Shown: positions 1 through 64,000, counted from the first letter of the stretch. The stretch: DNA of 64,000 nt from Myxococcales bacterium (GCA_014240165.1 JAAZXM010000017.1:2381-66380); one strand, 5' to 3'. Notes: generated by a model not told the origin, from the sequence alone. Program-made: numbers and translations.

Positions 1-47
1 CCGAGGCCAAGGGTCAAGACGAGGACCGCGAAAATTACTCTGTGCAT
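1..47 (-). CDS. 5' end of a secreted or membrane protein gene running off the left edge (partial)
   Basis: Reverse complement of 1-47 reads ATG CAC AGA GTA ATT TTC GCG GTC CTC GTC TTG ACC CTT GGC CTC = MHRVIFAVLVLTLGL, a signal-peptide-like N-terminus. Only about 15 codons are visible. Confidence 0.3.
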   Translation of the reverse strand, partial: MHRVIFAVLVLTLGL

Positions 48-222
48 GCGGGTATTCTCGGTCAATTTCGCGCCCCGGTCCAGCGCGGCTCGGTCTCGGT
101 TAATCTTCACCGAAACGAGGCCCTGGCCCGGGAATACGGGTAGGGCCTGGCGCATGGCTGAGCCCTCGCTCACCGTGCTCCGCTTCCAACGTACCTCGTC
201 CTGATCCAACGAAGGAGATGCC

Positions 223-924
223 ATGCAGAGTTCGCCCATGACCGCCCGCGTCGATGATATTGCTGCCGAGCAGCAACGCTTCATGGTGCGTGTCTACAAC
301 TGGATGACCACCGGCCTCGGGATCACCGGGATGGTGGCCTACACCGTGGCGGATACGCCCAGCCTGACGGAAGTGATCTTCGGCAACCCCGTGATCTCCA
401 TCGGTCTGATCATTGCGCAAATCGGCCTGGTCTTCTGGCTGGCTTCGCGGGTGATGCAGATGAGTGTGCAACAGGCGACGGGAATCTTTCTGCTCTATGC
501 CGCGCTCACGGGAGTCACCTTCTCGGCGGTCTTCCTTACCTATACCGCCTCTTCGATCACATCTACGTTTCTCGTGACGGCGGGAACCTTTGGCGCCATG
601 AGCTTCTATGGATACACAACGAAGAAGGACCTCACGTCGTGGGGAAGCTTTCTCTTCATGGGGCTGATGGGAATCATCATCGCATCGCTGGTGAATATGT
701 TCCTTCAGAGCGAAGCGATGAGCTGGGTCATCACGTATGCGGGCGTGCTGATCTTCGTGGGGCTCACTGCGTACGACACCCAGAAGATCAAGGAGATGAA
801 TATCCTCGGTAACGAGGGCACCGATGAAGACACCAAGGAGGCGATTCGCGGTGCGCTTTCCCTCTATCTGGACTTCATCAATCTCTTCTTGATGCTGCTG
901 CGAATCATGGGCGACAGGCGCTAG
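223..924 (+). CDS. Bax inhibitor-1/YccA (UPF0005) family inner-membrane protein
   Basis: ATG preceded by AAGGAG. 233 aa with about 7 hydrophobic helices. Family-typical N-terminus (EQQRFMVRVYNWM) and C-terminus (YDTQKIKE...SLYLDFINLFLMLLRI). Confidence 0.9.
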   Translation: MQSSPMTARVDDIAAEQQRFMVRVYNWMTTGLGITGMVAYTVADTPSLTEVIFGNPVISIGLIIAQIGLVFWLASRVMQMSVQQATGIFLLYAALTGVTFSAVFLTYTASSITSTFLVTAGTFGAMSFYGYTTKKDLTSWGSFLFMGLMGIIIASLVNMFLQSEAMSWVITYAGVLIFVGLTAYDTQKIKEMNILGNEGTDEDTKEAIRGALSLYLDFINLFLMLLRIMGDRR

Positions 925-941
925 CCAGGAACCCAGGATGA

Positions 942-967
942 CCGCAGAGTCGCGCTCGACTCTGCGG
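942..967 (+). terminator. Candidate rho-independent terminator after the BI-1 gene
   Basis: Perfect 11-bp stem CCGCAGAGTCG/CGACTCTGCGG with 4-nt loop, followed by the T-rich CTTCCTTGTT. The weak U-tract lowers confidence. Confidence 0.5.
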
Positions 968-1091
968 CTTCCTTGTTCAAGGCGAGCGCCTCGACTAGAG
1001 TCTCTTGATCGCCTGCGAGAACTCGCGGGTTGGGGGGCGTGGTGCGAAAGCACCGGCCTGAACCCTGAACTCAACGAGACAGGAAGCCGAA

Positions 1092-2783
1092 ATGAGTGAA
1101 ATCGAACGTGAAAGCATGGAGGTCGATGTCCTTTACGTGGGCGCCGGCCCGGCGAATTTGTCTTCCGCCTATCACCTCATGAAGCAGGTAGAGGCCTACA
1201 ACGCAACAGCGGAAGCTGAGGGCCGCGAACCCATGGAGCCGCCGGTCATTCTGGTGATCGAGAAAGCGGCGGGCGTGGGAGATCACCAGCTTTCGGGTGC
1301 TGTCATCAACACGGCCGCGTTTGCGGAATTGATGCCCGATTTCATCGAGCAGGGCTTTCCCACGGAATACGTCTGTGACGATGCCCAGTTCATCGCTTTT
1401 ACGATGAAACACACCTTCAAGTCCCCCATCTGTCCGCCCATGTTCCAGAAGAAGGGCTACCACATCGCTTCGCTTTCCAACGTGGCCAAATGGCTGGGCG
1501 AAAAATGTGAAGAGCTGGGCATAGAGATCTACCCCGGCTTTGCTGCTGCCGAGATCCTCACCGATGGAGACAAGATAATCGGTGTCCGGACTGGCGATAT
1601 GGGGATCGATAAGTCGGGTGAGGCCAAGCCGACGTTCCAGCCCGGCATGGACATCATGGCCAAGGTGACCGTGCTCGGTGAGGGCGTGCGCGGCACCTTG
1701 ACGGAAAAGATCATCAAGAAACTCGGAATGCAGGGCGAGCACCCCCAGGCCTTCAAGACGGGAATCAAGGAGATCTGGCGGGTCAAGCCGGAGAACCACA
1801 AGCCGGGCCGCGTCATTCACGGCAGCCTTTTCCCCGACGCTTTCAAGTCGCTGGACGGAATGTGGCTCTATGACATGAAGGACAACCTTGTCTCCTTCGG
1901 TTACGTGACCTCGCTCAGCGCAAAGAACCCGAATAACGATCCGCACCTGAACGCCCAGCGTTTCAAGACCACCCCGTTCATGCGCAAGCTCTTGGAAGGC
2001 GGGGAATTGGTTCGCTACGGGGCGAAATGCGTACCGATGGGAGGGCTCTACTCCCAGCCCAAGCTCTATGCGGACGGCCTGCTCCTGGTGGGCGACGGCG
2101 CGGGCATGTTGAACCCGATGAAGCTTGCGGGGGTGCACCTGGCGGTGAAGACCGGAATGCTGGCCGCCGACGCCATTTTGGGTGCGCTTGCCTCGAGTGA
2201 TTTCTCTGCGGCGAAGCTGGGCGACTACGCCGAGGGCTATAGGAGCAGTTGGGCCTATCAGGAGCATATGGAGGCTCGGAATTTCGAGGGCTCGGCTGAT
2301 CTATCCCCGCTCTTTGCCTTCATGAATATTCCCCTGATGTTGATCAGCGGCGGTCGCGGGCTGTTGGCCAAGGTTCCGGTTCATGCCCCCTATACCGCCA
2401 TGAAGAAGATCTGGGAGCTGCCGCTCTCGGAAAGGTCCAAGGTGGAGTTCGAGTTCGACGGGAAACTCACTTTCAGCAAGGAACACCTGGTGGGTTTCAG
2501 CGGAACGCAACACGAGGCGGACCAGCCTTCTCATCTCCAGGTGGCGGATCGGGACGTCTGCGCCACGGCCTGCGCGCGGGATTACGGCAACCCCTGCGAG
2601 AATTTCTGCCCTGCGGCGGTCTATGAGATGGTGGAGGATCCGGATAACGCGGGATCCAAGAAACTCTTCATTCACCACGAGAATTGTGTCCACTGCAAGA
2701 CCTGCGATATTGCCGACCCCTACCAGATCATTACCTGGACGCCGCCCGAGGGCGGAGAGGGCCCCGATTACACCCAGATGTGA
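1092..2783 (+). CDS. Electron-transfer flavoprotein:ubiquinone oxidoreductase (ETF-QO)
   Basis: N-terminal FAD fold VLYVGAGPANL. C-terminal 4Fe-4S/UQ module ...NCVHCKTCDIADPYQIITWTPPEGGEGPDY. 563 aa. RBS AGGAAG upstream. Confidence 0.93.
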   Translation: MSEIERESMEVDVLYVGAGPANLSSAYHLMKQVEAYNATAEAEGREPMEPPVILVIEKAAGVGDHQLSGAVINTAAFAELMPDFIEQGFPTEYVCDDAQFIAFTMKHTFKSPICPPMFQKKGYHIASLSNVAKWLGEKCEELGIEIYPGFAAAEILTDGDKIIGVRTGDMGIDKSGEAKPTFQPGMDIMAKVTVLGEGVRGTLTEKIIKKLGMQGEHPQAFKTGIKEIWRVKPENHKPGRVIHGSLFPDAFKSLDGMWLYDMKDNLVSFGYVTSLSAKNPNNDPHLNAQRFKTTPFMRKLLEGGELVRYGAKCVPMGGLYSQPKLYADGLLLVGDGAGMLNPMKLAGVHLAVKTGMLAADAILGALASSDFSAAKLGDYAEGYRSSWAYQEHMEARNFEGSADLSPLFAFMNIPLMLISGGRGLLAKVPVHAPYTAMKKIWELPLSERSKVEFEFDGKLTFSKEHLVGFSGTQHEADQPSHLQVADRDVCATACARDYGNPCENFCPAAVYEMVEDPDNAGSKKLFIHHENCVHCKTCDIADPYQIITWTPPEGGEGPDYTQM

Positions 2784-2844
2784 ACCGCCGCAGGCCCATG
2801 TCGACCGGGGTGACCCAAGCGTTGGCCTGCGGATGGCCTGACCC

Positions 2845-4149
2845 ATGAGCAAGCGAGCGCGCAGGACACGTCCACCGAAGGCATCTCTGGGGATCGCTCC
2901 CTCGGATTGGGCCGCCGTGGGCGTCTGTCTTTTCGTGCTCGGCTTCGCGGCGCCGATTCCCAGCCAACTGCCGCTCCTGGCCCTGGTGGGCGGAGCGCTG
3001 CTCGGCGCCTTCCTGGACAAGAGCCCTCGGCAGGGCGCGCTCCCCAAGCCCTTCATGGCAGCGACTGTTCTCTTCCTTGTGCTGATGGCGTTGTCGATCT
3101 TTTTTTCGGATGACCGTGCGCGGAGCCTCGAACTCAGTGCCGCGTGGGTTCCGGCCGGGCTTCTCTTCGTCGTGCTCAGCGAGCGCCTTCGTTCGCCCGC
3201 GCATATCCGTGCGGTCTACGCGAGTTTTTCTTTCGTGGCCCTCTACCTCTCGGTGGCGCTGCTGGCGGGTCGCTGGTTTTACGGAGCCAATCCCCATGCG
3301 TGGTTGTCGACCCTGGGGTTGCCGGTGCTCGTTGTGCCCAACGATTGCCATTTTCTCGCCCTGTTGACTCCGCTGTCGCTGATTCTGATCGATCGCCAGC
3401 CGCGCACCGCCCTTGGCCTCATGGCTCTCGTCTCGATTGGGCTGACGGGGTTCGCCATTCTCGCCTTGGGAAGCCGGGGGGCCGCGCTGACCCTGGTGGT
3501 CTGCCTGGTCGGCACCGGGACGCTCCTGCGGCCCCGACTCGGCCTGGGGCTCGGCCTCGGAGCATTCGGGATCATCGCGGTGGGGGACGCCGCCCTGGGC
3601 TTTCCCCTGGCGTCGAAGTTCACCCATGTCGTGGATACGCGGATTTCTCTCTGGATTATCGCCTGGGAGATGTTCCTCGACGCGCCCTGGATGGGGCATG
3701 GTCCCCACACCTATCGGACGCTCTATACCGCCTATTTCGAGGCCGCCGATTTTCCGAGCTGGGTGCGCCCAGATCCTTGGGGGACGGAGGTGCCCTGGGC
3801 CCACAACCTCTATCTCGAATTGCTCGCTGAGCGCGGAATCATTGGCTTTTTCTCTTTCATGGGGATGGTCGGGATGGGGGCCTTTTATGCCCTCAGAGTC
3901 CGCCAGGAGGGCTCCGGAGAGCTCTCTGCGCTGGCGTCCGGCACAATCGGGGTGCTGGCGGGCCTGGGGCTCTCTGGAGTGTTCGAGGCCAGCCTGCTGC
4001 GGATCTGGCTCGTGGTCCTGCTGCTGGTGGTATTGGGGATCATCGCCCAGCTCGCAGTTCTGATGGGGGCGGAATCCGTGGAGGCTAAAACCGCGTCGGG
4101 GGGGAGCACCCTCACGAAGGCGGCGCAAAAACGCGTCAGGGCTCCTTGA
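2845..4149 (+). CDS. O-antigen ligase/polymerase family (Wzy_C-like) polytopic membrane protein
   Basis: About 10-12 TM helices. Family-like motifs LALGSRGAALTLVV and WMGHGPHTYRTLY in a periplasmic loop. Confidence 0.75.
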   Translation: MSKRARRTRPPKASLGIAPSDWAAVGVCLFVLGFAAPIPSQLPLLALVGGALLGAFLDKSPRQGALPKPFMAATVLFLVLMALSIFFSDDRARSLELSAAWVPAGLLFVVLSERLRSPAHIRAVYASFSFVALYLSVALLAGRWFYGANPHAWLSTLGLPVLVVPNDCHFLALLTPLSLILIDRQPRTALGLMALVSIGLTGFAILALGSRGAALTLVVCLVGTGTLLRPRLGLGLGLGAFGIIAVGDAALGFPLASKFTHVVDTRISLWIIAWEMFLDAPWMGHGPHTYRTLYTAYFEAADFPSWVRPDPWGTEVPWAHNLYLELLAERGIIGFFSFMGMVGMGAFYALRVRQEGSGELSALASGTIGVLAGLGLSGVFEASLLRIWLVVLLLVVLGIIAQLAVLMGAESVEAKTASGGSTLTKAAQKRVRAP

Positions 4150-4298
4150 AAGACGCCTCACGGGTGGCGTAAACTGCCAGCCACTCAATACTTTTGTCGC
4201 GACCCGGCTGCTTTCCGATCAACGGTGGTCACCGGGCGCGTCCAAAATCTCGTTGGTGGGTGACTCAAGTCATCGAATCAACATGGGGGAATTCAAGG

Positions 4299-5453
4299 GT
4301 GTCGACTTCCAAAAGCTCAACCCGCCTCGCTCTTCTTCGGACCATCGTCCCCGCGATGATGGCAATCGGCCTGATGGGTGTGCTTCCCAACTGGGTAACG
4401 ATCGCGGAAGCGCAATCTTATCTTCAGCCGCAGGAAGCCCAGGCGCTGAACGCCAATGTCCTGACAACCGCGTTGGTCAATAAGACGGCGATCGGCTCCG
4501 CGGTTCAGAGCCGCGCTCAGGGACGCACGGGTTCCACTGCTGGCAGCTTCCGGATCGAAGGCGTGCGCATCGGTAACGTCGATCTCAATGGTGCTCTGCC
4601 GTTGTTCGAGGATTCCGCGGCAGGCGGCGACAGCACGGGTCAACTCGGTGGCTTCATCACAGCAGTGGGTGGTTTCGGTGATCAGGAAGGTGCGTTCGAT
4701 TACAGCAACGGCGGACTCATCGGTGGCGTTGACTACCAGTTCAGTGAAGCCCTGATGGGTGGTCTCGCAATCAACTGGATCAATACCGATACCCAATACA
4801 CCGGCTCGGGCAGCGGCGCCGACCGCGATACCTACGGAGCCTCCTTCTACGCGGGCTACACGACGGGTCAGGTGGGCATCGATGCACTCTTCAACTACTC
4901 ATTCAGCGACTACAACATGACGCGTCAGATCGATCCGGCGACTACGGTCACCGGGATCAATAACTCAGACGAAATCTTCCTGAGTGCCGGAGTGATCTAC
5001 GAAGCCGAACTCCTCGGGTGGAATGTAGGCCCCGCGGTGCGGATGGATCTGGTGAAGGTCTGGATGGACGGTTATTCCGAAAGCGGCGGCGCGGCGGGTC
5101 AGAACGCCCAATACGACGCCTTTGATGTGACGTCCTTCACCACCGACGTGGGCGCCGCAGCCTCGTACGATCTCGCCATGACATCAGGCGTGCTCACGAC
5201 GAGTATCGCTGGCTACTGGGTGCACGAGTACCAGAACGATTCGCAGGTGCTCGGGGGCTCGGTGATCGGCGGCGCTGGAACGCCCTTCATCACAGTTCTC
5301 GACTCCCCCGACCGCGACTACATGCGGCTCAATGTGGGGGCGACGCTCCAGCTCAAGACGGGGCTGCAGATCTACGCAGACTACGAGTCCCTGCTGGGCT
5401 TCGACAATATCAGTAGTCATCAGTTCGCAGCCGGGGGGCGCTTCGAGTTCTAG
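4299..5453 (+). CDS. Autotransporter-type outer-membrane beta-barrel protein with very short passenger
   Basis: Likely GTG start at 4299 (GGGGGA 8 nt upstream) giving the signal peptide STSKSSTRLALLRTIVPAMMAIGLMGVL...AEA. Alternating beta-strand pattern (FYAGYTTGQVGIDALFNYSFSDYNMTR) and terminal ...GGRFEF aromatic residue. The track ORF begins at 4194. Confidence 0.75.
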   Translation: MSTSKSSTRLALLRTIVPAMMAIGLMGVLPNWVTIAEAQSYLQPQEAQALNANVLTTALVNKTAIGSAVQSRAQGRTGSTAGSFRIEGVRIGNVDLNGALPLFEDSAAGGDSTGQLGGFITAVGGFGDQEGAFDYSNGGLIGGVDYQFSEALMGGLAINWINTDTQYTGSGSGADRDTYGASFYAGYTTGQVGIDALFNYSFSDYNMTRQIDPATTVTGINNSDEIFLSAGVIYEAELLGWNVGPAVRMDLVKVWMDGYSESGGAAGQNAQYDAFDVTSFTTDVGAAASYDLAMTSGVLTTSIAGYWVHEYQNDSQVLGGSVIGGAGTPFITVLDSPDRDYMRLNVGATLQLKTGLQIYADYESLLGFDNISSHQFAAGGRFEF

Positions 5454-5500
5454 CCCCTTCCTTTGAGGCCGCTCGCGGCTTCAGGCGATGAGAAAGCTCA

Positions 5501-5541
5501 AGACGCCCGTTCGCATCAGCGAGCGGGCGTCTTTACTTTTG
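5501..5541. terminator. Bidirectional rho-independent terminator between convergent genes
   Basis: 14-bp stem AGACGCCCGTTCGC/GCGAGCGGGCGTCT (one G-U), loop ATCA, then TTACTTTTG. Sits between the stop at 5453 (+) and the stop at 5533 (-). Confidence 0.6.
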
Positions 5542-6363
5542 TGGAGCCCCGGTCGCCGAAGCGACTTCATCCAGGACCCCGGGCCAGATCGTCGCCCAGC
5601 AACAGCCGTGGTCGAAATCCGGATAGATCCGGGTGATGGCATTGGGCTGCCGGTGGATGGCGTCCCGGGTCAAGGTGGGGGGGACGCGCAGGTCCCGGCC
5701 GGCCAGCAGGTGAATCTGGATCACCGATGGCGAGAGCGGCGGCCGCTGAGCGGGGTCGAGGGATTCGATCAGGGGCGTGTAGCCGTGGTGGTCTGCCCAG
5801 CGTGTCGTGTCGAGGTTGCCCGCCAGGGTGATCACCGCCCGGGTTTCAGGGATCCGCTCGGCCATGAGCATGGCCAGGGCGCCGCCTCCGCTATGTCCTA
5901 TCAAGACCACGCCCGTAGCACCGGAAGCCATGCGTTCCGTCTCCAGAACGGCTACGAGGCTCGCTACGACATCTTCTCCGTAGCGTCCCACCGTCCAGGT
6001 CGATGGATCGCACGGGACCTCCGCTGCGTGCTGGCAGGGGCGTCCCAGCAGGACGCTTGGGGCGGGGTCAAGGGCCATCAGGCCCAGCATGATGGGTCGG
6101 TGGGGCGTGGGGTCAGGAGGCGAGTAGCGACTGGCTATGCGCGGGGAGGCGTCCCCTTCCAGGTAGACATGGAGCAGATCGGATTCGGCTCTTCCCTGGG
6201 ATCGGTAGACGTTCTGGCGGAAGCCCAGCCCTTGGACGACCTCGACGGAGAAGCCCAGATCTTCGGCCTGTCGGTCGAAACGCTGGCTGGGGGTGGCACA
6301 TGCCGAGAAGCCGGCGACTGTAATGGCCGAGAGAAATGCCGCACGGAATCGGGGCTGATCCAC
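5533..6363 (-). CDS. Alpha/beta-hydrolase fold lipoprotein
   Basis: Lipobox ...VAGFSAC. Nucleophile elbow GHSGGG (VVLIGHSGGGALAM). 276 aa. Confidence 0.8.
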   Translation of the reverse strand: MDQPRFRAAFLSAITVAGFSACATPSQRFDRQAEDLGFSVEVVQGLGFRQNVYRSQGRAESDLLHVYLEGDASPRIASRYSPPDPTPHRPIMLGLMALDPAPSVLLGRPCQHAAEVPCDPSTWTVGRYGEDVVASLVAVLETERMASGATGVVLIGHSGGGALAMLMAERIPETRAVITLAGNLDTTRWADHHGYTPLIESLDPAQRPPLSPSVIQIHLLAGRDLRVPPTLTRDAIHRQPNAITRIYPDFDHGCCWATIWPGVLDEVASATGAPQK

Positions 6364-6419
6364 CGTCTGAGGGTGTGGGAACGTAAAAGGGCTGGCAAGT
6401 GCCCAGGCCCTTTCTCAGG

Positions 6420-6872
6420 TCAATACTCGGGAACGTAGATTTCGCACGCGGCCTGATGCCCCCCGGCGAAGACCAGGAGCCGACCCAGGGCGATGTACTG
6501 GCCGATCATCAGCCCGAGTTCGGCGATTTCCGCCGGGCTGAAATGTTCGCCGAGTTCGGCCCGGAAGGCGGCATCGGCTGAGCGAAAGTCCAGCGCCACC
6601 TTTTCGGCAAAGCGAACGGCCAGCGCGTCACGGGGTTCGAGGCTGCGTTCGGCCTCAGGAAGGTGAATCTGCGCGATGGTTTCCTCGTCGAGTCCTTGAC
6701 GCGTCGCCGACGCGTAGCGTGCGAAGAGTCAGGTATCGCATTGGTTGAGCGCGGCGACTTTAAGCCGAGCCAGTTCCTTGATGCGCGCGGGGACCACGCC
6801 CTCATTATGTCCCTGTGCGAAGAAAGTGAAGAAGCGCTCGAAATGATCGGGGATGAGCTCCAAAAGATTCAT
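6420..6872 (-). CDS. AhpD-core / carboxymuconolactone decarboxylase family protein with in-frame UGA (probable selenocysteine, CxxU)
   Basis: ATG at 6872 with GGAGGG 6 nt upstream. The frame reads MNLLELIPDHF...KVAALNQCDT-UGA(6729-6731)-LFARYASATRQGLDEETIAQI...GHQAACEIYVPEY and stops at 6420-6422. The UGA sits at the second Cys position of the family CxxC motif. A hairpin lies 13 nt downstream. The track shows only the 5' 70-codon piece. Confidence 0.7.
6699..6715 (-). promoter_or_regulatory. SECIS-like stem-loop downstream of the in-frame UGA
   Basis: The mRNA reads ACGCGUC-GGC-GACGCGU: a perfect 7-bp stem with a G-containing apical loop about 21-23 nt 3' of the UGA. Confidence 0.55.
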
Positions 6873-6937
6873 CGTCTGCCCTCCATTGGGTTTTCTCTGT
6901 CGTCTGAGTCGCGCGGCTTTGGCGATACGCCGCGCGA

Positions 6938-7372
6938 TCAATCGTTTTCTGGAAGATAAGTCTGGAAGAGTTCGCCCATTTCGGCATCGGAGTGACTCGG
7001 CACCTTGTAATAGGTGCGAATGTTGACGTCGCCGTTGTCCTCGAAGCGATAGGTTTCGATGCTCAGGCCCAGTTGCTCACGCCCCCCGGACGTAAAGCGG
7101 TTCTCCAGGAGCCACGCAACCTCGTTGGCGCAGATGAAGAGGGAGCCGGGAGCAAAGCGGAAGTTCACGCTGGGTTGAAAGAGATCCCAGGAGTCGGCGC
7201 AGCAGAGTTGGAAGCCGACTTTTTCCGGCGTCCCCACCGGGTCGAGCATCCGAAACTCGCCTTTACCCACCGTGCGCCAGTTTGCGACCCAGGCGTCTTT
7301 GTCGCCGGCGTTCCAGAGTTTGGGGTAATTGTCCGCCCAATTCTTGAGCTCATCGAAGCTGGGGTAGGGCAC
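6938..7372 (-). CDS. SnoaL/NTF2-like small protein
   Basis: 144 aa, cytoplasmic, with the alpha+beta cone-like pattern (...LWNAGDKDAWVANW...VAWLLENRF...ETYRFEDNGDVNIRTYY). Call is by pattern only. Confidence 0.6.
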   Translation of the reverse strand: MPYPSFDELKNWADNYPKLWNAGDKDAWVANWRTVGKGEFRMLDPVGTPEKVGFQLCCADSWDLFQPSVNFRFAPGSLFICANEVAWLLENRFTSGGREQLGLSIETYRFEDNGDVNIRTYYKVPSHSDAEMGELFQTYLPEND

Positions 7373-7454
7373 CTGTCTTCCTCCTTTGGATTCAGCGATG
7401 GGTATCGCAAGAAATTTACTCGAATCCTGGAGCGAAGCCTATCTCGGGAGAGGC

Positions 7455-8456
7455 CTATCTCCCGGCTGTGCCGAATCGCGGCGGCGGCAGGATCATCTCC
7501 ACCTGGACGAAAAACCCCTGGTGGCTGACGCCGCCCTGGCCGTCCTCTGCGGCGATCCTGACCGGGTGCTCGCCCGAATTTTCGAGCGTGGCCTGCCAAC
7601 GCAACTCGCCGCTCTCGGCATCCAGGCTCATCCCCTTGGGCCCTTCTTCGAGTACGTAGCGGAGGGGGTCGTCATCTCGATCCGTGGCCTGAACGACGTA
7701 CACGAAGAGGCCAGACTCGTCCATGGACGGCGGGCGAGAGACGATCTCGGGGGGAGAGTTGCCGACACTGAAGGGGGCACTGGTGAGGGGAACGCTTTCG
7801 CTGGCGCCATCCGAAGCCCAAGCCTCGAGTTGGATCCGATCCCCTTTGCGCGACCGTCCGCGATCCAGGGAAGCGCCGCGTTCTCCCGAGGCTTGGCCGT
7901 TGATGATCCAGTTGTAGCGGTAGGAAAGGCGGTCTCCATCCGGGTCGTCCGCCACGGGCTTGCCCAGCCAGCGGCCCAGGGGGTCGCTCTCGCTATCCGC
8001 TGTCTGGATATTCACTTCTCTCATGGTCGGCCGACGATTGGCGATCCGGACGGCCAACTGGAAGGGCTGGGAATCCGCCTGGCCATCGCTGGCGATCACC
8101 TCCAGCGAGATGGAGTCGCCTTTTCGAGCCGAGGCGGGGACATCGAAGCTTCCGCCCGCGCTTTCTGCGGGCTGCCCTCTCAGGGACCAGCGGTAGAGGA
8201 GATGAATCGGATCGCCATCGGGGTCGAGGGCTTCGACGTGGGCGCGAAGGGTCCTGCCGGGCAATACATGATGGGGCTTGAACTCAACTGACCGTATCGT
8301 CGGCGGCCTGTTGTCGGCATCCGGGTCCATGCTCGCGCGTCCCGAAAGCGATCCGCCACTGGGTGTGCCTGTGGGCGAGTCTCCGCAGCCCGAAAGGAAA
8401 CCCAGGCACGAAAAGAGCACCGCGAGCGCCACTACGCGTGAGGGCGCTCTTCGCAC
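7455..8456 (-). CDS. Lipoprotein with three Ig/cadherin-like repeats, last gene of the pilus minor-pilin operon
   Basis: GTG start overlaps the upstream stop (TAGTG). Lipobox FLSGC. Three roughly 95-aa repeats each carry DPDGDP/DPDGDR/DRDDDP plus L(R/S)Y(R/V) motifs. Confidence 0.7.
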   Translation of the reverse strand: MRRAPSRVVALAVLFSCLGFLSGCGDSPTGTPSGGSLSGRASMDPDADNRPPTIRSVEFKPHHVLPGRTLRAHVEALDPDGDPIHLLYRWSLRGQPAESAGGSFDVPASARKGDSISLEVIASDGQADSQPFQLAVRIANRRPTMREVNIQTADSESDPLGRWLGKPVADDPDGDRLSYRYNWIINGQASGERGASLDRGRSRKGDRIQLEAWASDGASESVPLTSAPFSVGNSPPEIVSRPPSMDESGLFVYVVQATDRDDDPLRYVLEEGPKGMSLDAESGELRWQATLENSGEHPVRIAAEDGQGGVSHQGFFVQVEMILPPPRFGTAGR

Positions 8457-8800
8457 TATTCCGCGGCTCCATCCAGAACGGTGATTTTGACCATCTCCCA
8501 GCCAGCCGGCTTCTCGACCGCCTCGAATCGAATGAAGTCGATCTCATTCGTCGCCACCAGATCCTGCTCCGACTGCATCGCACCCCGAAGTTCGGCGAGA
8601 GGCACGAGAGCGCCTGAGGTTCGCCGGGCCTTGCAGCGAATGGGCACGTTATATGTCTCCTGATTGACCGTGATCGTTCGCTCGCCCGCGTTCACCTTGT
8701 CGACGGGTCCGTGGGCGATGCGCTTTTCAAGCGCTGCCGAAAGACTTGCGTCGAAGCAAAGAAGATACGCCATCGCGAGCCAGAAGAGACTTTTCTTCAT
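8456..8800 (-). CDS. Small secreted protein in the PilY2 position
   Basis: ATGA overlap with the pilY1 stop. 114 aa with signal peptide MKKSLFWLAMAYLLCFDASLSA. No recognisable domain. Confidence 0.65.
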   Translation of the reverse strand: MKKSLFWLAMAYLLCFDASLSAALEKRIAHGPVDKVNAGERTITVNQETYNVPIRCKARRTSGALVPLAELRGAMQSEQDLVATNEIDFIRFEAVEKPAGWEMVKITVLDGAAE

Positions 8801-11800
8801 TGGGTGACCTCCCGCCAGTAAAGGAGCGATCCGTCATCGAAATTGAGTGGCGGCGCGGCAATGCTCTCCAAGTCCGCTCCACTCTTCTCTATGTAGATTC
8901 GATTGTCCTCACCGTTGACTCCAACCGATATTTTGGGGTCGGTAGGCATACCCGCGCCGAGATCCACGCTGACAACCGGCTCCCCGAGGCTGTCGAAGAA
9001 AAGCGCTTGTCCGCAGTCTATGCGGAACGCGTAGAGGTCTCCGCTGCCCTTGGAGGTACACGGATCGCCCGTATCGTCAGGTGTGAAAGACCCAGCGAAA
9101 ATGTAGTGCAGGAAAATTTCCGCATTCGTGACGAATTTCTCGCCGTCGGCCACCTTGATGAAGAAGCCTCGCCCCGAGATATTTTCGCAGCTCGACGGAC
9201 CCAGGATTTCGGTGAGGTCCGACTCGGTGAGTGTGGGGAAGGGGGTTACGCTGAGTTCTTGAGGGTCGAGATCATTCATCGCATAGAAGCGATTGTTTTC
9301 ATCTTCTCCGGGCAAGCCCTCGAATCCGATATTCATGCGCTCGCCGCTTCCGAAGCCCAGGTGGAGCCTGCGGCCTACGAAAACCGCCTGGGGCGGCATG
9401 AAGAAACTCTTGTAGTAATTGGTGGATGGCGAAACCGCCGTAATCGGTGCTTGGAAAAAGACCTTGAAGGGCCAGGAGGGCTGAGAGTAGTCGCCTGAAG
9501 AGGAAGAGTCGTTGACCCGATCTTCGCCAAGCCCATTGAATACCCATTTGAAGATCTGTCCGCCCAGATCGCCGATGTAGAGCATGTCCGCGAAACCATC
9601 GAAATCAAGATCGAGGACGCCTGCCGTGCTCGGGAGTGCATAGGCCATTGACGACTGTGCGTCGGCAGCCCCGGCGTCGTAGCGCTTCATCGCGAGGAGT
9701 TCGCCGCTCGCGATATCGATCATGAGAATGGCACGCCCCGCGATGGCATTCTCGTCATAATTCGCATGGTCGTTGGGATCGCCCGTGCGGTCGTAGCCGC
9801 CCGAAACGATGGCGACCCATCGTTCAAAGCCGGCCCCTGAATTGTCATTCGAATCGATTTTGACCCTGACGCGGGTGATGATGGGTCGCGAAAAACTCTG
9901 CCCGAGATAGGGCAGGACCGATGTCGCAACCGCCGTGCTATCCGGGTCATTCTCATTCGGGAATTCCCAGAGATAGCCGGGATATGCAGCATCCGAAGGG
10001 TCCGTGATATCAAGAGCATAATAGGCGCGCCCACCTTGACGCATTCCGCCGACGAGGATCGTCCTCCATTCATCCGTGGACTTGGTGGTGTCCGTGTTGC
10101 TCGATCGGATCCAGGCGTCGACCACCTGGGGTGAACCGTCGACATAGTAGGTGCGTGAAGTCGGATCATCGACGGGAAGGTTCTTTATATTCTTCCTCGC
10201 TTCCCACGGCATGAACCCGAATAGCTCCGTGCCCGTTCCGTCGAGATAGACCGGGGGATTGACCGTTGTGTTGAGGGTTCCCGCGTCGAATGCATGCAGA
10301 AATCCATCGTTGGCGCCGCTATAGATCACGCGTTTCCGGAGTGCGAGATTGGTTTTGAAATTCTGGTAGGAGATATCGTTGAAGGTTGCCTTGGGAGCGG
10401 GCACTACGGCGGGAGCGGAATGAAAAATATCCCCGAGCCGCCAACTTCTCTCCACGCAAGTCGAGTCGGCGACTACCGTTGCGCCGGAGACACCGGTCCC
10501 GAACTCGCAGCCACGAACGTACGAGATGATTTCGTCCGCCAGGCCCTCTTCGGTCAGAGCATTCGAGCCCGGGTAGATTGGATTGGGGGAGGGGTCTGGA
10601 GCTGCGGCAAACGCGTCGACCGTCAGATCGGCAGCACCCAATGAATTATCGAAGGTCTCTCGGCCCGGGACTCCGCCCGTGAGCTGGGATACGTAGAGAT
10701 TCCGGCTGGCAGTGAGCGGGATCTCTTGGCCCGCGTCCCAATAGGGGAGCGCTGCCGGATTGGTCGGCCCACTGTTGCACTCTCCAGGGTCCGGGTCGAT
10801 GAAAGCACAGACCCCGCTCTGGCCGAAGACATCGCCCGCGGCATCGGTTCGGTAGGCCCGAAGGTGACCTTCCCAGAATGCGGTTTTCGCGGAGGGGAGA
10901 AAGAAACTCGTGTAGAAGCTGCCTCCTGCAGCGGTCCGCGTCGAAGGAACGGTGGAGGCAGTGAACGATTGCACCTTTTCAAGAATATCGTTGATCGAGC
11001 TGACCAGGCGAGTCCGGAGTTCGTCGGGGCTATTGCTGGTAAAGAAAAGCCCGTTTCCAACTTCCGCAGTCTTCTCCAGGAGAGAGTTGGCTTCCTCGTT
11101 GGTGGTAAAGCCAATTGTATAAACGTCGAGAGTTTGATCCCCCTCCATGTCTGGGCGGCAATCATTTTCGTGCATGAACTTCGCGACATCGTCGAGGTAA
11201 AGCCAGCTCGAGCCCCCGGGCTCCTCGACCTCTCCATCAGGGTTGTAGTCACCGATCAAAGACGAAAATTGGCTGAAGCCCGCCGCGGTATTGACCGGAT
11301 CTTCTGTTTCGAAGTCGTCCTTGGTGGGTTCACCGTCTGTGATGACGATGACAAAGTTTTTCTGACACGTGAATTCGATTGGGCTCGGAGGTACCAGCGA
11401 GAGATTGGATTGGTATAGGCCGCCGACGCCCGACGGAGTCAGTTTGTATCGGTAGAGAGGAAAGGTTCCTGAGGTTGCGCCCGCCGGAAGCTGAGTGGAG
11501 TCTCGGCTCATGAAATACGTGTATGACTGAAAGAGTGTCTCGGCCAGCGGGGTCCAGGTATCCGCCTTGGTGTTCAGCACCGAAGCTTCGAGATCGTTCG
11601 CGTGACTGGGGGTGTTGTCGTTGATCCCGACTTCTATATAGCCCCCGTTCGGGTCGTTCTCGTCGGCCCCGCGAAATACGGAAAGGCCAAACCGGATTTC
11701 CTTGCTTTCCAGGACCTCACACATCGTATCCAGCACGACTCGCTTGGCGGATGAGAGCCTGTTGAGCTGGTATTTCCCGTAGGTCGGCGATCCCGGACCC

Positions 11801-12276
11801 TGACAGATGCGAACGCCGTTGTTGTTGTCGTCGATTTCCGATTGGACCGTATTTTGCGAACTGTAGATCCAGTTCAGGTATTTACCCGAATACCAGGTGT
11901 AGCCATTGGATTGGGAGTCGTGATAGATGGTTCGGGTTCGGCCACAACGCGTAAGCGTCTTCGTGCTGCTCAGGTAATACGTGTAGCTCGAGGAATAGTA
12001 TGAGCAGTCGTATGTGGCGTCCGGATCGAAAGACGGATGCCAGACGATATGGTTCATCGAACCCGAGTTATCCAGCTGAATCAGGACGTTCGGAGAGACA
12101 GAAGATGTGAAGAGGAAGAGATCATCCTCTGTCTGTGCGAGAGCGGTGCCGCTCACGGCCAGCAGCAGAACCCCGGCCAAGAGGGCGAAGCGTTTCGCGA
12201 CGATTTCGCGCAATTCGTTCGTGCGCTCTTTGGTCGCCTTGGCGTTGAAATTTCCGAGTCGTCTTTTCGTGGTCAT
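8797..12276 (-). CDS. pilY1: Type IV pilus tip-associated adhesin PilY1 (vWA domain plus beta-propeller)
   Basis: Start MTTKRRLG... at 12276 (GGAG upstream). MIDAS-like LDNSGSM and VIVITDGEPTKDD (vWA). C-terminal PilY1 propeller with Ca-site-like DLDFDGFADMLYIGDLGGQIFKW. Confidence 0.9.
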   Translation of the reverse strand: MTTKRRLGNFNAKATKERTNELREIVAKRFALLAGVLLLAVSGTALAQTEDDLFLFTSSVSPNVLIQLDNSGSMNHIVWHPSFDPDATYDCSYYSSSYTYYLSSTKTLTRCGRTRTIYHDSQSNGYTWYSGKYLNWIYSSQNTVQSEIDDNNNGVRICQGPGSPTYGKYQLNRLSSAKRVVLDTMCEVLESKEIRFGLSVFRGADENDPNGGYIEVGINDNTPSHANDLEASVLNTKADTWTPLAETLFQSYTYFMSRDSTQLPAGATSGTFPLYRYKLTPSGVGGLYQSNLSLVPPSPIEFTCQKNFVIVITDGEPTKDDFETEDPVNTAAGFSQFSSLIGDYNPDGEVEEPGGSSWLYLDDVAKFMHENDCRPDMEGDQTLDVYTIGFTTNEEANSLLEKTAEVGNGLFFTSNSPDELRTRLVSSINDILEKVQSFTASTVPSTRTAAGGSFYTSFFLPSAKTAFWEGHLRAYRTDAAGDVFGQSGVCAFIDPDPGECNSGPTNPAALPYWDAGQEIPLTASRNLYVSQLTGGVPGRETFDNSLGAADLTVDAFAAAPDPSPNPIYPGSNALTEEGLADEIISYVRGCEFGTGVSGATVVADSTCVERSWRLGDIFHSAPAVVPAPKATFNDISYQNFKTNLALRKRVIYSGANDGFLHAFDAGTLNTTVNPPVYLDGTGTELFGFMPWEARKNIKNLPVDDPTSRTYYVDGSPQVVDAWIRSSNTDTTKSTDEWRTILVGGMRQGGRAYYALDITDPSDAAYPGYLWEFPNENDPDSTAVATSVLPYLGQSFSRPIITRVRVKIDSNDNSGAGFERWVAIVSGGYDRTGDPNDHANYDENAIAGRAILMIDIASGELLAMKRYDAGAADAQSSMAYALPSTAGVLDLDFDGFADMLYIGDLGGQIFKWVFNGLGEDRVNDSSSSGDYSQPSWPFKVFFQAPITAVSPSTNYYKSFFMPPQAVFVGRRLHLGFGSGERMNIGFEGLPGEDENNRFYAMNDLDPQELSVTPFPTLTESDLTEILGPSSCENISGRGFFIKVADGEKFVTNAEIFLHYIFAGSFTPDDTGDPCTSKGSGDLYAFRIDCGQALFFDSLGEPVVSVDLGAGMPTDPKISVGVNGEDNRIYIEKSGADLESIAAPPLNFDDGSLLYWREVTQ

Positions 12277-12278
12277 GA

Positions 12279-12776
12279 CTAGCTCCCCCACAATGCGGCT
12301 GCCGCCGCTTCGACCCGCGAATTCATCCCTCTCGGCTCTCTGCCCTCCACGTTGATGCGCCACAACTGCAGCTGGAATTTGGGTCCGTTTCCATTGACGT
12401 TCAGGCTCATGCCCGGCAGGGGCAGCGATCCCAGGTTTTCGATAGGGGTTGCCGCCTTCGGGTCGAGTTGAAAGCTCGGTTGTCCCATGGGGTAGTCACC
12501 GGAAACCCCGATGGAATTGGGGGCCAGGGTGGGTGTATTCGAGCCTGTCACCGAGACCAGAGCTGTCGCCAACCCCGCCTCCGCGGCCTGGAAGGCCACC
12601 CGATCACGCATCTGGACGCCTGCGACCTGCTGATCTCGCATGGTGCTTTCCATGGACGAGACCGCGAGCACCGAGACGAGCGCGAGGATCAGCATCACGG
12701 CGATCAAGGCGATGCCTGCTTCTCGGGGGCGACGATTGCGCCGGCCGATGAGAGATTGGGGGCCGAGTTGGTTCAT
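12279..12776 (-). CDS. pilX: Type IV pilus minor pilin PilX
   Basis: N-terminus ...EAGIALIAVMLILALVSVLAVSSMESTMRDQQVAG is typical of the PilX N-terminal domain. ATGA overlap with the pilW stop. Confidence 0.8.
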   Translation of the reverse strand: MNQLGPQSLIGRRNRRPREAGIALIAVMLILALVSVLAVSSMESTMRDQQVAGVQMRDRVAFQAAEAGLATALVSVTGSNTPTLAPNSIGVSGDYPMGQPSFQLDPKAATPIENLGSLPLPGMSLNVNGNGPKFQLQLWRINVEGREPRGMNSRVEAAAAALWGS

Positions 12777-13783
12777 GAGGTCGGCAACCTCGACCCCATA
12801 TTTCGGAGCGTCATGGTCGACGTGTAGGCCCGCCGCCTGAAACCGTCGCCCGTTGCCGCCGCAGTTCGGTTTTCCGAACTCTGGTAGCGGCCGTCTGTGT
12901 TGTCAGGGTCCTCGAGTCGGGTGCGTATCAGGAGGTTGGCCCTGACTTCACGGGCGGTGGAGATGTCCTCGTTGCTGGGGTCGAAGGTCGGACCGACGCC
13001 GTCGCCCCGATACTCGCCCGCATCCACGACGCGATCGCCGTCATCATCGAGAAAGATCGCGACTTGGAGGTCCTCGACGTCGTCGGCAACGACCGTGCTG
13101 TTGCGAAGAAGTTGGGTATTTGCGTTGATCTCATAGACATGAGCGGGCACCGCGACGAGATCGACCACGCTGGATCCCAGTACCAGCGGCGCGAGTGTGC
13201 CTGTCACGATCGTGACCGTAATCTGCACGGAACCGAGGGAGATGGCGTCGACCGTCCCGCAGGCGGTACCGCGGTCGGGATTTCCGGCATCGCTCACGAT
13301 CACCCCGGCGCCCACGCGAAAGTCGCTGTCCGCCGTGCCGTCGCCGTCGGTATCGTAAGCCGGGTCGGGGGAGCTGAATTCGATTACCAGCGTATCCAGG
13401 GAGAGAACCTGTGAGCCGGTGGAAATGTTGCTGGCCCCGCCCTGAATGCGCCCCGCCAGATCATGACGTTTCTCGTCGGTGGCATTGATTGCTCCGGCGT
13501 CGCTGACGTAGACAGTATCCGGCGCGTTCACACGATCGATGCCGCAAAGGGCCGCGGATTCCGGCACCATGAAGCCCGCATGGCGGAGGTCGGAATCGAG
13601 AAGGTTCCCCAGCAGTCGGCTGTTCTGCTGAACGTCGACGATCTGGCTGTTGACGCTTGCTTGTTTCTTCTGGGTCGAGAAGAAGTTCATGACCCCGATC
13701 ACGAGAACGGCCAGGAGAACCGTCACTATGGTGACTTCGATGAGGGTAAAACCCGCAATTTTTTGTGCGTGACGCGTACTCAT
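12773..13783 (-). CDS. pilW: Type IV pilus minor pilin PilW
   Basis: Prepilin motif G/FTLIEV (KIAGFTLIEVTIVTVLLAV). 336 aa. Position between pilV and pilX. Confidence 0.85.
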   Translation of the reverse strand: MSTRHAQKIAGFTLIEVTIVTVLLAVLVIGVMNFFSTQKKQASVNSQIVDVQQNSRLLGNLLDSDLRHAGFMVPESAALCGIDRVNAPDTVYVSDAGAINATDEKRHDLAGRIQGGASNISTGSQVLSLDTLVIEFSSPDPAYDTDGDGTADSDFRVGAGVIVSDAGNPDRGTACGTVDAISLGSVQITVTIVTGTLAPLVLGSSVVDLVAVPAHVYEINANTQLLRNSTVVADDVEDLQVAIFLDDDGDRVVDAGEYRGDGVGPTFDPSNEDISTAREVRANLLIRTRLEDPDNTDGRYQSSENRTAAATGDGFRRRAYTSTMTLRNMGSRLPTS

Positions 13784-14232
13784 CAGAGATTCTCTCGATT
13801 GAAACGAAGTGTGGTCGCCGCGACGGAGCGTGCTCGCCCGTCCGGCTCGGTCCAGTTGATCCGGATATCGATGGATCGCGTTTCGTCCGAAATTACGTCC
13901 TGGATCTGCCAGGAGGCGGTGTAGGCCTGTTCAACGGTTCCGCCTCGCCCATCGTCCACATTGGTGGAAAGGGTGACCGGCGCAGTCCAGGCCGTTGGGG
14001 CGAGGGCTGTCCAACTGGAGCCAACCAGTTGTTCGAGCTGGTTTTGCGCGATGAGCGCGCCTTGGCTCAGGTGGCGCCCGCTCTGATTTCCCTGGAGCGC
14101 CCGAAGCTGGGCCCCGGCAAGGGCCAATAGTCCCACCCCGAGGATCGTAAAGGCAATGGTGACCTCGATGAGGGAGAAGCCCGCTTGTCGACGGGTTTGT
14201 TTGGCGGCGGCCTTCTGCATCAGCTCTGCCAT
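13783..14232 (-). CDS. pilV: Type IV pilus minor pilin PilV
   Basis: Prepilin motif QAGFSLIEVTIAFTILGVGLLAL. Start is ATG 14232 or ATG 14220 (the latter overlaps the upstream stop as TGATG). The track ORF is over-extended to 14409. Confidence 0.85.
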   Translation of the reverse strand: MAELMQKAAAKQTRRQAGFSLIEVTIAFTILGVGLLALAGAQLRALQGNQSGRHLSQGALIAQNQLEQLVGSSWTALAPTAWTAPVTLSTNVDDGRGGTVEQAYTASWQIQDVISDETRSIDIRINWTEPDGRARSVAATTLRFNRENL

Positions 14233-14897
14233 TGCCCGGCCCCCGGATTCCATAGATGAATGCGTATACCACCGAGGGGATTGAGGACGATGCCGAAATC
14301 CCGGCTGCCATTGGTGAGGTAGACGCCCCCGTTGCCACTGCCGAGTTGCCCCATGGCGCAGGCGGCATCGAAGCCCAGAGGGCGGCCGTCGGGCATGAAA
14401 GCCACCCACGTGGCCGCCGTTCCCGACGGGGTTGCGAAGCTCGAACCGGTTGCGCTTCCAATGGCAGTGGAATCGCCCGGCGCCTTGGCGCCGGCGGATG
14501 CTGTGAATCCCCAGCTCACGCCGGGTGCCGCGGTGAGGACGCTGGTCTCCTCGCCGGCATCGATGAGGCAGTTCTGGCCTGGGCTGCCCAGGGGGCCGTC
14601 ATCGAGAAGCAGAACGGGCACGGCGCTTCCGCTTGAGTCGACGAGGGTCGTGCCCCCAGGATCTCCGGCGCCCCCAGCAGCGAGGAATACGATCTGGACG
14701 CTTTCTTTGCGCACGGCCTCCGTCGCCGCAAAGCGGTAGAGGTCCGCCAACGACCGCGCAAAAGCGGTCGTCCGCTCGTTCTCCTGCCACCGGCTCAGGC
14801 TCGAATAGGCGATTCCGAGTAGACCTGAGACGATGGCAAGCACGACGGCGACCTCGATCAGCGTCATGCCGCCTCTTGCTTTCTCTTGCCGTTCCAT
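14220..14897 (-). CDS. GspH/FimT/FimU-family minor pilin
   Basis: Start MERQEKARGG/MTLIEVAVVLAIV at 14897 (AAGGAA 8 nt upstream). Prepilin cleavage/methylation motif. First gene of the operon. Confidence 0.8.
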   Translation of the reverse strand: MERQEKARGGMTLIEVAVVLAIVSGLLGIAYSSLSRWQENERTTAFARSLADLYRFAATEAVRKESVQIVFLAAGGAGDPGGTTLVDSSGSAVPVLLLDDGPLGSPGQNCLIDAGEETSVLTAAPGVSWGFTASAGAKAPGDSTAIGSATGSSFATPSGTAATWVAFMPDGRPLGFDAACAMGQLGSGNGGVYLTNGSRDFGIVLNPLGGIRIHLWNPGAGQWQS

Positions 14898-15025
14898 AGG
14901 GGGGTTCCTTGGCTCTGGCACAGCCGCCTGCCAGCGGATCTATATCGGGTGAAACCCACCCGATCTTGAGCTGGGTCTTCTTCGAGGGGAAACCTGCTCG
15001 CGATTCTGGCGCGCAGGATAGGAAA

Positions 15026-15055
15026 TTCGCTGGCGCTTTGGGGCGTTCGCTGGCG
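15026..15055. repeat. Direct repeat TTCGCTGGCG-N10-TTCGCTGGCG upstream of the minor-pilin operon
   Basis: Identical 10-mers at 15026-15035 and 15046-15055, 20 bp centre to centre, about 130-160 bp upstream of the fimT/U-like start. Confidence 0.6.
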
Positions 15056-15257
15056 GCTCCGCGCGAGTCAGTCGTGGGTCCACTGGCGTGAGGGATTATT
15101 GGACCGGGGAAAATCCCTCGCTTTCGGGACGGATGATCGGCGGCTGCCCTGGACCCGTCTATCCGCGCCGCTGGTTTGGCTCTGGTTGCGGATTGGACCG
15201 TCGGCTCGAAGAGAACGGAATAGAGAATGCCATTGGGCGGGAGTGGAGGAGTTCGAA

Positions 15258-15953
15258 TTACCCGGCGTCTTCGCTCTCGTCGCTCGGGGGAGGCGCTTCG
15301 ATCCACTCAGCGGCAGGGTCGAGCCAGCGGTCATCCGGCTTGAAGAATGAGCCGTGTCCACCCCCCATGTCGACGATGATCTCCTGGTGGCGGCCGATGC
15401 GCGGCGACTTCTCGAAGAGCGGCATGCAGATCCCTACGAGGTAGTCGTTCTTTTCTACGAGGGAGAGCACGTTCCCCTGAAATTGGGCACCTTTTCCGGT
15501 TTTCGAGCAGCCGGCCATGATGACGTAGCGAATTGGCGCCTTCATGGTTTTGGATATGGATTGGAGAATATTTCCTCCCTTGGAGAACCCGATCACCGTG
15601 ATGCGGTCAAAGGGGACGCCCGCCTTGATGAGATCCCGGATCTGCCCTTTGATCTCCCGCGAATAGGGCCCGACGATCGTATCCGCTGGGCGCTGCTCTG
15701 AAATTACGACGTACCCCTTGGATGCGAGTGCCTCGAGGATGGCATCGTACTCGTAGACCCCCCAGCGCGGATGGGTGGGTCTTCGTCCTTCGTCCTCGAT
15801 GATTTTCCCGTGGAGGTAGAAGACGTAGCGTGCATTGGGGTCGGGGTTCTCGGGCGGCTGGGTCAGGATCTTGGGTTGAGCCCACGCGCCGGTTGTTGCC
15901 AGGAAACCTGCGGCGACCACGAGTGTCGCCAATACGGTGGATATTGCTTTCAC
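15258..15953 (-). CDS. Secreted alpha/beta (dienelactone-hydrolase-like) hydrolase
   Basis: Probable GTG start at 15953 (VKAISTVLATLVVAAGFLATTGAWA signal). Nucleophile-elbow-like VIGFSKGG. C-terminal acidic tail. Confidence 0.7.
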   Translation of the reverse strand: MKAISTVLATLVVAAGFLATTGAWAQPKILTQPPENPDPNARYVFYLHGKIIEDEGRRPTHPRWGVYEYDAILEALASKGYVVISEQRPADTIVGPYSREIKGQIRDLIKAGVPFDRITVIGFSKGGNILQSISKTMKAPIRYVIMAGCSKTGKGAQFQGNVLSLVEKNDYLVGICMPLFEKSPRIGRHQEIIVDMGGGHGSFFKPDDRWLDPAAEWIEAPPPSDESEDAG

Positions 15954-16109
15954 TTTCCTATCTCTCCGTGTTCTCTCTTGAAGTTCAGCCCGAACTGCTC
16001 GGCGCGCAGCCTTCCATGGCAATTGACCGCTGTGACCGGATTCAGTTGAGCCGGGTGATCATTCAAAACGAGCCGAAGGATAATAGCATCCAAACCCGAG
16101 TCGATGCTC

Positions 16110-17312
16110 TCATCGACCTTCGCTCGCCTCGGTGGCGCGGACGTGAAGCGCCAGGGGGCAGCGAAGGACGGTGCGCCGTGGCTTGGCGGCATTCGAATCG
16201 ATGAGTTTGATGTTGGGGAGGCGCTCGAGCAGAACCTGCAGCGCCACCTCCATATTCTTCCGCGCGAGGTGCATTCCCGGGCAAGCCTTGACTCCTCGGC
16301 CGAAGGTCAAGCTCTCATCGACACCGCGCTCAAGGTCGAAACGATCGGGGTCCGCGTAGAGGGAAGGGTCGCGATTGGCCCCGGCCATGGCGAAGAGGAC
16401 CCAGGAGTCGGCCGGGAGAGTGACACCGCAAAACTCGGTCTCAACCGGGGCCGAAAGTCGCGGCAGGACGGCGATGGGTGTCTCCAGGCGCAGGGTTTCG
16501 TGAATCGCAGCCTTGGCCAGAGAGGGCTTTTCGCACAGTGTTTTCCAGAGATGATCGGAGTCCAGCAGAAGGGATAGGAGATTTCCCAGCGCACCGTGCG
16601 TGGTTTCGCCGCCGGTGGGAAAGAGCAGTCGGATATGGCTGTAGACCTCTTCGTCGCTCAGTACGCGGTCATCCACCCGGGCCTGAACGAGTTCGGAGAT
16701 CACGTCATCGCGTGGGTTCTTTCGGCGGTCGTCCACCACCGGGGCCAGGAACGCTGTCAACTGCTCGCGTGCTTCGGCTGCAGCGCCGGGGTCGTCCCGA
16801 AAGCGTAGGAGCGCGAACGCCCAGTCTTGAAACTCGTCTTCGCGATCCCGAGGCAGCCCTAGAAGGCGGGAGATCACGAGATAGGGGAAGCGTGTGGTGA
16901 ATGCTTCGACGAGATCGAATTCTTCCTGACCTGTGAGACGGTCCACCAATTCCCGAGCAAGAGGTTCAAGGTCTTCCTTTTCGTAGCGCGAGACCGCGCG
17001 GGACCGAAAAGCGGGGGTTGCGAGCTTTCGGTAGAGGGAATGGCGGCGGGGGTCCGCCATGGAGATGAAGCTCTCGCCGATGGCGCCCTCGAAAGAGGCT
17101 TGGTACATGCGATGAGGCGGAAAGGTTTCGTTGTCCGCGAAAGCGTCCACCAGGGTCTGGTGGCCAGTGATGATAAAAGCCGGAAGCCCCAGGAATTTCG
17201 TTGGGCGAACCGGCCCTTCTGCCCGGAACTGGTGCAGGGCCTCGTGCATTTCTTCGCCTGGCAATTCATCCAAAGCGAAATCGATACGATCGAGACTACG
17301 GGGTTTTTTCAT
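16110..17312 (-). CDS. Cytochrome P450
   Basis: Heme-thiolate loop FGRGVKACPGMHLA, ETLR (K-helix) and GGETT (I-helix). 400 aa. Confidence 0.93.
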   Translation of the reverse strand: MKKPRSLDRIDFALDELPGEEMHEALHQFRAEGPVRPTKFLGLPAFIITGHQTLVDAFADNETFPPHRMYQASFEGAIGESFISMADPRRHSLYRKLATPAFRSRAVSRYEKEDLEPLARELVDRLTGQEEFDLVEAFTTRFPYLVISRLLGLPRDREDEFQDWAFALLRFRDDPGAAAEAREQLTAFLAPVVDDRRKNPRDDVISELVQARVDDRVLSDEEVYSHIRLLFPTGGETTHGALGNLLSLLLDSDHLWKTLCEKPSLAKAAIHETLRLETPIAVLPRLSAPVETEFCGVTLPADSWVLFAMAGANRDPSLYADPDRFDLERGVDESLTFGRGVKACPGMHLARKNMEVALQVLLERLPNIKLIDSNAAKPRRTVLRCPLALHVRATEASEGR

Positions 17313-17501
17313 CCTGCTTGCTTCCGAGCCTTTCGTTCCGATGCAACTCTTTCCTGGGCCGGAGCCACTTCAGCTGTGGGTGCGAATGCATAGGGCGCTG
17401 GCTCTGCTGGCAAAGGCGTGAAGAATCGAGTAGCTCTTTCCCTCGTTCTGGCGTTATGCGCCCGTCTTCGTCTCCGAGTCAGGGGCATTCTGGGAAGATC
17501 G

Positions 17502-18383
17502 ATGTCGATTGTCAACTTTGGATCCATAAATATAGATCTGGTCTACAGGGTTGATCGATTCGTTCAACCTGGCGAAACGATTCACGCCCTCGATCACCAA
17601 CGCTTTGCCGGGGGTAAGGGCTTCAACCAATCCATTGCGTTGGCTCGGGCGGGCGCGAAGCCTCAGCATATCGGCCGGGTGGGGCCCGATGGGCAGTGGC
17701 TTTTGGATATGCTGGAAACCGAGGGCGTCGACACGAAAGGAATCGAGACTTGCGATATGCCTACGGGTCATGCGGTTATCCAGGTCGACGCCCAGGGCGA
17801 GAACAGCATTCTGGTCCACGGGGGAGCGAATCAGGAAATTTCAGAAGCTCAATTCTCCAAGGCGTGCTCGCAGCTGGGTGAGGCGGATTGGGTCGTCCTC
17901 CAGAATGAAATAAATGCCCTCGCCGCGGTGATGGAGGCGGCTCGGACACAGGGGAGCACGATCGTGCTCAACCCCTCGCCCATGGAAGACTCGATTCATC
18001 AACTCCCGCTTCACGCCGTCGACGTTTTTATCCTCAACCGCTCCGAGGGCGAGGCGCTCTCCGGCGAGCGCGAGGTCGAGCGCATTCTCGACGCTCTCCG
18101 CGCTCGTTACCCCCGAGCCTCCACGGTCCTCACCTTGGGTGATCAGGGGGTGCGCTATGTCTCCGAGGGGGAACGCATCGTTGTTCCTGCCGAGCCTGTC
18201 CGCGCCCACGATACAACGGGGGCGGGCGACACTTTTGCGGGTTTTTTCCTGGCGGAAAGGTATGCCGGAGTCGACCCGACACCCGCGCTGCGCACGGCCT
18301 GCCGCGCGGCGGCGCTTTGCGTGACCCGCCCGGGTGCAGCCGCCTCAATCCCTCGACGATCGGAGCTCGCACAGGAATCGTAG
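17502..18383 (+). CDS. rbsK: Ribokinase (PfkB family)
   Basis: Start MSIVNFGSINIDL at 17502. Motifs GGKGFNQSIALARAG and DTTGAGDTFAGFF. The track ORF is over-extended to 17418. Confidence 0.88.
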   Translation: MSIVNFGSINIDLVYRVDRFVQPGETIHALDHQRFAGGKGFNQSIALARAGAKPQHIGRVGPDGQWLLDMLETEGVDTKGIETCDMPTGHAVIQVDAQGENSILVHGGANQEISEAQFSKACSQLGEADWVVLQNEINALAAVMEAARTQGSTIVLNPSPMEDSIHQLPLHAVDVFILNRSEGEALSGEREVERILDALRARYPRASTVLTLGDQGVRYVSEGERIVVPAEPVRAHDTTGAGDTFAGFFLAERYAGVDPTPALRTACRAAALCVTRPGAAASIPRRSELAQES

Positions 18384-18462
18384 CCCCCAATTGGGCTGGC
18401 TCCGGCATGGAAGGATCGGCTGGGATATCGGCAGTTCGGTCTCTTCTCGCTACCTTGCCTGT

Positions 18463-20355
18463 ATGAAAGGGCGATCCAAAGGCCGTTCCGAGAGCCGCGC
18501 GCAGGACCGGCCGTCCCAGGGCCCCCCTGCGTGGCAGGTCTTGGCCGTGGTCGCTCTCACCGTTTTGCTCCTTGGGGGTGTCTACGGTCAGGTTGCCCAG
18601 CACGAATTCGTCGATTACGACGATTTCAGTTATTTCATCAATGACCCCAGGCTCGATGGTGAACTCCGAGTCGATGATTTCATTTCCGCCTTCGCGGAAC
18701 CCTATGTGGCGAACTGGTCGCCTATCACTTCAATCTCGATCCGCCTGGGTGACGCGGTCCACGGCCCCGACCCCGGCAGTCATCTCCTGACGAATCTTTT
18801 CTTTCACGGTCTTGCTTCGATTCTGCTCTTCGCGGCTCTGCTTACGATGACCCAACGGGTTGGAGCCAGCGCCTTCGTGGGGCTCGTTTTCGCGGTTCAT
18901 CCCCTTCATGTTGAGTCAGTCGCGTGGGCCTCGGAACGGAAGGACGTATTGGCTGCGGCTTTTTGGATGGCCGCTCTTCTGATGTATGGGCTACAAGCCG
19001 CGCGAGCTTCCCGGTGGCGTTACGGAGCACTGCTCGCGTTCTCCACCTTGGCGATGCTCTCGAAACCCACGGCGGTCGGTCTCCCCATCACGCTCTTGCT
19101 GCTGGATTATTGGCCGCTGGGCACGATTTCAGATCGTTCAAGCTTGATTCGCAAGGTCATCGAAAAGTGGCCGCTGGTCATCATCGCCGGTTTCGTGGCG
19201 ATCATGACCTTCGTGGTTCAGGACGCCGCGGGGGCGAGGCAGACGGCCTGGCTTTCGTTTTGGACTCGCTGCCTGAACGCAGGCCTGAGTTATTGGACCT
19301 ATCTCATCGACTCTCTATGGCCCGCCAACCTGGCTGTTTTCTACCCCTATCCCGATTCGTCTCGATTGGAGTCGTGGCAACCGCTGGCCGCCTGGGCATC
19401 ACTTGCCCTGGCGACCTTCCTGAGTCTCCGATGGGGATTGCGGCGCCCGTATCTGCTCGTTGGATGGTGGTGGTTCATGCTGACCTTGATTCCGATGATC
19501 GGCTTCGTGCAGGTGGGGACCCAAGGCCATGCCGATCGCTACATGTACGTGCCCATGGTGGGTCTGCTTCTCGCTACGGCCTGGGGTATTTCGGATCTTG
19601 TTCGCTCGCATCAGCGGGTTCAGTGGGTCAGCCCTGTGCTGGCAACAATGGTGGTGACTGCCTTGGCGTTCGTCGCGCATGGCCAAGTCGGGCATTGGAA
19701 AAATACAATCGCACTTTTTGACCATGCCCTGGAAGCAACCGGGCCCAACCCAGTCGCTCATCGCGTCCTTGGTGTGGCTCATTGGGAGCAGAGTCGGCCT
19801 TCTCTGGCCGAAGAGCATTTGCGGATGGCAGTCGAACTTGATCCGGGTTGGTCCGATGCACGCCTGGCTTTGGCGCTCTGCCTCAACCACCTGGGCAGAT
19901 TCGAAGAAGCACGGCTTCATTTCATTCAAGCTCGCGCGGATGGTGCCGACCTCGGCCGGGTCCATGGCGGCCTGGGCCTGGCCGCGCAGCAGTTGGGCGA
20001 AGAAGCGGTGGCGGCCAGGGAGTATCGTGCCGCGCTGGCGCTTCGTCCCGAGGAGTGGGAAGTTGCGAACAATCTCGCCTGGTTGTTGGCGACTTCGCGG
20101 GATGCAGGGGTTCGAGATCTCCCGGAAGCGCTTGGGTTTGCGCAAATAGCCGTGGCGGGAGTTCCCGGAAACAGCGATTTCCTGGAGACCCTGGCCCGGG
20201 TGTATGCGGAATCAGCGCGGTACCCAGAGGCGGCCGAAAGCCAGAAGCGAGCCCTCGATGCTTTACCTGGCGACGCGGAAGAGCGCCGACGGCGCCAGCT
20301 TCGAGATGACTTGCGGGACTATCTCGAACAAGCCTCCATCCAGGGAACGCGCTGA
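18463..20355 (+). CDS. Polytopic GT-C-like (PMT_2/DUF1736, TMTC-like) membrane protein fused to C-terminal TPR repeats
   Basis: Start MKGRSKGRS... Acidic first-loop motif EFVDYDDFSYFINDPRL. About 10 TM helices followed by TPR repeats (AHRVLGVAHWEQSRPSLAEEHLRMAVELDP...). Confidence 0.8.
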   Translation: MKGRSKGRSESRAQDRPSQGPPAWQVLAVVALTVLLLGGVYGQVAQHEFVDYDDFSYFINDPRLDGELRVDDFISAFAEPYVANWSPITSISIRLGDAVHGPDPGSHLLTNLFFHGLASILLFAALLTMTQRVGASAFVGLVFAVHPLHVESVAWASERKDVLAAAFWMAALLMYGLQAARASRWRYGALLAFSTLAMLSKPTAVGLPITLLLLDYWPLGTISDRSSLIRKVIEKWPLVIIAGFVAIMTFVVQDAAGARQTAWLSFWTRCLNAGLSYWTYLIDSLWPANLAVFYPYPDSSRLESWQPLAAWASLALATFLSLRWGLRRPYLLVGWWWFMLTLIPMIGFVQVGTQGHADRYMYVPMVGLLLATAWGISDLVRSHQRVQWVSPVLATMVVTALAFVAHGQVGHWKNTIALFDHALEATGPNPVAHRVLGVAHWEQSRPSLAEEHLRMAVELDPGWSDARLALALCLNHLGRFEEARLHFIQARADGADLGRVHGGLGLAAQQLGEEAVAAREYRAALALRPEEWEVANNLAWLLATSRDAGVRDLPEALGFAQIAVAGVPGNSDFLETLARVYAESARYPEAAESQKRALDALPGDAEERRRRQLRDDLRDYLEQASIQGTR

Positions 20356-20405
20356 ATGGGCATTGGGTGAAATTGAATCACTGCCCGCCCTGGCTAGTAG
20401 TGGTT

Positions 20406-23216
20406 CTAGAAGGTCACCTGTAAGGTCACGCCAAATGTGCGCGGGTCGCCAATGGCGTAGATGACTGATTGTCGGAACCTCGCCAGATTGATGGCGTCCA
20501 GACGATATTTCTTGTCCGCCAGGTTCCTGACCCAACCCGCGATCTCCAACCGGGAATCGGCAGTTCGAAAGGCGAGTCGAAAGTTCATCAGCCAAAGGGG
20601 AGCCTGGCCGATCTCGGGGTTGTCCTCCGGGCCAAAAAAGACCTGGTCCTTGAAACTCCAGTCGAAGCGCGGCGTCAGGGTTCCGTAGTTGGATTCGAGG
20701 GGCCACGACAAATAACCCGAGAAGGCGAATTCTGGAGCGTTGACCAGTTGGTTCCCGGAGTAGTCGCGGGCGCTTATCGTTTGCAAGCCGTCGCCATCCA
20801 GTTCGGTTAGTGAGTTCGCGAACTCCAGATACTTGCCACGCAAGTAGCCGAAGGAGCCCAGGAATTCCATGTTCTCCAGAAACTCGGGGACAAGACCTCG
20901 AAGTGGGAATGCCCTGATCTCCAACTCCGCTCCGTAGATCCTGGCTTCGTTCGCGTTGATGAGTTGCGCGATGGGGACCGCATTTTGGGTATTCCGCAGG
21001 GTGAAGATCTGGATATCGCGATAGATATAGTAGAAGGCAGAGAAATTGAACATGAACGAATTGTCCAGCCAAGTTGTTTTCGCACCGAATTCGAATGCAT
21101 CCACTTCTTCGGGCTTCACCGGCTCGGTGAGTAGATCGCCTTCATCGTCGGTAAAGCGAGGGTTCAATATCGCGCCGTTGAGGTGTGGTCCCTTATATCC
21201 TCGAGAGTATTTGATATAGACAATGTTATTTTCGCGCGGCTTGTAGTTGAAGCTGAGATCCCCACTTAGGCCCGTATCCGATACTGTGCCCGGCGGCGGC
21301 GTGACCACCCCGGGTGGAACGAGGTTTCCACTATACGGATCGAGCCGGCTGGTCTCGAGGTTCATGGTCTTGTTTTCGTAGTTCAGTCGAGCGCCGCCAT
21401 CGACAGAGAACAACTCATTGGGGGACCAACTCGCCCACCCGTAGACCGCCGCGTAATGGGTACCAAGGTGGTAACGCTGGATCGTGGTATTCGTGACCTT
21501 ATCCAGGTCGAAGATATTCGAAACATTGAGATCTTCGTAGAGGTAGCTGGCGCCGGTCTCCAGGGCGAGGGGTCCGTCGCTGTCGTATATCAGTTTGAAC
21601 TCCTGGCTCAGTTGCCACGCGTCGTTCTCAAGGGTCGGCTCCAAGGAGATCAAGGGGCTTGCATCCAGGTTGGTACGGACTCGTCGTTTATTGCCTTCGA
21701 AACCCGAGATCGTCTTGAAGAGCAAGCTGTGGTCTGCCCGGATCGAACCCGTCAGGCTCGTTCCGTAGAGATCAAGCTTTTCGGGATCGTTGCGGTTGTA
21801 GCTGCCCGCATGGGGGTCGCCTTCGAGAGGGTCGACGTATCGAATCGTTGCGAAGCCAGAATCGTCGAAAGTGATCACCGCGTTATCGGGGTCGGAGTAG
21901 CCGAGCGCGTCGCGGTGTGTGAAGCTGATGAACTCCCCGTCGCTGGATTGACGGGCTCCCTTTCCTTGAAATTGCCGAGATCCTCCGTTGTTCTGACCAC
22001 CATGGATGTTGAGGATCCAGTCGGTTCGTTCATTGGGCTGCCAGCGCATCAGGCCGCGAACCGCCCAATTGTCCACGTTGTTCACCAGGCGGTCCACCGG
22101 CGGAGGCCCAGGAGCGGGGTTGTCGGGAAAATTCGGAAAACCTACCCAGCCTGGAGTCCATCCGGGCCCACTCAATCCTGCGGGATTGATGCCGGTGGCA
22201 AGAGGCTCGAGCGGGAGCATCGTATCCGAATTGAAACAGCCGCGAGACGCTCCGTAGGGGTCGGCGTGAGGCGTCACCGCTGTGCTGTTTTGGGGGCTGG
22301 TTCCGGGCGAGGTGGCGTTGTATTCGCCATGAACTCGGTAGTCAAAGTCGGCTGCCGCATTCAGGCCGGGTGGTGGCGTGGGCGGTGGTCGGCGGTCCTT
22401 CCAACGCGCGTCGCCGCAGCGGTTGAGCGTGGTCCCGTCGCGCTGACGAAAGACCCCCGCGATTCGGACCGTCAGCTCCTCGCTTAGGGGAACCTCAAAG
22501 GCGCCCTCGGCCTCGATGTTGTTGTAGTTTCCGTAGGTTATTTTGGCCTGCCCGTTCACGTCACCAGTGGGCTTACGGGAAACGACTCGAATCGCCCCCG
22601 CAGAAGCATTTCGGCCGAAGAGTGTTCCCTGGGGTCCACGGAGAACTTCAACCTGCTGAACGTCGAAGAGTTGGGACAATTGCCCGGCCGGAGAGTTCAT
22701 GTAGATGTCGTCGTTGTAGACGGCGACTGACGATGCCGAGTTGGCGTTGAAGTCGCGAAGCCCGACCCCGCGGATGAAGAGGGTGGGGTTTGAGGCGGCG
22801 AAGACGGTCCGAATCTCGAGATTGGGTGTGAACTGGGCGATGTCGGCAATGTTCTGGGCACCCAGGGCATCCAGGTACTCGGCGTCGAATGAGGCGACCG
22901 ATACCCCGAGATCCTGCAGGTTCTGCGAACCGGCGCTGGAGGTGACGACGATCTCCTCGATGGAGCGGAACTGCTCATCGAGCAAGGGCATGTCATCCGG
23001 GGCGGATGGTTCTTCCCTTGCTTCGGCAGGAGAAATTTCGACGTTCCCGCCCGACTCTCCAGCGGGGCCGGGAACACTCTCCCGCTCAGTAGCGACAGTC
23101 GCCGGTTCGGGGGCGGGGTCGCTCGCTGACTCCTGGGCGCTGGCCTCTCCGGTCGTCAATAGGGCTGCCAGAGTTACGGCTAAGAGCCACCACTTGGAGA
23201 TCATTCGCCCGTTCAT
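20406..23216 (-). CDS. TonB-dependent outer-membrane receptor (paralog 1)
   Basis: Signal peptide, acidic linker, plug (EEIVVTS...RGVGLRDFNANS...VEVLRGPQGTLFGRNASAGAIRV), long barrel, terminal ...TLQVTF. Confidence 0.93.
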   Translation of the reverse strand: MNGRMISKWWLLAVTLAALLTTGEASAQESASDPAPEPATVATERESVPGPAGESGGNVEISPAEAREEPSAPDDMPLLDEQFRSIEEIVVTSSAGSQNLQDLGVSVASFDAEYLDALGAQNIADIAQFTPNLEIRTVFAASNPTLFIRGVGLRDFNANSASSVAVYNDDIYMNSPAGQLSQLFDVQQVEVLRGPQGTLFGRNASAGAIRVVSRKPTGDVNGQAKITYGNYNNIEAEGAFEVPLSEELTVRIAGVFRQRDGTTLNRCGDARWKDRRPPPTPPPGLNAAADFDYRVHGEYNATSPGTSPQNSTAVTPHADPYGASRGCFNSDTMLPLEPLATGINPAGLSGPGWTPGWVGFPNFPDNPAPGPPPVDRLVNNVDNWAVRGLMRWQPNERTDWILNIHGGQNNGGSRQFQGKGARQSSDGEFISFTHRDALGYSDPDNAVITFDDSGFATIRYVDPLEGDPHAGSYNRNDPEKLDLYGTSLTGSIRADHSLLFKTISGFEGNKRRVRTNLDASPLISLEPTLENDAWQLSQEFKLIYDSDGPLALETGASYLYEDLNVSNIFDLDKVTNTTIQRYHLGTHYAAVYGWASWSPNELFSVDGGARLNYENKTMNLETSRLDPYSGNLVPPGVVTPPPGTVSDTGLSGDLSFNYKPRENNIVYIKYSRGYKGPHLNGAILNPRFTDDEGDLLTEPVKPEEVDAFEFGAKTTWLDNSFMFNFSAFYYIYRDIQIFTLRNTQNAVPIAQLINANEARIYGAELEIRAFPLRGLVPEFLENMEFLGSFGYLRGKYLEFANSLTELDGDGLQTISARDYSGNQLVNAPEFAFSGYLSWPLESNYGTLTPRFDWSFKDQVFFGPEDNPEIGQAPLWLMNFRLAFRTADSRLEIAGWVRNLADKKYRLDAINLARFRQSVIYAIGDPRTFGVTLQVTF

Positions 23217-23240
23217 GTGGTTGTGGTTCCCCGGAGCCTT

Positions 23241-23285
23241 TAGATCTCTCTAATCTTAGATCTCTCTAATCAGATCTCTCTAAAT
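23241..23285. repeat. Three direct copies of AGATCTCTCTAA between the small exported-protein gene and TonB receptor 1
   Basis: Copies at 23242-23253, 23258-23269 and 23272-23283. On the coding (minus) strand they read TTAGAGAGATCT, 26-69 nt upstream of the receptor ATG (23216). Confidence 0.85.
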
Positions 23286-23304
23286 GGAGGGTCCCACTTG
23301 ACGC

Positions 23305-23625
23305 CTAGCTACCGAAGTCTCTTCCGAGAGGGGCGTTGACCAGATTGTCGAGGGGCATTCTGAGGAAAACGTCATACGCATTGTCGAGGCTTTCCATTCC
23401 TCCCGGGGCCGAAACCAACGCAGCTGGAACCAGAATCACGGCCCCTAAAACAACGCCCATTGCACCCAGCGGCCGGAGAACCATGGCATCAAAAGCTCGG
23501 TCTGCCTGGCTTGGCCCGCCCTCTTCCTGGGCAAAGGCTTGAGGAGTCCCCGAGGCCAGTAGCAAAGCGATGATTAGGGAGACTCTCAGCAGGGCTCGCA
23601 GCGTGCCTGAAAAATTAATTTTCAT
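23305..23625 (-). CDS. Small exported protein, unknown family
   Basis: 106 aa. Signal peptide ...LLLASGTPQAFAQ, then an internal hydrophobic stretch (RPLGAMGVVLGAVILVPAALVSAPGG). Confidence 0.6.
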   Translation of the reverse strand: MKINFSGTLRALLRVSLIIALLLASGTPQAFAQEEGGPSQADRAFDAMVLRPLGAMGVVLGAVILVPAALVSAPGGMESLDNAYDVFLRMPLDNLVNAPLGRDFGS

Positions 23626-23656
23626 GGGTAAAAATCCTCTTTCTATTTTCTAAACC

Positions 23657-24607
23657 CTACCAGGTCCAATTGGGCAGCCAGGAAAAACGAATGCCGCCTC
23701 CGCCTTGGGCGATGAAAGGGTCAGGTTCGATCGAGTAGGTTGTCAGGTTGGCCGGGTCCGAGTCCACGGTCGAGAAAACCTGTTGACCTCCGCTCACGAT
23801 CCAGGCGAAACGGGTCTCGAGAAAGAGGCTGACCCGTAGATCGCGCCATCGGTACACGAGTGCGTCGCCTTGAAGGCTGGCGCCGACGGCGTGCGTCGTG
23901 GACGAGGAGACAGGCGAGGAGTAGACCGTCTCCCCTCTGCCCTGAATATCACGTGAAGTGGTTCCGGTCATCGAGAAAGATTGGCCCAGGTAGTCGACGG
24001 CCGTTCGCAGTCGTACCTGTCTCTGCCATGCGGGGATTACGATTTGAAAGCCTGTACCCACGTACCACTGGGAATTGATTTGAGTTTCAACCCGGTTCCG
24101 AATGGTGCAACCTGTAATAGGGTCAAACGGATTTTCGCTGATACCGCAATTGGCCCCAATCACCGCTGACGGAACCGGTGGGCTTAGCCCGGGGGAATAG
24201 CTGTCAATGGATCTGTAGGCAGTGAATTCTTCCTCGAGGATGACCTGGGCCCCAACTTGAGCAAAGATCCGAGGCTCGAGTTCGCTCTCGAACAGCGCAG
24301 GCGTAGCAAGAGATACATCGAATCGGAAGCCAGGGCTGGCCAGACCGTCCGTGGTCGAATTCGCGGAGTTTGCGCCCAGACCGCTGATGACTCGGGCGTC
24401 TTGATCCTGAACGTGCATGAGGAATCCGATGCTCAGTGAAGGGATCCACAGATCGGGGCCGTCCAAGTTGGGCTCGGCGACAGTCGGGCTCGCCTCTTCC
24501 TCTTCCTCATCGGCCCATACTGGCGCGCACACCAACGCCACGGCGATCAGGGCCAGGGCCCCGAGTAGAGTTGGGCGGCTAAGGCCACCACGTAACCAGC
24601 GTTTCAT
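23657..24607 (-). CDS. Putative outer-membrane beta-barrel protein, unknown family
   Basis: Start MKRWLRGG... at 24607 with a signal peptide, an acidic DEEEEE stretch, alternating-residue strands, and the terminal aromatic ...IRFSWLPNWTW. Confidence 0.65.
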   Translation of the reverse strand: MKRWLRGGLSRPTLLGALALIAVALVCAPVWADEEEEEASPTVAEPNLDGPDLWIPSLSIGFLMHVQDQDARVISGLGANSANSTTDGLASPGFRFDVSLATPALFESELEPRIFAQVGAQVILEEEFTAYRSIDSYSPGLSPPVPSAVIGANCGISENPFDPITGCTIRNRVETQINSQWYVGTGFQIVIPAWQRQVRLRTAVDYLGQSFSMTGTTSRDIQGRGETVYSSPVSSSTTHAVGASLQGDALVYRWRDLRVSLFLETRFAWIVSGGQQVFSTVDSDPANLTTYSIEPDPFIAQGGGGIRFSWLPNWTW

Positions 24608-24680
24608 TCGGGATTGCACCTCAACGCTCCTCCTGCCTGGATCTCGAATTCGCTGCGGTTCACAGCGAGTGGGGCTGTTC

Positions 24681-25913
24681 CTACTTGTTTCGTTTCTTGC
24701 TGGTCTCTTCATGATACTTCGTGAGCACTTTTTCGGAGAGGTGCTCTTCGTTGTGCGCTACCCACTGGCCTGCTGCGCTGGGCTCTCGACGTGCCCAGTT
24801 CATGAGCGGCAAGAGGATTGCCTTCTCCCGCTCACGGGCGTCGGGAACCCGCAATGCCCACTTGAGAGATTCTTCTGGCGGGCCGGAAGCGTAGAAATGT
24901 GAAAGGGCGAAAATCGCCGGCTGCATTCCCTCGGTCGCCATGTTCTCTCGCAGATAGGGGTAGGCCTTTTCAGGCTGCTTTTTAAGAAGCGTATACGCTG
25001 CTTCGCGAACCGCGTGTCCCCGGGCTTCCGAGGGAGGCTGTGAGAGTATCCAGGCAAAGCCCGCATCGATATCTCTCAGCACATAGGTGCTTCCAACTGC
25101 AGCAATCGAACCGCTTTCGACCCAGGGCTTGATGGGCTGCGTGTCGAACCACTCGGCGGCTTGCAAATAATCTAGACGGACGAGCAACTCCAAGGTGGCG
25201 GTGAAGGCCGCCGTTTTGAGCCCGTTGGGCGCATCTCGCGGCATCGCGTCCGTCCACCCCATGAGAATTTCGGGATCGCGTCGCACCATTTCCAGCATCA
25301 TGCGGACCATCAGAAATTGCCGTGTGTCGCGCTCCCCGGGTTCATCCGCGGGCATTTCGCCGAGAAGTTCGATGGCCACCTTGCTCTCACCGGCCATCCC
25401 TGACCCTTGGATAATGTTGTTACGGACAATCTTGAATTTCTCTTCAGAACTCGGAATCGTTCGCAGAAACGCAAGCGCTTCCTCGTCTCCCCCAAGCGCA
25501 ACCCAGGTGGCGATCGACTGGGCCGCCGCGTTTCGTCCCAGCGAGCCCGTTTGGGCGAGTGCCCACTCTACAGCGGCCTGTCTGTCAACACTCGTCCAGG
25601 CGCTGACGATGGGGTCGGATTCGCATCGGCCCACCAGCGCATAGGCCTTCTGCAGGGCGATACCCGCGCCAGCGGCGTTCTCGGCGTTTAGTTGGGATGC
25701 GGCCGCGGATAGTGAGGTCAACCTCGCAAAGGGATCGGGCTTCGAGAAAGCCTCGGTTAGCCTTCCCTCAAGCTCATCTGCGCTCAGTTGGGTTGCGGAT
25801 TCAGTGGGCCGCTGATCTGCACTCTCACAAGCAAAGGCAAAGACGATCACTCCCGTCAAAACAGCGACTTGCGCCGAAAGCTTCTTCGAATGCAGCAGAA
25901 TACGCGCGATCAT
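24681..25913 (-). CDS. Helical-repeat lipoprotein, unknown family
   Basis: Lipobox VFAFAC. 410 aa, predicted all-alpha (HEAT/ARM-like by eye). 2-nt gap after the upstream receptor gene. Confidence 0.7.
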   Translation of the reverse strand: MIARILLHSKKLSAQVAVLTGVIVFAFACESADQRPTESATQLSADELEGRLTEAFSKPDPFARLTSLSAAASQLNAENAAGAGIALQKAYALVGRCESDPIVSAWTSVDRQAAVEWALAQTGSLGRNAAAQSIATWVALGGDEEALAFLRTIPSSEEKFKIVRNNIIQGSGMAGESKVAIELLGEMPADEPGERDTRQFLMVRMMLEMVRRDPEILMGWTDAMPRDAPNGLKTAAFTATLELLVRLDYLQAAEWFDTQPIKPWVESGSIAAVGSTYVLRDIDAGFAWILSQPPSEARGHAVREAAYTLLKKQPEKAYPYLRENMATEGMQPAIFALSHFYASGPPEESLKWALRVPDAREREKAILLPLMNWARREPSAAGQWVAHNEEHLSEKVLTKYHEETSKKRNK

Positions 25914-25915
25914 GC

Positions 25916-28690
25916 CTAGAACCTTACCTGAAGGGTCGCACCGTAGGTGCGCGGATCGCCCATGGCATGGAGAACTGAACTACTGAATCGGGAGAGGTTG
26001 ATCATGTCTACCGAGTAGGCCTTGTCGGTCAGGTTGCGCACCCAACCCGCCAGCTCGATCACGCCGTCAGGCGTCGTGTATGCGACGCGCATATTCATGA
26101 GCCAGAAGGCATCTTCCGCGATGTTGGGATCGTTCTCCGGGCCGAAGAAGATGTCGCTCTTGAAGGTCCAGTCGAAGCGCGCGGTCAGCGTTCCGTAATA
26201 CGAAACCCAGGGCCAGGCTGCGTAGCCCGAAAAGGCGAACTCGGGCGAATTGATCAGCCGGTTGCCCGAAAAGTCGAAAGAGTTGACCTTCTGAACGCCG
26301 CTGTCCAAGTCATACGAGATGAGGGTTTGAGTGAAGTCGGTGTAGGTGCTGTTGAGCCAACCAAAGGACGCGAATACCTCGAGGCCATCGATTTCTTCGG
26401 GTACCAGTCCATAGAGAGGGTGGGACCGCACCTCGATCTCGGCCCCGAAGATGTCTGCATCGTTCGCATTGATCAACTGTTGCACCGGGACATCGCCGTT
26501 GCCCGAGTTCCGCAGTTGGAAGATCTGGATGTTTTGGTAATCGTAGTAGAAGACCGATCCATTGACGCTGAGGGTATTGTCCAGCCAGCTGGTTTTTACG
26601 CCGAGTTCCAGCGCGTCGACTTTCTCGGGCTTTACCGGCGTTGTCAACGGCCGCGAGTCATCCGTCGTCAGCCGCGCGTTCAGGATCAATCCGTTGATAT
26701 GGGGTCCCTTATAACCTCGCGAGTATTTGAAAAAGATCAGGTGCTCGTCGGTGGGCTTGTAGTTGAAGGAAATATCGCCACTGATCCCGGAATCCGAAAC
26801 GTATTCGTCAACGTTGGTCGGGGGGCGATCCGGTATGCCGGTGAAGGGGCTCACCCGGAGGGTGCTGAGTTTCATGTCCTTGGATTCGTAGTTGAAGCGT
26901 CCCCCTGCGACCACAGCGAAGTCTTCGACGGGGACCCAACTCATCCACGCGTAGGCCGAGGCGTAGTTGGTCTTTAGCTTGTAGTCCTGGATCGAGGTGT
27001 TGTCGACCGGATTGATATTGAACTCGTTGCGCGTCCTCAGGTCCTCGTGCAGGTAGTTCGCGCCCATTTCGCCAATCAGTCCGTTTTCGCCCTCCCAGAT
27101 CAGCTTGAACTCCTGGGTCAACTGCCAGGCTTCGTTGTACAGAATGGGCTCGAGAATTCTAAAGGGGTTGCCGTCCAGATTGACCTTCAGGGAGCGCTCG
27201 TTGCCCTCGTACCCGGAGATGGTCTTGAAGAGAAGGGTGTCGTTAATTCGAATGTCGCCTGTCAGGCTGGTGCCGTAGAGCTTTAGATTTTCCGGCTCAT
27301 TGATGTTGTAATCGCCTGCGAAGGGGTCGCCGTCTGCTGGGTCGGTGGCATAGTGGAAGTCGAGACCGCCGTCTGCATCTGCGTTAGGGCTGACGCTGAG
27401 ATTGTCGCGATCGTAATATCTGTACGTGGTCGTGTGGGTGTCGAAGTTGGGGTTTTCACTCTCCAGCGAACCGGACGCCCCAATCACCTGGAACTGGCGG
27501 CCACCGCCATCGTTCCGCCCGCCGTGAATATTGAGTACCCAGTCGACGTCATCACTCGGTTGCCAGCGCAGGAGGCCGCGAACGGCCCAATTGGCCATTT
27601 GGTTCACGTACTGGTCGACGGGGGGGGGCGCTGGTGCGGGATTATCAGGAAAATCATTAAAGCCCACCCAACCGGGGGACCAGCCTTGACCCGGCTGGGA
27701 TGCGGGGTTGGTTCCAGTGCTAATTGGGACGATAGGCGCCATCGTAAAGGTGTTGAAGCAGCCGGTCGAACCGCCGTAGGGGTCATATGTCGGATTGTTG
27801 ACTTGTTCATTCGTCGGCGGAGTGAAAATGCCGTGGACTACGTAGTCGAAGTCGTAGAAAGTCGACGCCGGCTTGCGGTCCTTATAGCGAGGGTCGCCGC
27901 AACGGTTGAGCGTCGTACCGTCGCGCCGGCGATAAACGCCCGAGATGCGCGTCGTCAGGGTGTCGGTGATGGGAACCTCGAAGGCACCCTCGGCTTCCAC
28001 GTAGTTGTAGTTCCCGTACGTGACCTTCGTATGACCATTGATATCTCCCGTCGGCTTGCGGGAAATGACCCGGATCGCCCCAGCCGACGCGTTGCGGCCG
28101 AAGAGGGTGCCCTGGGGGCCGCGGAGGACTTCGACCTGCTGGACATCGAAGAGTTGTCCCAATTGGCCGGCTGGCGAGTTCATGTAGATATCGTCGTTGT
28201 AGACGGCCACTGAAGAGGAAGAGTTGGCGTTGAAATCGCGGAGCCCCACGCCGCGGATGAAGAGGGTGGGGTTGGAGGCGGCGAAGACCGTACGAATTTC
28301 GAGATTGGGTGTGAACTGGGAGATGTCCGCAATGTTCTGGGCGCCCAGGGCATCGAGGTACTCGGCGTCGAAAGCCGCGACCGATACCCCGAGGTCCTGC
28401 AGGTTGCTTCCCCCCGCCTGGGAGGTGACGAGGATCTCCTCTACGGCCTTGTAGCGCTCGTCGATTTCCTTATCGACGTCCTCGCTGTCGACGTCGAGAT
28501 AAGCGGAGAGTTCTTCCGCTTCGAAGTCTTCGGGCTGCTGCTCGGTCGAAGCCTCGGAAGGGTCATCCGACTCCGCTGCGGGATCGCTGGATGCTTGGGC
28601 CGCTGCGATGGTCGGGCATAATGCAAGCGATAGGAGCGCGGAAATAATCAGGGTCCCGCGGCTCGCCAACCGCCAATTGATGGAAAACAT
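25916..28690 (-). CDS. TonB-dependent outer-membrane receptor (paralog 2)
   Basis: Same architecture as paralog 1. The plug is nearly identical (EEILVTSQAGGSNLQDLGVSVAAFDAEYLDALGAQNIADISQFTPNLEIRTVFAASNPTLFIRGVGLRDFNANS...). Terminal ...TLQVRF. Confidence 0.93.
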   Translation of the reverse strand: MFSINWRLASRGTLIISALLSLALCPTIAAAQASSDPAAESDDPSEASTEQQPEDFEAEELSAYLDVDSEDVDKEIDERYKAVEEILVTSQAGGSNLQDLGVSVAAFDAEYLDALGAQNIADISQFTPNLEIRTVFAASNPTLFIRGVGLRDFNANSSSSVAVYNDDIYMNSPAGQLGQLFDVQQVEVLRGPQGTLFGRNASAGAIRVISRKPTGDINGHTKVTYGNYNYVEAEGAFEVPITDTLTTRISGVYRRRDGTTLNRCGDPRYKDRKPASTFYDFDYVVHGIFTPPTNEQVNNPTYDPYGGSTGCFNTFTMAPIVPISTGTNPASQPGQGWSPGWVGFNDFPDNPAPAPPPVDQYVNQMANWAVRGLLRWQPSDDVDWVLNIHGGRNDGGGRQFQVIGASGSLESENPNFDTHTTTYRYYDRDNLSVSPNADADGGLDFHYATDPADGDPFAGDYNINEPENLKLYGTSLTGDIRINDTLLFKTISGYEGNERSLKVNLDGNPFRILEPILYNEAWQLTQEFKLIWEGENGLIGEMGANYLHEDLRTRNEFNINPVDNTSIQDYKLKTNYASAYAWMSWVPVEDFAVVAGGRFNYESKDMKLSTLRVSPFTGIPDRPPTNVDEYVSDSGISGDISFNYKPTDEHLIFFKYSRGYKGPHINGLILNARLTTDDSRPLTTPVKPEKVDALELGVKTSWLDNTLSVNGSVFYYDYQNIQIFQLRNSGNGDVPVQQLINANDADIFGAEIEVRSHPLYGLVPEEIDGLEVFASFGWLNSTYTDFTQTLISYDLDSGVQKVNSFDFSGNRLINSPEFAFSGYAAWPWVSYYGTLTARFDWTFKSDIFFGPENDPNIAEDAFWLMNMRVAYTTPDGVIELAGWVRNLTDKAYSVDMINLSRFSSSVLHAMGDPRTYGATLQVRF

Positions 28691-28746
28691 TAGAAGTCGA
28701 TCCTCCGTGACTACCTAAACAACTGCTTCTCGCATGGGTCGAAAAC

Positions 28747-30156
28747 TCATTCGACGGAATACCCGAGTGCTCGAAGCTGGCGCAAGTGCATTTCGTCAAT
28801 TTCTACCTCGGGCGCACCGCCTTCCCATGGTGTTCCCGATTCAAGATGATGCTGGGCCTGTTCCCGAAGTCTCTCCAAATCGTTGGAGTGTGACTCGGCC
28901 AAGTTCCTCACTTCGCCGGGATCGGCGACAATGTCAAAAAGTTGATCCAGGTCTTGGTCGTCCGTGTCGTGGATCAAGCGCAGATTTCCTTCCCGGACGG
29001 CAACGATGGTGGATGGGGCCTCTTCGAGTTTTCCCCAATTTCTGTCCAACTGGGCAAAGCCCAAATCCCGGGCACGAAGCGCTTCCGGCTCCAGATCCTT
29101 CTCTTCATCGAGAAGGAGCGGTAGGCGGGAAATTCCATCGACGTCAGGGGGACCCGAGATCCCTAGCATGTCTAGTACAGTTGGCCAAATGTCGATGTTC
29201 TGAGTCCGGCTGTAGACCACCGCGGGCGGGTTTAGCTTGAAGGGCAGGCTAATGATGAAGGGCGTCAGAACCACCTCCGGATACAGGTCCCGCGCGTGTC
29301 CCTCGCTGCCGTGTTCGCCGAAGGCCTCGCCGTGATCGGACGCCACCACGATGACCGTCTTCTTTGCGAGGTCCATTCGGTACAGCGCCATCAGCAGTTC
29401 GCCGAGCTGGCTGTCGGTCCAAAGTATTGAATTATCATAGGAATCCGAATAGGAGTTCCCGAAAATCGCAGTGTTCTCGGTGGATATATATTGGTGCACG
29501 TCCATCATGTGCAGATAGAGAAACCAGCGCTGGTCGCTGTGGGCTCGAATGAATTCCATGGCAGAGAAGATCACATCGATGTCCGTCCCATCGATTCGGC
29601 CCGCTCGGGCCTTCTGCCTCATATCAGCCGGTGCCTGCTGGCCGCCGGGCGTCTGGTAGATCTCGAACCCCTGGGAGAAGCCGAAATTGGGGGCCACCCA
29701 GCCATTTCTCCAGATGCCCGCGGTGACGTAGCCCGCGTCTGCGAAGAGTTCGGCAGGGGTCTCGGCTTCGTCCGCAAGGGCGTCCACGTGTTGGACGACA
29801 TCGGTGCGGACGGGGTAGAGGCCCGTCCAGAGTGAAGCCATGGAGGATTTTGTCCAGGAAGACTGGGCGCGGTTCTCCGCGAAGCGGATTCCCGTGAGGG
29901 CCAGGTAGTCCAGCGCCGGGCTCGTTTCGCGATCGTAGCCATAGGAGCGGAGGCGATCGGCACGGAGGGTATCGATCAGCACGAACAAGACGTTGATATC
30001 GTCTCGCTCGCGCAACGTTCGGAGGTCCTCCACGGTCCCCGTGGGCCGGTCGTCGGGGTTCTCATCTCCGCCGCCCCAAATCAGGTAGGCCCCCACCAGG
30101 AAGGCCGCAGCGATCAGTAGCCCGACCAAGCCCTGTTTGCCCCGATTTGCCGCCAT
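28747..30156 (-). CDS. Membrane-anchored sulfatase-fold (alkaline-phosphatase superfamily) enzyme, Thr-type
   Basis: N-terminal TM helix. Metal-site motif VLFVLIDTLRADRLRSYGY. The nucleophile region SSWTKSSMASLWTG has Thr where type I sulfatases have the C/S of CxPxR. The start overlaps the upstream stop (TGATG). Confidence 0.85.
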   Translation of the reverse strand: MAANRGKQGLVGLLIAAAFLVGAYLIWGGGDENPDDRPTGTVEDLRTLRERDDINVLFVLIDTLRADRLRSYGYDRETSPALDYLALTGIRFAENRAQSSWTKSSMASLWTGLYPVRTDVVQHVDALADEAETPAELFADAGYVTAGIWRNGWVAPNFGFSQGFEIYQTPGGQQAPADMRQKARAGRIDGTDIDVIFSAMEFIRAHSDQRWFLYLHMMDVHQYISTENTAIFGNSYSDSYDNSILWTDSQLGELLMALYRMDLAKKTVIVVASDHGEAFGEHGSEGHARDLYPEVVLTPFIISLPFKLNPPAVVYSRTQNIDIWPTVLDMLGISGPPDVDGISRLPLLLDEEKDLEPEALRARDLGFAQLDRNWGKLEEAPSTIVAVREGNLRLIHDTDDQDLDQLFDIVADPGEVRNLAESHSNDLERLREQAQHHLESGTPWEGGAPEVEIDEMHLRQLRALGYSVE

Positions 30157-32648
30157 CAGTTCTCCTCGGTCTCGTTGAGTTCGATTGGCTCTTCCTCGGC
30201 CTGCTCCAGTTCGGAGAGTTCGCTCAGGAGGGCACGCGCCGAATCCGCCATGGCGAACGTCTCGTTGGCCGATAGGGCCTCTTCGAGCCGCCGGGTGGCA
30301 TCGGCGTTTCGCCCAATGGCGATCAGGACTCGGCCGAGGTGGTAGAGTGCGGAAGCCGGTTCGGGTTGAAGTGCGATCGCTTGTTGAAACGCCGAGTGCG
30401 CTTCGGGCATCTCACCCCGTTCATATCGAACCAGACCGAGGGTTTCGAACGCGTTGGGTCTGAGGGTGTTGGACATGCGCGCTGCCAGGCGGGCCAGGAC
30501 CAGGGTCTCGGGACCCGTATCGCCGCGTTGCAGGGCAAATTGGGCCAACCACGCCGCGGAGTCCCCATGCCAGGGATAGCGCTCCAGGACTGCCTGCAGG
30601 CGCGTCTCTCCCTCCTCGGCCTGGCCCGCAGCCAGGATTGACACGGCGGCGTTGAAGCCGTGCTCCGCCTTGTCGGGCTCGAGTTCGGCCGCTCGGTCAT
30701 ATTCTGCTGTCGCGCCCTCATGGTCTTCCTGTGAAGTCAGCCAGCGTGCGAGCAGAACCCGTGCCTCGACCAACTCAGGATCGAGCATCACCGCCCGCTG
30801 ATAGGCTGCAGCGGCTTCCTCCCCCCGCTCGGGATCGAGATCAAGCGTCATGCCCAGGGCGACCTCGAGCCGAGCAGATTCAGGATGGCTGGCCTGAGCC
30901 CGCTGGACGCGCTCGAGGGCCGCTTGGGCTTCACCGGCTCCCGTGGTCATCCGGGCCCAGGCGGCGAGCGCGAGGAAGTATTCGGGCGAGTCGATTTCGT
31001 TCTCTGCGTCCAGGAGTTCAAGAGCCTGTTTGGGAACCCGCATGGCCTCCAGCGCCATGGCGTGTTGGGCCAGACCCTGAGCGGGTTTTCCTGCCGCGGC
31101 GTACGCTTGATGTACTCCGGCCAGAACACCGCTCACCCGTGCTGCGACGGCACTTTGGACGATCAGGTCCAGGGCGTCGGTGTCTCCCGGGTTCTTCATC
31201 AGGTAGAGGTTGACGGTGTTGAACGCGCCCTCAGGCGACCCTTGGAGGAGTTGCATCCGGGCCAGCACAATACCGGCGTCGCTCATGGTGGCATCCGACC
31301 GCAAGGAATCCTGGTAGAGACCCGCGGCCTCGTCGAATTCACCGATTCGCATGGCGGCCACTGCGGCCATGTAGCGCGCCCCGGGGTTCGAGGGCCAGAG
31401 TTTGAAGGCCTCGAAGTATTGATCGAGAGCCTTTCGCGGTTGACCCTCGGCGAGGTTCAGACGCGCCTCGATCAGAAGTTTGTGAACAGGTTCGCTTAGG
31501 TGGGGAAGGACGCGCCGCACCTCATCGAAACGCTTCGCCTGAATCAGGATGTCCGCATAGGCGAAGAGTCCGTCCTCGGAGCCCATGGACTGGAGCATCT
31601 CGAACTCTCCCTGCATCAGTCCGTAGCCGACTTCCCCTCCGGTCTGGAGCGCGATGGCGTTGGCGATTGCATCGGCCGCCCGAGGCATGTCATCGATCGA
31701 AACGTAGTGTTCGGCCAACTCCAGCCAGCCTTGCGGTGCTTCCAAGTACTCGGCGGTTCTGAGCAGGACGTCGGTGGCTTCCGCCACCTGGCCGCTTGCA
31801 CGAAGTTGGGCGGCCAGCAGCACCTGGATCATCAGCCGGCCCTTTGCAGCTTTCAGGCTGGCCTGCTCGGTCAGGAGGTCGAGCACCCGGTCGCCCTGGT
31901 TGCTCTGCTCGAGGAATTCGATCATCGGGTAGAGGACTTCCTGGGCGGCAGGAGATTCCGCCAAGCAGGCGTCGAAGGCCGCTCCAGCCGCCTCGGTCTC
32001 ACCCAGCTTATGCTGGTAAAGCGCTGCATTGGCACAGGCGCGGGCCTTCAGCCCGGGAGGGAGGCTCTGATCGGTTTTGACTTTGGCCGAGATCAACTCC
32101 ATGACCTCGCTGGCCTCTTCCAGGCGGCCCAGTTTAAGCAGGATATTGGCCCGGGTTTCCTGTAGAGGGAGGAGATCCGGGGTGGCTTCCAACAAGCGGT
32201 CGAGGTCGGCCAGTGCGGCATCGTGATTCAGGTTGCCCGCGTGAGCACCCGCCCGGAGCCGCAGTAGAACGGGATTGGAGGGGTCCTCTTCGAGGCCCTG
32301 GGTGGCGAGTTCGGCGGCTTCCGAAGGCGCCCCGCCTCGAGCCAGGGCCTCCACCAATGGGATCAGCGCCGTCCCCTCTGCACCTGTTTCTCTAAATGCC
32401 CGCCTGAGTGGCCAGACGGCCAGGCTGGGCTGTCGGTTGCGCAAAAGCGCCAATCCGTACAGCTGTACTAATTCGATGTCGGAAGGGGTTTTTTTGAGCT
32501 CGGCCTGCAGGAAATCCACGGCCGCCTGGAACTGACCGGTTTTGAGGAGTTCTCGGGCGCGGGTATTGGGTTCTTGTCCGCAAGCCGTCAGCAAAAGCTG
32601 GACCAGAAGCAACAGGATCGCGCCGCTCGATCGAAGTAAGCGTCCCAT
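30156..32648 (-). CDS. Large TPR-repeat lipoprotein (PrsT-like, PEP-CTERM-system type)
   Basis: Best start is MGRLLRSSGAILLLLVQLLLTAC (lipobox) at 32648. About 830 aa of TPR repeats. Divergent from a PEP-CTERM gene. The track ORF extends to 32768. Confidence 0.8.
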   Translation of the reverse strand: MGRLLRSSGAILLLLVQLLLTACGQEPNTRARELLKTGQFQAAVDFLQAELKKTPSDIELVQLYGLALLRNRQPSLAVWPLRRAFRETGAEGTALIPLVEALARGGAPSEAAELATQGLEEDPSNPVLLRLRAGAHAGNLNHDAALADLDRLLEATPDLLPLQETRANILLKLGRLEEASEVMELISAKVKTDQSLPPGLKARACANAALYQHKLGETEAAGAAFDACLAESPAAQEVLYPMIEFLEQSNQGDRVLDLLTEQASLKAAKGRLMIQVLLAAQLRASGQVAEATDVLLRTAEYLEAPQGWLELAEHYVSIDDMPRAADAIANAIALQTGGEVGYGLMQGEFEMLQSMGSEDGLFAYADILIQAKRFDEVRRVLPHLSEPVHKLLIEARLNLAEGQPRKALDQYFEAFKLWPSNPGARYMAAVAAMRIGEFDEAAGLYQDSLRSDATMSDAGIVLARMQLLQGSPEGAFNTVNLYLMKNPGDTDALDLIVQSAVAARVSGVLAGVHQAYAAAGKPAQGLAQHAMALEAMRVPKQALELLDAENEIDSPEYFLALAAWARMTTGAGEAQAALERVQRAQASHPESARLEVALGMTLDLDPERGEEAAAAYQRAVMLDPELVEARVLLARWLTSQEDHEGATAEYDRAAELEPDKAEHGFNAAVSILAAGQAEEGETRLQAVLERYPWHGDSAAWLAQFALQRGDTGPETLVLARLAARMSNTLRPNAFETLGLVRYERGEMPEAHSAFQQAIALQPEPASALYHLGRVLIAIGRNADATRRLEEALSANETFAMADSARALLSELSELEQAEEEPIELNETEEN

Positions 32649-33148
32649 CTTCCCCGCGGGGCAAGCTCGTATGAGGTGCCTGGGCTCTTTCAGCATGTCA
32701 TGGACATCGTTCGATCGTCCGGAAGGCGCTCGCTCATTCTTTTCTCTTGCTTTCTTCAAGGAAATCATTGGATAATCATACTCTAGGCAAGTTCAGGGGC
32801 GCTGAGGATGCGACCAAAGCCCCTGATGGGGAAGGAGAAAACGGGTCGGCTTGAAGCTTCGAGTAGGGTCGATCCAAGATCTACCAAATCCAATTTGCGC
32901 CCACGCATTCGCTTTTCGGTCGAGTGCAAATAGCAGAAGCAGTCTGGAAGTGAAACCAGCTTGGCGATCCGAAAGTGAGCCGCCCGGTGGGCGAAAGGCA
33001 GTATCTGTAAAACAGTATCCGTAAAGAACCAGTAACCAATAAAGAACCAAAAGAAAGTGCAGGCTGATCGAGCAAGTACAGCAAGAGCGACAAGCGAAAT
33101 CGCATAATTGCAATTTACTGATAAGCAACGAAACAAGGAGAGGCCGAA

Positions 33149-34534
33149 ATGAAAGCAAGTCATAAATTAGTAGTCAGCTTGGCCGCGTTGGTCGGGTTTA
33201 TGTTCGTCGCCATGACAGGGCCGGCCTTGGCAGGCCCGGTTCAGTACACGTCGGTGCTCAAGTCAGGGTTCGCTGATTCGTACCACGGCAGTGTTTCGAA
33301 TAACGGCCTGCCGGTCTGCGCGCAGGACAATCGGATCTTCCTGCAAATCGCGCCTGGCGTTTTTCTGCCGAACGTGCTGCTCAAGCATGAAACTGGCACG
33401 ATGTATGGCCAGGGTTATGCGTCTCAGGGCGCGGGCACGCACGCGAGTATCATGTTCCCCGCAGCAGAGAAGCTGGCGTCGACTACGGGAACAAATATCG
33501 CGGGTCTGACCAACGTAGGTAACGGCGGCGCGTTCGCGCGTATCCGTGCAACCTGCCAGGTTGTCGCACCTCCGTTCATCAACCCTCGCCTCCGAAGCCG
33601 AACCCAGTTCGCTGGTGGTGGCGGCCCGGGTGTGGCGGGAACCCTCTCGCAGAACAACGGCTTGGACTTCGTTGGCGCATCGCTTTCGGTTCCGATCCCG
33701 TTCTTCCCCCCCGGTGACGGCAAGCAGCAGCTGACGAAGGGCCCCCGGAACTTTGGTGGCGCTCTTCCCGCAGTCACGACCGGCCCCACGATCTACAGCA
33801 GCTGGGTCAGCTCGATGAATCGCGGTCTGGGTAATGGCGTCCAACTCGGCATCAACACGACGATCATTACGCCGACGGCCACCAACCCGGCCACAGCCAT
33901 GGTGCTGAAGACCTTTGGCAAGGTGAACTACGCGGGTGGCTATCTCCCGACCGGCCCGAACAAGGCCGGTGGTGATACCCCGACCCACCGGGCATCGACT
34001 GATCCCCAGGCTCTGCCCACGGGTATGCAGACCACCTTCACGAACTTCTTCGCCTTCCGCACGCCGGGTGGTGCGACGAAGGATCAGCAGGGCTTCATCA
34101 AGACTGTGGGCGGTGGTAACACCAAGGGCACGGGTTATATGTCCTCTGCGGCCATCAACTCGCCCTTCCAGATCCGCATCGCCATTCAGCAGTTGACCAC
34201 GGGCACGGTGCTCCACACGGACATGGTGGGTGACTACCTGACCGTTCGCGGCACCACGGGCGCCGACCTGACGGGTCTTGCGAGCCCCGGCGGCACAACG
34301 CGGCGACTCTCGACGGTTGCTCCGTTCTCCGCGACCATCAACGGGATCGGTCCCTTCGGCCTCAACGCCTTCCTGAGTCTTACGGGCGGCGCATTGGGCT
34401 TCGGTGGTATCGGTCAAAGTACGTATAACTTCGCGCCCGCCCCGGTGCCGGAGCCCGCGAGCATGCTCGCCATTGGCTTTGGAACCATGGCGCTCTTCGG
34501 TCTCCATCGAGTTCGGGAGAATCGTCGGAAGTAG
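33149..34534 (+). CDS. PEP-CTERM sorting-domain secreted protein
   Basis: Strong RBS AAGGAGAGG (33135-33143) and a signal peptide. G/T/S-rich body. C-terminus VPEPASMLAIGFGTMALFGLHRVRENRRK = PEP motif + TM helix + basic tail. Confidence 0.9.
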   Translation: MKASHKLVVSLAALVGFMFVAMTGPALAGPVQYTSVLKSGFADSYHGSVSNNGLPVCAQDNRIFLQIAPGVFLPNVLLKHETGTMYGQGYASQGAGTHASIMFPAAEKLASTTGTNIAGLTNVGNGGAFARIRATCQVVAPPFINPRLRSRTQFAGGGGPGVAGTLSQNNGLDFVGASLSVPIPFFPPGDGKQQLTKGPRNFGGALPAVTTGPTIYSSWVSSMNRGLGNGVQLGINTTIITPTATNPATAMVLKTFGKVNYAGGYLPTGPNKAGGDTPTHRASTDPQALPTGMQTTFTNFFAFRTPGGATKDQQGFIKTVGGGNTKGTGYMSSAAINSPFQIRIAIQQLTTGTVLHTDMVGDYLTVRGTTGADLTGLASPGGTTRRLSTVAPFSATINGIGPFGLNAFLSLTGGALGFGGIGQSTYNFAPAPVPEPASMLAIGFGTMALFGLHRVRENRRK

Positions 34535-34573
34535 AGCCAGCTCCAGAATCAAGGAGCCACTCTGAAGTCAGGA

Positions 34574-34614
34574 GGGGCGGTAGGCCAACGCGGCCTACCG
34601 CCCCTTTCTTGTTT
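34574..34614. terminator. Rho-independent terminator (bidirectional position)
   Basis: Perfect 13-bp stem GGGGCGGTAGGCC/GGCCTACCGCCCC, 5-nt loop, then TTTCTTGTTT. About 40 nt after the PEP-CTERM stop. Confidence 0.85.
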
Positions 34615-34763
34615 CATTTCTTGTTTGATTGCGTGTTTCCCGGTCTGGCGTTCAAGCCTTCCGCCATGCGTAGCGTAGCCGGCATTGATCGGGTGATAGT
34701 TGCGCCGGAACTCGCTCGTTTGCGGATGCCGAACTTGAATGCAGCGCCTTCGCCGTGATCCCT

Positions 34764-35558
34764 TTATGGGCGTACATGTCCCGAAACCGGTGAGCCCAGG
34801 ATTCCGCCCTCGAATTCGTAATCCACCGGCCTGCCGTCCTGGAGGACGGTGATCACTGCGATCTCGCCAGGTCCGATGCTTTCCCTCAGGACGCCCAACT
34901 GATCGACGTCCCATACGCGGACACCGTTGAATCTCAAGATCACATCGCCGGCCCCCAAGCCTTTCTCCCAGGCCGGGCTTTGGTTCGTAACGCTGTGGAG
35001 CGAGACCTCGTTGCCCTTGTTAGCGGCATAGCGCGCCGCTGCGTAGTCGTCTTCCTCGAGCGTCTCGGACAGGTTGCTATACGCCTCGCGCATCAGGAGC
35101 CGCCGGTCCATGTAGAGGCTGCGATCGGGTTCGGCCTGACTGATGCGATCGAGCTCGGCATCCACTTTGCCCATTTCATCATCCCAGGTCTTGCGGACCT
35201 CCTCTGCTTCCCACCGCTTGTAGCCGATCTCTTCCATGCGAGCGATTGCCTTTTCGCGGTCCTCGGCGGAGCCGGAGATCCTGTCTCGCCCCTGGCGCCA
35301 GGGGATCTTCCGCCAAGCATAGGGGTCGGCGGCCTTCTTTGTTTCCTCTTTCTTCTCATCCTCTGCGGTTGCGATAACAGTCGGCTTCTTGACCGCGGGG
35401 ACTGTCGTGGGCGCACGCTCGACGGCCGGGGCTGGGGCATTTTCTGCGGGCTGGGGAACCGGCGAGGCTTCGTCTTGCCCCAGGTTGGCAACGAGCCACG
35501 CGCAGAGTGCCACGCCTGCCACAACGATGAGCCAAATCGCGGGTCGAATCTCCTTCAT
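34764..35558 (-). CDS. Membrane-anchored PDZ-domain protein
   Basis: Start MKEIRPAIWLIVVAGVALCAWLV at 35558 (GGAGGA 9 nt upstream). C-terminal PDZ-like GLGAGDVILRFNGVRVWDVDQLGVLRESIGPGEIAVITVLQDG. Confidence 0.75.
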   Translation of the reverse strand: MKEIRPAIWLIVVAGVALCAWLVANLGQDEASPVPQPAENAPAPAVERAPTTVPAVKKPTVIATAEDEKKEETKKAADPYAWRKIPWRQGRDRISGSAEDREKAIARMEEIGYKRWEAEEVRKTWDDEMGKVDAELDRISQAEPDRSLYMDRRLLMREAYSNLSETLEEDDYAAARYAANKGNEVSLHSVTNQSPAWEKGLGAGDVILRFNGVRVWDVDQLGVLRESIGPGEIAVITVLQDGRPVDYEFEGGILGSPVSGHVRP

Positions 35559-35701
35559 GTGGAGCCTTCCTCCTTTGCCCTTTGCCCCCAAGATATTTGC
35601 CATTCGCGCCCGGGTTCTGACGGTCGAACTTCTGGGTGAGTTCGGAAACACTTGGTTTTTCTGCGTAATCCGGCGTGAGTTATACTATACGGGAAGCTCA
35701 C

Positions 35702-37942
35702 ATGACCAGCCGAGACCGAGAGAAAGCAAGCGACGCCGAGATGCCCGACTCCGATAGAGGGAATTCCAAGGACGGGAGCCTCGTTGGGCTGGCTCTCTTC
35801 TGTTGCGGGATCTTCGGTGGAGCTTTCCTGATCTTCTTCGTCCAGCCCATGGTGGCCAAGCGGATTCTGCCTTGGTTCGGGGGTGGCCCCGGTGTCTGGA
35901 CGCTGTGCCTGATGTTCTACCAGTCCACGCTCTTCCTGGGTTACGCGTACGCCCACGCGCTCGTCCGCTTTGCTCGCCCCACGGGCCAACTTGTGATTCA
36001 CGGCATTGTCCTGCTGGTCTCCTTCACTCTTCTCCCGGTGCTTCCCGGCGAGGCATGGAAGCCCGGCTCGGAGGCGGATCCGAGCATTGCGATCCTGAGC
36101 TTGCTGCTGGCGAATGTTGCGCTTCCCTTCTTGGCGCTCGCCGCGACCGGGCCGCTGCTCCAGGCTTGGTTTGCTCGCCGCTATCCTGGCCGCTCCCCGT
36201 ACGGCCTCTATGCGGTTTCCAATATAGGGTCCTTGGCGGCTCTGTTGGCCTTTCCCAGCCTGGTCGAGCCCTTTCTCCCCCTGGAAGCAACCGGGACATA
36301 CTGGTCTACGGGCTTCCTGGTGGCGGGAGCCGTGATTCTCGTCTGCGGGTCGCTTGCCCTGCGCCCCCAGCAAGCGGTCCCCGGAGAGATCCTATCTGAA
36401 GAACTGGATCCGGACGGCCCGGTGGATGGGCAGCGCTTCGCGCTCTGGCTCCTCTTACCCGCCTGCGCCGTCGTTCTGTTGATGGCCGTGACCAACAAGC
36501 TTTGCCTGGACGTGGCGAGCCTTCCCTTTCTCTGGGTCCTTCCGTTGGGGGTCTATCTCGTCAGCTTCATCCTGTGCTTCGGATCGGAACGCTTCTACCC
36601 CCGTTCCTTTTGTGTGGGGGCTGCGGCGGCGGGTCTCGCACTTCAGTACGGCGTCGGGATGTTTCTGCCGTCGTCCCAAACCGGCGCGCCTCTATTCAAT
36701 TCGCTGCCTTTTCAGATATTCCTTTTCGCGTTCATCCTCTTTTCGCTGTGCATGTTGATGCACGGAGAACTCTACCGACTCCGTCCTTCGCCCAGCCGTT
36801 TGACCTTGTTCTACCTCGCCGTTTCGGGCGGGGGCGCCGTGGGGGGATTGTTCGTGGGCCTTGTGGCTCCGAGGGTCTTCGATGGCTATTTCGAGTTGCC
36901 GATCGGGCTTGCCCTGGCGGGCATTCTGATGCTTTGGGTGCTGGGCCGCGACCAGGAGAGTTGGCTCCATGTCGGCGGGCCGCGTTGGCGATTCTCGGCA
37001 ACGGCGGCAGCAGCCGTTGCCCTGATCGGGTACGTCACGGTCCAGACCTTCCAGGTGGATTCGGGCTTGCTTCACCAGGAACGGAGCTTTTTCGGGGTTC
37101 TTCGTGTCAACGAAAGCGCGCCGGGCGACCCCAAGGCGATGCGTCGAAGCCTGGTCCACGGAACCACCTTGCATGGGACTCAATTCCTATCCGACGAACT
37201 TCGGAAGAGGCCGACATCTTATTTCGGCCTGGCAACCGGTATCGGCGTGGCGCTGATGCAGCGGCCTGCGGGAAGATCGCTGAACGTCGGCATTGTGGGC
37301 CTTGGAGTGGGCACCCTGGCGGCGTATGGCCGTAAATCCGACCGCTTTCGTTTCTACGAGATTGATCCCTCGGTCATCGAGATCGCCAGCGATGGAGGCT
37401 ACTTCACCTTCATCTCTGACAGCATGGCTACGGTCGAAATCGTTCAGGGAGACGCGCGGCTCTCGCTCCAGCAGGAACTCGAAGAAACCGGAGGCAATGC
37501 CTTCGATGTTTTGGTCGTCGATGCTTTCAGCAGTGACGCCATTCCCGTGCACCTGATGACGCGAGAATCTTTTGATCTCTATTTCAAGCACTTGAAGCCG
37601 GGCGGGATCCTCGCCGTCCACGTTTCGAATCGCTATTTCGATCTCCGCCCCATTGTCTACCGAATTGGCATAGATATGAACGTCGATATCACCACCTTGA
37701 GCAACGCTCCCGCTGGACTCCGCGTGGCCAGCCCAGCCAAGTGGATCTTCCTGAGCCGCAACGAATCTCGCTTGCGTGGACTCCGAAGCTTCACGCTGAC
37801 CCGCCTCAAGAAGCTGGGCCTGGAGGGTGAGTTTATGTCCTTCGGGGTGCCTGCCCGTGCCGGCTACGAGCAGGTGCCTCTCTGGACGGATGACTACAGC
37901 AGCCTGCTCGCGCTGATTGGGGGCGCCAACCGGGTCAAGTAG
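35702..37942 (+). CDS. Fused polytopic membrane / spermidine-synthase-like (aminopropyl- or methyltransferase fold) protein
   Basis: ATG 35702 (GGGAAG upstream). About 12 TM helices, then a Rossmann module VGIVGLGVGTLAAYG...FRFYEIDPSVIEIA...DVLVVDAFSSDAIPVHLMTRESF. Confidence 0.8.
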   Translation: MTSRDREKASDAEMPDSDRGNSKDGSLVGLALFCCGIFGGAFLIFFVQPMVAKRILPWFGGGPGVWTLCLMFYQSTLFLGYAYAHALVRFARPTGQLVIHGIVLLVSFTLLPVLPGEAWKPGSEADPSIAILSLLLANVALPFLALAATGPLLQAWFARRYPGRSPYGLYAVSNIGSLAALLAFPSLVEPFLPLEATGTYWSTGFLVAGAVILVCGSLALRPQQAVPGEILSEELDPDGPVDGQRFALWLLLPACAVVLLMAVTNKLCLDVASLPFLWVLPLGVYLVSFILCFGSERFYPRSFCVGAAAAGLALQYGVGMFLPSSQTGAPLFNSLPFQIFLFAFILFSLCMLMHGELYRLRPSPSRLTLFYLAVSGGGAVGGLFVGLVAPRVFDGYFELPIGLALAGILMLWVLGRDQESWLHVGGPRWRFSATAAAAVALIGYVTVQTFQVDSGLLHQERSFFGVLRVNESAPGDPKAMRRSLVHGTTLHGTQFLSDELRKRPTSYFGLATGIGVALMQRPAGRSLNVGIVGLGVGTLAAYGRKSDRFRFYEIDPSVIEIASDGGYFTFISDSMATVEIVQGDARLSLQQELEETGGNAFDVLVVDAFSSDAIPVHLMTRESFDLYFKHLKPGGILAVHVSNRYFDLRPIVYRIGIDMNVDITTLSNAPAGLRVASPAKWIFLSRNESRLRGLRSFTLTRLKKLGLEGEFMSFGVPARAGYEQVPLWTDDYSSLLALIGGANRVK

Positions 37943-37945
37943 CTG

Positions 37946-39514
37946 TTAGGGACTCGTGTCTTCTTTTTCGTCACCGGTTTGATTGACGTAGAGGTCGCCG
38001 AGCGTTGTAGCCTTGATATACCGGAGCCCCGGCCGTTGTCCCAGGGCGAAGCGGCTCCGGCCGTCGAGCAGCAGGTAGCGCGATTTAATTTCCCCAAGGC
38101 GCGGTGGGAACTTGAACCACGAGATCCCGATTCCGGCGGGAACGCCGAGCATTTTTCGGTCGGTCGCGATTTCCAGCTCTGCAAGAATCGTGTTCTGCCA
38201 GCCATCCGGGTTCGCGTCGAATTTGATGACGGGAGCGATTTCATCGGCGAAGGCCTGTATCTCAGAGCTTACGGATTCGTATCGGGTAGAAGAAAAGAGG
38301 AAGGTGTAGGCGCCCAGAAAAGAGGGCGTCGCTATGACGTTGATCGCCAGCAGGAGTCCGAGGACGAGATACCTGCGTTGAGCGATGAATATGAGCATGC
38401 TGAGTAAGAGAACCGGCGCCAAGAGCCGAAAATCTCTCCAGCCGAACACTTCGTAGAGGAGTACGGTCATGATTAGGAGAAGCCCTGTGCTTGCCAGGAT
38501 GACTGTGCCCTCTCGGCCGCGGGCGTCGTCAAGGGAGTTCTTCGCCAGGAGAAAGCAGGCCCATGCGAGGGTGATCATGATTTGGAGACGGAGCACCAGC
38601 CAGAGCGTGTGATGACTGGGGTCGACGAATCTGCTGAGGCTCAGCCAGACATGATCAAGGAGGAGAGAGAAGCCTTGGGTAAGGGAAATTCTGGAGGTTT
38701 CGAGTAGTCGGCTGGCAAAGTTGGGATAGGGCGCGGCCAGTTGATTGTGGATACCAAAGGCACAGAGTATGAGAACGGCAGCAAGGCCCAGCGACTGAAC
38801 GACGGAGAGGGAGGTCCGCCCCCGGATTTGCAAGAGCAGAGGGATGAAGAGAAAAGACCAGGTGAGTTTCGAAAGTGTGGCCAGCCCGATCAGCAGGGCG
38901 AAGCCAACGAGAAATCGAGTTGAAGTCGTATCCGGGTCCTTGATGGTTCGATAAAAGAGAGCGGCGAAGACAATCGCCACGGCGTCGAACAAGCTGAGCC
39001 GCATATCAGTGGCCATGTAGATATGCATGGGCCAGAAGGTGAGTACGGCGAGACCCAGCAAGAGCAATTGTGTCCGGTCCGGCCTGGAAACCCAGATGAA
39101 GAAAAGGAGCGCCAGGCCAGTGAGGGTGGCGCTGACGATGGGGGCGGAATTGATCTCCCAGCCGAAGATGCGCCCGAGGGTTCCCAGCAGTACGGGGTAG
39201 GCGGGGCCATGGGCGTAGAAGCGGCTGAAGCCGAGAGGGGAGGGCTCCTCGTTGACGGTGTAGTAGCCGCCATCGAAGCCAGCGACGCGGAAGGTCGCTA
39301 TCTGGTGCCAATTGTAGATTTCATCGGACCATTGGGGCGCGTAGGCGCGCGGGTCAGCCCCGAGATGAACTGTGACCAGCCAGAGGCTGACGAGTACCGG
39401 CAGCAAAATGATTGCCAGGCTCAAGAAGGTCTCGACCGCACCGAAGGGTCGTCTGGGCTCTCCCTTCCCAGGGCTCTCCGGGGTAGAGCCGAGCATTCTC
39501 TTTATGAAACTCAA
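37946..39514 (-). CDS. Polytopic membrane protein, GT-C-like glycosyltransferase candidate
   Basis: 522 aa, more than 10 TM helices, acidic first-loop motif PQWSDEIYNWHQI reminiscent of ArnT/PMT-type GT-C enzymes, and a soluble C-terminal domain. Confidence 0.7.
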   Translation of the reverse strand: MSFIKRMLGSTPESPGKGEPRRPFGAVETFLSLAIILLPVLVSLWLVTVHLGADPRAYAPQWSDEIYNWHQIATFRVAGFDGGYYTVNEEPSPLGFSRFYAHGPAYPVLLGTLGRIFGWEINSAPIVSATLTGLALLFFIWVSRPDRTQLLLLGLAVLTFWPMHIYMATDMRLSLFDAVAIVFAALFYRTIKDPDTTSTRFLVGFALLIGLATLSKLTWSFLFIPLLLQIRGRTSLSVVQSLGLAAVLILCAFGIHNQLAAPYPNFASRLLETSRISLTQGFSLLLDHVWLSLSRFVDPSHHTLWLVLRLQIMITLAWACFLLAKNSLDDARGREGTVILASTGLLLIMTVLLYEVFGWRDFRLLAPVLLLSMLIFIAQRRYLVLGLLLAINVIATPSFLGAYTFLFSSTRYESVSSEIQAFADEIAPVIKFDANPDGWQNTILAELEIATDRKMLGVPAGIGISWFKFPPRLGEIKSRYLLLDGRSRFALGQRPGLRYIKATTLGDLYVNQTGDEKEDTSP

Positions 39515-39606
39515 TCCGGCCCCTCAGAGGGTTCATTGACTTGCACAAGACAGTACGTAATGGCGCGCGGAGACTCTAGTCGCAGCGGGAAGAGCTCCGT
39601 ATAGAA

Positions 39607-40806
39607 GTGCTCAGGGTGCGCAGTGGGATGGGCGCCGGTATTCTTTGGTTGATGAGCGCTCGTATTGGGGAAGATCCGCCGGGCCGAAGAAGCGAGTACC
39701 TCGTTGTTGCGGCTCTGGTTGGCGCTACGGCGCTTTTTTCCCTTCCCATCCTGGGGAATCTGAGCCAGCAGTACATGGATTTCGGTCCGCATCTCGAGTT
39801 TACGCGGTCGCTGATCCGGACGGGCGAGACCTCGCTTCCCCATTTCGTATTTCAATACGGGGTGATCTTCCTCTTCCGCCTGGGCCTTGGCTTCGGGGCC
39901 AGTGCGGTTGCCCTCTGCCTGGCCGCCATGGTGGCCACGACGTTGGTGCTCTATTGGATTTTTCGGAAGGAAACCCGCCCCTGGCTCGCTGGGTTGCTGA
40001 GCCTGGCCATGGGGGTGATCGGGCCCCTCAGCCTCGTGACCCTGATGGAGCAAGAACTCTATCTGGGTTACATCACGCCGAATACCTACCACAACCCGAC
40101 CCTGATTCTTCTCAAGCCCACGGCCCTGGGTCTGATGTGGTTCGGGCTCCGCGCTTTTGATTCGGGGGTTTCCAAACCGCGCTGGGGCCTCGTTGGGGCG
40201 GCTGCATTTCTTTCGGTGCTTTCGTGCATCACGAAACCGAGCTTCCAAATCGCGTTTCTGCCCGGGTTGGGGCTGCTCACAGCCTTGGCCCTCGTCTCGC
40301 GAAGGGAAGTCGATCTGCGGCTCTGCGTGCTCGGTATTGCTCTGCCTTCATTCGGTGTCCTCGGCTGGCAATACCTTGTGAATTTCAGCGATCCCAGCGC
40401 CGCCCAGATCATTCTTTCACCGCTCGGCGTGCTCAGCCGCTTCAGCGATCAGCTCTTCATGAAGCTGGTTCTCTCCCTGGCCTTTCCCCTGGCCCTCACC
40501 CTGACCTTTTTCCCCCAGGCGAGGCGGGAACCGTTGCTCCAGATCGCCTGGGCGACCGCGCTCTTTGGCTTTCTCTACAGCTACTTCCTGGCGGAATCTG
40601 GCGAGCGCTTCGTTCACGGGAATTTTCTCTGGAGCGGATATATCGCGACCTTCGTGCTCTATGCCGCCAGCCTGGTCGTCCTGCTTCGCCAGCAAAAGGG
40701 CAGGGGCATGGCCCTGTGCTGGGCGCTATTCGGGCTCCACGTGATCAGCGGAGCCATCTTCGCCTTCACCCAGACTCTCGGCAAGCAATACGTCAACTGG
40801 TGGTAG
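39607..40806 (+). CDS. Polytopic membrane protein, unknown family
   Basis: About 10-11 TM helices and GC3-rich codons. Start uncertain (GTG 39607, ATG 39628 or 39652). Confidence 0.65.
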   Translation: MLRVRSGMGAGILWLMSARIGEDPPGRRSEYLVVAALVGATALFSLPILGNLSQQYMDFGPHLEFTRSLIRTGETSLPHFVFQYGVIFLFRLGLGFGASAVALCLAAMVATTLVLYWIFRKETRPWLAGLLSLAMGVIGPLSLVTLMEQELYLGYITPNTYHNPTLILLKPTALGLMWFGLRAFDSGVSKPRWGLVGAAAFLSVLSCITKPSFQIAFLPGLGLLTALALVSRREVDLRLCVLGIALPSFGVLGWQYLVNFSDPSAAQIILSPLGVLSRFSDQLFMKLVLSLAFPLALTLTFFPQARREPLLQIAWATALFGFLYSYFLAESGERFVHGNFLWSGYIATFVLYAASLVVLLRQQKGRGMALCWALFGLHVISGAIFAFTQTLGKQYVNWW

Positions 40807-40818
40807 CGCGGGCCGCTT

Positions 40819-41961
40819 TCAACCGACGCGGAAAGCCTGGACGGCTTCGATGACTTCAGCCTGTTCGCTGTCCTCGAGGCCCGAGTAGAGCGGGAGCCGA
40901 AGCAGGGTGTCGCCCACGTTTTCGGCCACCGGGCATTGGCCGGCACGGCCGCCGAACTGGTTTCCCATCTGCGAAAGATGCAGCGCCTGGTAATGAAAGA
41001 CAGCGAGGATTCCGCGTTCGCCCAGGTGTTCGATCAACCGCGACCGGGCATCCGCCGTGGGCAGGATCATGTAGTAGAGATGGGCGGGGTGGGTGCAATG
41101 CCCGGGCACGTGGGGAAGGCCGATGCCCTGGCCCTCGGCCCAAACGGCGAGCTCTTCCTGGTAAAGCTGCCAGATGCTCTCTCGGCGCTGCTGGATCTGA
41201 TCTCGTGCTTCGAGTTGGGCGCAGAGGAAAGCGGCCAGAATCTCGGAGGGGAGGTAGCTGGAGCCCACATCCACCCAGGTGTATTTGTCGGTCTGGCCCC
41301 GTAGGAAACGGCTCCTATCCGTGCCTTTTTCGCGCAGGATCTCGGCGCGCTCGGCCCAATCGGCGCGGTTGATCACCAATGCGCCGCCCTCGCCACAGAT
41401 GAAATTCTTGGTTTCGTGAAAACTCTGGGTGGCGAGGCAGCCGAAAGTTCCGAGTGGTTGGTCGCGGTATGTCCCGAGCAGCCCGTGCGCGTTGTCCTCC
41501 ACAATCGGGACTCCAGTTTCGCGAGAGATGGCTTCGATGGCGTCCATCTCGCAGGCGATTCCGCCGTAGTGGAGCACGACGATGGCGCGGGTCCTCTCGG
41601 TGATCTTTTCGCGTAATTGGGTCTCGTCGAGGTTGAGCGTATCCGGACGGATATCGACGAAGATGGGTTTCGCACCGTGCAGGGCGAAAGCGCCCGCCGT
41701 GGTGACGAAAGCGAAGGAGGGGACGATGACTTCATCGCCTTCCTTGATGTCCAGGAGCAGGGCGCACATTTCGAGAGCATGGGTGCAGGAGGTCGTGAGC
41801 AGGGTCGGGCTGCCCCCCAGCCAACTCGAGAGCAGTTCCGAGCAGCGCGCGGTGAAAGGGCCGTCGCCTGCGGAGTGGCCGCCTTCGATTGCACCGCGGA
41901 CGTATTCGATCTCCTCACCCACGATAGAAGGCCGATTGAATGGGATCCGATAGGCGGCCAT
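40819..41961 (-). CDS. wecE: DegT/DnrJ/EryC1 aminotransferase, WecE-like (dTDP-4-amino-4,6-dideoxygalactose transaminase type)
   Basis: Start MAAYRIPFNRPS at 41961. Motifs TSCTHALEM, SFHETKN (PLP lysine), GEGGAL and TDRSRFLRGQTDKYTWVDVGSSYLPSE. The track ORF is over-extended to 42090. Confidence 0.85.
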   Translation of the reverse strand: MAAYRIPFNRPSIVGEEIEYVRGAIEGGHSAGDGPFTARCSELLSSWLGGSPTLLTTSCTHALEMCALLLDIKEGDEVIVPSFAFVTTAGAFALHGAKPIFVDIRPDTLNLDETQLREKITERTRAIVVLHYGGIACEMDAIEAISRETGVPIVEDNAHGLLGTYRDQPLGTFGCLATQSFHETKNFICGEGGALVINRADWAERAEILREKGTDRSRFLRGQTDKYTWVDVGSSYLPSEILAAFLCAQLEARDQIQQRRESIWQLYQEELAVWAEGQGIGLPHVPGHCTHPAHLYYMILPTADARSRLIEHLGERGILAVFHYQALHLSQMGNQFGGRAGQCPVAENVGDTLLRLPLYSGLEDSEQAEVIEAVQAFRVG

Positions 41962-41963
41962 GT

Positions 41964-42698
41964 CTACTGCGCCTCGCCAAGCCAGAGGTGATAGGAATTT
42001 TCGACCGAGATCGTCTTGAAGCCTTTGGACTCGTAGAGCCTCGACGCCGGGATATTGCGTGCCTGGGTGACTACCTGAATGCGCTCGCAACCTTCCCCCG
42101 CCAACCAGCCCAGGGCCCCCTCGACCATTCGCGCGCCGTAGCCCCGGCCCGCCTGATCGGCGGCCACCGCCACCAGGCCGAGGTTTCCGAGATCCGGTTC
42201 CGGGTGTTCGCAGGTGACGTAGCCCACGACGCGCTGCTCCGAGCGAGCGACCACCACCGCTGCGGCTGCCCCCGCACAGGCATTCCGGATCCAGGTTTCA
42301 TAGAGATCGTCGCAGCGCGAGCGGGAAAACGAGGAGTCGTGGTAGAAGCGGCTGTCGCCATGACTCTCCCTGGCAATGGCACAGAGCGCTTCAAGATCGG
42401 CTTCCTGGGAGAAGCCGATCTCGGGAGGCATTGCCCGGTTCTTTTCATCCGGGGCCAGCCGCTCTCGGGTGACTCGCACATCGACGAGTTGGAAGCCTGC
42501 TTTCTCGGCGTTTCGGACGGCTTCGGAGTCGCCAGCATCCACCAGCAGGTAGAGGCACTCCACCGCTTCGTCCCGGGCCTGGGCGAGAATATCGGACGCG
42601 GAACTGGGGCCGAACGCCTTTTTGTCGACCCGTGCGATTCGGCGCCCGAAGAAATCGGTATCCCACGCCAGCAGCGAAAAGCCGGCCGCGTCGCTCAT
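41964..42698 (-). CDS. GNAT acetyltransferase, WecD-like (dTDP-fucosamine acetyltransferase type)
   Basis: N-terminus LLAWDTDFFGRRIARV, typical of WecD. C-terminal GNAT core VAVAADQAGRGYGARMV. ATGA overlap with the upstream GT2 stop. Confidence 0.7.
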   Translation of the reverse strand: MSDAAGFSLLAWDTDFFGRRIARVDKKAFGPSSASDILAQARDEAVECLYLLVDAGDSEAVRNAEKAGFQLVDVRVTRERLAPDEKNRAMPPEIGFSQEADLEALCAIARESHGDSRFYHDSSFSRSRCDDLYETWIRNACAGAAAAVVVARSEQRVVGYVTCEHPEPDLGNLGLVAVAADQAGRGYGARMVEGALGWLAGEGCERIQVVTQARNIPASRLYESKGFKTISVENSYHLWLGEAQ

Positions 42699-43675
42699 TC
42701 TGCGCCTGGAGTCTCGGCGGCCGGCGCGTAGCCCCGGTCTGAGGTTGAGGATCGCACGGTATAGGCGGGTTGTTCCATGCTTCGGAAATGCATGCGCGCA
42801 AGATACTCGCCGATAATCCCCAGGGCAAAGAGTTGCGCGCCCGAGAAAATAGCCACGATGGATGCCAGGAAGGGAAAGCCCGGCACGCTGGTCCCCTCGA
42901 TCATGTAGCGACCCAATACGAAGCCAAGAATCAGGACGCCCACCAGGGTAAAGGCGAAGCCGACAAGGCTGGCAATTTGAAGGGGGACGACGCTGAAGCC
43001 GGTCATCATATTCAACGCGTGGACCACCAGTCGGCGGACGGTGTAGTTGGATTGGCCGTCCCGGCGGGTATCGTGCTGGACCTCCACTGAGACAAAGCGG
43101 CTCGTGCCCCAGGTCAGCAGGACATCGATGGAGACGAAGGGCCCCGGATAGCTGGCGAAGGCTTCCCGGACCTTGGTGCGAAAGGCCCGGAACGCGCTGA
43201 CCTTTCGGGCGGTCTCGGCCCCCATCCCGCCGCTCAGGGCGAGCTTCGTGATTCTCGACGCCAGGTCCCGCCAGAGGCCGTGTTGCTCTCGATGAGGGGT
43301 TCCATAGACGACGTCGTAGCCTTCGCCGATGGGCTCCAGAAGCTTGGGTATCTCCTCTGGAGGGTTTTGGAGATCGTCATCCATGGTGATGACGACTTCA
43401 AAGCGGGCTTCGCGGATTCCGCAGAGCAGCGCGTTGTGTTGGCCATAGTTACGCATCAGCCGAATCCCACGGACCCACTCGTGCCGCTCCGCAAGCGCTT
43501 CAATGACCTGCCAGGTGCCGGCCGGGCTGCAATCATCGACCAGGATCAACTCATACGCGTCGGCGTTCTCGCTCAGCACCGTTTTCAGTCGCGTGACGAG
43601 CTTCGGCAGCGACTCATCGCTGTTGTACACCGGAACGACGACGCTCAGGGTTCTTGGATCGCGCGCTGCTGCCAT
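42695..43675 (-). CDS. GT2 polyprenyl-phosphate glycosyltransferase (ArnC/GtrB/DPM1-like)
   Basis: ATG 43675 (GAGGTG upstream). Motifs SVVVPVYNS, LILVDDCS, MDDDLQNPPEEIPKL and two C-terminal TM helices. Confidence 0.88.
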   Translation of the reverse strand: MAAARDPRTLSVVVPVYNSDESLPKLVTRLKTVLSENADAYELILVDDCSPAGTWQVIEALAERHEWVRGIRLMRNYGQHNALLCGIREARFEVVITMDDDLQNPPEEIPKLLEPIGEGYDVVYGTPHREQHGLWRDLASRITKLALSGGMGAETARKVSAFRAFRTKVREAFASYPGPFVSIDVLLTWGTSRFVSVEVQHDTRRDGQSNYTVRRLVVHALNMMTGFSVVPLQIASLVGFAFTLVGVLILGFVLGRYMIEGTSVPGFPFLASIVAIFSGAQLFALGIIGEYLARMHFRSMEQPAYTVRSSTSDRGYAPAAETPGAE

Positions 43676-43821
43676 GCTGGGCACCTCGCCGGGGAGTGGC
43701 CGATTTTACTCCAAGGTGGTTGACAGATCCGCGAAAACCAGTGAAATCGGTCCTGCCTCCGGCATGGAAGCCGCCCGCGTCTTGGGGCGAAACTAGCAGA
43801 GAGCCACCGAGCCAACATCGA

Positions 43822-45795
43822 ATGGAAAGATACGAGACTTATCTCGGGCTCCTCGGGGCAAGTGAACAGGGGGTGCTGGCCCTGGCCGGCTGGTCGGGAG
43901 TCGGTCTGGTCCTGATCCTGGCATTCGGGCTGTGGGTGCCCCTCGGACTCGGCCCCGTGCGTGCCTGGGCGGTTCGCGACGGTGGCGGCGAGGGCGCCGC
44001 GGCCCCCATGGACTGGGCCCGGGTTTTGCCGGTCGGTCTCGCGTCGGGGCTGGCGCTCGCCGTGGGTGCCTGGACGTTTTCGCTCTTTCTCTTCGGCGAT
44101 TTCCTGCTCGGAAACGCGATTCTCTGTCTGGCCGGGCTCTCGAGTGTCGGGCTTGCGTGGGCGGGGCGAGCGCGGCTGCCTGGTGTTTTGGGTCAGGCCG
44201 GAGTTTTTGTATGCGTATCGCTTTTCGCCCTGGGGCTCGGGCTCTGGCACCACGCCGCGACGGATATGTCGGTTGACCAGGGTGCCGCGCGCCTGGTCTT
44301 TTCAGACCTTCAGCGGGACGTGGGCGCACATATCACCATGGCGGGTCTGGTCCGTGACGGCGGTCTACCCATGCAGAACTTGTGGGGCTCGGGGGAACAC
44401 GAGTACTGGATCCTCTCGCATACCGGCCACCTGGCTCTGATCTCGGGTCTCTCGGAACTCCTCGGAATCAGTCTCTACCGCGCTTCGAGCGTGCTCTGGA
44501 TCAACGCGATGCTGCTGACTGTCTGGGCCGCGCTCGGACTGCTCGTGGGAGCGCGGATTCCCGCTGCTTTTCGCTTCATACTCGTCGGGGCGACCCTGGT
44601 CTGGGGCGCCGCTGCATTTCCCGATTTTCACCGCATTTACGATCCCATGCGCGAGGCGTCGGCCGGGGGCTTCGAACTCGATGCACCGGGCTACTGGGTC
44701 GCGGCCAGGGCCTTTTGGAATCTCCCTCAGGCGCTTTCCATCGCGCTCACGTTCGGCGCCCTCCTGCTGATTCAGGCCTTCGCGGCCGTTCGGCAAGCCC
44801 GTCCCGGGCTCCCATGGTTGCTCGTGGTGGGGACCTGTCTCGCGGTTGCTGGGGGATGGACGAAGCCGTCGATCATCGTCTTCTACGGGCCGGCTCTGCT
44901 CCTCTGGCTCGCGCTCAACCGGGCGGGGACAAGAGAATATCTGTCCGTCGGGGTTCCGCTGCTGATCGGGGGCTTCGTTTACTCGATCCCGGCGGTCTTT
45001 TTTGACCTGCCCGAGGGTTCGAATTGGTCCTCGCTCCCGGGCTTGGATCAATGGAGCAGGGTGGGTGGCTTCATCGTGGCCGCTGGCGCTGGCCTCGCGA
45101 TACTTGCCCTTTACCCCCTTGTGAACATGGCGAAGTCATGGAGCCAACCGGCCGAATACCGTGTCCTGGACTTGGCGCTCCTGGCGGCCGGAGGAAGCGT
45201 GCTCTTCTCCTTGCTCTTCAGCGAGGACGCTTTCGTGGGCGATCGGGTCTTCCAGCCGAATATCTGGTGGGGAATGTCGGCGTGCTTCGTTCTCGGGGTG
45301 CCCTTGCTGGGACGAAAGGGCTTCGGGATGCTGGGCGATTCAGGCTGGAGGAGCCTGGCCGCTGGCGTGGGTCTCGCCCTGGGTCTGCTGCACGTCTTCA
45401 ATGGCTTTTGCCTGGCCATCGTCTACCCGGCTCTCAATTTGCGCGGTCACCTCGCTTCCGATGCCGAGGTTTTGGCTGGCGCCCGGGAGCAGACACTGCC
45501 GGGCACGCGCTTCGCCCTGGACCCCACCCTCCAGGAATACGATCTTCTCGGCTATCTCGCCCGTCCAACCCTGATGAAGGCGCGAACCGCGTCGGTGGCC
45601 CAGAGCCAGGATTTCGACGCTTGGCAGGCCTTTGTCCAGGGGCCCCGGGCGTCCCGCATGCCCTTTCTTGGGAGCCTCGATGCGATCGTCCTGCGGAGAG
45701 ATCGTCGCTCCGTCGCCCGGGCGCTGTTGTCACGGAACTGGGTTGGGGCAAGTTTGGATGGGCGCTATGACCTTTGGCTTGCGCCGGCCCGCTGA
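43822..45795 (+). CDS. Large polytopic membrane protein, possible GT-C-type transferase or polymerase
   Basis: Start MERYETYLG at 43822. About 14 TM helices plus a C-terminal soluble tail. Divergent from the GT2-wecD-wecE operon. Confidence 0.7.
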   Translation: MERYETYLGLLGASEQGVLALAGWSGVGLVLILAFGLWVPLGLGPVRAWAVRDGGGEGAAAPMDWARVLPVGLASGLALAVGAWTFSLFLFGDFLLGNAILCLAGLSSVGLAWAGRARLPGVLGQAGVFVCVSLFALGLGLWHHAATDMSVDQGAARLVFSDLQRDVGAHITMAGLVRDGGLPMQNLWGSGEHEYWILSHTGHLALISGLSELLGISLYRASSVLWINAMLLTVWAALGLLVGARIPAAFRFILVGATLVWGAAAFPDFHRIYDPMREASAGGFELDAPGYWVAARAFWNLPQALSIALTFGALLLIQAFAAVRQARPGLPWLLVVGTCLAVAGGWTKPSIIVFYGPALLLWLALNRAGTREYLSVGVPLLIGGFVYSIPAVFFDLPEGSNWSSLPGLDQWSRVGGFIVAAGAGLAILALYPLVNMAKSWSQPAEYRVLDLALLAAGGSVLFSLLFSEDAFVGDRVFQPNIWWGMSACFVLGVPLLGRKGFGMLGDSGWRSLAAGVGLALGLLHVFNGFCLAIVYPALNLRGHLASDAEVLAGAREQTLPGTRFALDPTLQEYDLLGYLARPTLMKARTASVAQSQDFDAWQAFVQGPRASRMPFLGSLDAIVLRRDRRSVARALLSRNWVGASLDGRYDLWLAPAR

Positions 45796-46100
45796 TGACC
45801 GTGTGCGACACTTTATTTCGAATCTCAGGCTCAACCGGCAAGCCCCAGAAAGGGCAGTACGAGAGGACCGGTACCTATCCCCGCGGGAGCCTGGCATCCC
45901 CGCCGACTCCGGGAGCCGGCCGGCAGATGCCAGGAGCAAGAGCGCGGCAACCGGTCAGCCTGTAGACTAATCCGACTCTCTGGGCGCAGGAATAGCCATC
46001 GCGCTTACTCGTACAATCTTACAAATCTCTGTCCATCCACTCCCGCGATTGTGCGATGATGCGGCCCTCACTTCGGGAGCTTGGAGTAAGGAATCAATTT

Positions 46101-48626
46101 ATGCAGCGGTTCGTCTTTGTGATGTTAGTCAGTTTTCTGCCCTTCTTTGTCTTGAGCTGCGACGACTCGCAGAGTCAGCCCAAGGGCTTGGTATGCGAAG
46201 ATCCGGCTTCCAAAACCCTGGTCTCTCTGGATGATCCGGAGTTTTGGGTGACCGTGGGAGACGCAGGAAACGCAGCTGATGCGCCATCGGTCTCAGGAAC
46301 CTTTCCAGTAGGCGATGTGGACTACGTCTACGACATCGCGAAGTACGAGACAACGACCGTGATGTACGCCGAGTTTCTCAACGCCATGGCGAAGACCAGT
46401 GGGGCCGGTATCTATAATCCCTCGAATCCGGTTCCCCAGATTACGCAAAGTGGACCCGATGGCGCCTACACTTACGAAGTCGCGCCAGGAGCGGAAAACA
46501 AGCCAGTTCAGAGGGTCAGTTACCTCGACGCCACGCGCTTTGTGAACTGGCTCGAGAACGGGAAACCCACCGCTCCTGATCCCAACTACATTGTCGAGCT
46601 CAGCCAATGCCCGAATGTGCTGCTGAGAAGGGTGAGATGCCGAGAAATAAAGAACTGTGGGCTGAGTGGGACCCAATCGTGTAACCCGCCGATATTTACC
46701 GACAACTGCGTGGGAGGCTGCCCAGGTGGAGTCTATACGAATGTGCCGATCCTGATCAACGGCGCCGCCACGGCCGTCGAAGCGGAGTTGCAATTCTCGA
46801 ACAGCAGACAAGATGCACTCTCGGGGATCCGGATCAGCAACCCTGGCAGCGGTGGTTATGAGTCGGGGGACACGTTGGGGATCGCAGCCGGCGCCGTATG
46901 CCCGGGGAGTACTGCCTCGGAAGTCGTGCTGGTGAGTTCTGCTGATCCGGGCTTCGAACCCGGGGCGGACGTATCCGATTTGCGAACGGCAGAAGACACC
47001 ACCATGGAGAACGGATCCGCGCCAATTTGTTCCTCTTACGTTTCGGTAAAGAAACGCTATTTCCCTGATGTGGGCCTTCGGACCCAGAGCGCCAATTTGT
47101 TTATTCCGACACTCAGTGAGTGGTACAAGGCCGCATATCAGGACAAGGATGGGGCTGAAGTCGAGACGTTTGTTCAGAGCCAGGCAGCGGACGGGGTTCC
47201 GATCGCCAGTGGCGTCGGCGACTATTGGTGGGATACCGACGATAACCCCGCCTCCTTGTACCAAGCCGCGGTCGGCGGCGCGAGTTCCATCGGGGCGGGC
47301 GCTTGGGAGAGTGGACGCTACATCAACCCTTTGCAGCTCAACTCGACTCTGTACCCTCCCAGCCCGGCGGTGCCTTCGATGGACACGGATCGCAGAGATC
47401 CGACCGGCACCGTATTCGATTCCTTCAACGCAGGGCTCCGCTCAGACACAATGACAACCGTGGGCACGGCAGCGCCCTTCGAGGTCTGGATCGGGCAGCA
47501 GTCAGATTTTGGACCCGTTAACCGGTTCGACGCGAATGGCGACCTGCTGGGCACGTTTGATGCGGGCATCTCTGTTGACGCGATGACATTTGCGGGGACC
47601 GAGGTCTGGATCGGCGAGGCGGTGGCTCCGGGACGGGTGCGCCGTTTCGATCTGACTGGGAACTTCATCGCTGAATTCAACCTGGGCATTACGGCCGACC
47701 GATCGATCGCCATGACGTATACGGGCAGCGAGGTCTGGGTTGGGCAGTCAGTGAGCGGGGGGCCGATCCGCCGTTTCGATTTGAGTGGGAATTTCCTGAG
47801 CCAGTTCAACTCGGGCTTCGGGGTGAAGTCGATGGCGTTCACGGGAACCGAAGTCGTAGTGGGTTGGGATAATCCCTTGGGGCCCATCCGGATTTACGAC
47901 CTCGCGGGAACCCAAACCGGCTCTTTCAATGCCGGCATCAAGCCGGACGCCCTGACCTTTGCCAACGGAGAGATCTGGGTCGGTAAGGTCGCCGCCCCCG
48001 GGACATTGAAGGCATTCGATCTGGCGGGAATGGAGACTTCTTCCGTGGATACGGGCTTGAAGCTCACGGCCCTGGCGGCGGTCGGGGCCGATGTCTGGTC
48101 GCCGGGTGTTCGAACCGATGTCAAGGAGTTTGATATCTGGTTCGACGCGAATGACCGAAATAAGGCCTATGAAGCGGCCAGGGACGAAGCCGCCGGTATC
48201 GGACCGGGAGAGTGGGAGCGCCAAGCGAGAGTGCCCACCGAGCACTACTGGCGCTTCCCGGTGGGCTCTGACACAAAGCCCGTCTGCTCCTGCCCAGACG
48301 AGGATGCTCTCCACCGCGCACCTGCAAACTCGGCCAATTGCGAGGATAGTGTGGGTGAGTCTGTCGATGTCGGAAGTTATCGGGATTCGGCATCGCCTTG
48401 GGGAACCCTGGACCAGGGCGGAAATCTGTACGAGTGGGCAGATGAGCGGGGAGCGATCATCGAGTGCAATGAACGGATGTTTCGTGGTGACAGCTTCAAC
48501 TTGGAGCAGCGCCCAGAACTTTCCTACTTGGAGAGTTCCAACTACTACAATAGTTGCGTTCAGAAGGGTTTCGACGTCAACGGCTTTCGGCTGATGCGGC
48601 TCTGCGCCAATCCTCCATGTAACTAA
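46101..48626 (+). CDS. Lipoprotein with an FGE-sulfatase (SUMF1/C-type-lectin-like) domain split by a Cys-rich region and a 5-6-bladed beta-propeller insert
   Basis: ATG 46101 (AAGGA upstream). Lipobox FFVLSC. The N-terminal FGE-domain half (VTVGDAGNAAD...YDIAKYETTTVMYAEFLNAM...RVSYLDATRFVNWLENG) and the C-terminal half (VGSYRDSASPWGTLDQGGNLYEWADE...FRGDSF...NGFRLMR) are separated by about 600 aa. Roughly 42-aa repeats span 47454-48110. Confidence 0.8.
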   Translation: MQRFVFVMLVSFLPFFVLSCDDSQSQPKGLVCEDPASKTLVSLDDPEFWVTVGDAGNAADAPSVSGTFPVGDVDYVYDIAKYETTTVMYAEFLNAMAKTSGAGIYNPSNPVPQITQSGPDGAYTYEVAPGAENKPVQRVSYLDATRFVNWLENGKPTAPDPNYIVELSQCPNVLLRRVRCREIKNCGLSGTQSCNPPIFTDNCVGGCPGGVYTNVPILINGAATAVEAELQFSNSRQDALSGIRISNPGSGGYESGDTLGIAAGAVCPGSTASEVVLVSSADPGFEPGADVSDLRTAEDTTMENGSAPICSSYVSVKKRYFPDVGLRTQSANLFIPTLSEWYKAAYQDKDGAEVETFVQSQAADGVPIASGVGDYWWDTDDNPASLYQAAVGGASSIGAGAWESGRYINPLQLNSTLYPPSPAVPSMDTDRRDPTGTVFDSFNAGLRSDTMTTVGTAAPFEVWIGQQSDFGPVNRFDANGDLLGTFDAGISVDAMTFAGTEVWIGEAVAPGRVRRFDLTGNFIAEFNLGITADRSIAMTYTGSEVWVGQSVSGGPIRRFDLSGNFLSQFNSGFGVKSMAFTGTEVVVGWDNPLGPIRIYDLAGTQTGSFNAGIKPDALTFANGEIWVGKVAAPGTLKAFDLAGMETSSVDTGLKLTALAAVGADVWSPGVRTDVKEFDIWFDANDRNKAYEAARDEAAGIGPGEWERQARVPTEHYWRFPVGSDTKPVCSCPDEDALHRAPANSANCEDSVGESVDVGSYRDSASPWGTLDQGGNLYEWADERGAIIECNERMFRGDSFNLEQRPELSYLESSNYYNSCVQKGFDVNGFRLMRLCANPPCN

Positions 48627-48659
48627 TTGCGTGTAACTAATTGCGTGTAACTAATTGCG
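48618..48659. repeat. Perfect 3x tandem repeat of TGTAACTAATTGCG
   Basis: Copies at 48618-48631, 48632-48645 and 48646-48659. The first copy contains the last two codons and the TAA stop of the preceding gene. Confidence 0.95.
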
Positions 48660-48818
48660 GCTCCGCGGGCGAGCCTGCGGAGAATTGGGCGATGGAGCCC
48701 AGCCTGTCGGCTGCGCGTACCCGCCTATTGTCCCCCGGCATCCTGTTGTAGACTCGTCGCGCTTTCGTGGCCACAAGGTTCACGAGCCAATCTCTAAGTG
48801 CGTGAGGGGACGGGCATC

Positions 48819-49997
48819 ATGGCTCTCGCCGATCTGAAGATATCCTTTGAGGAGCCGGAGAGATCGTTTGGGTCGGCTTCGTTGAAGCGCTCGTCATTGC
48901 GAGCGATCCCAGTTCCAGGGGCCTCGGCCCGACTGCTGGCTTTGCTCCTTGGTCTGGGGGTATGTCTCCTGGCCTGCTGGGACGAACCCGCGCCGCCCCC
49001 GGAGCCGATTCGCCCCATCAAGATCCTTAAGCTCGGTGCGGGGAGCGATTCGTTCAAGGTCGAGTACCCCGGCATCATCGAGGCGGCCCGCACCGCTCCG
49101 CTGGCCTTCGAGGTGCCGGGCCGGATCATCGAGTTTCCGGTGGTTGAGGGTGATCGTCTGGCGAAGGGCGGGCTGATCGCGCGCCTCGACCCGCGTGACT
49201 ACCAGGAGGCCCTGGCCAAGCAGGAGGCCAATGCCGAGTTCTTGAAGGCCGAGTACGAACGACGCCAGAGCCTCTTCGACCAGGGTGTCGATTCAAGGCA
49301 GATCCTCGACAAGGCAAAGCGGAACTATCAGGTTTCGTTGTCCTCGGTGGCCCAGGCCAGGAAGGCGGTGGAGGATTCGCAACTGCGCGCGCCCTTCGAT
49401 GGCATCGTGGCCGTGAAGCTCGTCAAGGATTTTCGCAACGTGCAGGCCAAGGAGCAGGTGGTGATCTTCGAGGATGATTCCTACCTGAAGATCCTCGTGT
49501 CGTTGCCCGAAGTCGACTACGCCCGCCTCAAGCCCGGCTTGACCCTGGCCGAGCGCAATGCCCGGGCCGATATCTGGGTCGAGATCACTTCGCTTCCGGG
49601 CCATCGTTTCCCGGCGCATCTCACCGAGGCGTCCAGTGCGGCGGACCCCGTCACCCGGACCTTTCGGGTGACCCTGGCCTTTGATACACCCAAGGATGTG
49701 CTCGTCACATCCGGCATGACGGCGAAGGTCATTGCCTCGGCCGAGGTCATTCGCGATGCAGGCCCCGCCGATTTCCTGATCCCCGTGCAGGCCGCGCGGG
49801 GTGACGCAGCGGGGGAAGCCTTCGTCTGGATGGTCGATCCGGAAAGCATGGCGGTGCGTCGCTCACCCGTGAAGTTGGGGGCGGTGACGGGCTCGATGGT
49901 GAGGGTGGTCGAGGGGCTCGAGGACGGGGACGAGATCGCCGTCTCCGGGGTGGGCCAACTCCGCGAGGGGATGCGGGTCACGCGCTTCGGAAGCTGA
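48819..49997 (+). CDS. RND efflux periplasmic adaptor (MFP/HlyD family) lipoprotein
   Basis: ATG 48819 (GAGGGG upstream). Lipobox LLAC. Coiled-coil hairpin and beta-barrel motifs (RLDPRDYQ...LRAPFDGIVA). Confidence 0.88.
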   Translation: MALADLKISFEEPERSFGSASLKRSSLRAIPVPGASARLLALLLGLGVCLLACWDEPAPPPEPIRPIKILKLGAGSDSFKVEYPGIIEAARTAPLAFEVPGRIIEFPVVEGDRLAKGGLIARLDPRDYQEALAKQEANAEFLKAEYERRQSLFDQGVDSRQILDKAKRNYQVSLSSVAQARKAVEDSQLRAPFDGIVAVKLVKDFRNVQAKEQVVIFEDDSYLKILVSLPEVDYARLKPGLTLAERNARADIWVEITSLPGHRFPAHLTEASSAADPVTRTFRVTLAFDTPKDVLVTSGMTAKVIASAEVIRDAGPADFLIPVQAARGDAAGEAFVWMVDPESMAVRRSPVKLGAVTGSMVRVVEGLEDGDEIAVSGVGQLREGMRVTRFGS

Positions 49998-50050
49998 AGC
50001 TTGCTTTTCCGTCCCATCAGCGAAAGAAATAGAATGGGCAGGTCACCTCG

Positions 50051-53000
50051 ATGAACTTGGCTGATTATTGGATCCAGCACCGCGTGGTGACCCTCGTCCT
50101 GGCTTTCGTCACCGTGGGCGGGGGAGTCATCGCCTTCCAGGGCATGAGCCGCCTGGAAGATCCGGAGTTCACGATCAAGGACGCTCTGGTGGTGACCCCT
50201 TACCCGGGCGCCAACGCCGAAGAGGTCGAGCAGGAAGTCAGCGACGAAATCGAATTGGCGGTGCAGAAGCTCGGCCAACTCAAGGAGATCGAATCTCGGT
50301 CGATTCCGGGTCTGTCCACTGTCACCGTCACGGTTCAGGATAAATACGACAAGACCAGCCTGCCTCAGGTCTGGGACGAATTGCGTCGCAAGGTCAACGA
50401 CGCCCAGCGCGCGCTGCCGCCGGGCGCGGGTCCGTCCCTGGTGGTCGACGATTATGGCGATGTCTACGGGGTTTTCATCGCGGTTTACGGCGGCGAGTAC
50501 AGCTACGCCGAGATCAAGCAGGTCACCGATCTGCTGCGTCGCGAGTTGATCCTTGTCCAAGACGTAGCCAAGATCGAAACTTTCGGTGAGCGCCAGGAAG
50601 CGGTTTATATCGAGCTTTCCCGCGACCGGATTTCCCAGTTGGGGATCACCCCGGCCGCCATTGCGGACAAGCTCAGACAAAAGAATTTCGTCAGCGATTC
50701 CGGCAGTGTCGAGGTGGGCCCGGAGTTCATCGCCATCCAGCCGAGCGGCGGCATCGACTCGGTGGCCGACCTGGGCGACGTGCTGATCAGCGGCGGAGCC
50801 ACGAGCCAGATCTACCTGCGCGATGTGGCGCATGTTCGCCGGGGCTATGTCGAGCCCCAGGACAAGATGATTCGCTTCGACAGCAACCCCGCCATTGGTC
50901 TGGGGATCTCCACCGTGGCCGGGGGCAATGTCGTCGTCATGGGCGAAGCCCTGGGCCGCCGCATCGACGAATTGCGTGACCAGATTCCCTTGGGCATCGA
51001 AGCGGGAATCGTTTCAATGCAGTCGACTTCCGTCGTCAAGGCGATCGATGGTTTCGTGGTCAGCCTCCTCGAGGCCGTGGTGATCGTCGTGGTCGTGCTG
51101 CTCTTCTTCATGGGGCTGCGCAGCGGACTGCTCATCGGATTCGTGCTGATGCAGACAATTCTGGCGAGCTTTCTCTTTCTGCAACCCATGGGCGTCGCCC
51201 TCGAGAGGATCTCCCTGGGAGCCCTGATCATCGCTCTGGGGATGTTGGTGGACAACGCCATCGTGATTGTCGATGGAATCCTGGTGAAACTGCAGAAGGG
51301 GATCGACCCCGAACAAGCCGCCAAGGACACAGTGGCCCAGTCTGCGATTCCGCTGCTCGGGGCGACGATCATCGCGATTCTGGCGTTTGCCGCCATCGGA
51401 ACCTCTGATGATGGGACGGGGGAATTCAGCCGCTCGCTCTATCAGGTGGTGTTGGTTTCGTTGCTGATGAGTTGGGTCTCCGCCGTGACGATCACCCCAC
51501 TGCTTTGCGTGATGTTCTTGAAAGCACCCTCGGGCGGAGAAGGGGGTGGCGATCCTTACTCGAGCCGCTTCTACACGGCTTTCAAGGGTCTTCTGCATGC
51601 CTGCATCGGCCATCGCTGGGTCAGTGTGGGCCTGGTGGCTGGTCTCTTTGGACTCGCCCTCTACGGTTTCGGAAAGATCGACTCGAGTTTCTTCCCGCCC
51701 TCGACCCGGCCGCAGTTCACCGTCGACGTCTGGCTTCCTGCCGGAACGTCCATCAACGAGACCTTGAGCCAGGTCGAGGACATCGAGGAATACCTGCAGG
51801 CGCTTCCCGAGGTGACCCATGTCTCCTCTCTGGTGGGCCAGGGAGGGCTTCGCTTCTTGCTCACCTACTCCCCCGAAAAATTGAACTCGGCATACGCGCA
51901 GATTCTGGTCGATGTCGATGACCCAGACGTGATCGGCGAACTATTGCCCCGCATTGACGCCGACATGGTAGATCTGGCGCCCGACGCGCTCGTCTATGCG
52001 GCCCGCTTCCAGTTGGGGCCCGGCAGCACCGGGAAGGTCCAGGCGAGGTTCAGCGGGTCGGATATCGACGTTCTGCGCGATCTCGCGGACCAGGCCATGG
52101 GGATTTTCGGTGACGACCCCGACGCGAAGAGCGTCCGCATCGACTGGCAGAACAAGGTCAAGCGCATCGTTCCGATGATTGTGGACGAGCCCGCCGACGC
52201 CAACGGCATCCAGCGCCCAGACGTGGCGCGGGTAATGCGTGCGGCGTTCCAAGGCGAGGCGATCGGATCGTACCGCGAACACGACCTCCTGTTGCCCATC
52301 ATCATGCGCGCGCCCGAGGCCGAGCGGAAAAACGTGTCCTCCATGAGGGACCTGCAGATATTCAGCCCCGCGGCGAACAGCATGATTCCCCTGAGACAGG
52401 TTGTGTCGGGCTTTGCCACCAGCTTCGAGGATGAGATCATCGTCCGCAGGGACCGGGTGCGCACGATCACCGTCTACTGCGACCCCATCGTGGGCCAGCC
52501 CAGTAGTCTCTTCGCCCGGCTGCGCCCCCAGGTGGAGGCAATGGAACTGCCGACGGGGTATTCCCTCGAATGGGGCGGCGAGTACGAGGATTCGGGCAAC
52601 GCCCAGGCCGCCCTGATGGGGAGCGTGCCGCTCTTCATCCTCCTCATGGTGCTGATTACCATCGTGCTCTTCAACTCGCTCAAACAGCCCCTGGTGATCT
52701 GGCTGAACGTACCCCTGGCGGTGATCGGCGTTACGGTGGGGCTCCTCGTGACGAACCAGCCCTTTGGCTTCATGTCGATTCTCGGTTTTCTGAGCTTGAT
52801 GGGGATGCTCATCAAGAACGCCATCGTACTGGTGGACCAGATTAATTTTGAACTCGCCGACGGTAAGGCAAAGCTCGCCGCCATTATCGACTCATGCGCA
52901 AGCCGCTTGCGCCCGGTAGCCATGGCAGCGGCCACCACGGCGCTGGGCATGATCCCCCTGGTGACCGACGCGTTCTTTTCCGCCATGGCGGTGACCATCA

Positions 53001-53095
53001 TCTTTGGCTTGATCTTCGCCACGGTTCTCACCATGGTGATTTTGCCCGTCTTCTATTCCATCGTATTCAACGTGAGGATGGACGAAGGAAGCTGA
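50051..53095 (+). CDS. RND efflux permease (AcrB/HAE-type, 12 TM)
   Basis: 1014 aa. Typical N-terminus NLADYWIQHRVVTLVLAFV. Two large periplasmic loops. Motifs LGALIIALGMLVDNAIVIVD and GMLIKNAIVLVD. Confidence 0.95.
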   Translation: MNLADYWIQHRVVTLVLAFVTVGGGVIAFQGMSRLEDPEFTIKDALVVTPYPGANAEEVEQEVSDEIELAVQKLGQLKEIESRSIPGLSTVTVTVQDKYDKTSLPQVWDELRRKVNDAQRALPPGAGPSLVVDDYGDVYGVFIAVYGGEYSYAEIKQVTDLLRRELILVQDVAKIETFGERQEAVYIELSRDRISQLGITPAAIADKLRQKNFVSDSGSVEVGPEFIAIQPSGGIDSVADLGDVLISGGATSQIYLRDVAHVRRGYVEPQDKMIRFDSNPAIGLGISTVAGGNVVVMGEALGRRIDELRDQIPLGIEAGIVSMQSTSVVKAIDGFVVSLLEAVVIVVVVLLFFMGLRSGLLIGFVLMQTILASFLFLQPMGVALERISLGALIIALGMLVDNAIVIVDGILVKLQKGIDPEQAAKDTVAQSAIPLLGATIIAILAFAAIGTSDDGTGEFSRSLYQVVLVSLLMSWVSAVTITPLLCVMFLKAPSGGEGGGDPYSSRFYTAFKGLLHACIGHRWVSVGLVAGLFGLALYGFGKIDSSFFPPSTRPQFTVDVWLPAGTSINETLSQVEDIEEYLQALPEVTHVSSLVGQGGLRFLLTYSPEKLNSAYAQILVDVDDPDVIGELLPRIDADMVDLAPDALVYAARFQLGPGSTGKVQARFSGSDIDVLRDLADQAMGIFGDDPDAKSVRIDWQNKVKRIVPMIVDEPADANGIQRPDVARVMRAAFQGEAIGSYREHDLLLPIIMRAPEAERKNVSSMRDLQIFSPAANSMIPLRQVVSGFATSFEDEIIVRRDRVRTITVYCDPIVGQPSSLFARLRPQVEAMELPTGYSLEWGGEYEDSGNAQAALMGSVPLFILLMVLITIVLFNSLKQPLVIWLNVPLAVIGVTVGLLVTNQPFGFMSILGFLSLMGMLIKNAIVLVDQINFELADGKAKLAAIIDSCASRLRPVAMAAATTALGMIPLVTDAFFSAMAVTIIFGLIFATVLTMVILPVFYSIVFNVRMDEGS

Positions 53096-53098
53096 ACC

Positions 53099-53749
53099 AT
53101 GCTGGATCGGTACCGCTACGCGTATCTCCTGGCGACCCTGGCTCTCCTGATCATAGGCAGGCCCTTCCTGCCAGATTTCGGCCACAACCTGATCATTGCC
53201 ATGCTGGGCCTCAGCCTGATCACTGCGGCGGTGACAAGCGCGGCGCGCCAGTACCAGGTCTGGGTGGGCATTGCGCTGACGGCGGCGATCGTTGTGGCTT
53301 CGCTGATGCCCCAGAACTCGGCCTATTTCGATCCGAACCTGGTTTCTCCAGGGCTCGGCATCGTCTACTGGGCCCTGACGGCCTTTCTGATCCTGCGCCG
53401 CATCCTGGTGCGAACCGACCGGATTACCGGCGACACCATCAACGGGGCGATCTGCGTTTATCTCCTGCTGGGGCTCATGTGGTGCCACGCGTACGCGCTG
53501 CTCGACGCCATCGAACCCGGATCGTTCCAACTCGGAGGAGTCGCCGACGCGGCCGTTGGCCACAGCTTCGAGCGCTTCATCGGCTTCAGCTTCATCACGC
53601 TCACCACCGTGGGCTACGGGAACGTCATTCCCCTGACGCCCCGGGCCGAGGCCCTGGCCATCGCCGAGGCGGTGACGGGGCAGCTCTATCTCGCGGTGCT
53701 GCTGGCGCGCTTCGTCGCCATGGAGATCGCCGGGCGAAGGGCCAGCTAG
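53099..53749 (+). CDS. Potassium-channel family protein
   Basis: Selectivity filter TLTTVGYGNV. 216 aa. The ATG is 3 nt after the RND permease stop and its RBS GAAGGAAG lies inside the permease 3' end. Confidence 0.88.
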   Translation: MLDRYRYAYLLATLALLIIGRPFLPDFGHNLIIAMLGLSLITAAVTSAARQYQVWVGIALTAAIVVASLMPQNSAYFDPNLVSPGLGIVYWALTAFLILRRILVRTDRITGDTINGAICVYLLLGLMWCHAYALLDAIEPGSFQLGGVADAAVGHSFERFIGFSFITLTTVGYGNVIPLTPRAEALAIAEAVTGQLYLAVLLARFVAMEIAGRRAS

Positions 53750-53771
53750 GCGGCCCATCTTCCGGCTTCGG

Positions 53772-54482
53772 CTAGCCCTGCCAGCGGGCGGCGAAGAGCG
53801 TGTCCTCTTTGTCGACGTCGATGAGGTCGTTCCACCAGCGGACCACTTCGACCTCGATCGGGCCGAACACCGACCTCAGGGTGGCCTCGAAGCGGGGGTT
53901 CGGATCCGTGGACCAGACCGCGAGAACGCCGCCCGGGTTGAGGTGCTGGGCCACGGCGCGCAGGCCGGCGTCGGTGTAGAACGCGGCGCTCGAATCATCC
54001 AGGGGCTCGTCCGGCGCGTGATCCACGTCGATGAGAATGATGTCCGTCTTCGGGTTGGGGGCTTGGCCCGGCGCACCCAGGAGCCGGGCATAGACATCCC
54101 CCTGAACCACCTCGAAGCGTGAATCCGCAGCAAGGGCTTCGCCCGTGGGCAGCCAACCCTTGTCGAGCCAGGCCATGACAGGCTCGAGCAGTTCCACCAC
54201 CTCGACCCGCGCCGTTCGGGGCGAAGCCAAGGCGGCGTGGGCGGTGTATCCGAGCCCGAGACCCCCCACCAGGACAGAGAGCCCTTCGCCCGGGTGCATC
54301 TCCAGGGCGAACTCGGCCAGGCGGCGCTCGGACTCGGTGTGGTAGCTGCTCATCAGAAAGCCCTGATCGAGGGTGACCTCGGTGATGATGATGCCCGGGC
54401 GCGAGACGAGTTCGCGCCGGCGCAGGCAGAGTTCGCCCAGCGCGGTGTCCTGCAGGTCGAGTACTTCGAAGAGCGGGGCCAC
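53772..54482 (-). CDS. Spermidine-synthase-like SAM-dependent transferase
   Basis: Probable GTG start at 54482 (AAGGAG 6 nt upstream; VAPLFEVLDLQDTALGELCLRRR). Motifs VLVGGLGLGYT, VEVVELLEPV and IILIDVDHAPD. The track ORF is over-extended to 54608. Confidence 0.75.
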   Translation of the reverse strand: MAPLFEVLDLQDTALGELCLRRRELVSRPGIIITEVTLDQGFLMSSYHTESERRLAEFALEMHPGEGLSVLVGGLGLGYTAHAALASPRTARVEVVELLEPVMAWLDKGWLPTGEALAADSRFEVVQGDVYARLLGAPGQAPNPKTDIILIDVDHAPDEPLDDSSAAFYTDAGLRAVAQHLNPGGVLAVWSTDPNPRFEATLRSVFGPIEVEVVRWWNDLIDVDKEDTLFAARWQG

Positions 54483-54617
54483 GAAAATCTCCTTGAGGGC
54501 CCGAGTATAGAGTGAGGCGGGCAACCAGGGGCGGGGAGAATGCCCTTCATCCCCTATGCTGCTTTTTCCGCCGCCGGGCGATTCTCGCTTTCGGTTCGCT
54601 TCATTCAAGGATCGTCA

Positions 54618-55072
54618 TGATCGAGATCTTCATCGACGCCGATGCCTGCCCCGTGAAGGACGAGGTCTACGCCGTCGCCGCGCGCCTGGGCCTCCCGGTG
54701 GTTGTCGTCGCCAACCAGAAAATCAACGTACCCCGGGAAGTGGGGGTTGAGATGGTGGTGGTGGCCGAGGGCCCGGACGCCGCCGACGACTGGATCGTCG
54801 ACCAGATTCGCCCGGGAGATATCGTGATCACCGCCGACATCCCCCTGGCCCAGCGCTGCCTGGAAAAGGGCGCCCACGCCCTGGGGACCCACGGGCGCGA
54901 GTTCACGCCGGATTCCATCGGCAGCGCCCTGGCGACCCGGGAGATCAAGGCCTCGATTCGCGAAACCGGCGCCCCCACCGGTGGCCCGCCGCCGCTCACG
55001 GCCCGGGAGCGTTCGCGTTTTTCGGGTGCCCTGGATGCCATCGCGCAAAGAGCCCTGCGCGAAGCCCGCTAG
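54618..55072 (+). CDS. yaiI: YaiI/YqxD (UPF0178, DUF188) family protein
   Basis: Start MIEIFIDADACPVKDEVY at 54618 (AAGGA upstream). About 150 aa. Confidence 0.85.
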
Positions 55073-55084
55073 GCCCTGCGCGTT

Positions 55085-56083
55085 TTACTGGCCTGCAGAA
55101 GGATGCCGCGGCTCCCAATTCTGGAGCCACGCCGGCTCGGCGTGGAGATCCATCCGTGAGTTCACGGGGTAGACCCAGGGATAGAAACCCGTGCTCTCGA
55201 GTTCGCCGGCCCGGATGGCGGCCAGGGCCGACTCCAGGTCTTCCACGTCCGAGAGCGCAAGCTCCGGGGCGCCGGGCGGCTCCATGCGGTGAGCGCCGAA
55301 GATCCGTGTCTGGGGGGAGGCCGCTGCGAGCAGGGTCTGCGCGCCCTGCACGTAATCCCCCATACCGCTGTTGGGCAGGAAGGCAAAAAGAGGCCCGTGG
55401 TAGATGAAATCGCCGCTGAAGAGCAGGCCCGCTTCGCGATCGAGCAGCGAGATCGAATCCTCGGTGTGGCCCGGGGTATAGAGCACTTCGAGCACCCGGC
55501 CGCCCAGGTCCATGCGCGAACCCGGGGCGAGCCACTCGTCCACCTCGAGCACGGGCGCCTCGAAACCTTCGGCTGTGCCGAGGTGCTCGTCGAAAGTGAG
55601 CAGGAGTTGCCCGTCCGGTGCCCGGGCGCGCAGGTAGGGAAGGTCGACCACCGCCACGTGCTCGAAGGTCACCGTGTTGCCCACGTGGTCGTAGTGGAAA
55701 TGCGAGGGAACGAACGTAATGGGCAGGTCCGTCAGTGAGCGCGCAATGGGGCGAATGTCCCGGTGGCCCGGCCCGGCGTCGAAGAGCACGGCGCGCCGGC
55801 TGCCGGTGATCAGGTAGCTGTAGTTCTGCTGGTAGTAGCGCGGCTCGCCGATGGCATAAATGCCTTCGCCCAGGCTCTGGACGGTGAAGTAATCATCGTG
55901 CCAACGAACCCCGGGGCCCTCGTCGCTCGCCGGGGCGAGCCCGGGCGCACCCGCCAGCGAGAGAACGCGCACAAGCAGGGCGTGGCGCTGGTGGATCACA
56001 ACTGCAGCCAGCACGGCCAGCCCCAGGAGGGCGAAACCCAGCCTTCGAATCCAAGGGTTTGCCCGGCGCTCTCGCACTGTCAT
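55085..56083 (-). CDS. Exported MBL-fold metallo-hydrolase
   Basis: N-terminal TM/signal region. Metal motif PSHFHYDHVGN plus downstream TPGHTEDS. Confidence 0.88.
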   Translation of the reverse strand: MTVRERRANPWIRRLGFALLGLAVLAAVVIHQRHALLVRVLSLAGAPGLAPASDEGPGVRWHDDYFTVQSLGEGIYAIGEPRYYQQNYSYLITGSRRAVLFDAGPGHRDIRPIARSLTDLPITFVPSHFHYDHVGNTVTFEHVAVVDLPYLRARAPDGQLLLTFDEHLGTAEGFEAPVLEVDEWLAPGSRMDLGGRVLEVLYTPGHTEDSISLLDREAGLLFSGDFIYHGPLFAFLPNSGMGDYVQGAQTLLAAASPQTRIFGAHRMEPPGAPELALSDVEDLESALAAIRAGELESTGFYPWVYPVNSRMDLHAEPAWLQNWEPRHPSAGQ

Positions 56084-56318
56084 CTCGCCTGCGTAGCCCG
56101 CTCCGGCTCACGCCGCTAACGAATGATCGGGTTCGGGGGAACCACGGACGACATTCCGCAATTATTTGGACTCTCGGCTTCGGAGAGGTCCCCAAGTGTC
56201 CTCCCCTAAGGCGACCAAAACCGAACACAAGCGGACACTATCGGTCACTCAAAAAGTGGATAATCATTGAAAAATCAGCAAATTGGGCGCAACAATCTAG
56301 AAAAGCGGAGGCAGTCCG

Positions 56319-57557
56319 ATGACGACCGTACTCGTGGTTGACGACCAACAGCGCGCTCGGGACCTGCTGGCCATGGAACTCTCGGAAGCCGGTTTCCAGG
56401 TAATCACGGCCGCGGACGGGGAGGAGGGCTGGCAGACCTTTTGTGAGCGCCCCCCGGATGTCGTGGTCACCGACATGGCGATGCCTCGCTGCGATGGCAT
56501 CGAACTCCTGCGGCGAATTCGCACGCGCTCCGATGTTCCCGTCATCGTATTCAGCGGCCACGGTTCGGTGGAGAGTGCGGCGGATGCCTTCAAGGCCGGC
56601 GCCGACGATTTCGTCAATTCCCTCGACGTCGACATCGATGATCTCGTGGGCCTCGTTCACGACGCGGCCAACAGCAGCGACCTGCCCCCGAGCGATGTCG
56701 AATTGGAAAGCCGCCTGGTGGGCGAAAGCCCGGCCATCGCCCGGGTTCGCTGGCAGTTGAATGGGCTCGCTCCGCTGCTGAGCCCGGTGATCGTTTCGGG
56801 TGAACCCGGCACCGGCCGCTCCACGGCGATCCGCGCCCTGCACGAATTGGGCGCCACAAGCGCCGGCCCCCTCCAGTGCATCGACGCGGGCAGCTTCGTC
56901 CCTTCCGACTTTCCCAACAACGGCGCCATCGGGGGCGTTCACCTGGCGGATGTCGAGCACCTGACGCCGGATGCCCAGCAATACTGGCGCAACCGGCTGG
57001 TTCGAGACGAGAACTCGAGCCTGACCAACCACCTTCGGATCTTCGCCAGTACATCGGCCCAGCTGCCCGAACTGATTCGGGCGGGCGCCTTCGATCCGCG
57101 ACTCGGGCAGGCGCTGCTCCGCTTCGAAGTCCAGATGCCACTGCTTCGCGATCGCAAGGGGGATGTTCCCGGGATCGCCGAGGCGCTCTTGAAGAAACTC
57201 GCTAATGCGGTGGGACGCGAGCGCATTCAGCTTTCGCCCGCTGCCCTGAAATACCTGGAAAGTTGCCGTTTTCCCGACAACATCCGCCAACTCGAACGTC
57301 TGTTGGAACGCGCAGTGGCCTACTCGCTGGGGAAGATCGTCCGAAGACAGACCCTGCGCGAGCTGATGGCCGATCTGGAGAAGACCGTGGCCAGCATGCG
57401 GGAGGAGCGGCAGCGCCTGGAGCGGGATCGCCTTCTCGATGCCCTGAGGCAGGCGGGCGGCAATATCACCCAGACCGCCGAGATTCTCGACAAGAGCCGA
57501 TCCGCCATCTATCGGCTCATCAACAAGCACGACATCCCCCTATCCCGGCGCGCTTAG
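56319..57557 (+). CDS. NtrC-family response regulator with degenerate AAA+ domain (no GAFTGA) and Fis-type HTH
   Basis: RBS GGAGG. Intact receiver (VVDDQ..., VVVTDMAMP, FKAGADDF). AAA+ core with GEPGTGRS. C-terminal HTH GGNITQTAEILDKSRSAIYRLINKH. Confidence 0.88.
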   Translation: MTTVLVVDDQQRARDLLAMELSEAGFQVITAADGEEGWQTFCERPPDVVVTDMAMPRCDGIELLRRIRTRSDVPVIVFSGHGSVESAADAFKAGADDFVNSLDVDIDDLVGLVHDAANSSDLPPSDVELESRLVGESPAIARVRWQLNGLAPLLSPVIVSGEPGTGRSTAIRALHELGATSAGPLQCIDAGSFVPSDFPNNGAIGGVHLADVEHLTPDAQQYWRNRLVRDENSSLTNHLRIFASTSAQLPELIRAGAFDPRLGQALLRFEVQMPLLRDRKGDVPGIAEALLKKLANAVGRERIQLSPAALKYLESCRFPDNIRQLERLLERAVAYSLGKIVRRQTLRELMADLEKTVASMREERQRLERDRLLDALRQAGGNITQTAEILDKSRSAIYRLINKHDIPLSRRA

Positions 57558-57573
57558 GCCCGGCGCGCTTAGG
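57544..57573. repeat. Perfect 2x tandem duplication of CCCGGCGCGCTTAGG
   Basis: Copies at 57544-57558 and 57559-57573. Copy 1 contains the regulator TAG stop. Copy 2 supplies the GGAG Shine-Dalgarno of the next gene. Confidence 0.95.
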
Positions 57574-57582
57574 AGTTCGCCC

Positions 57583-59967
57583 ATGCAGCGACTGACCCGG
57601 CTCTGCCTCGAGCATCCCAAGGCAGCCTTCGCTCTATTGCTCTTGGCCACGGTTGTTCTGGGCGCGGGCGTGCCGCGGGTCGAGCAGGCGTACGGGTTCC
57701 GGGTGATGGTCGGGAGCGAGCACCCCGCGATCCAGGCGCTGGATTCGCTGGTCGAGGGGTTCGCGGGGGGCTACCCGGTGCGGATCGCGTGGGAGTGTGG
57801 CGCCGGGCACCCCTGCGAGAATGTCTTCGACCCGGCCTCGCTCGAGATGGCCGAAGCGCTGACGCGGGAACTCTCCACCGAGGCGTCGATCATGAACGTG
57901 GTGGGCCCCGCCAACGCCTCGGTGCTGGTGCCCGGGGAAGACGGCTTCACGGCGCGGCGCTTGGTGGAAAACGGCGCGGTTGTCCGCGACGCGGACGCCC
58001 TGGCGGCGCGCTCGGAGCCCCTCTGGGTGGGGGACCTCGTCTCGGCGGATGCGCGCTTGGGGGTGCTGGTGCTGCAGCCCGCCGATAATCAATCGAGCAC
58101 CGAGGTTCGGGCCGCCGACACCATCGAGAGTATTCTCGAACCCCACCGTGAGCGGGGCTTTTCCTATTTCGTGGTGGGCGATGCGCCGGGCGCCGTTTCC
58201 TCCGGGCGAGCGCTGGCCCAGAGCACCAGCGACCTGATTCCCTACCTGGCCCTTGTCATCGGCGTTCTCCTCTACCTGCTCACGGGTTCCTGGCAGCAGA
58301 CCGGCGTCACCCTGGCCACCATGGGCGTCGCCCTGCTCTGGACATTGGGCGTATTGGGCTGGCTCGCATGGCCCCAGGATGGGATCCTCCAGGTGCTCGC
58401 CCCGGTGGTGGTCATCGTGGGGGTCTGCGATGCCGTGCATTTCCTCCACCGCTACGCGGCGGAGCGGCTTGCGTCGCCCGGGCGACCCAGCCGCCACGGG
58501 CTTCTGGCCGCCGCGCGGGATGCGGGCCCCGCGTGCGTCATCACCTCACTCACCAGCGGCGCGGCCTTCGCATCGTTTGCGTTCAGCGATCTCGACACCT
58601 TTCTGCGCTTCGGCGTGATCCTGACAATCGGCGTGCTCATCTGCCTGCTTCTCAGCTTCTCGCTGCTTCCCCTTCTCATCGACAAGCTGCCCGCCGAGGC
58701 ACCTCGCCCCGCCCGGGTGAGCCGCGCATGGGCGCCGCTGATGGACGGCGCCCTTTCCCTGAGTTCGACGCGGGCTCCGTCTTTGCTCGCGGCGAGTGCT
58801 CTTTTGCTGGGGGTCTTTGGCTTTGGCTGGGCGGTGCACCTCAGTGCCGATACGAATTTGAATGAAGCGATCGGTGACAAGAGCGAGCATTACCATGCGG
58901 TGGCGTCTTTGGAAGAGGCGCTCGGAAGCTCGCAGACGCTGGAACTCGATATCCGATTGCCCCCGGAAGCACGTATCGAGGATGTGGATACCTTGGACCG
59001 CATCGCGGCCCTCTCCCAGGGTCTCTCGAGGGTTCCGGGCCTGGGCCAGGCCGAGAGTGTCCTGAATCTGATTCGCCGGCTCAATCGCCTGGTGCACGCC
59101 GATGCTCCCGAGTTCGAGCGCATCGGCGCTTCAGCGCACGCCAACGCCCAACTGCTCGAACTGCTCGCATTCGACGACCCCGATACCCTTGGGCGCTGGC
59201 TCAGCCTGGATCGCTCGAGGCTGCGCATCTCGCTGGCCAGTCTTTCGGCAAGCCATGCCGAGCGGGAAGCGGCGCTTGTCGAGGTCCGCCGCCAGGTTCG
59301 CCAGGCGCTTCCGGAAAGCTGGGATGTTCGCCTGACCGGAGAGTTCGCCGTCAGCCACGCCTGGGTCCGCGACTTGCAAGCCACCCAGCTCCGCAGCTTC
59401 CCCATTGCGTTCGGTCTCGTCTTCATCCTGGTGTCCATCTTCCTCCGCTCCTGGAAACTCGGCCTGGCCGCCATGGTGCCGACGCTCTTGCCCGTGGTCG
59501 TGGTGCTGGGCGCCATGGGGTGGTTGGGGATGAGCCTCGATGTGGCCCGGGCCATGATCGCCGCGGTGGTGATCGGCATCGGGGTGGACGATGCCATCCA
59601 TGTGTTGTCCCATTACAAGAAGCGCCGGGACGCGGGCGACACCTCCCATGAAGCCATGGGTGCGGCCCTGCGCCACTCGGGCCGCGCGGTGGTGACCACG
59701 TCCATTGCCCTGTCCCTGGGGTTCCTGACCCTGATGATGTCGGCGTGGCAGACGGTGGCGAGTTTTGGGCTCTTCGTCGCCATCTCGATCATCGGCGCCC
59801 TGGTGGCCACGCTTCTCGTGCTGCCCGCCCTGGTATTCGTCGCCGCCCCCCGGCCGGCATTGACCCACAGGGCCTTGCATAGCCCCTCGCATAGCCCCTT
59901 GAACCCCGCGACCCCGCTCACCCCCTCTACACCCGCCACAGCGACCCTGCTGAGAAGGAAGGACTAG
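57583..59967 (+). CDS. RND-superfamily exporter (MMPL/HAE3/HpnN-like, COG1033 type), copy 1
   Basis: 794 aa. 1+5 / 1+5 TM layout with two periplasmic domains. SSD-like segment VVIVGVCDAVHFLHRY and GIGVDDAIHVLSHY. Pro/Thr-rich tail. Confidence 0.85.
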   Translation: MQRLTRLCLEHPKAAFALLLLATVVLGAGVPRVEQAYGFRVMVGSEHPAIQALDSLVEGFAGGYPVRIAWECGAGHPCENVFDPASLEMAEALTRELSTEASIMNVVGPANASVLVPGEDGFTARRLVENGAVVRDADALAARSEPLWVGDLVSADARLGVLVLQPADNQSSTEVRAADTIESILEPHRERGFSYFVVGDAPGAVSSGRALAQSTSDLIPYLALVIGVLLYLLTGSWQQTGVTLATMGVALLWTLGVLGWLAWPQDGILQVLAPVVVIVGVCDAVHFLHRYAAERLASPGRPSRHGLLAAARDAGPACVITSLTSGAAFASFAFSDLDTFLRFGVILTIGVLICLLLSFSLLPLLIDKLPAEAPRPARVSRAWAPLMDGALSLSSTRAPSLLAASALLLGVFGFGWAVHLSADTNLNEAIGDKSEHYHAVASLEEALGSSQTLELDIRLPPEARIEDVDTLDRIAALSQGLSRVPGLGQAESVLNLIRRLNRLVHADAPEFERIGASAHANAQLLELLAFDDPDTLGRWLSLDRSRLRISLASLSASHAEREAALVEVRRQVRQALPESWDVRLTGEFAVSHAWVRDLQATQLRSFPIAFGLVFILVSIFLRSWKLGLAAMVPTLLPVVVVLGAMGWLGMSLDVARAMIAAVVIGIGVDDAIHVLSHYKKRRDAGDTSHEAMGAALRHSGRAVVTTSIALSLGFLTLMMSAWQTVASFGLFVAISIIGALVATLLVLPALVFVAAPRPALTHRALHSPSHSPLNPATPLTPSTPATATLLRRKD

Positions 59968-59972
59968 CCCGC

Positions 59973-62297
59973 ATGCACCGACTCACGGAGTTCTCGCTAC
60001 GCCGGCCCTGGCTGACGTTGGGCATCCTGCTGGCCATCACGGCGGTGCTCGGGGTGGGCGTGCCGAAGGTGAAGCCTGCGTATGGGTTTCGGGTGCTGGT
60101 GGGGGAGGAACATCCGGCGATTATTGCCCTCGATAGTATGATCAGAGAGTTCTCTGGCGGTTACCCGGTGCGGATAGCCTGGGAGTGCGGCCCAGGGAAA
60201 CCTTGTGAGAATGTGTTCGATCACGTTTCTCTCCACATGGCCGACGCTGTGGTGCGGGAACTCACAGCTGCGGACTCCGTGATGAATGTTCTGGGCCCCT
60301 CGAATGCGTCGGTAGTCGTACCTACTGAAGGGGGCTTTGCGGTGCGGCGTTTCGTCGAGAATCGCTTGGTTGTGGACGACACCCACGAACTCGCCCAGCG
60401 TGTCCTCGATGATCCGTTGTGGGTCGGCGATTTGGTGTCCGCTGACGCCCGTGTAGGCGTAATCGTGGTGCAACCCGCCGACAATCATCCACAGACAGAT
60501 CTGAGAGTGACCAGCGCAGTCGACGCGGCCCTTGAGCCGTTTCGAGGTCAGGGGTTCGATTATCACATCGTGGGCGACGGGATCTCAAACGTCTTTTCGG
60601 GTCGCGAGCTCGCTAACAGTACGGGGAAGTTAATTCCATTTCTCGTCATTGTCATCGGGGCGCTGTTGTACCTGCTGACACGATCATGGCAGCAAACCGG
60701 GGTCACGCTAGCAACAATGGGCATCGGGTTCCTGTGGACGCTTGGTGTGATGGGGTGGCTCGGTTGGCCCCAAGACGGAATGCTTGAGGTGCTTCCAGCG
60801 GTGGTGGTCATCGTCGGTGTGTGCGACGCGGTACACCTCCTGATGCGCTTCGCGGCGGAGCGAAGTGTTGACCCAAGCAGATCATCTCAAGGTGCGCTGA
60901 TGGCCGCGGCCAGGGATGCCGGGCCGCCTTGTCTGATCACCACGCTCACCACCGCTGTAGCATTCGCCTCCTTTGCCGCTAGCGATCTCGATACTTTCGT
61001 CCGCTTTGGTGTGATTCTTCCTGTGGGCGTCCTTTCTTGCCTAGTGGTCAGTTTTTCGCTGCTCCCGCTTGCAATCGATCGTCTGCCAAACGAGGCGCTG
61101 CGTTCGGGGCGCGTGAGCGAGTCTTGGGACCACGTGATGGGTTCAGTCGCCGCTACGAGTTTACGGCGGGCGGGGCCGTTGCTTATAGTCAACGTGCTGC
61201 TTTTGGTGTTCTTCGGTTATGGCTGGGCGTCGTATCTTCGTGCTGATACCGATTTGATGAAGGCATATGGTGAGTCGAGCAGGATTGTACAAGCTGTTTC
61301 TTTTTTCGAGAAAGCCCTCGGAAGTTCGCAGGCGCTTGAGTTGGTAGTCACGCTCCCATCAGGTGCAGACATAGCGGATCCGTCCACCTTGGAAACGCTT
61401 TCGAGATTCTCCAAGAGCCTGTCCCAAATAGATGGATTGAGTGAGCCCGAGAGTGTTCTAATTCTAATCAAGCGGATGAATCGACTCTTGCACTCCGATG
61501 CGCCTGAGTTTGAACGATTCGGTGATTCGTCGGCTGTCAACGCCGAGATACTTGAACTGATCGCCTTCGACGATCCAGACAATCTCACTCGCTGGCTTAG
61601 TCTGGATCGCTCAAAGCTTCGGATCTCATCAACCGGGCCGGCGCTGTCGATGAATGAGCGAGAGGCGGCCCTGGAAGCAACGCGTCGTATGACTACGGCT
61701 ATGCTGCCCTCTAGTTGGCAGGTGCAACTAACCGGGGAGTTTTCGATTCACCGGGACTGGGCCCGCGATGTCCAAGCCACCCAGCTCCGCAGCTTCCCCA
61801 TTGCGTTCGGTCTCGTCTTCATCCTGGTGTCCATCTTCCTCCGCTCCTGGAAACTCGGTCTGGCCGCCATGGTGCCGACGCTCTTGCCCGTGGTCGTGGT
61901 GCTGGGCGCCATGGGGTGGTTGGGGATGAGCCTCGATGTGGCCCGGGCCATGATCGCCGCGGTGGTGATCGGCATCGGGGTGGACGATGCGATCCATGTG
62001 TTGTCCCATTACAAGAAGCGCCGGGACGCGGGCGACACCTCCCATGAAGCCATGGGTGCAGCCCTGCGCCACTCGGGCCGCGCGGTGGTGACCACGTCCA
62101 TTGCCCTGTCCCTGGGGTTCCTGACGCTGATGATGTCGGCGTGGCAGACGGTGGCGACATTCGGCTTCTTCGTGGCGCTTTCCATTATGGGGGCGTTGGT
62201 CGCGACGCTGCTGGTGCTGCCCGCCCTGGTGTTCGCGTTTGCGCCCAAGGGCGGCGCAGCGCCGGCTGCCGGGAGCCACGACGAGGGGGTCGCTTGA
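59973..62297 (+). CDS. RND-superfamily exporter (MMPL/HAE3/HpnN-like), copy 2, tandem paralog
   Basis: 774 aa, colinear with copy 1. Visibly lower GC3 over the first three quarters. The last TM bundle is about 99% nucleotide-identical to copy 1. Confidence 0.85.
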   Translation: MHRLTEFSLRRPWLTLGILLAITAVLGVGVPKVKPAYGFRVLVGEEHPAIIALDSMIREFSGGYPVRIAWECGPGKPCENVFDHVSLHMADAVVRELTAADSVMNVLGPSNASVVVPTEGGFAVRRFVENRLVVDDTHELAQRVLDDPLWVGDLVSADARVGVIVVQPADNHPQTDLRVTSAVDAALEPFRGQGFDYHIVGDGISNVFSGRELANSTGKLIPFLVIVIGALLYLLTRSWQQTGVTLATMGIGFLWTLGVMGWLGWPQDGMLEVLPAVVVIVGVCDAVHLLMRFAAERSVDPSRSSQGALMAAARDAGPPCLITTLTTAVAFASFAASDLDTFVRFGVILPVGVLSCLVVSFSLLPLAIDRLPNEALRSGRVSESWDHVMGSVAATSLRRAGPLLIVNVLLLVFFGYGWASYLRADTDLMKAYGESSRIVQAVSFFEKALGSSQALELVVTLPSGADIADPSTLETLSRFSKSLSQIDGLSEPESVLILIKRMNRLLHSDAPEFERFGDSSAVNAEILELIAFDDPDNLTRWLSLDRSKLRISSTGPALSMNEREAALEATRRMTTAMLPSSWQVQLTGEFSIHRDWARDVQATQLRSFPIAFGLVFILVSIFLRSWKLGLAAMVPTLLPVVVVLGAMGWLGMSLDVARAMIAAVVIGIGVDDAIHVLSHYKKRRDAGDTSHEAMGAALRHSGRAVVTTSIALSLGFLTLMMSAWQTVATFGFFVALSIMGALVATLLVLPALVFAFAPKGGAAPAAGSHDEGVA

Positions 62298-64000
62298 CGG
62301 GTTCAGCTAAGTCCACCCTCGTGTTGCTCCCCCTGGTGGCGGCGACCCTGGTGGCGTTGGGGTCCGCCTCCCTCGATGAACGGCCCTTGCGCTCGCCGTG
62401 CTGGACCCTACCCAGCGGCTACGTCATGACGCTTCCCACCTCGACGTGTCCCCTTCAGCTCCTCGATCGCGTGCGCTGGGTGGCGGGCCGCGATGGCCAG
62501 CGCAGGCCGCTGACGGCTTCGGGAGAAATCGCCGGGGTGGAGGCGCTGCCCGGCCCCGAGGTCACGGCGGGGATCGTGCGGCGGGGCCAGGAGCGTGTGG
62601 TCGAACTCGAACTGCTGGACAATCCGCCCCTGGGCCGCGCCACCCGCATCGCCACGGCGGCGTTGATCGCTGGGGGGCTCATGATCCTGCCGCTGCTCCT
62701 GCTGCGCTACTCGCGCTCCCGCGCCGCCATGCCCCTGGCGGTTTTCTACTCCGCCATGGGGGTGGTGGTGATCGCTTCGTGGAGTGGCCAGGCCTCGGTC
62801 TTGCTCAGCGCGGCGGCGATCGCGGCCCTGGTGGTGGCCCCCGCTGCAGTGGCCCAGATCGGCATGGTCTTCCCCTCCAGGTCCAGCTTCATCCGCTACG
62901 CGCCGCGGCTTTACTCCGCCCCATACGCGGTCTCGGGCCTGCTGGGCATCGTTGCGCTCTTCGCCCTGGGCCGCGCCCCGGTTCTCTGGCCCACCTTCGT
63001 CTACATGCTGCTCGGGCTCTCGGTCACGGCGTGGCTCGTGATGCTTGCCTCGTGTGGTTTCGAATTGCGCGAATCCGCTTCGCCCACCGATCGCTCCCGG
63101 GCGGGTTTCGTCCTGGCGGCAAGCCTTTCGCTGCCGGCCCTGGTGACGGCCCCCCTGGCCTGGGGGAGCGGGCCGGCGGCGGCGGCGGCGATGTACCTCT
63201 GGAGTTGGACGCTCCTGCTTCCGGTGCCCATCGGCTTCGCGATCAGCCGCTTCAACCTCTTCGACGTGGGCTGGCACGTGCGCCGGGGCAGCGCCCGGGC
63301 GCTCTATTTCGTCTCCACTGCGGCGGTGGTCTCGGGCCTGATCTACGGGGTGAACGCGTTCACCGGCGGGCCGGGAACCGAGGCGGATTTTGGTTTGCTC
63401 TTTCTGGCGGCGTTCGGCTGCCTTGTCGCAGGCGAGGCGCTCCGCAAGCCGCTCTTCGGTTTCATCGAAGCGGCGCTCTCGCCCAGAGGCGAGGAACTCC
63501 GGCGACTGCGCGATCGCTGCGCGGAAGAGCTGGCCAAGCTGCGCGGCGAAGACGAAATCGGCCGCCGGGCGCTGCAGGTCTCCGCCGAGGGCACCTCGGC
63601 CCGGGCGGGCTGGGTCTGCCTCGAGCAGGGCGGCGTCTGGGCTGCCGTCCAGTCCACGGGGGCCATGGCCCCGCCCTCGCGAGAAGTCGCCCTTGAGGCG
63701 GCCGAGCACGTCGCCGGTCGGCCAGTGGCCTATCTCGAAACCGAGGAGCGCTCCCCGACCCGGGCTCGCTTGCTCGCCGCGGGCATCCATGTGGTCGTGC
63801 CCATCAGCCACGGCGACGATCGCATCGGGCTGGTGCTGCTGGGCCTGGATGAATCGAGGGCCGCTCTATCGGGCTTCGAACTCGACTTCCTGGCCGCTGT
63901 GGCTTCCCAGGCCGCCATCGCGATTCACAACTCGCGGCTGGCCGACGAGCGCGCCGCCGTCGAGCGCGACTCCGCCACCGCCCGGGTGGCCATGGATCTC
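62294..64000 (+). CDS. Multi-TM sensor protein with GAF domain (probable sensor kinase N-terminal part; open at window end)
   Basis: TTG at 62294 overlaps the upstream TGA (TTGA). The frame (phase of 62294) stays open with no stop for all 569 codons to 64000, has strong GC3, about 8 TM helices, and a GAF-like end ...IHVVVPISHGDDRIGLVLLGLDESRAALSGFELDFLAAVASQAAIAIHNSRL. It is absent from the ORF track because it has no stop inside the window. Confidence 0.75.
   Translation, partial: MTGSAKSTLVLLPLVAATLVALGSASLDERPLRSPCWTLPSGYVMTLPTSTCPLQLLDRVRWVAGRDGQRRPLTASGEIAGVEALPGPEVTAGIVRRGQERVVELELLDNPPLGRATRIATAALIAGGLMILPLLLLRYSRSRAAMPLAVFYSAMGVVVIASWSGQASVLLSAAAIAALVVAPAAVAQIGMVFPSRSSFIRYAPRLYSAPYAVSGLLGIVALFALGRAPVLWPTFVYMLLGLSVTAWLVMLASCGFELRESASPTDRSRAGFVLAASLSLPALVTAPLAWGSGPAAAAAMYLWSWTLLLPVPIGFAISRFNLFDVGWHVRRGSARALYFVSTAAVVSGLIYGVNAFTGGPGTEADFGLLFLAAFGCLVAGEALRKPLFGFIEAALSPRGEELRRLRDRCAEELAKLRGEDEIGRRALQVSAEGTSARAGWVCLEQGGVWAAVQSTGAMAPPSREVALEAAEHVAGRPVAYLETEERSPTRARLLAAGIHVVVPISHGDDRIGLVLLGLDESRAALSGFELDFLAAVASQAAIAIHNSRLADERAAVERDSATARVAMDL

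Follow-up and report, generated by a model that had tools for sequence, protein, structure and literature searches.

The minus-strand locus at positions 6420 to 6872 of the 64-kb stretch of DNA analyzed here (hereafter the window) is, with a probability of roughly 0.9, one intact gene in which an in-frame UGA is read as selenocysteine (Sec) through a bacterial SECIS hairpin, yielding a 150-residue, all-helical, AhpD-like thiol/selenol oxidoreductase. The coding sequence of this AhpD-like member of the CMD family, delimited by its translation, Pfam matches, and 150-aa homologues, comprises 150 codons including Sec48, followed by a TGA stop at 6420-6422. It begins with the ATG at 6872-6870, a Shine-Dalgarno-like GGAGG (6880-6884, minus strand) can be read in the sequence 7 nt upstream, and its homologues begin with an identical Met-Asn start in the alignment. 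From this ATG, the frame reads MNLLELIPDHFERFFTFFAQGHNEGVVPARIKELARLKVAALNQCDT and meets a TGA at 6731-6729. Codons 1 to 47 (6732-6872), the portion given by ORF callers, end in ...ALNQ-C45-D-T and include Glu33 (6774-6776) and Cys45 (6738-6740). The UGA itself (6729-6731), the putative Sec codon 48, takes the second redox position of a C-x-x-C/U motif, and the base after it is C. Beyond it, the frame continues for 102 stop-free codons (6423-6728), LFARYASATRQGLDEE...ACEIYVPEY, to the TGA at 6422-6420, and the read-through product is therefore 47 + 1 + 102 = 150 residues long. Codons 49 to 150, which would be made only on decoding of the UGA, encode an ELGxMIGQY helix and a C-terminal cysteine, Cys143, both of which are conserved across relatives.

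An earlier note on this DNA had described a minus-strand gene that the ORF list ends at 6729, after ...ALNQCDT, and whose frame stays open for 102 more codons through the TGA; both observations were reproduced, and all coordinates given there were right. The note had also set aside the ORFs listed over 6420-6728 as noise, which stood only in part, since the 59-aa ORF at 6420-6599 on the minus strand is the tail of the gene in its true frame. The GC contents at codon positions 1, 2, and 3 were 0.64, 0.32, and 0.68 in the N-terminal part and 0.75, 0.44, and 0.74 in the C-terminal part, a coding-like pattern on either side of the TGA, and the third-position values bear out the remark that GC3-rich codons persist past the UGA. 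A terminator-like stem-loop, AAAGGGC...GCCCUUU followed by U, lies 7 nt downstream of the true stop (6386-6413, minus strand); its predicted folding energy was -18.6 kcal/mol with a z-score of -2.46, and we assign it with low confidence. A scan of 6200-7600 for consensus terminators and promoters gave no match, this stem-loop included.

Profile searches were performed with the 150-residue product in which U was replaced by C. The Pfam CMD family (PF02627) matched residues 8 to 90, spanning the UGA, with 35.5 bits against a cut-off of 23 (E = 1e-8), and the 47-residue N-terminal piece alone scored under the cut-off. TIGR00778 (ahpD_dom), which describes the generic AhpD core, was the sole NCBIfam model above its cut-off (28.8 against 27.8). 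The NCBIfam models of AhpD-type (seleno)proteins, which likewise describe an AhpD-core domain with a CxxU motif, all scored far below theirs, namely, NF041047 (GSU3128 family; 19.5 against 110), NF053654 (YciW-related; 27.4 against 310), TIGR04169 (24.4 against 120), and NF041537 (10.7 against 510). Because the clade has no dedicated selenoprotein model, PGAP leaves the gene as fragments. A profile search of the PDB retrieved PA0269 (2ijc, 2o4d, and 7xw1) and Atu0492 (2gmy), whose N-G-C-x-x-C motif falls on N-x-C-x-x-C/U of the window protein; Glu33, Cys45, and Sec48 align with Glu36, Cys48, and Cys51 of PA0269, respectively. The joined 150-residue product is thus an AhpD/CMD-family protein, as had been proposed from its size and layout, with homologues that match it from end to end, and its UGA falls on the second redox Cys, both in the CxxC motif of those homologues and in PA0269.

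As a proxy for the window protein, we modeled the structure of its closest Cys homologue (P0003, 68% identical). The AlphaFold model (pLDDT 87, pTM 0.84) is all-helical with eight helices and places the redox motif between helices 29-43 and 46-58, so that an all-α AhpD-like fold is predicted. Foldseek returned TM scores of 0.76 to 0.82 to 2gmy, 7xw1, 2ijc, and 6k40, and the CMD-fold debrominase Bmp8 was also among the structural neighbors. Structurally, AhpD-like proteins are defined by a helix-turn-helix that bears a Glu residue on its first helix and a C-x-x-C motif on its second, and an invariant His four residues past the second Cys (+4) forms part of the proton relay (His55 in PA0269 and His137 in Mycobacterium tuberculosis (Mtb) AhpD) (PMC3141380). 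The window protein and the P0003 model have the helix-turn-helix with C-x-x-C/U and the Glu residue, but Arg52 (6717-6719) occupies the His column. PA0269 and Atu0492 accordingly resemble the window protein in length (approximately 145-153 aa), in all-helical fold, and in the helix-turn-helix with Glu and C-x-x-C; however, they share only 20 to 26% identity with it, carry Cys in place of Sec, and have His at the relay position, as does 2oyo, whereas the residue there in the window family is Arg, with Tyr or Phe next to it. This Arg is invariant in both the Sec and Cys forms of the close clade described below and occurs in the distant clade as well. With the relay His replaced by Arg, AhpD-type peroxidase chemistry is for this protein an analogy rather than a demonstrated property, and activity as a "peroxide or disulfide reductase" is likewise suggested by analogy.

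Homologues aligned with the read-through product from end to end at 64 to 79% identity, and similarity ran past the UGA. A protein search found approximately 20 full-length homologues of 150 to 198 aa, approximately 40 C-terminal fragments, mostly of 85 to 95 aa, that begin just past the UGA column, and eight N-terminal fragments, every one of which ends in ...C-D-T. Full-length Myxococcota proteins read L-N-G-C-N-L-C-L-F-A-R-Y with the second Cys in the UGA column, against C-D-T-U in the window protein. The alignment therefore places Cys at the UGA column and continues beyond it, which was the check proposed for the read-through product. Gene calls on related contigs give both fragments, adjacent and in one frame (approximately 47-86 aa and approximately 86 aa), in agreement with the suggestion that ORF calling truncates this gene. 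One public entry, P0002 (locus L091), which has W in this column, was considered as a full-length sense variant and rejected because the public database had rendered a TGA as Trp. Another, P0001, owes its R to a genuine CGA codon, seen on one 1.7-kb contig, and its hairpin is intact.

The codon in the Sec column was surveyed in GTDB with one genome per species, and the best 80 loci were kept. It was TGA at 69 of them, TGC at 10, and undetermined at one (L058), which ends at a contig edge. A close group of 44 TGA loci came from Myxococcota/"Deltaproteobacteria" metagenome-assembled genomes (MAGs) at 51 to 81% identity, all but one above 65%. The other 25 form a distant clade at 38 to 50% identity, found in Pseudomonadales and other Gammaproteobacteria, Binatia, Rokubacteriota, and one member of Desulfobacterales, and their motif is usually C-F-T-U-L-N-A-R-F. 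The TGC loci belong to four Myxococcota/"Deltaproteobacteria" MAGs, one further "Deltaproteobacteria" MAG, Baekduia, and Novosphingobium/Sphingomonadaceae. C follows the UGA in 63 of 70 distinct Sec-form sequences; in E. coli, termination is weakest in this UGA-C context. The relatives come from largely marine sources (TARA, TMED, and ALOHA MAGs).

A single in-frame stop, which standard callers take as the end of a fragment, could also mark a pseudogene or a truncated fragment that arose by nonsense mutation or by sequencing or assembly error, the hairpin then being a by-product of the Y-A-S-A-T-R codons. Yet the same TGA stands in 69 independent species-level genomes among the best 80 loci, and the frame downstream is intact: it stays open for 102 to 106 codons at all 55 close-clade TGA loci, and no frameshift or additional stop was seen downstream in the comparative loci. 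Mean pairwise divergence at codon positions 1, 2, and 3 was 0.20, 0.16, and 0.46 upstream of the UGA and 0.19, 0.15, and 0.45 downstream. The equal constraint on both sides shows purifying selection, and hence translation, of the downstream codons. At codons +1 to +5, the divergences were 0.04, 0.05, and 0.44; most of these codons lie in the 13 nt that separate the UGA from the hairpin (6716-6728, minus strand), a spacer which comprises the codons for Leu49, Phe50, Ala51, and Arg52 and the first base of that for Tyr53 and in which synonymous sites are free (0.44 at third positions) and amino acids nearly fixed.

These same codons bear on the possibility that the locus yields two small proteins, an N-terminal peptide of 47 aa and a re-initiated C-terminal protein, which might together form a split AhpD-like fold. 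Callers do find starts for a downstream ORF of approximately 86 aa in many relatives, but these "starts" vary among relatives, and in the window no in-frame start comes after the UGA until the GTG at 6599, 43 codons further on, even though the protein sequence encoded by codons +1 to +43 is conserved. Two separate products would also cut the CxxC motif in two. Conservation of codons +1 to +5, well before any re-initiation site, excludes the split gene and the pseudogene alike; we accordingly give almost no credence to two proteins, and a pseudogene, for which further evidence comes from the hairpin, we likewise consider refuted by the comparative data.

The hairpin lies at 6699-6715 on the minus strand and consists of a 5' arm ACGCGUC (6709-6715), a GGC loop (6706-6708), and a 3' arm GACGCGU (6699-6705). 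The stem of seven perfect base pairs starts 13 nt after the UGA, as the earlier note had claimed, and the loop begins 20 nt after it. The bSECISearch model of Zhang and Gladyshev (2005), as summarized in PMC13188914, calls for an upper stem of 4 to 16 bp with a loop of 3 to 9 nt that begins 16 to 37 nt past the UGA and has a G in its first two positions, as a rule with G or U next, and for an energy of -7.5 kcal/mol or lower. On all four published criteria the window hairpin agrees with this model: its stem has 7 bp, its 3-nt loop opens with G-G and begins 20 nt past the UGA, and the hairpin folds alone at -9.1 to -9.6 kcal/mol. Compared with the bacterial consensus, it is very compact, with its 3-nt loop, and has no bulged U. 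The SECIS of E. coli fdhF has a bulged U.

Taken by itself, the window makes only a suggestive case for a SECIS. An uninterrupted Watson-Crick stem of 7 bp or more, in a hairpin placed and shaped as in a SECIS, followed 17 of the 1780 TGA trinucleotides in the window (0.96%), and a scan of the window at Rfam gathering thresholds found no family and no match for 6699-6715. Because the fold of 71 nt around the hairpin was not significant (z-score -0.9), we put the weight on covariation among relatives, and it is the comparative data that make the case decisive beyond chance.

Among 46 distinct close-clade Sec forms, the stem was a perfect 7 bp in 44 and 6 bp in the remaining two, and the GGC loop was invariant; none of the 10 Cys forms had a perfect stem. 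The published geometry with which the earlier note had compared the hairpin is thus accompanied by compensatory conservation found only in TGA-bearing genes. Synonymous sites were frozen within the stem, where Ala+6 was GCG in 45 of 46 sequences and Arg+10 was CGT in 43 of 43, and third-position divergence fell from approximately 0.45 to 0.15. Just 5' of the stem, Ala+3 was encoded by GCC, GCA, GCT, or GCG and Arg+4 by CGC, CGG, or CGT. Stem variants (ACGCGCA/UGCGCGU, AUGCGCA/UGCGCAU, ACGCACC/GGUGCGU, and ACGCGCC/GGCGCGU) altered the encoded peptide and kept the pairing. Across the 46 sequences, 99.4% of cells were paired, double changes occurred in four of the seven pairs, and there were no one-sided changes; none of 500 shuffles reached the observed covariation, and registers slid along the alignment were 1 to 57% paired. 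RNAalifold recovered the same helix. It also proposed a 4-bp helix enclosing the UGA, which we rejected because it shows hardly any variation and is partly disrupted in the distant clade.

The distant clade has a stem of another sequence over another peptide, UUUCCAUC-GGC-GAUGGAAA, with identical offset and geometry. When both clades were combined (51 sequences), compensatory double substitutions were present in six of the seven core pairs, amounting to 108 cells, which none of 500 shuffles matched. These patterns show that the hairpin is under selection at the RNA level and that this selection is linked to the TGA. A Cys form with the same YASATR peptide (L059) retains a 6/7 stem, so that the palindrome comes partly from the peptide, as a pseudogene with an incidental hairpin would have it; however, L059 breaks the stem at a synonymous site, and the protein sequence therefore does not dictate the palindrome. 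Against the same reading stand the confinement of synonymous freezing to the stem, the compensatory changes that alter the peptide to preserve pairing, and the recurrence of one geometry over a different peptide and stem, and we regard a pseudogene as having next to no probability.

Decoding of the UGA as something other than Sec is an alternative that accepts read-through: a near-cognate or suppressor tRNA would insert Trp, Cys, or Arg, or UGA would be reassigned, and the hairpin would act as a generic stimulator of read-through. It could draw on the Trp that a public database gives for the TGA of P0002 and on the fact that Sec machinery was seen neither in the window nor in 1.4 Mb of flanks. 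ARAGORN found no tRNA gene, tRNA-Sec included, in the 64-kb window, and a Pfam survey found no selA, selB, or selD among its approximately 39 long ORFs. A search of the window plus 1.4 Mb of related flanks for SelA, SelB, and SelD motifs and tRNA-Sec was also empty; the flanks were random, and the motifs were unvalidated. We treat these absences as uninformative rather than negative. On the other side, TGA terminates many long ORFs in the window as well as the AhpD-like gene itself, which shows that the genetic code is standard and UGA is not reassigned. The column is Cys, never Trp, in 10 of 10 sense-codon homologues, the hairpin geometry and G-G loop fit the SelB-dependent SECIS model exactly, and the protein family is already established as a Sec family. 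Non-Sec decoding therefore seems to us very improbable, and the comparative signature suggests that this genome would possess the Sec-decoding trait.

Among the approximately 39 long ORFs of the window, the Pfam survey identified no protein that is an obvious redox partner; the families present include ETF-QO, an O-antigen-ligase-like protein, an autotransporter, type IV pilus PilY1/PilW, and P450, as well as PfkB, TonB receptors, a sulfatase, and RND/MMPL pumps. The genes next to the AhpD-like gene encode an α/β hydrolase and a protein of 144 aa that matched no Pfam family; neither ahpC nor a conserved neighbor gene was found at the locus, and the gene order is common only to the nearest relative (L011). 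Two heuristic scans found no second UGA-interrupted gene in the window, of which the second also missed the AhpD-like gene; the candidates they returned were rejected as antisense frames only, apart from one same-frame gene junction at 53093.

With Sec insertion as the preferred reading, the established bacterial pathway supplies a mechanism. At the UGA, a SelB·GTP·Sec-tRNA(Sec) complex would bind the apical hairpin 13 nt downstream and bring Sec to the ribosome in competition with release factor 2, and the weak UGA-C context would favor insertion. Translation of the 102 further codons would then complete the 150-residue protein, with a C45-D-T-U48 redox center at the start of a helix and Glu33 on the preceding one. 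In Mtb AhpD, the second Cys (Cys133) attacks AhpC to form a mixed disulfide (PMC6626918). By this precedent, Sec48 would take the attacking position and Cys45 would probably be the resolving residue, opening the selenenylsulfide formed by Sec48. The window protein shares with Mtb AhpD (1knc) a CxxC/U redox center on a CMD core, with Sec at the position of the attacking Cys. The two proteins differ, however, in that Mtb AhpD is two-lobed, has 177 aa, carries its motif near the C-terminus, and matched only weakly (E approximately 1.7, TM 0.58); it is also encoded beside ahpC, an adjacency that is absent at the window locus.

A tentative and, in our estimate, rather doubtful proposal is that the C-x-T-U-x-x-A-R-[Y/F] clade, which extends over Myxococcota, Pseudomonadales, Binatia, and Rokubacteriota and has Arg for the relay His and a conserved C-terminal Cys, is a functionally distinct selenoenzyme subfamily and not an AhpD-type AhpC reductase. 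Such a protein might possibly be a stand-alone selenol/Arg peroxidase, by analogy with the Cys/Arg pair of peroxiredoxins, or possibly a reductase of another substrate, as with Bmp8. The clade would have gone unrecognized because every pipeline splits the gene.

AhpD-like selenoproteins with CxxU are an established and abundant marine family, known since 2005, to which the window gene belongs; the earlier note had mentioned such proteins from marine metagenomes, correctly. The Sargasso Sea data contained 27 CxxU AhpD-like sequences (COG2128) and four further CMD-domain CxxU sequences (PMC1088965). In the GOS data, "AhpD-like 1" was the fourth most abundant prokaryotic selenoprotein family, with 299 sequences, and "AhpD-like 2" (PF02627) had 70 (PMC2398784); recent reviews also list AhpD-like selenoproteins (PMC13188914). 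The marine-metagenome proteins resemble the window protein in their CMD/AhpD family, Sec as the second redox residue of CxxU, a SECIS immediately 3' of it with a G in the apical loop, widespread Cys homologues, and largely marine sources. Relatives of the window protein bear the JGI name "alkylhydroperoxidase family enzyme," which is the wording of COG2128, and PF02627 is matched as well. Occurrence in Myxococcota and in Pseudomonadales, Binatia, and Rokubacteriota and the Arg-for-His variant are not mentioned in the accessible parts of PMC1088965 and PMC2398784, and a literature search on Myxococcota selenoproteins gave nothing relevant.

Modestly new are the systematic mis-annotation in at least 69 species-level genomes of a clade for which there is no dedicated NCBIfam model, the two unrelated stems of identical geometry, and the Arg in place of the relay His. 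The general picture of Sec decoding and of AhpD-like selenoproteins is unchanged by the window gene. In practical terms, databases list this gene and at least 69 relatives at the species level either as a pair of "hypothetical" fragments or as wrong-code translations, and a dedicated model would mend hundreds of records and raise the selenoproteome counts of Myxococcota and marine Gammaproteobacteria. With 7-8 bp, a GGC loop that begins 20 nt past the UGA, and two stems unrelated in sequence, this compact bacterial SECIS is well supported and should be useful for SECIS models. For the family, Arg in place of His beside Sec gives a lead, open to testing, on what sets this subfamily apart from classical AhpD, and for the organism, the gene implies the use of selenium by a Myxococcota-like bacterium.

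The AhpD-like selenoprotein family extends to a second, distant clade (loci L066-L090; 38-50% identity), whose members carry TGA in the same column as the UGA at codon 48. This clade comprises MAGs of Pseudomonadales, Binatia, Rokubacteriota and Desulfobacterales. Its SECIS stem, UUUCCAUC-GGC-GAUGGAAA, differs from that of the Myxococcota, but the spacing and the loop are identical; the clade's two Binatia loci have GGU or GAU loops.

The family motif is C-x-x-[C/U]-x-x-A-R-Y/F, in which the arginine lies at +4 from the second Cys or Sec. This residue, Arg52 in the window gene (6717-6719, minus strand), is Arg in the same column across the relatives' loci L011-L090, in both Sec and Cys forms, whereas the relay His occupies this position in every solved AhpD-like protein included in the alignment (PA0269, Atu0492 and 2oyo). 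A cysteine close to the C-terminus, Cys143 (6444-6446, minus strand), is also kept in both clades, within ...AACEIYVP in Myxococcota and within ...P[KR][FY]C[PA]T at the C-termini of L066-L090. This conserved cysteine may serve as a third redox-active or resolving residue; the AlphaFold model of the Cys homologue P0003 has poor confidence around it (pLDDT about 59).

Sense codons appeared to occupy the Sec column in two relatives. In the close relative L092:777-1259 (GCA_044232445.1, 1.7-kb contig; protein P0001), the codon is CGA (Arg), one transition from TGA, and the SECIS hairpin is intact despite this change; the CGA stems either from a read error or from a very recent mutation that inactivated the gene. 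For L091:73-573 (JGI 3300051642), the database protein P0002 shows Trp, and the DNA has TGA in the Sec column with an intact hairpin. The Trp is the product of translation with a code that reads TGA as Trp, and is an annotation artefact that conceals a selenoprotein.

RNAalifold also proposes a weak 4-bp helix, GCGA/UCGC, that would place the UGA in its loop (6729-6740 and 6721-6724, minus strand; alignment columns 2-5 with 17-20). The helix is almost invariant, and in the distant clade part of its pairing is lost; it is therefore probably without meaning. A terminator-like stem-loop (AAAGGGC...GCCCUUU, then U; z = -2.46) lies at 6386-6413 on the minus strand, 7 nt past the true stop codon; the consensus terminator scan did not report it because its U-tract is short.

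The gene order around the selenoprotein gene (5533-8800: 114-aa protein, Ig-domain protein, 144-aa protein, AhpD-like gene, alpha/beta hydrolase and autotransporter) recurs only in L011:2286-7072 of the Myxococcales MAG UWMA-0336, the nearest relative found, and no conserved neighbour of the gene was found elsewhere. The Ig-domain lipoprotein and 114-aa protein (7455-8800, minus strand) lie directly downstream of a gene cluster for the type IV pilus tip and minor pilins (8797-14598, minus strand). This cluster encodes a PilY1-domain protein of 1232 aa, a PilW-like protein and proteins whose N-termini bear methylation motifs.

Elsewhere, the plus strand carries a HlyD/AcrB RND efflux pair (48798-53095), in which the AcrB stop codon, TGA at 53093, is followed by the in-frame ATG of a K+-channel-like gene, and two tandem MMPL-family transporters after a sigma-54 response regulator (57448-62297). 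Two TonB-dependent receptors adjoin a sulfatase (20406-30411, minus strand), and a large FGE-sulfatase-domain protein is encoded apart from this group (45996-48626, plus strand). Together, these receptors, the sulfatase and the FGE-sulfatase protein suggest uptake and degradation of sulfated polysaccharides.
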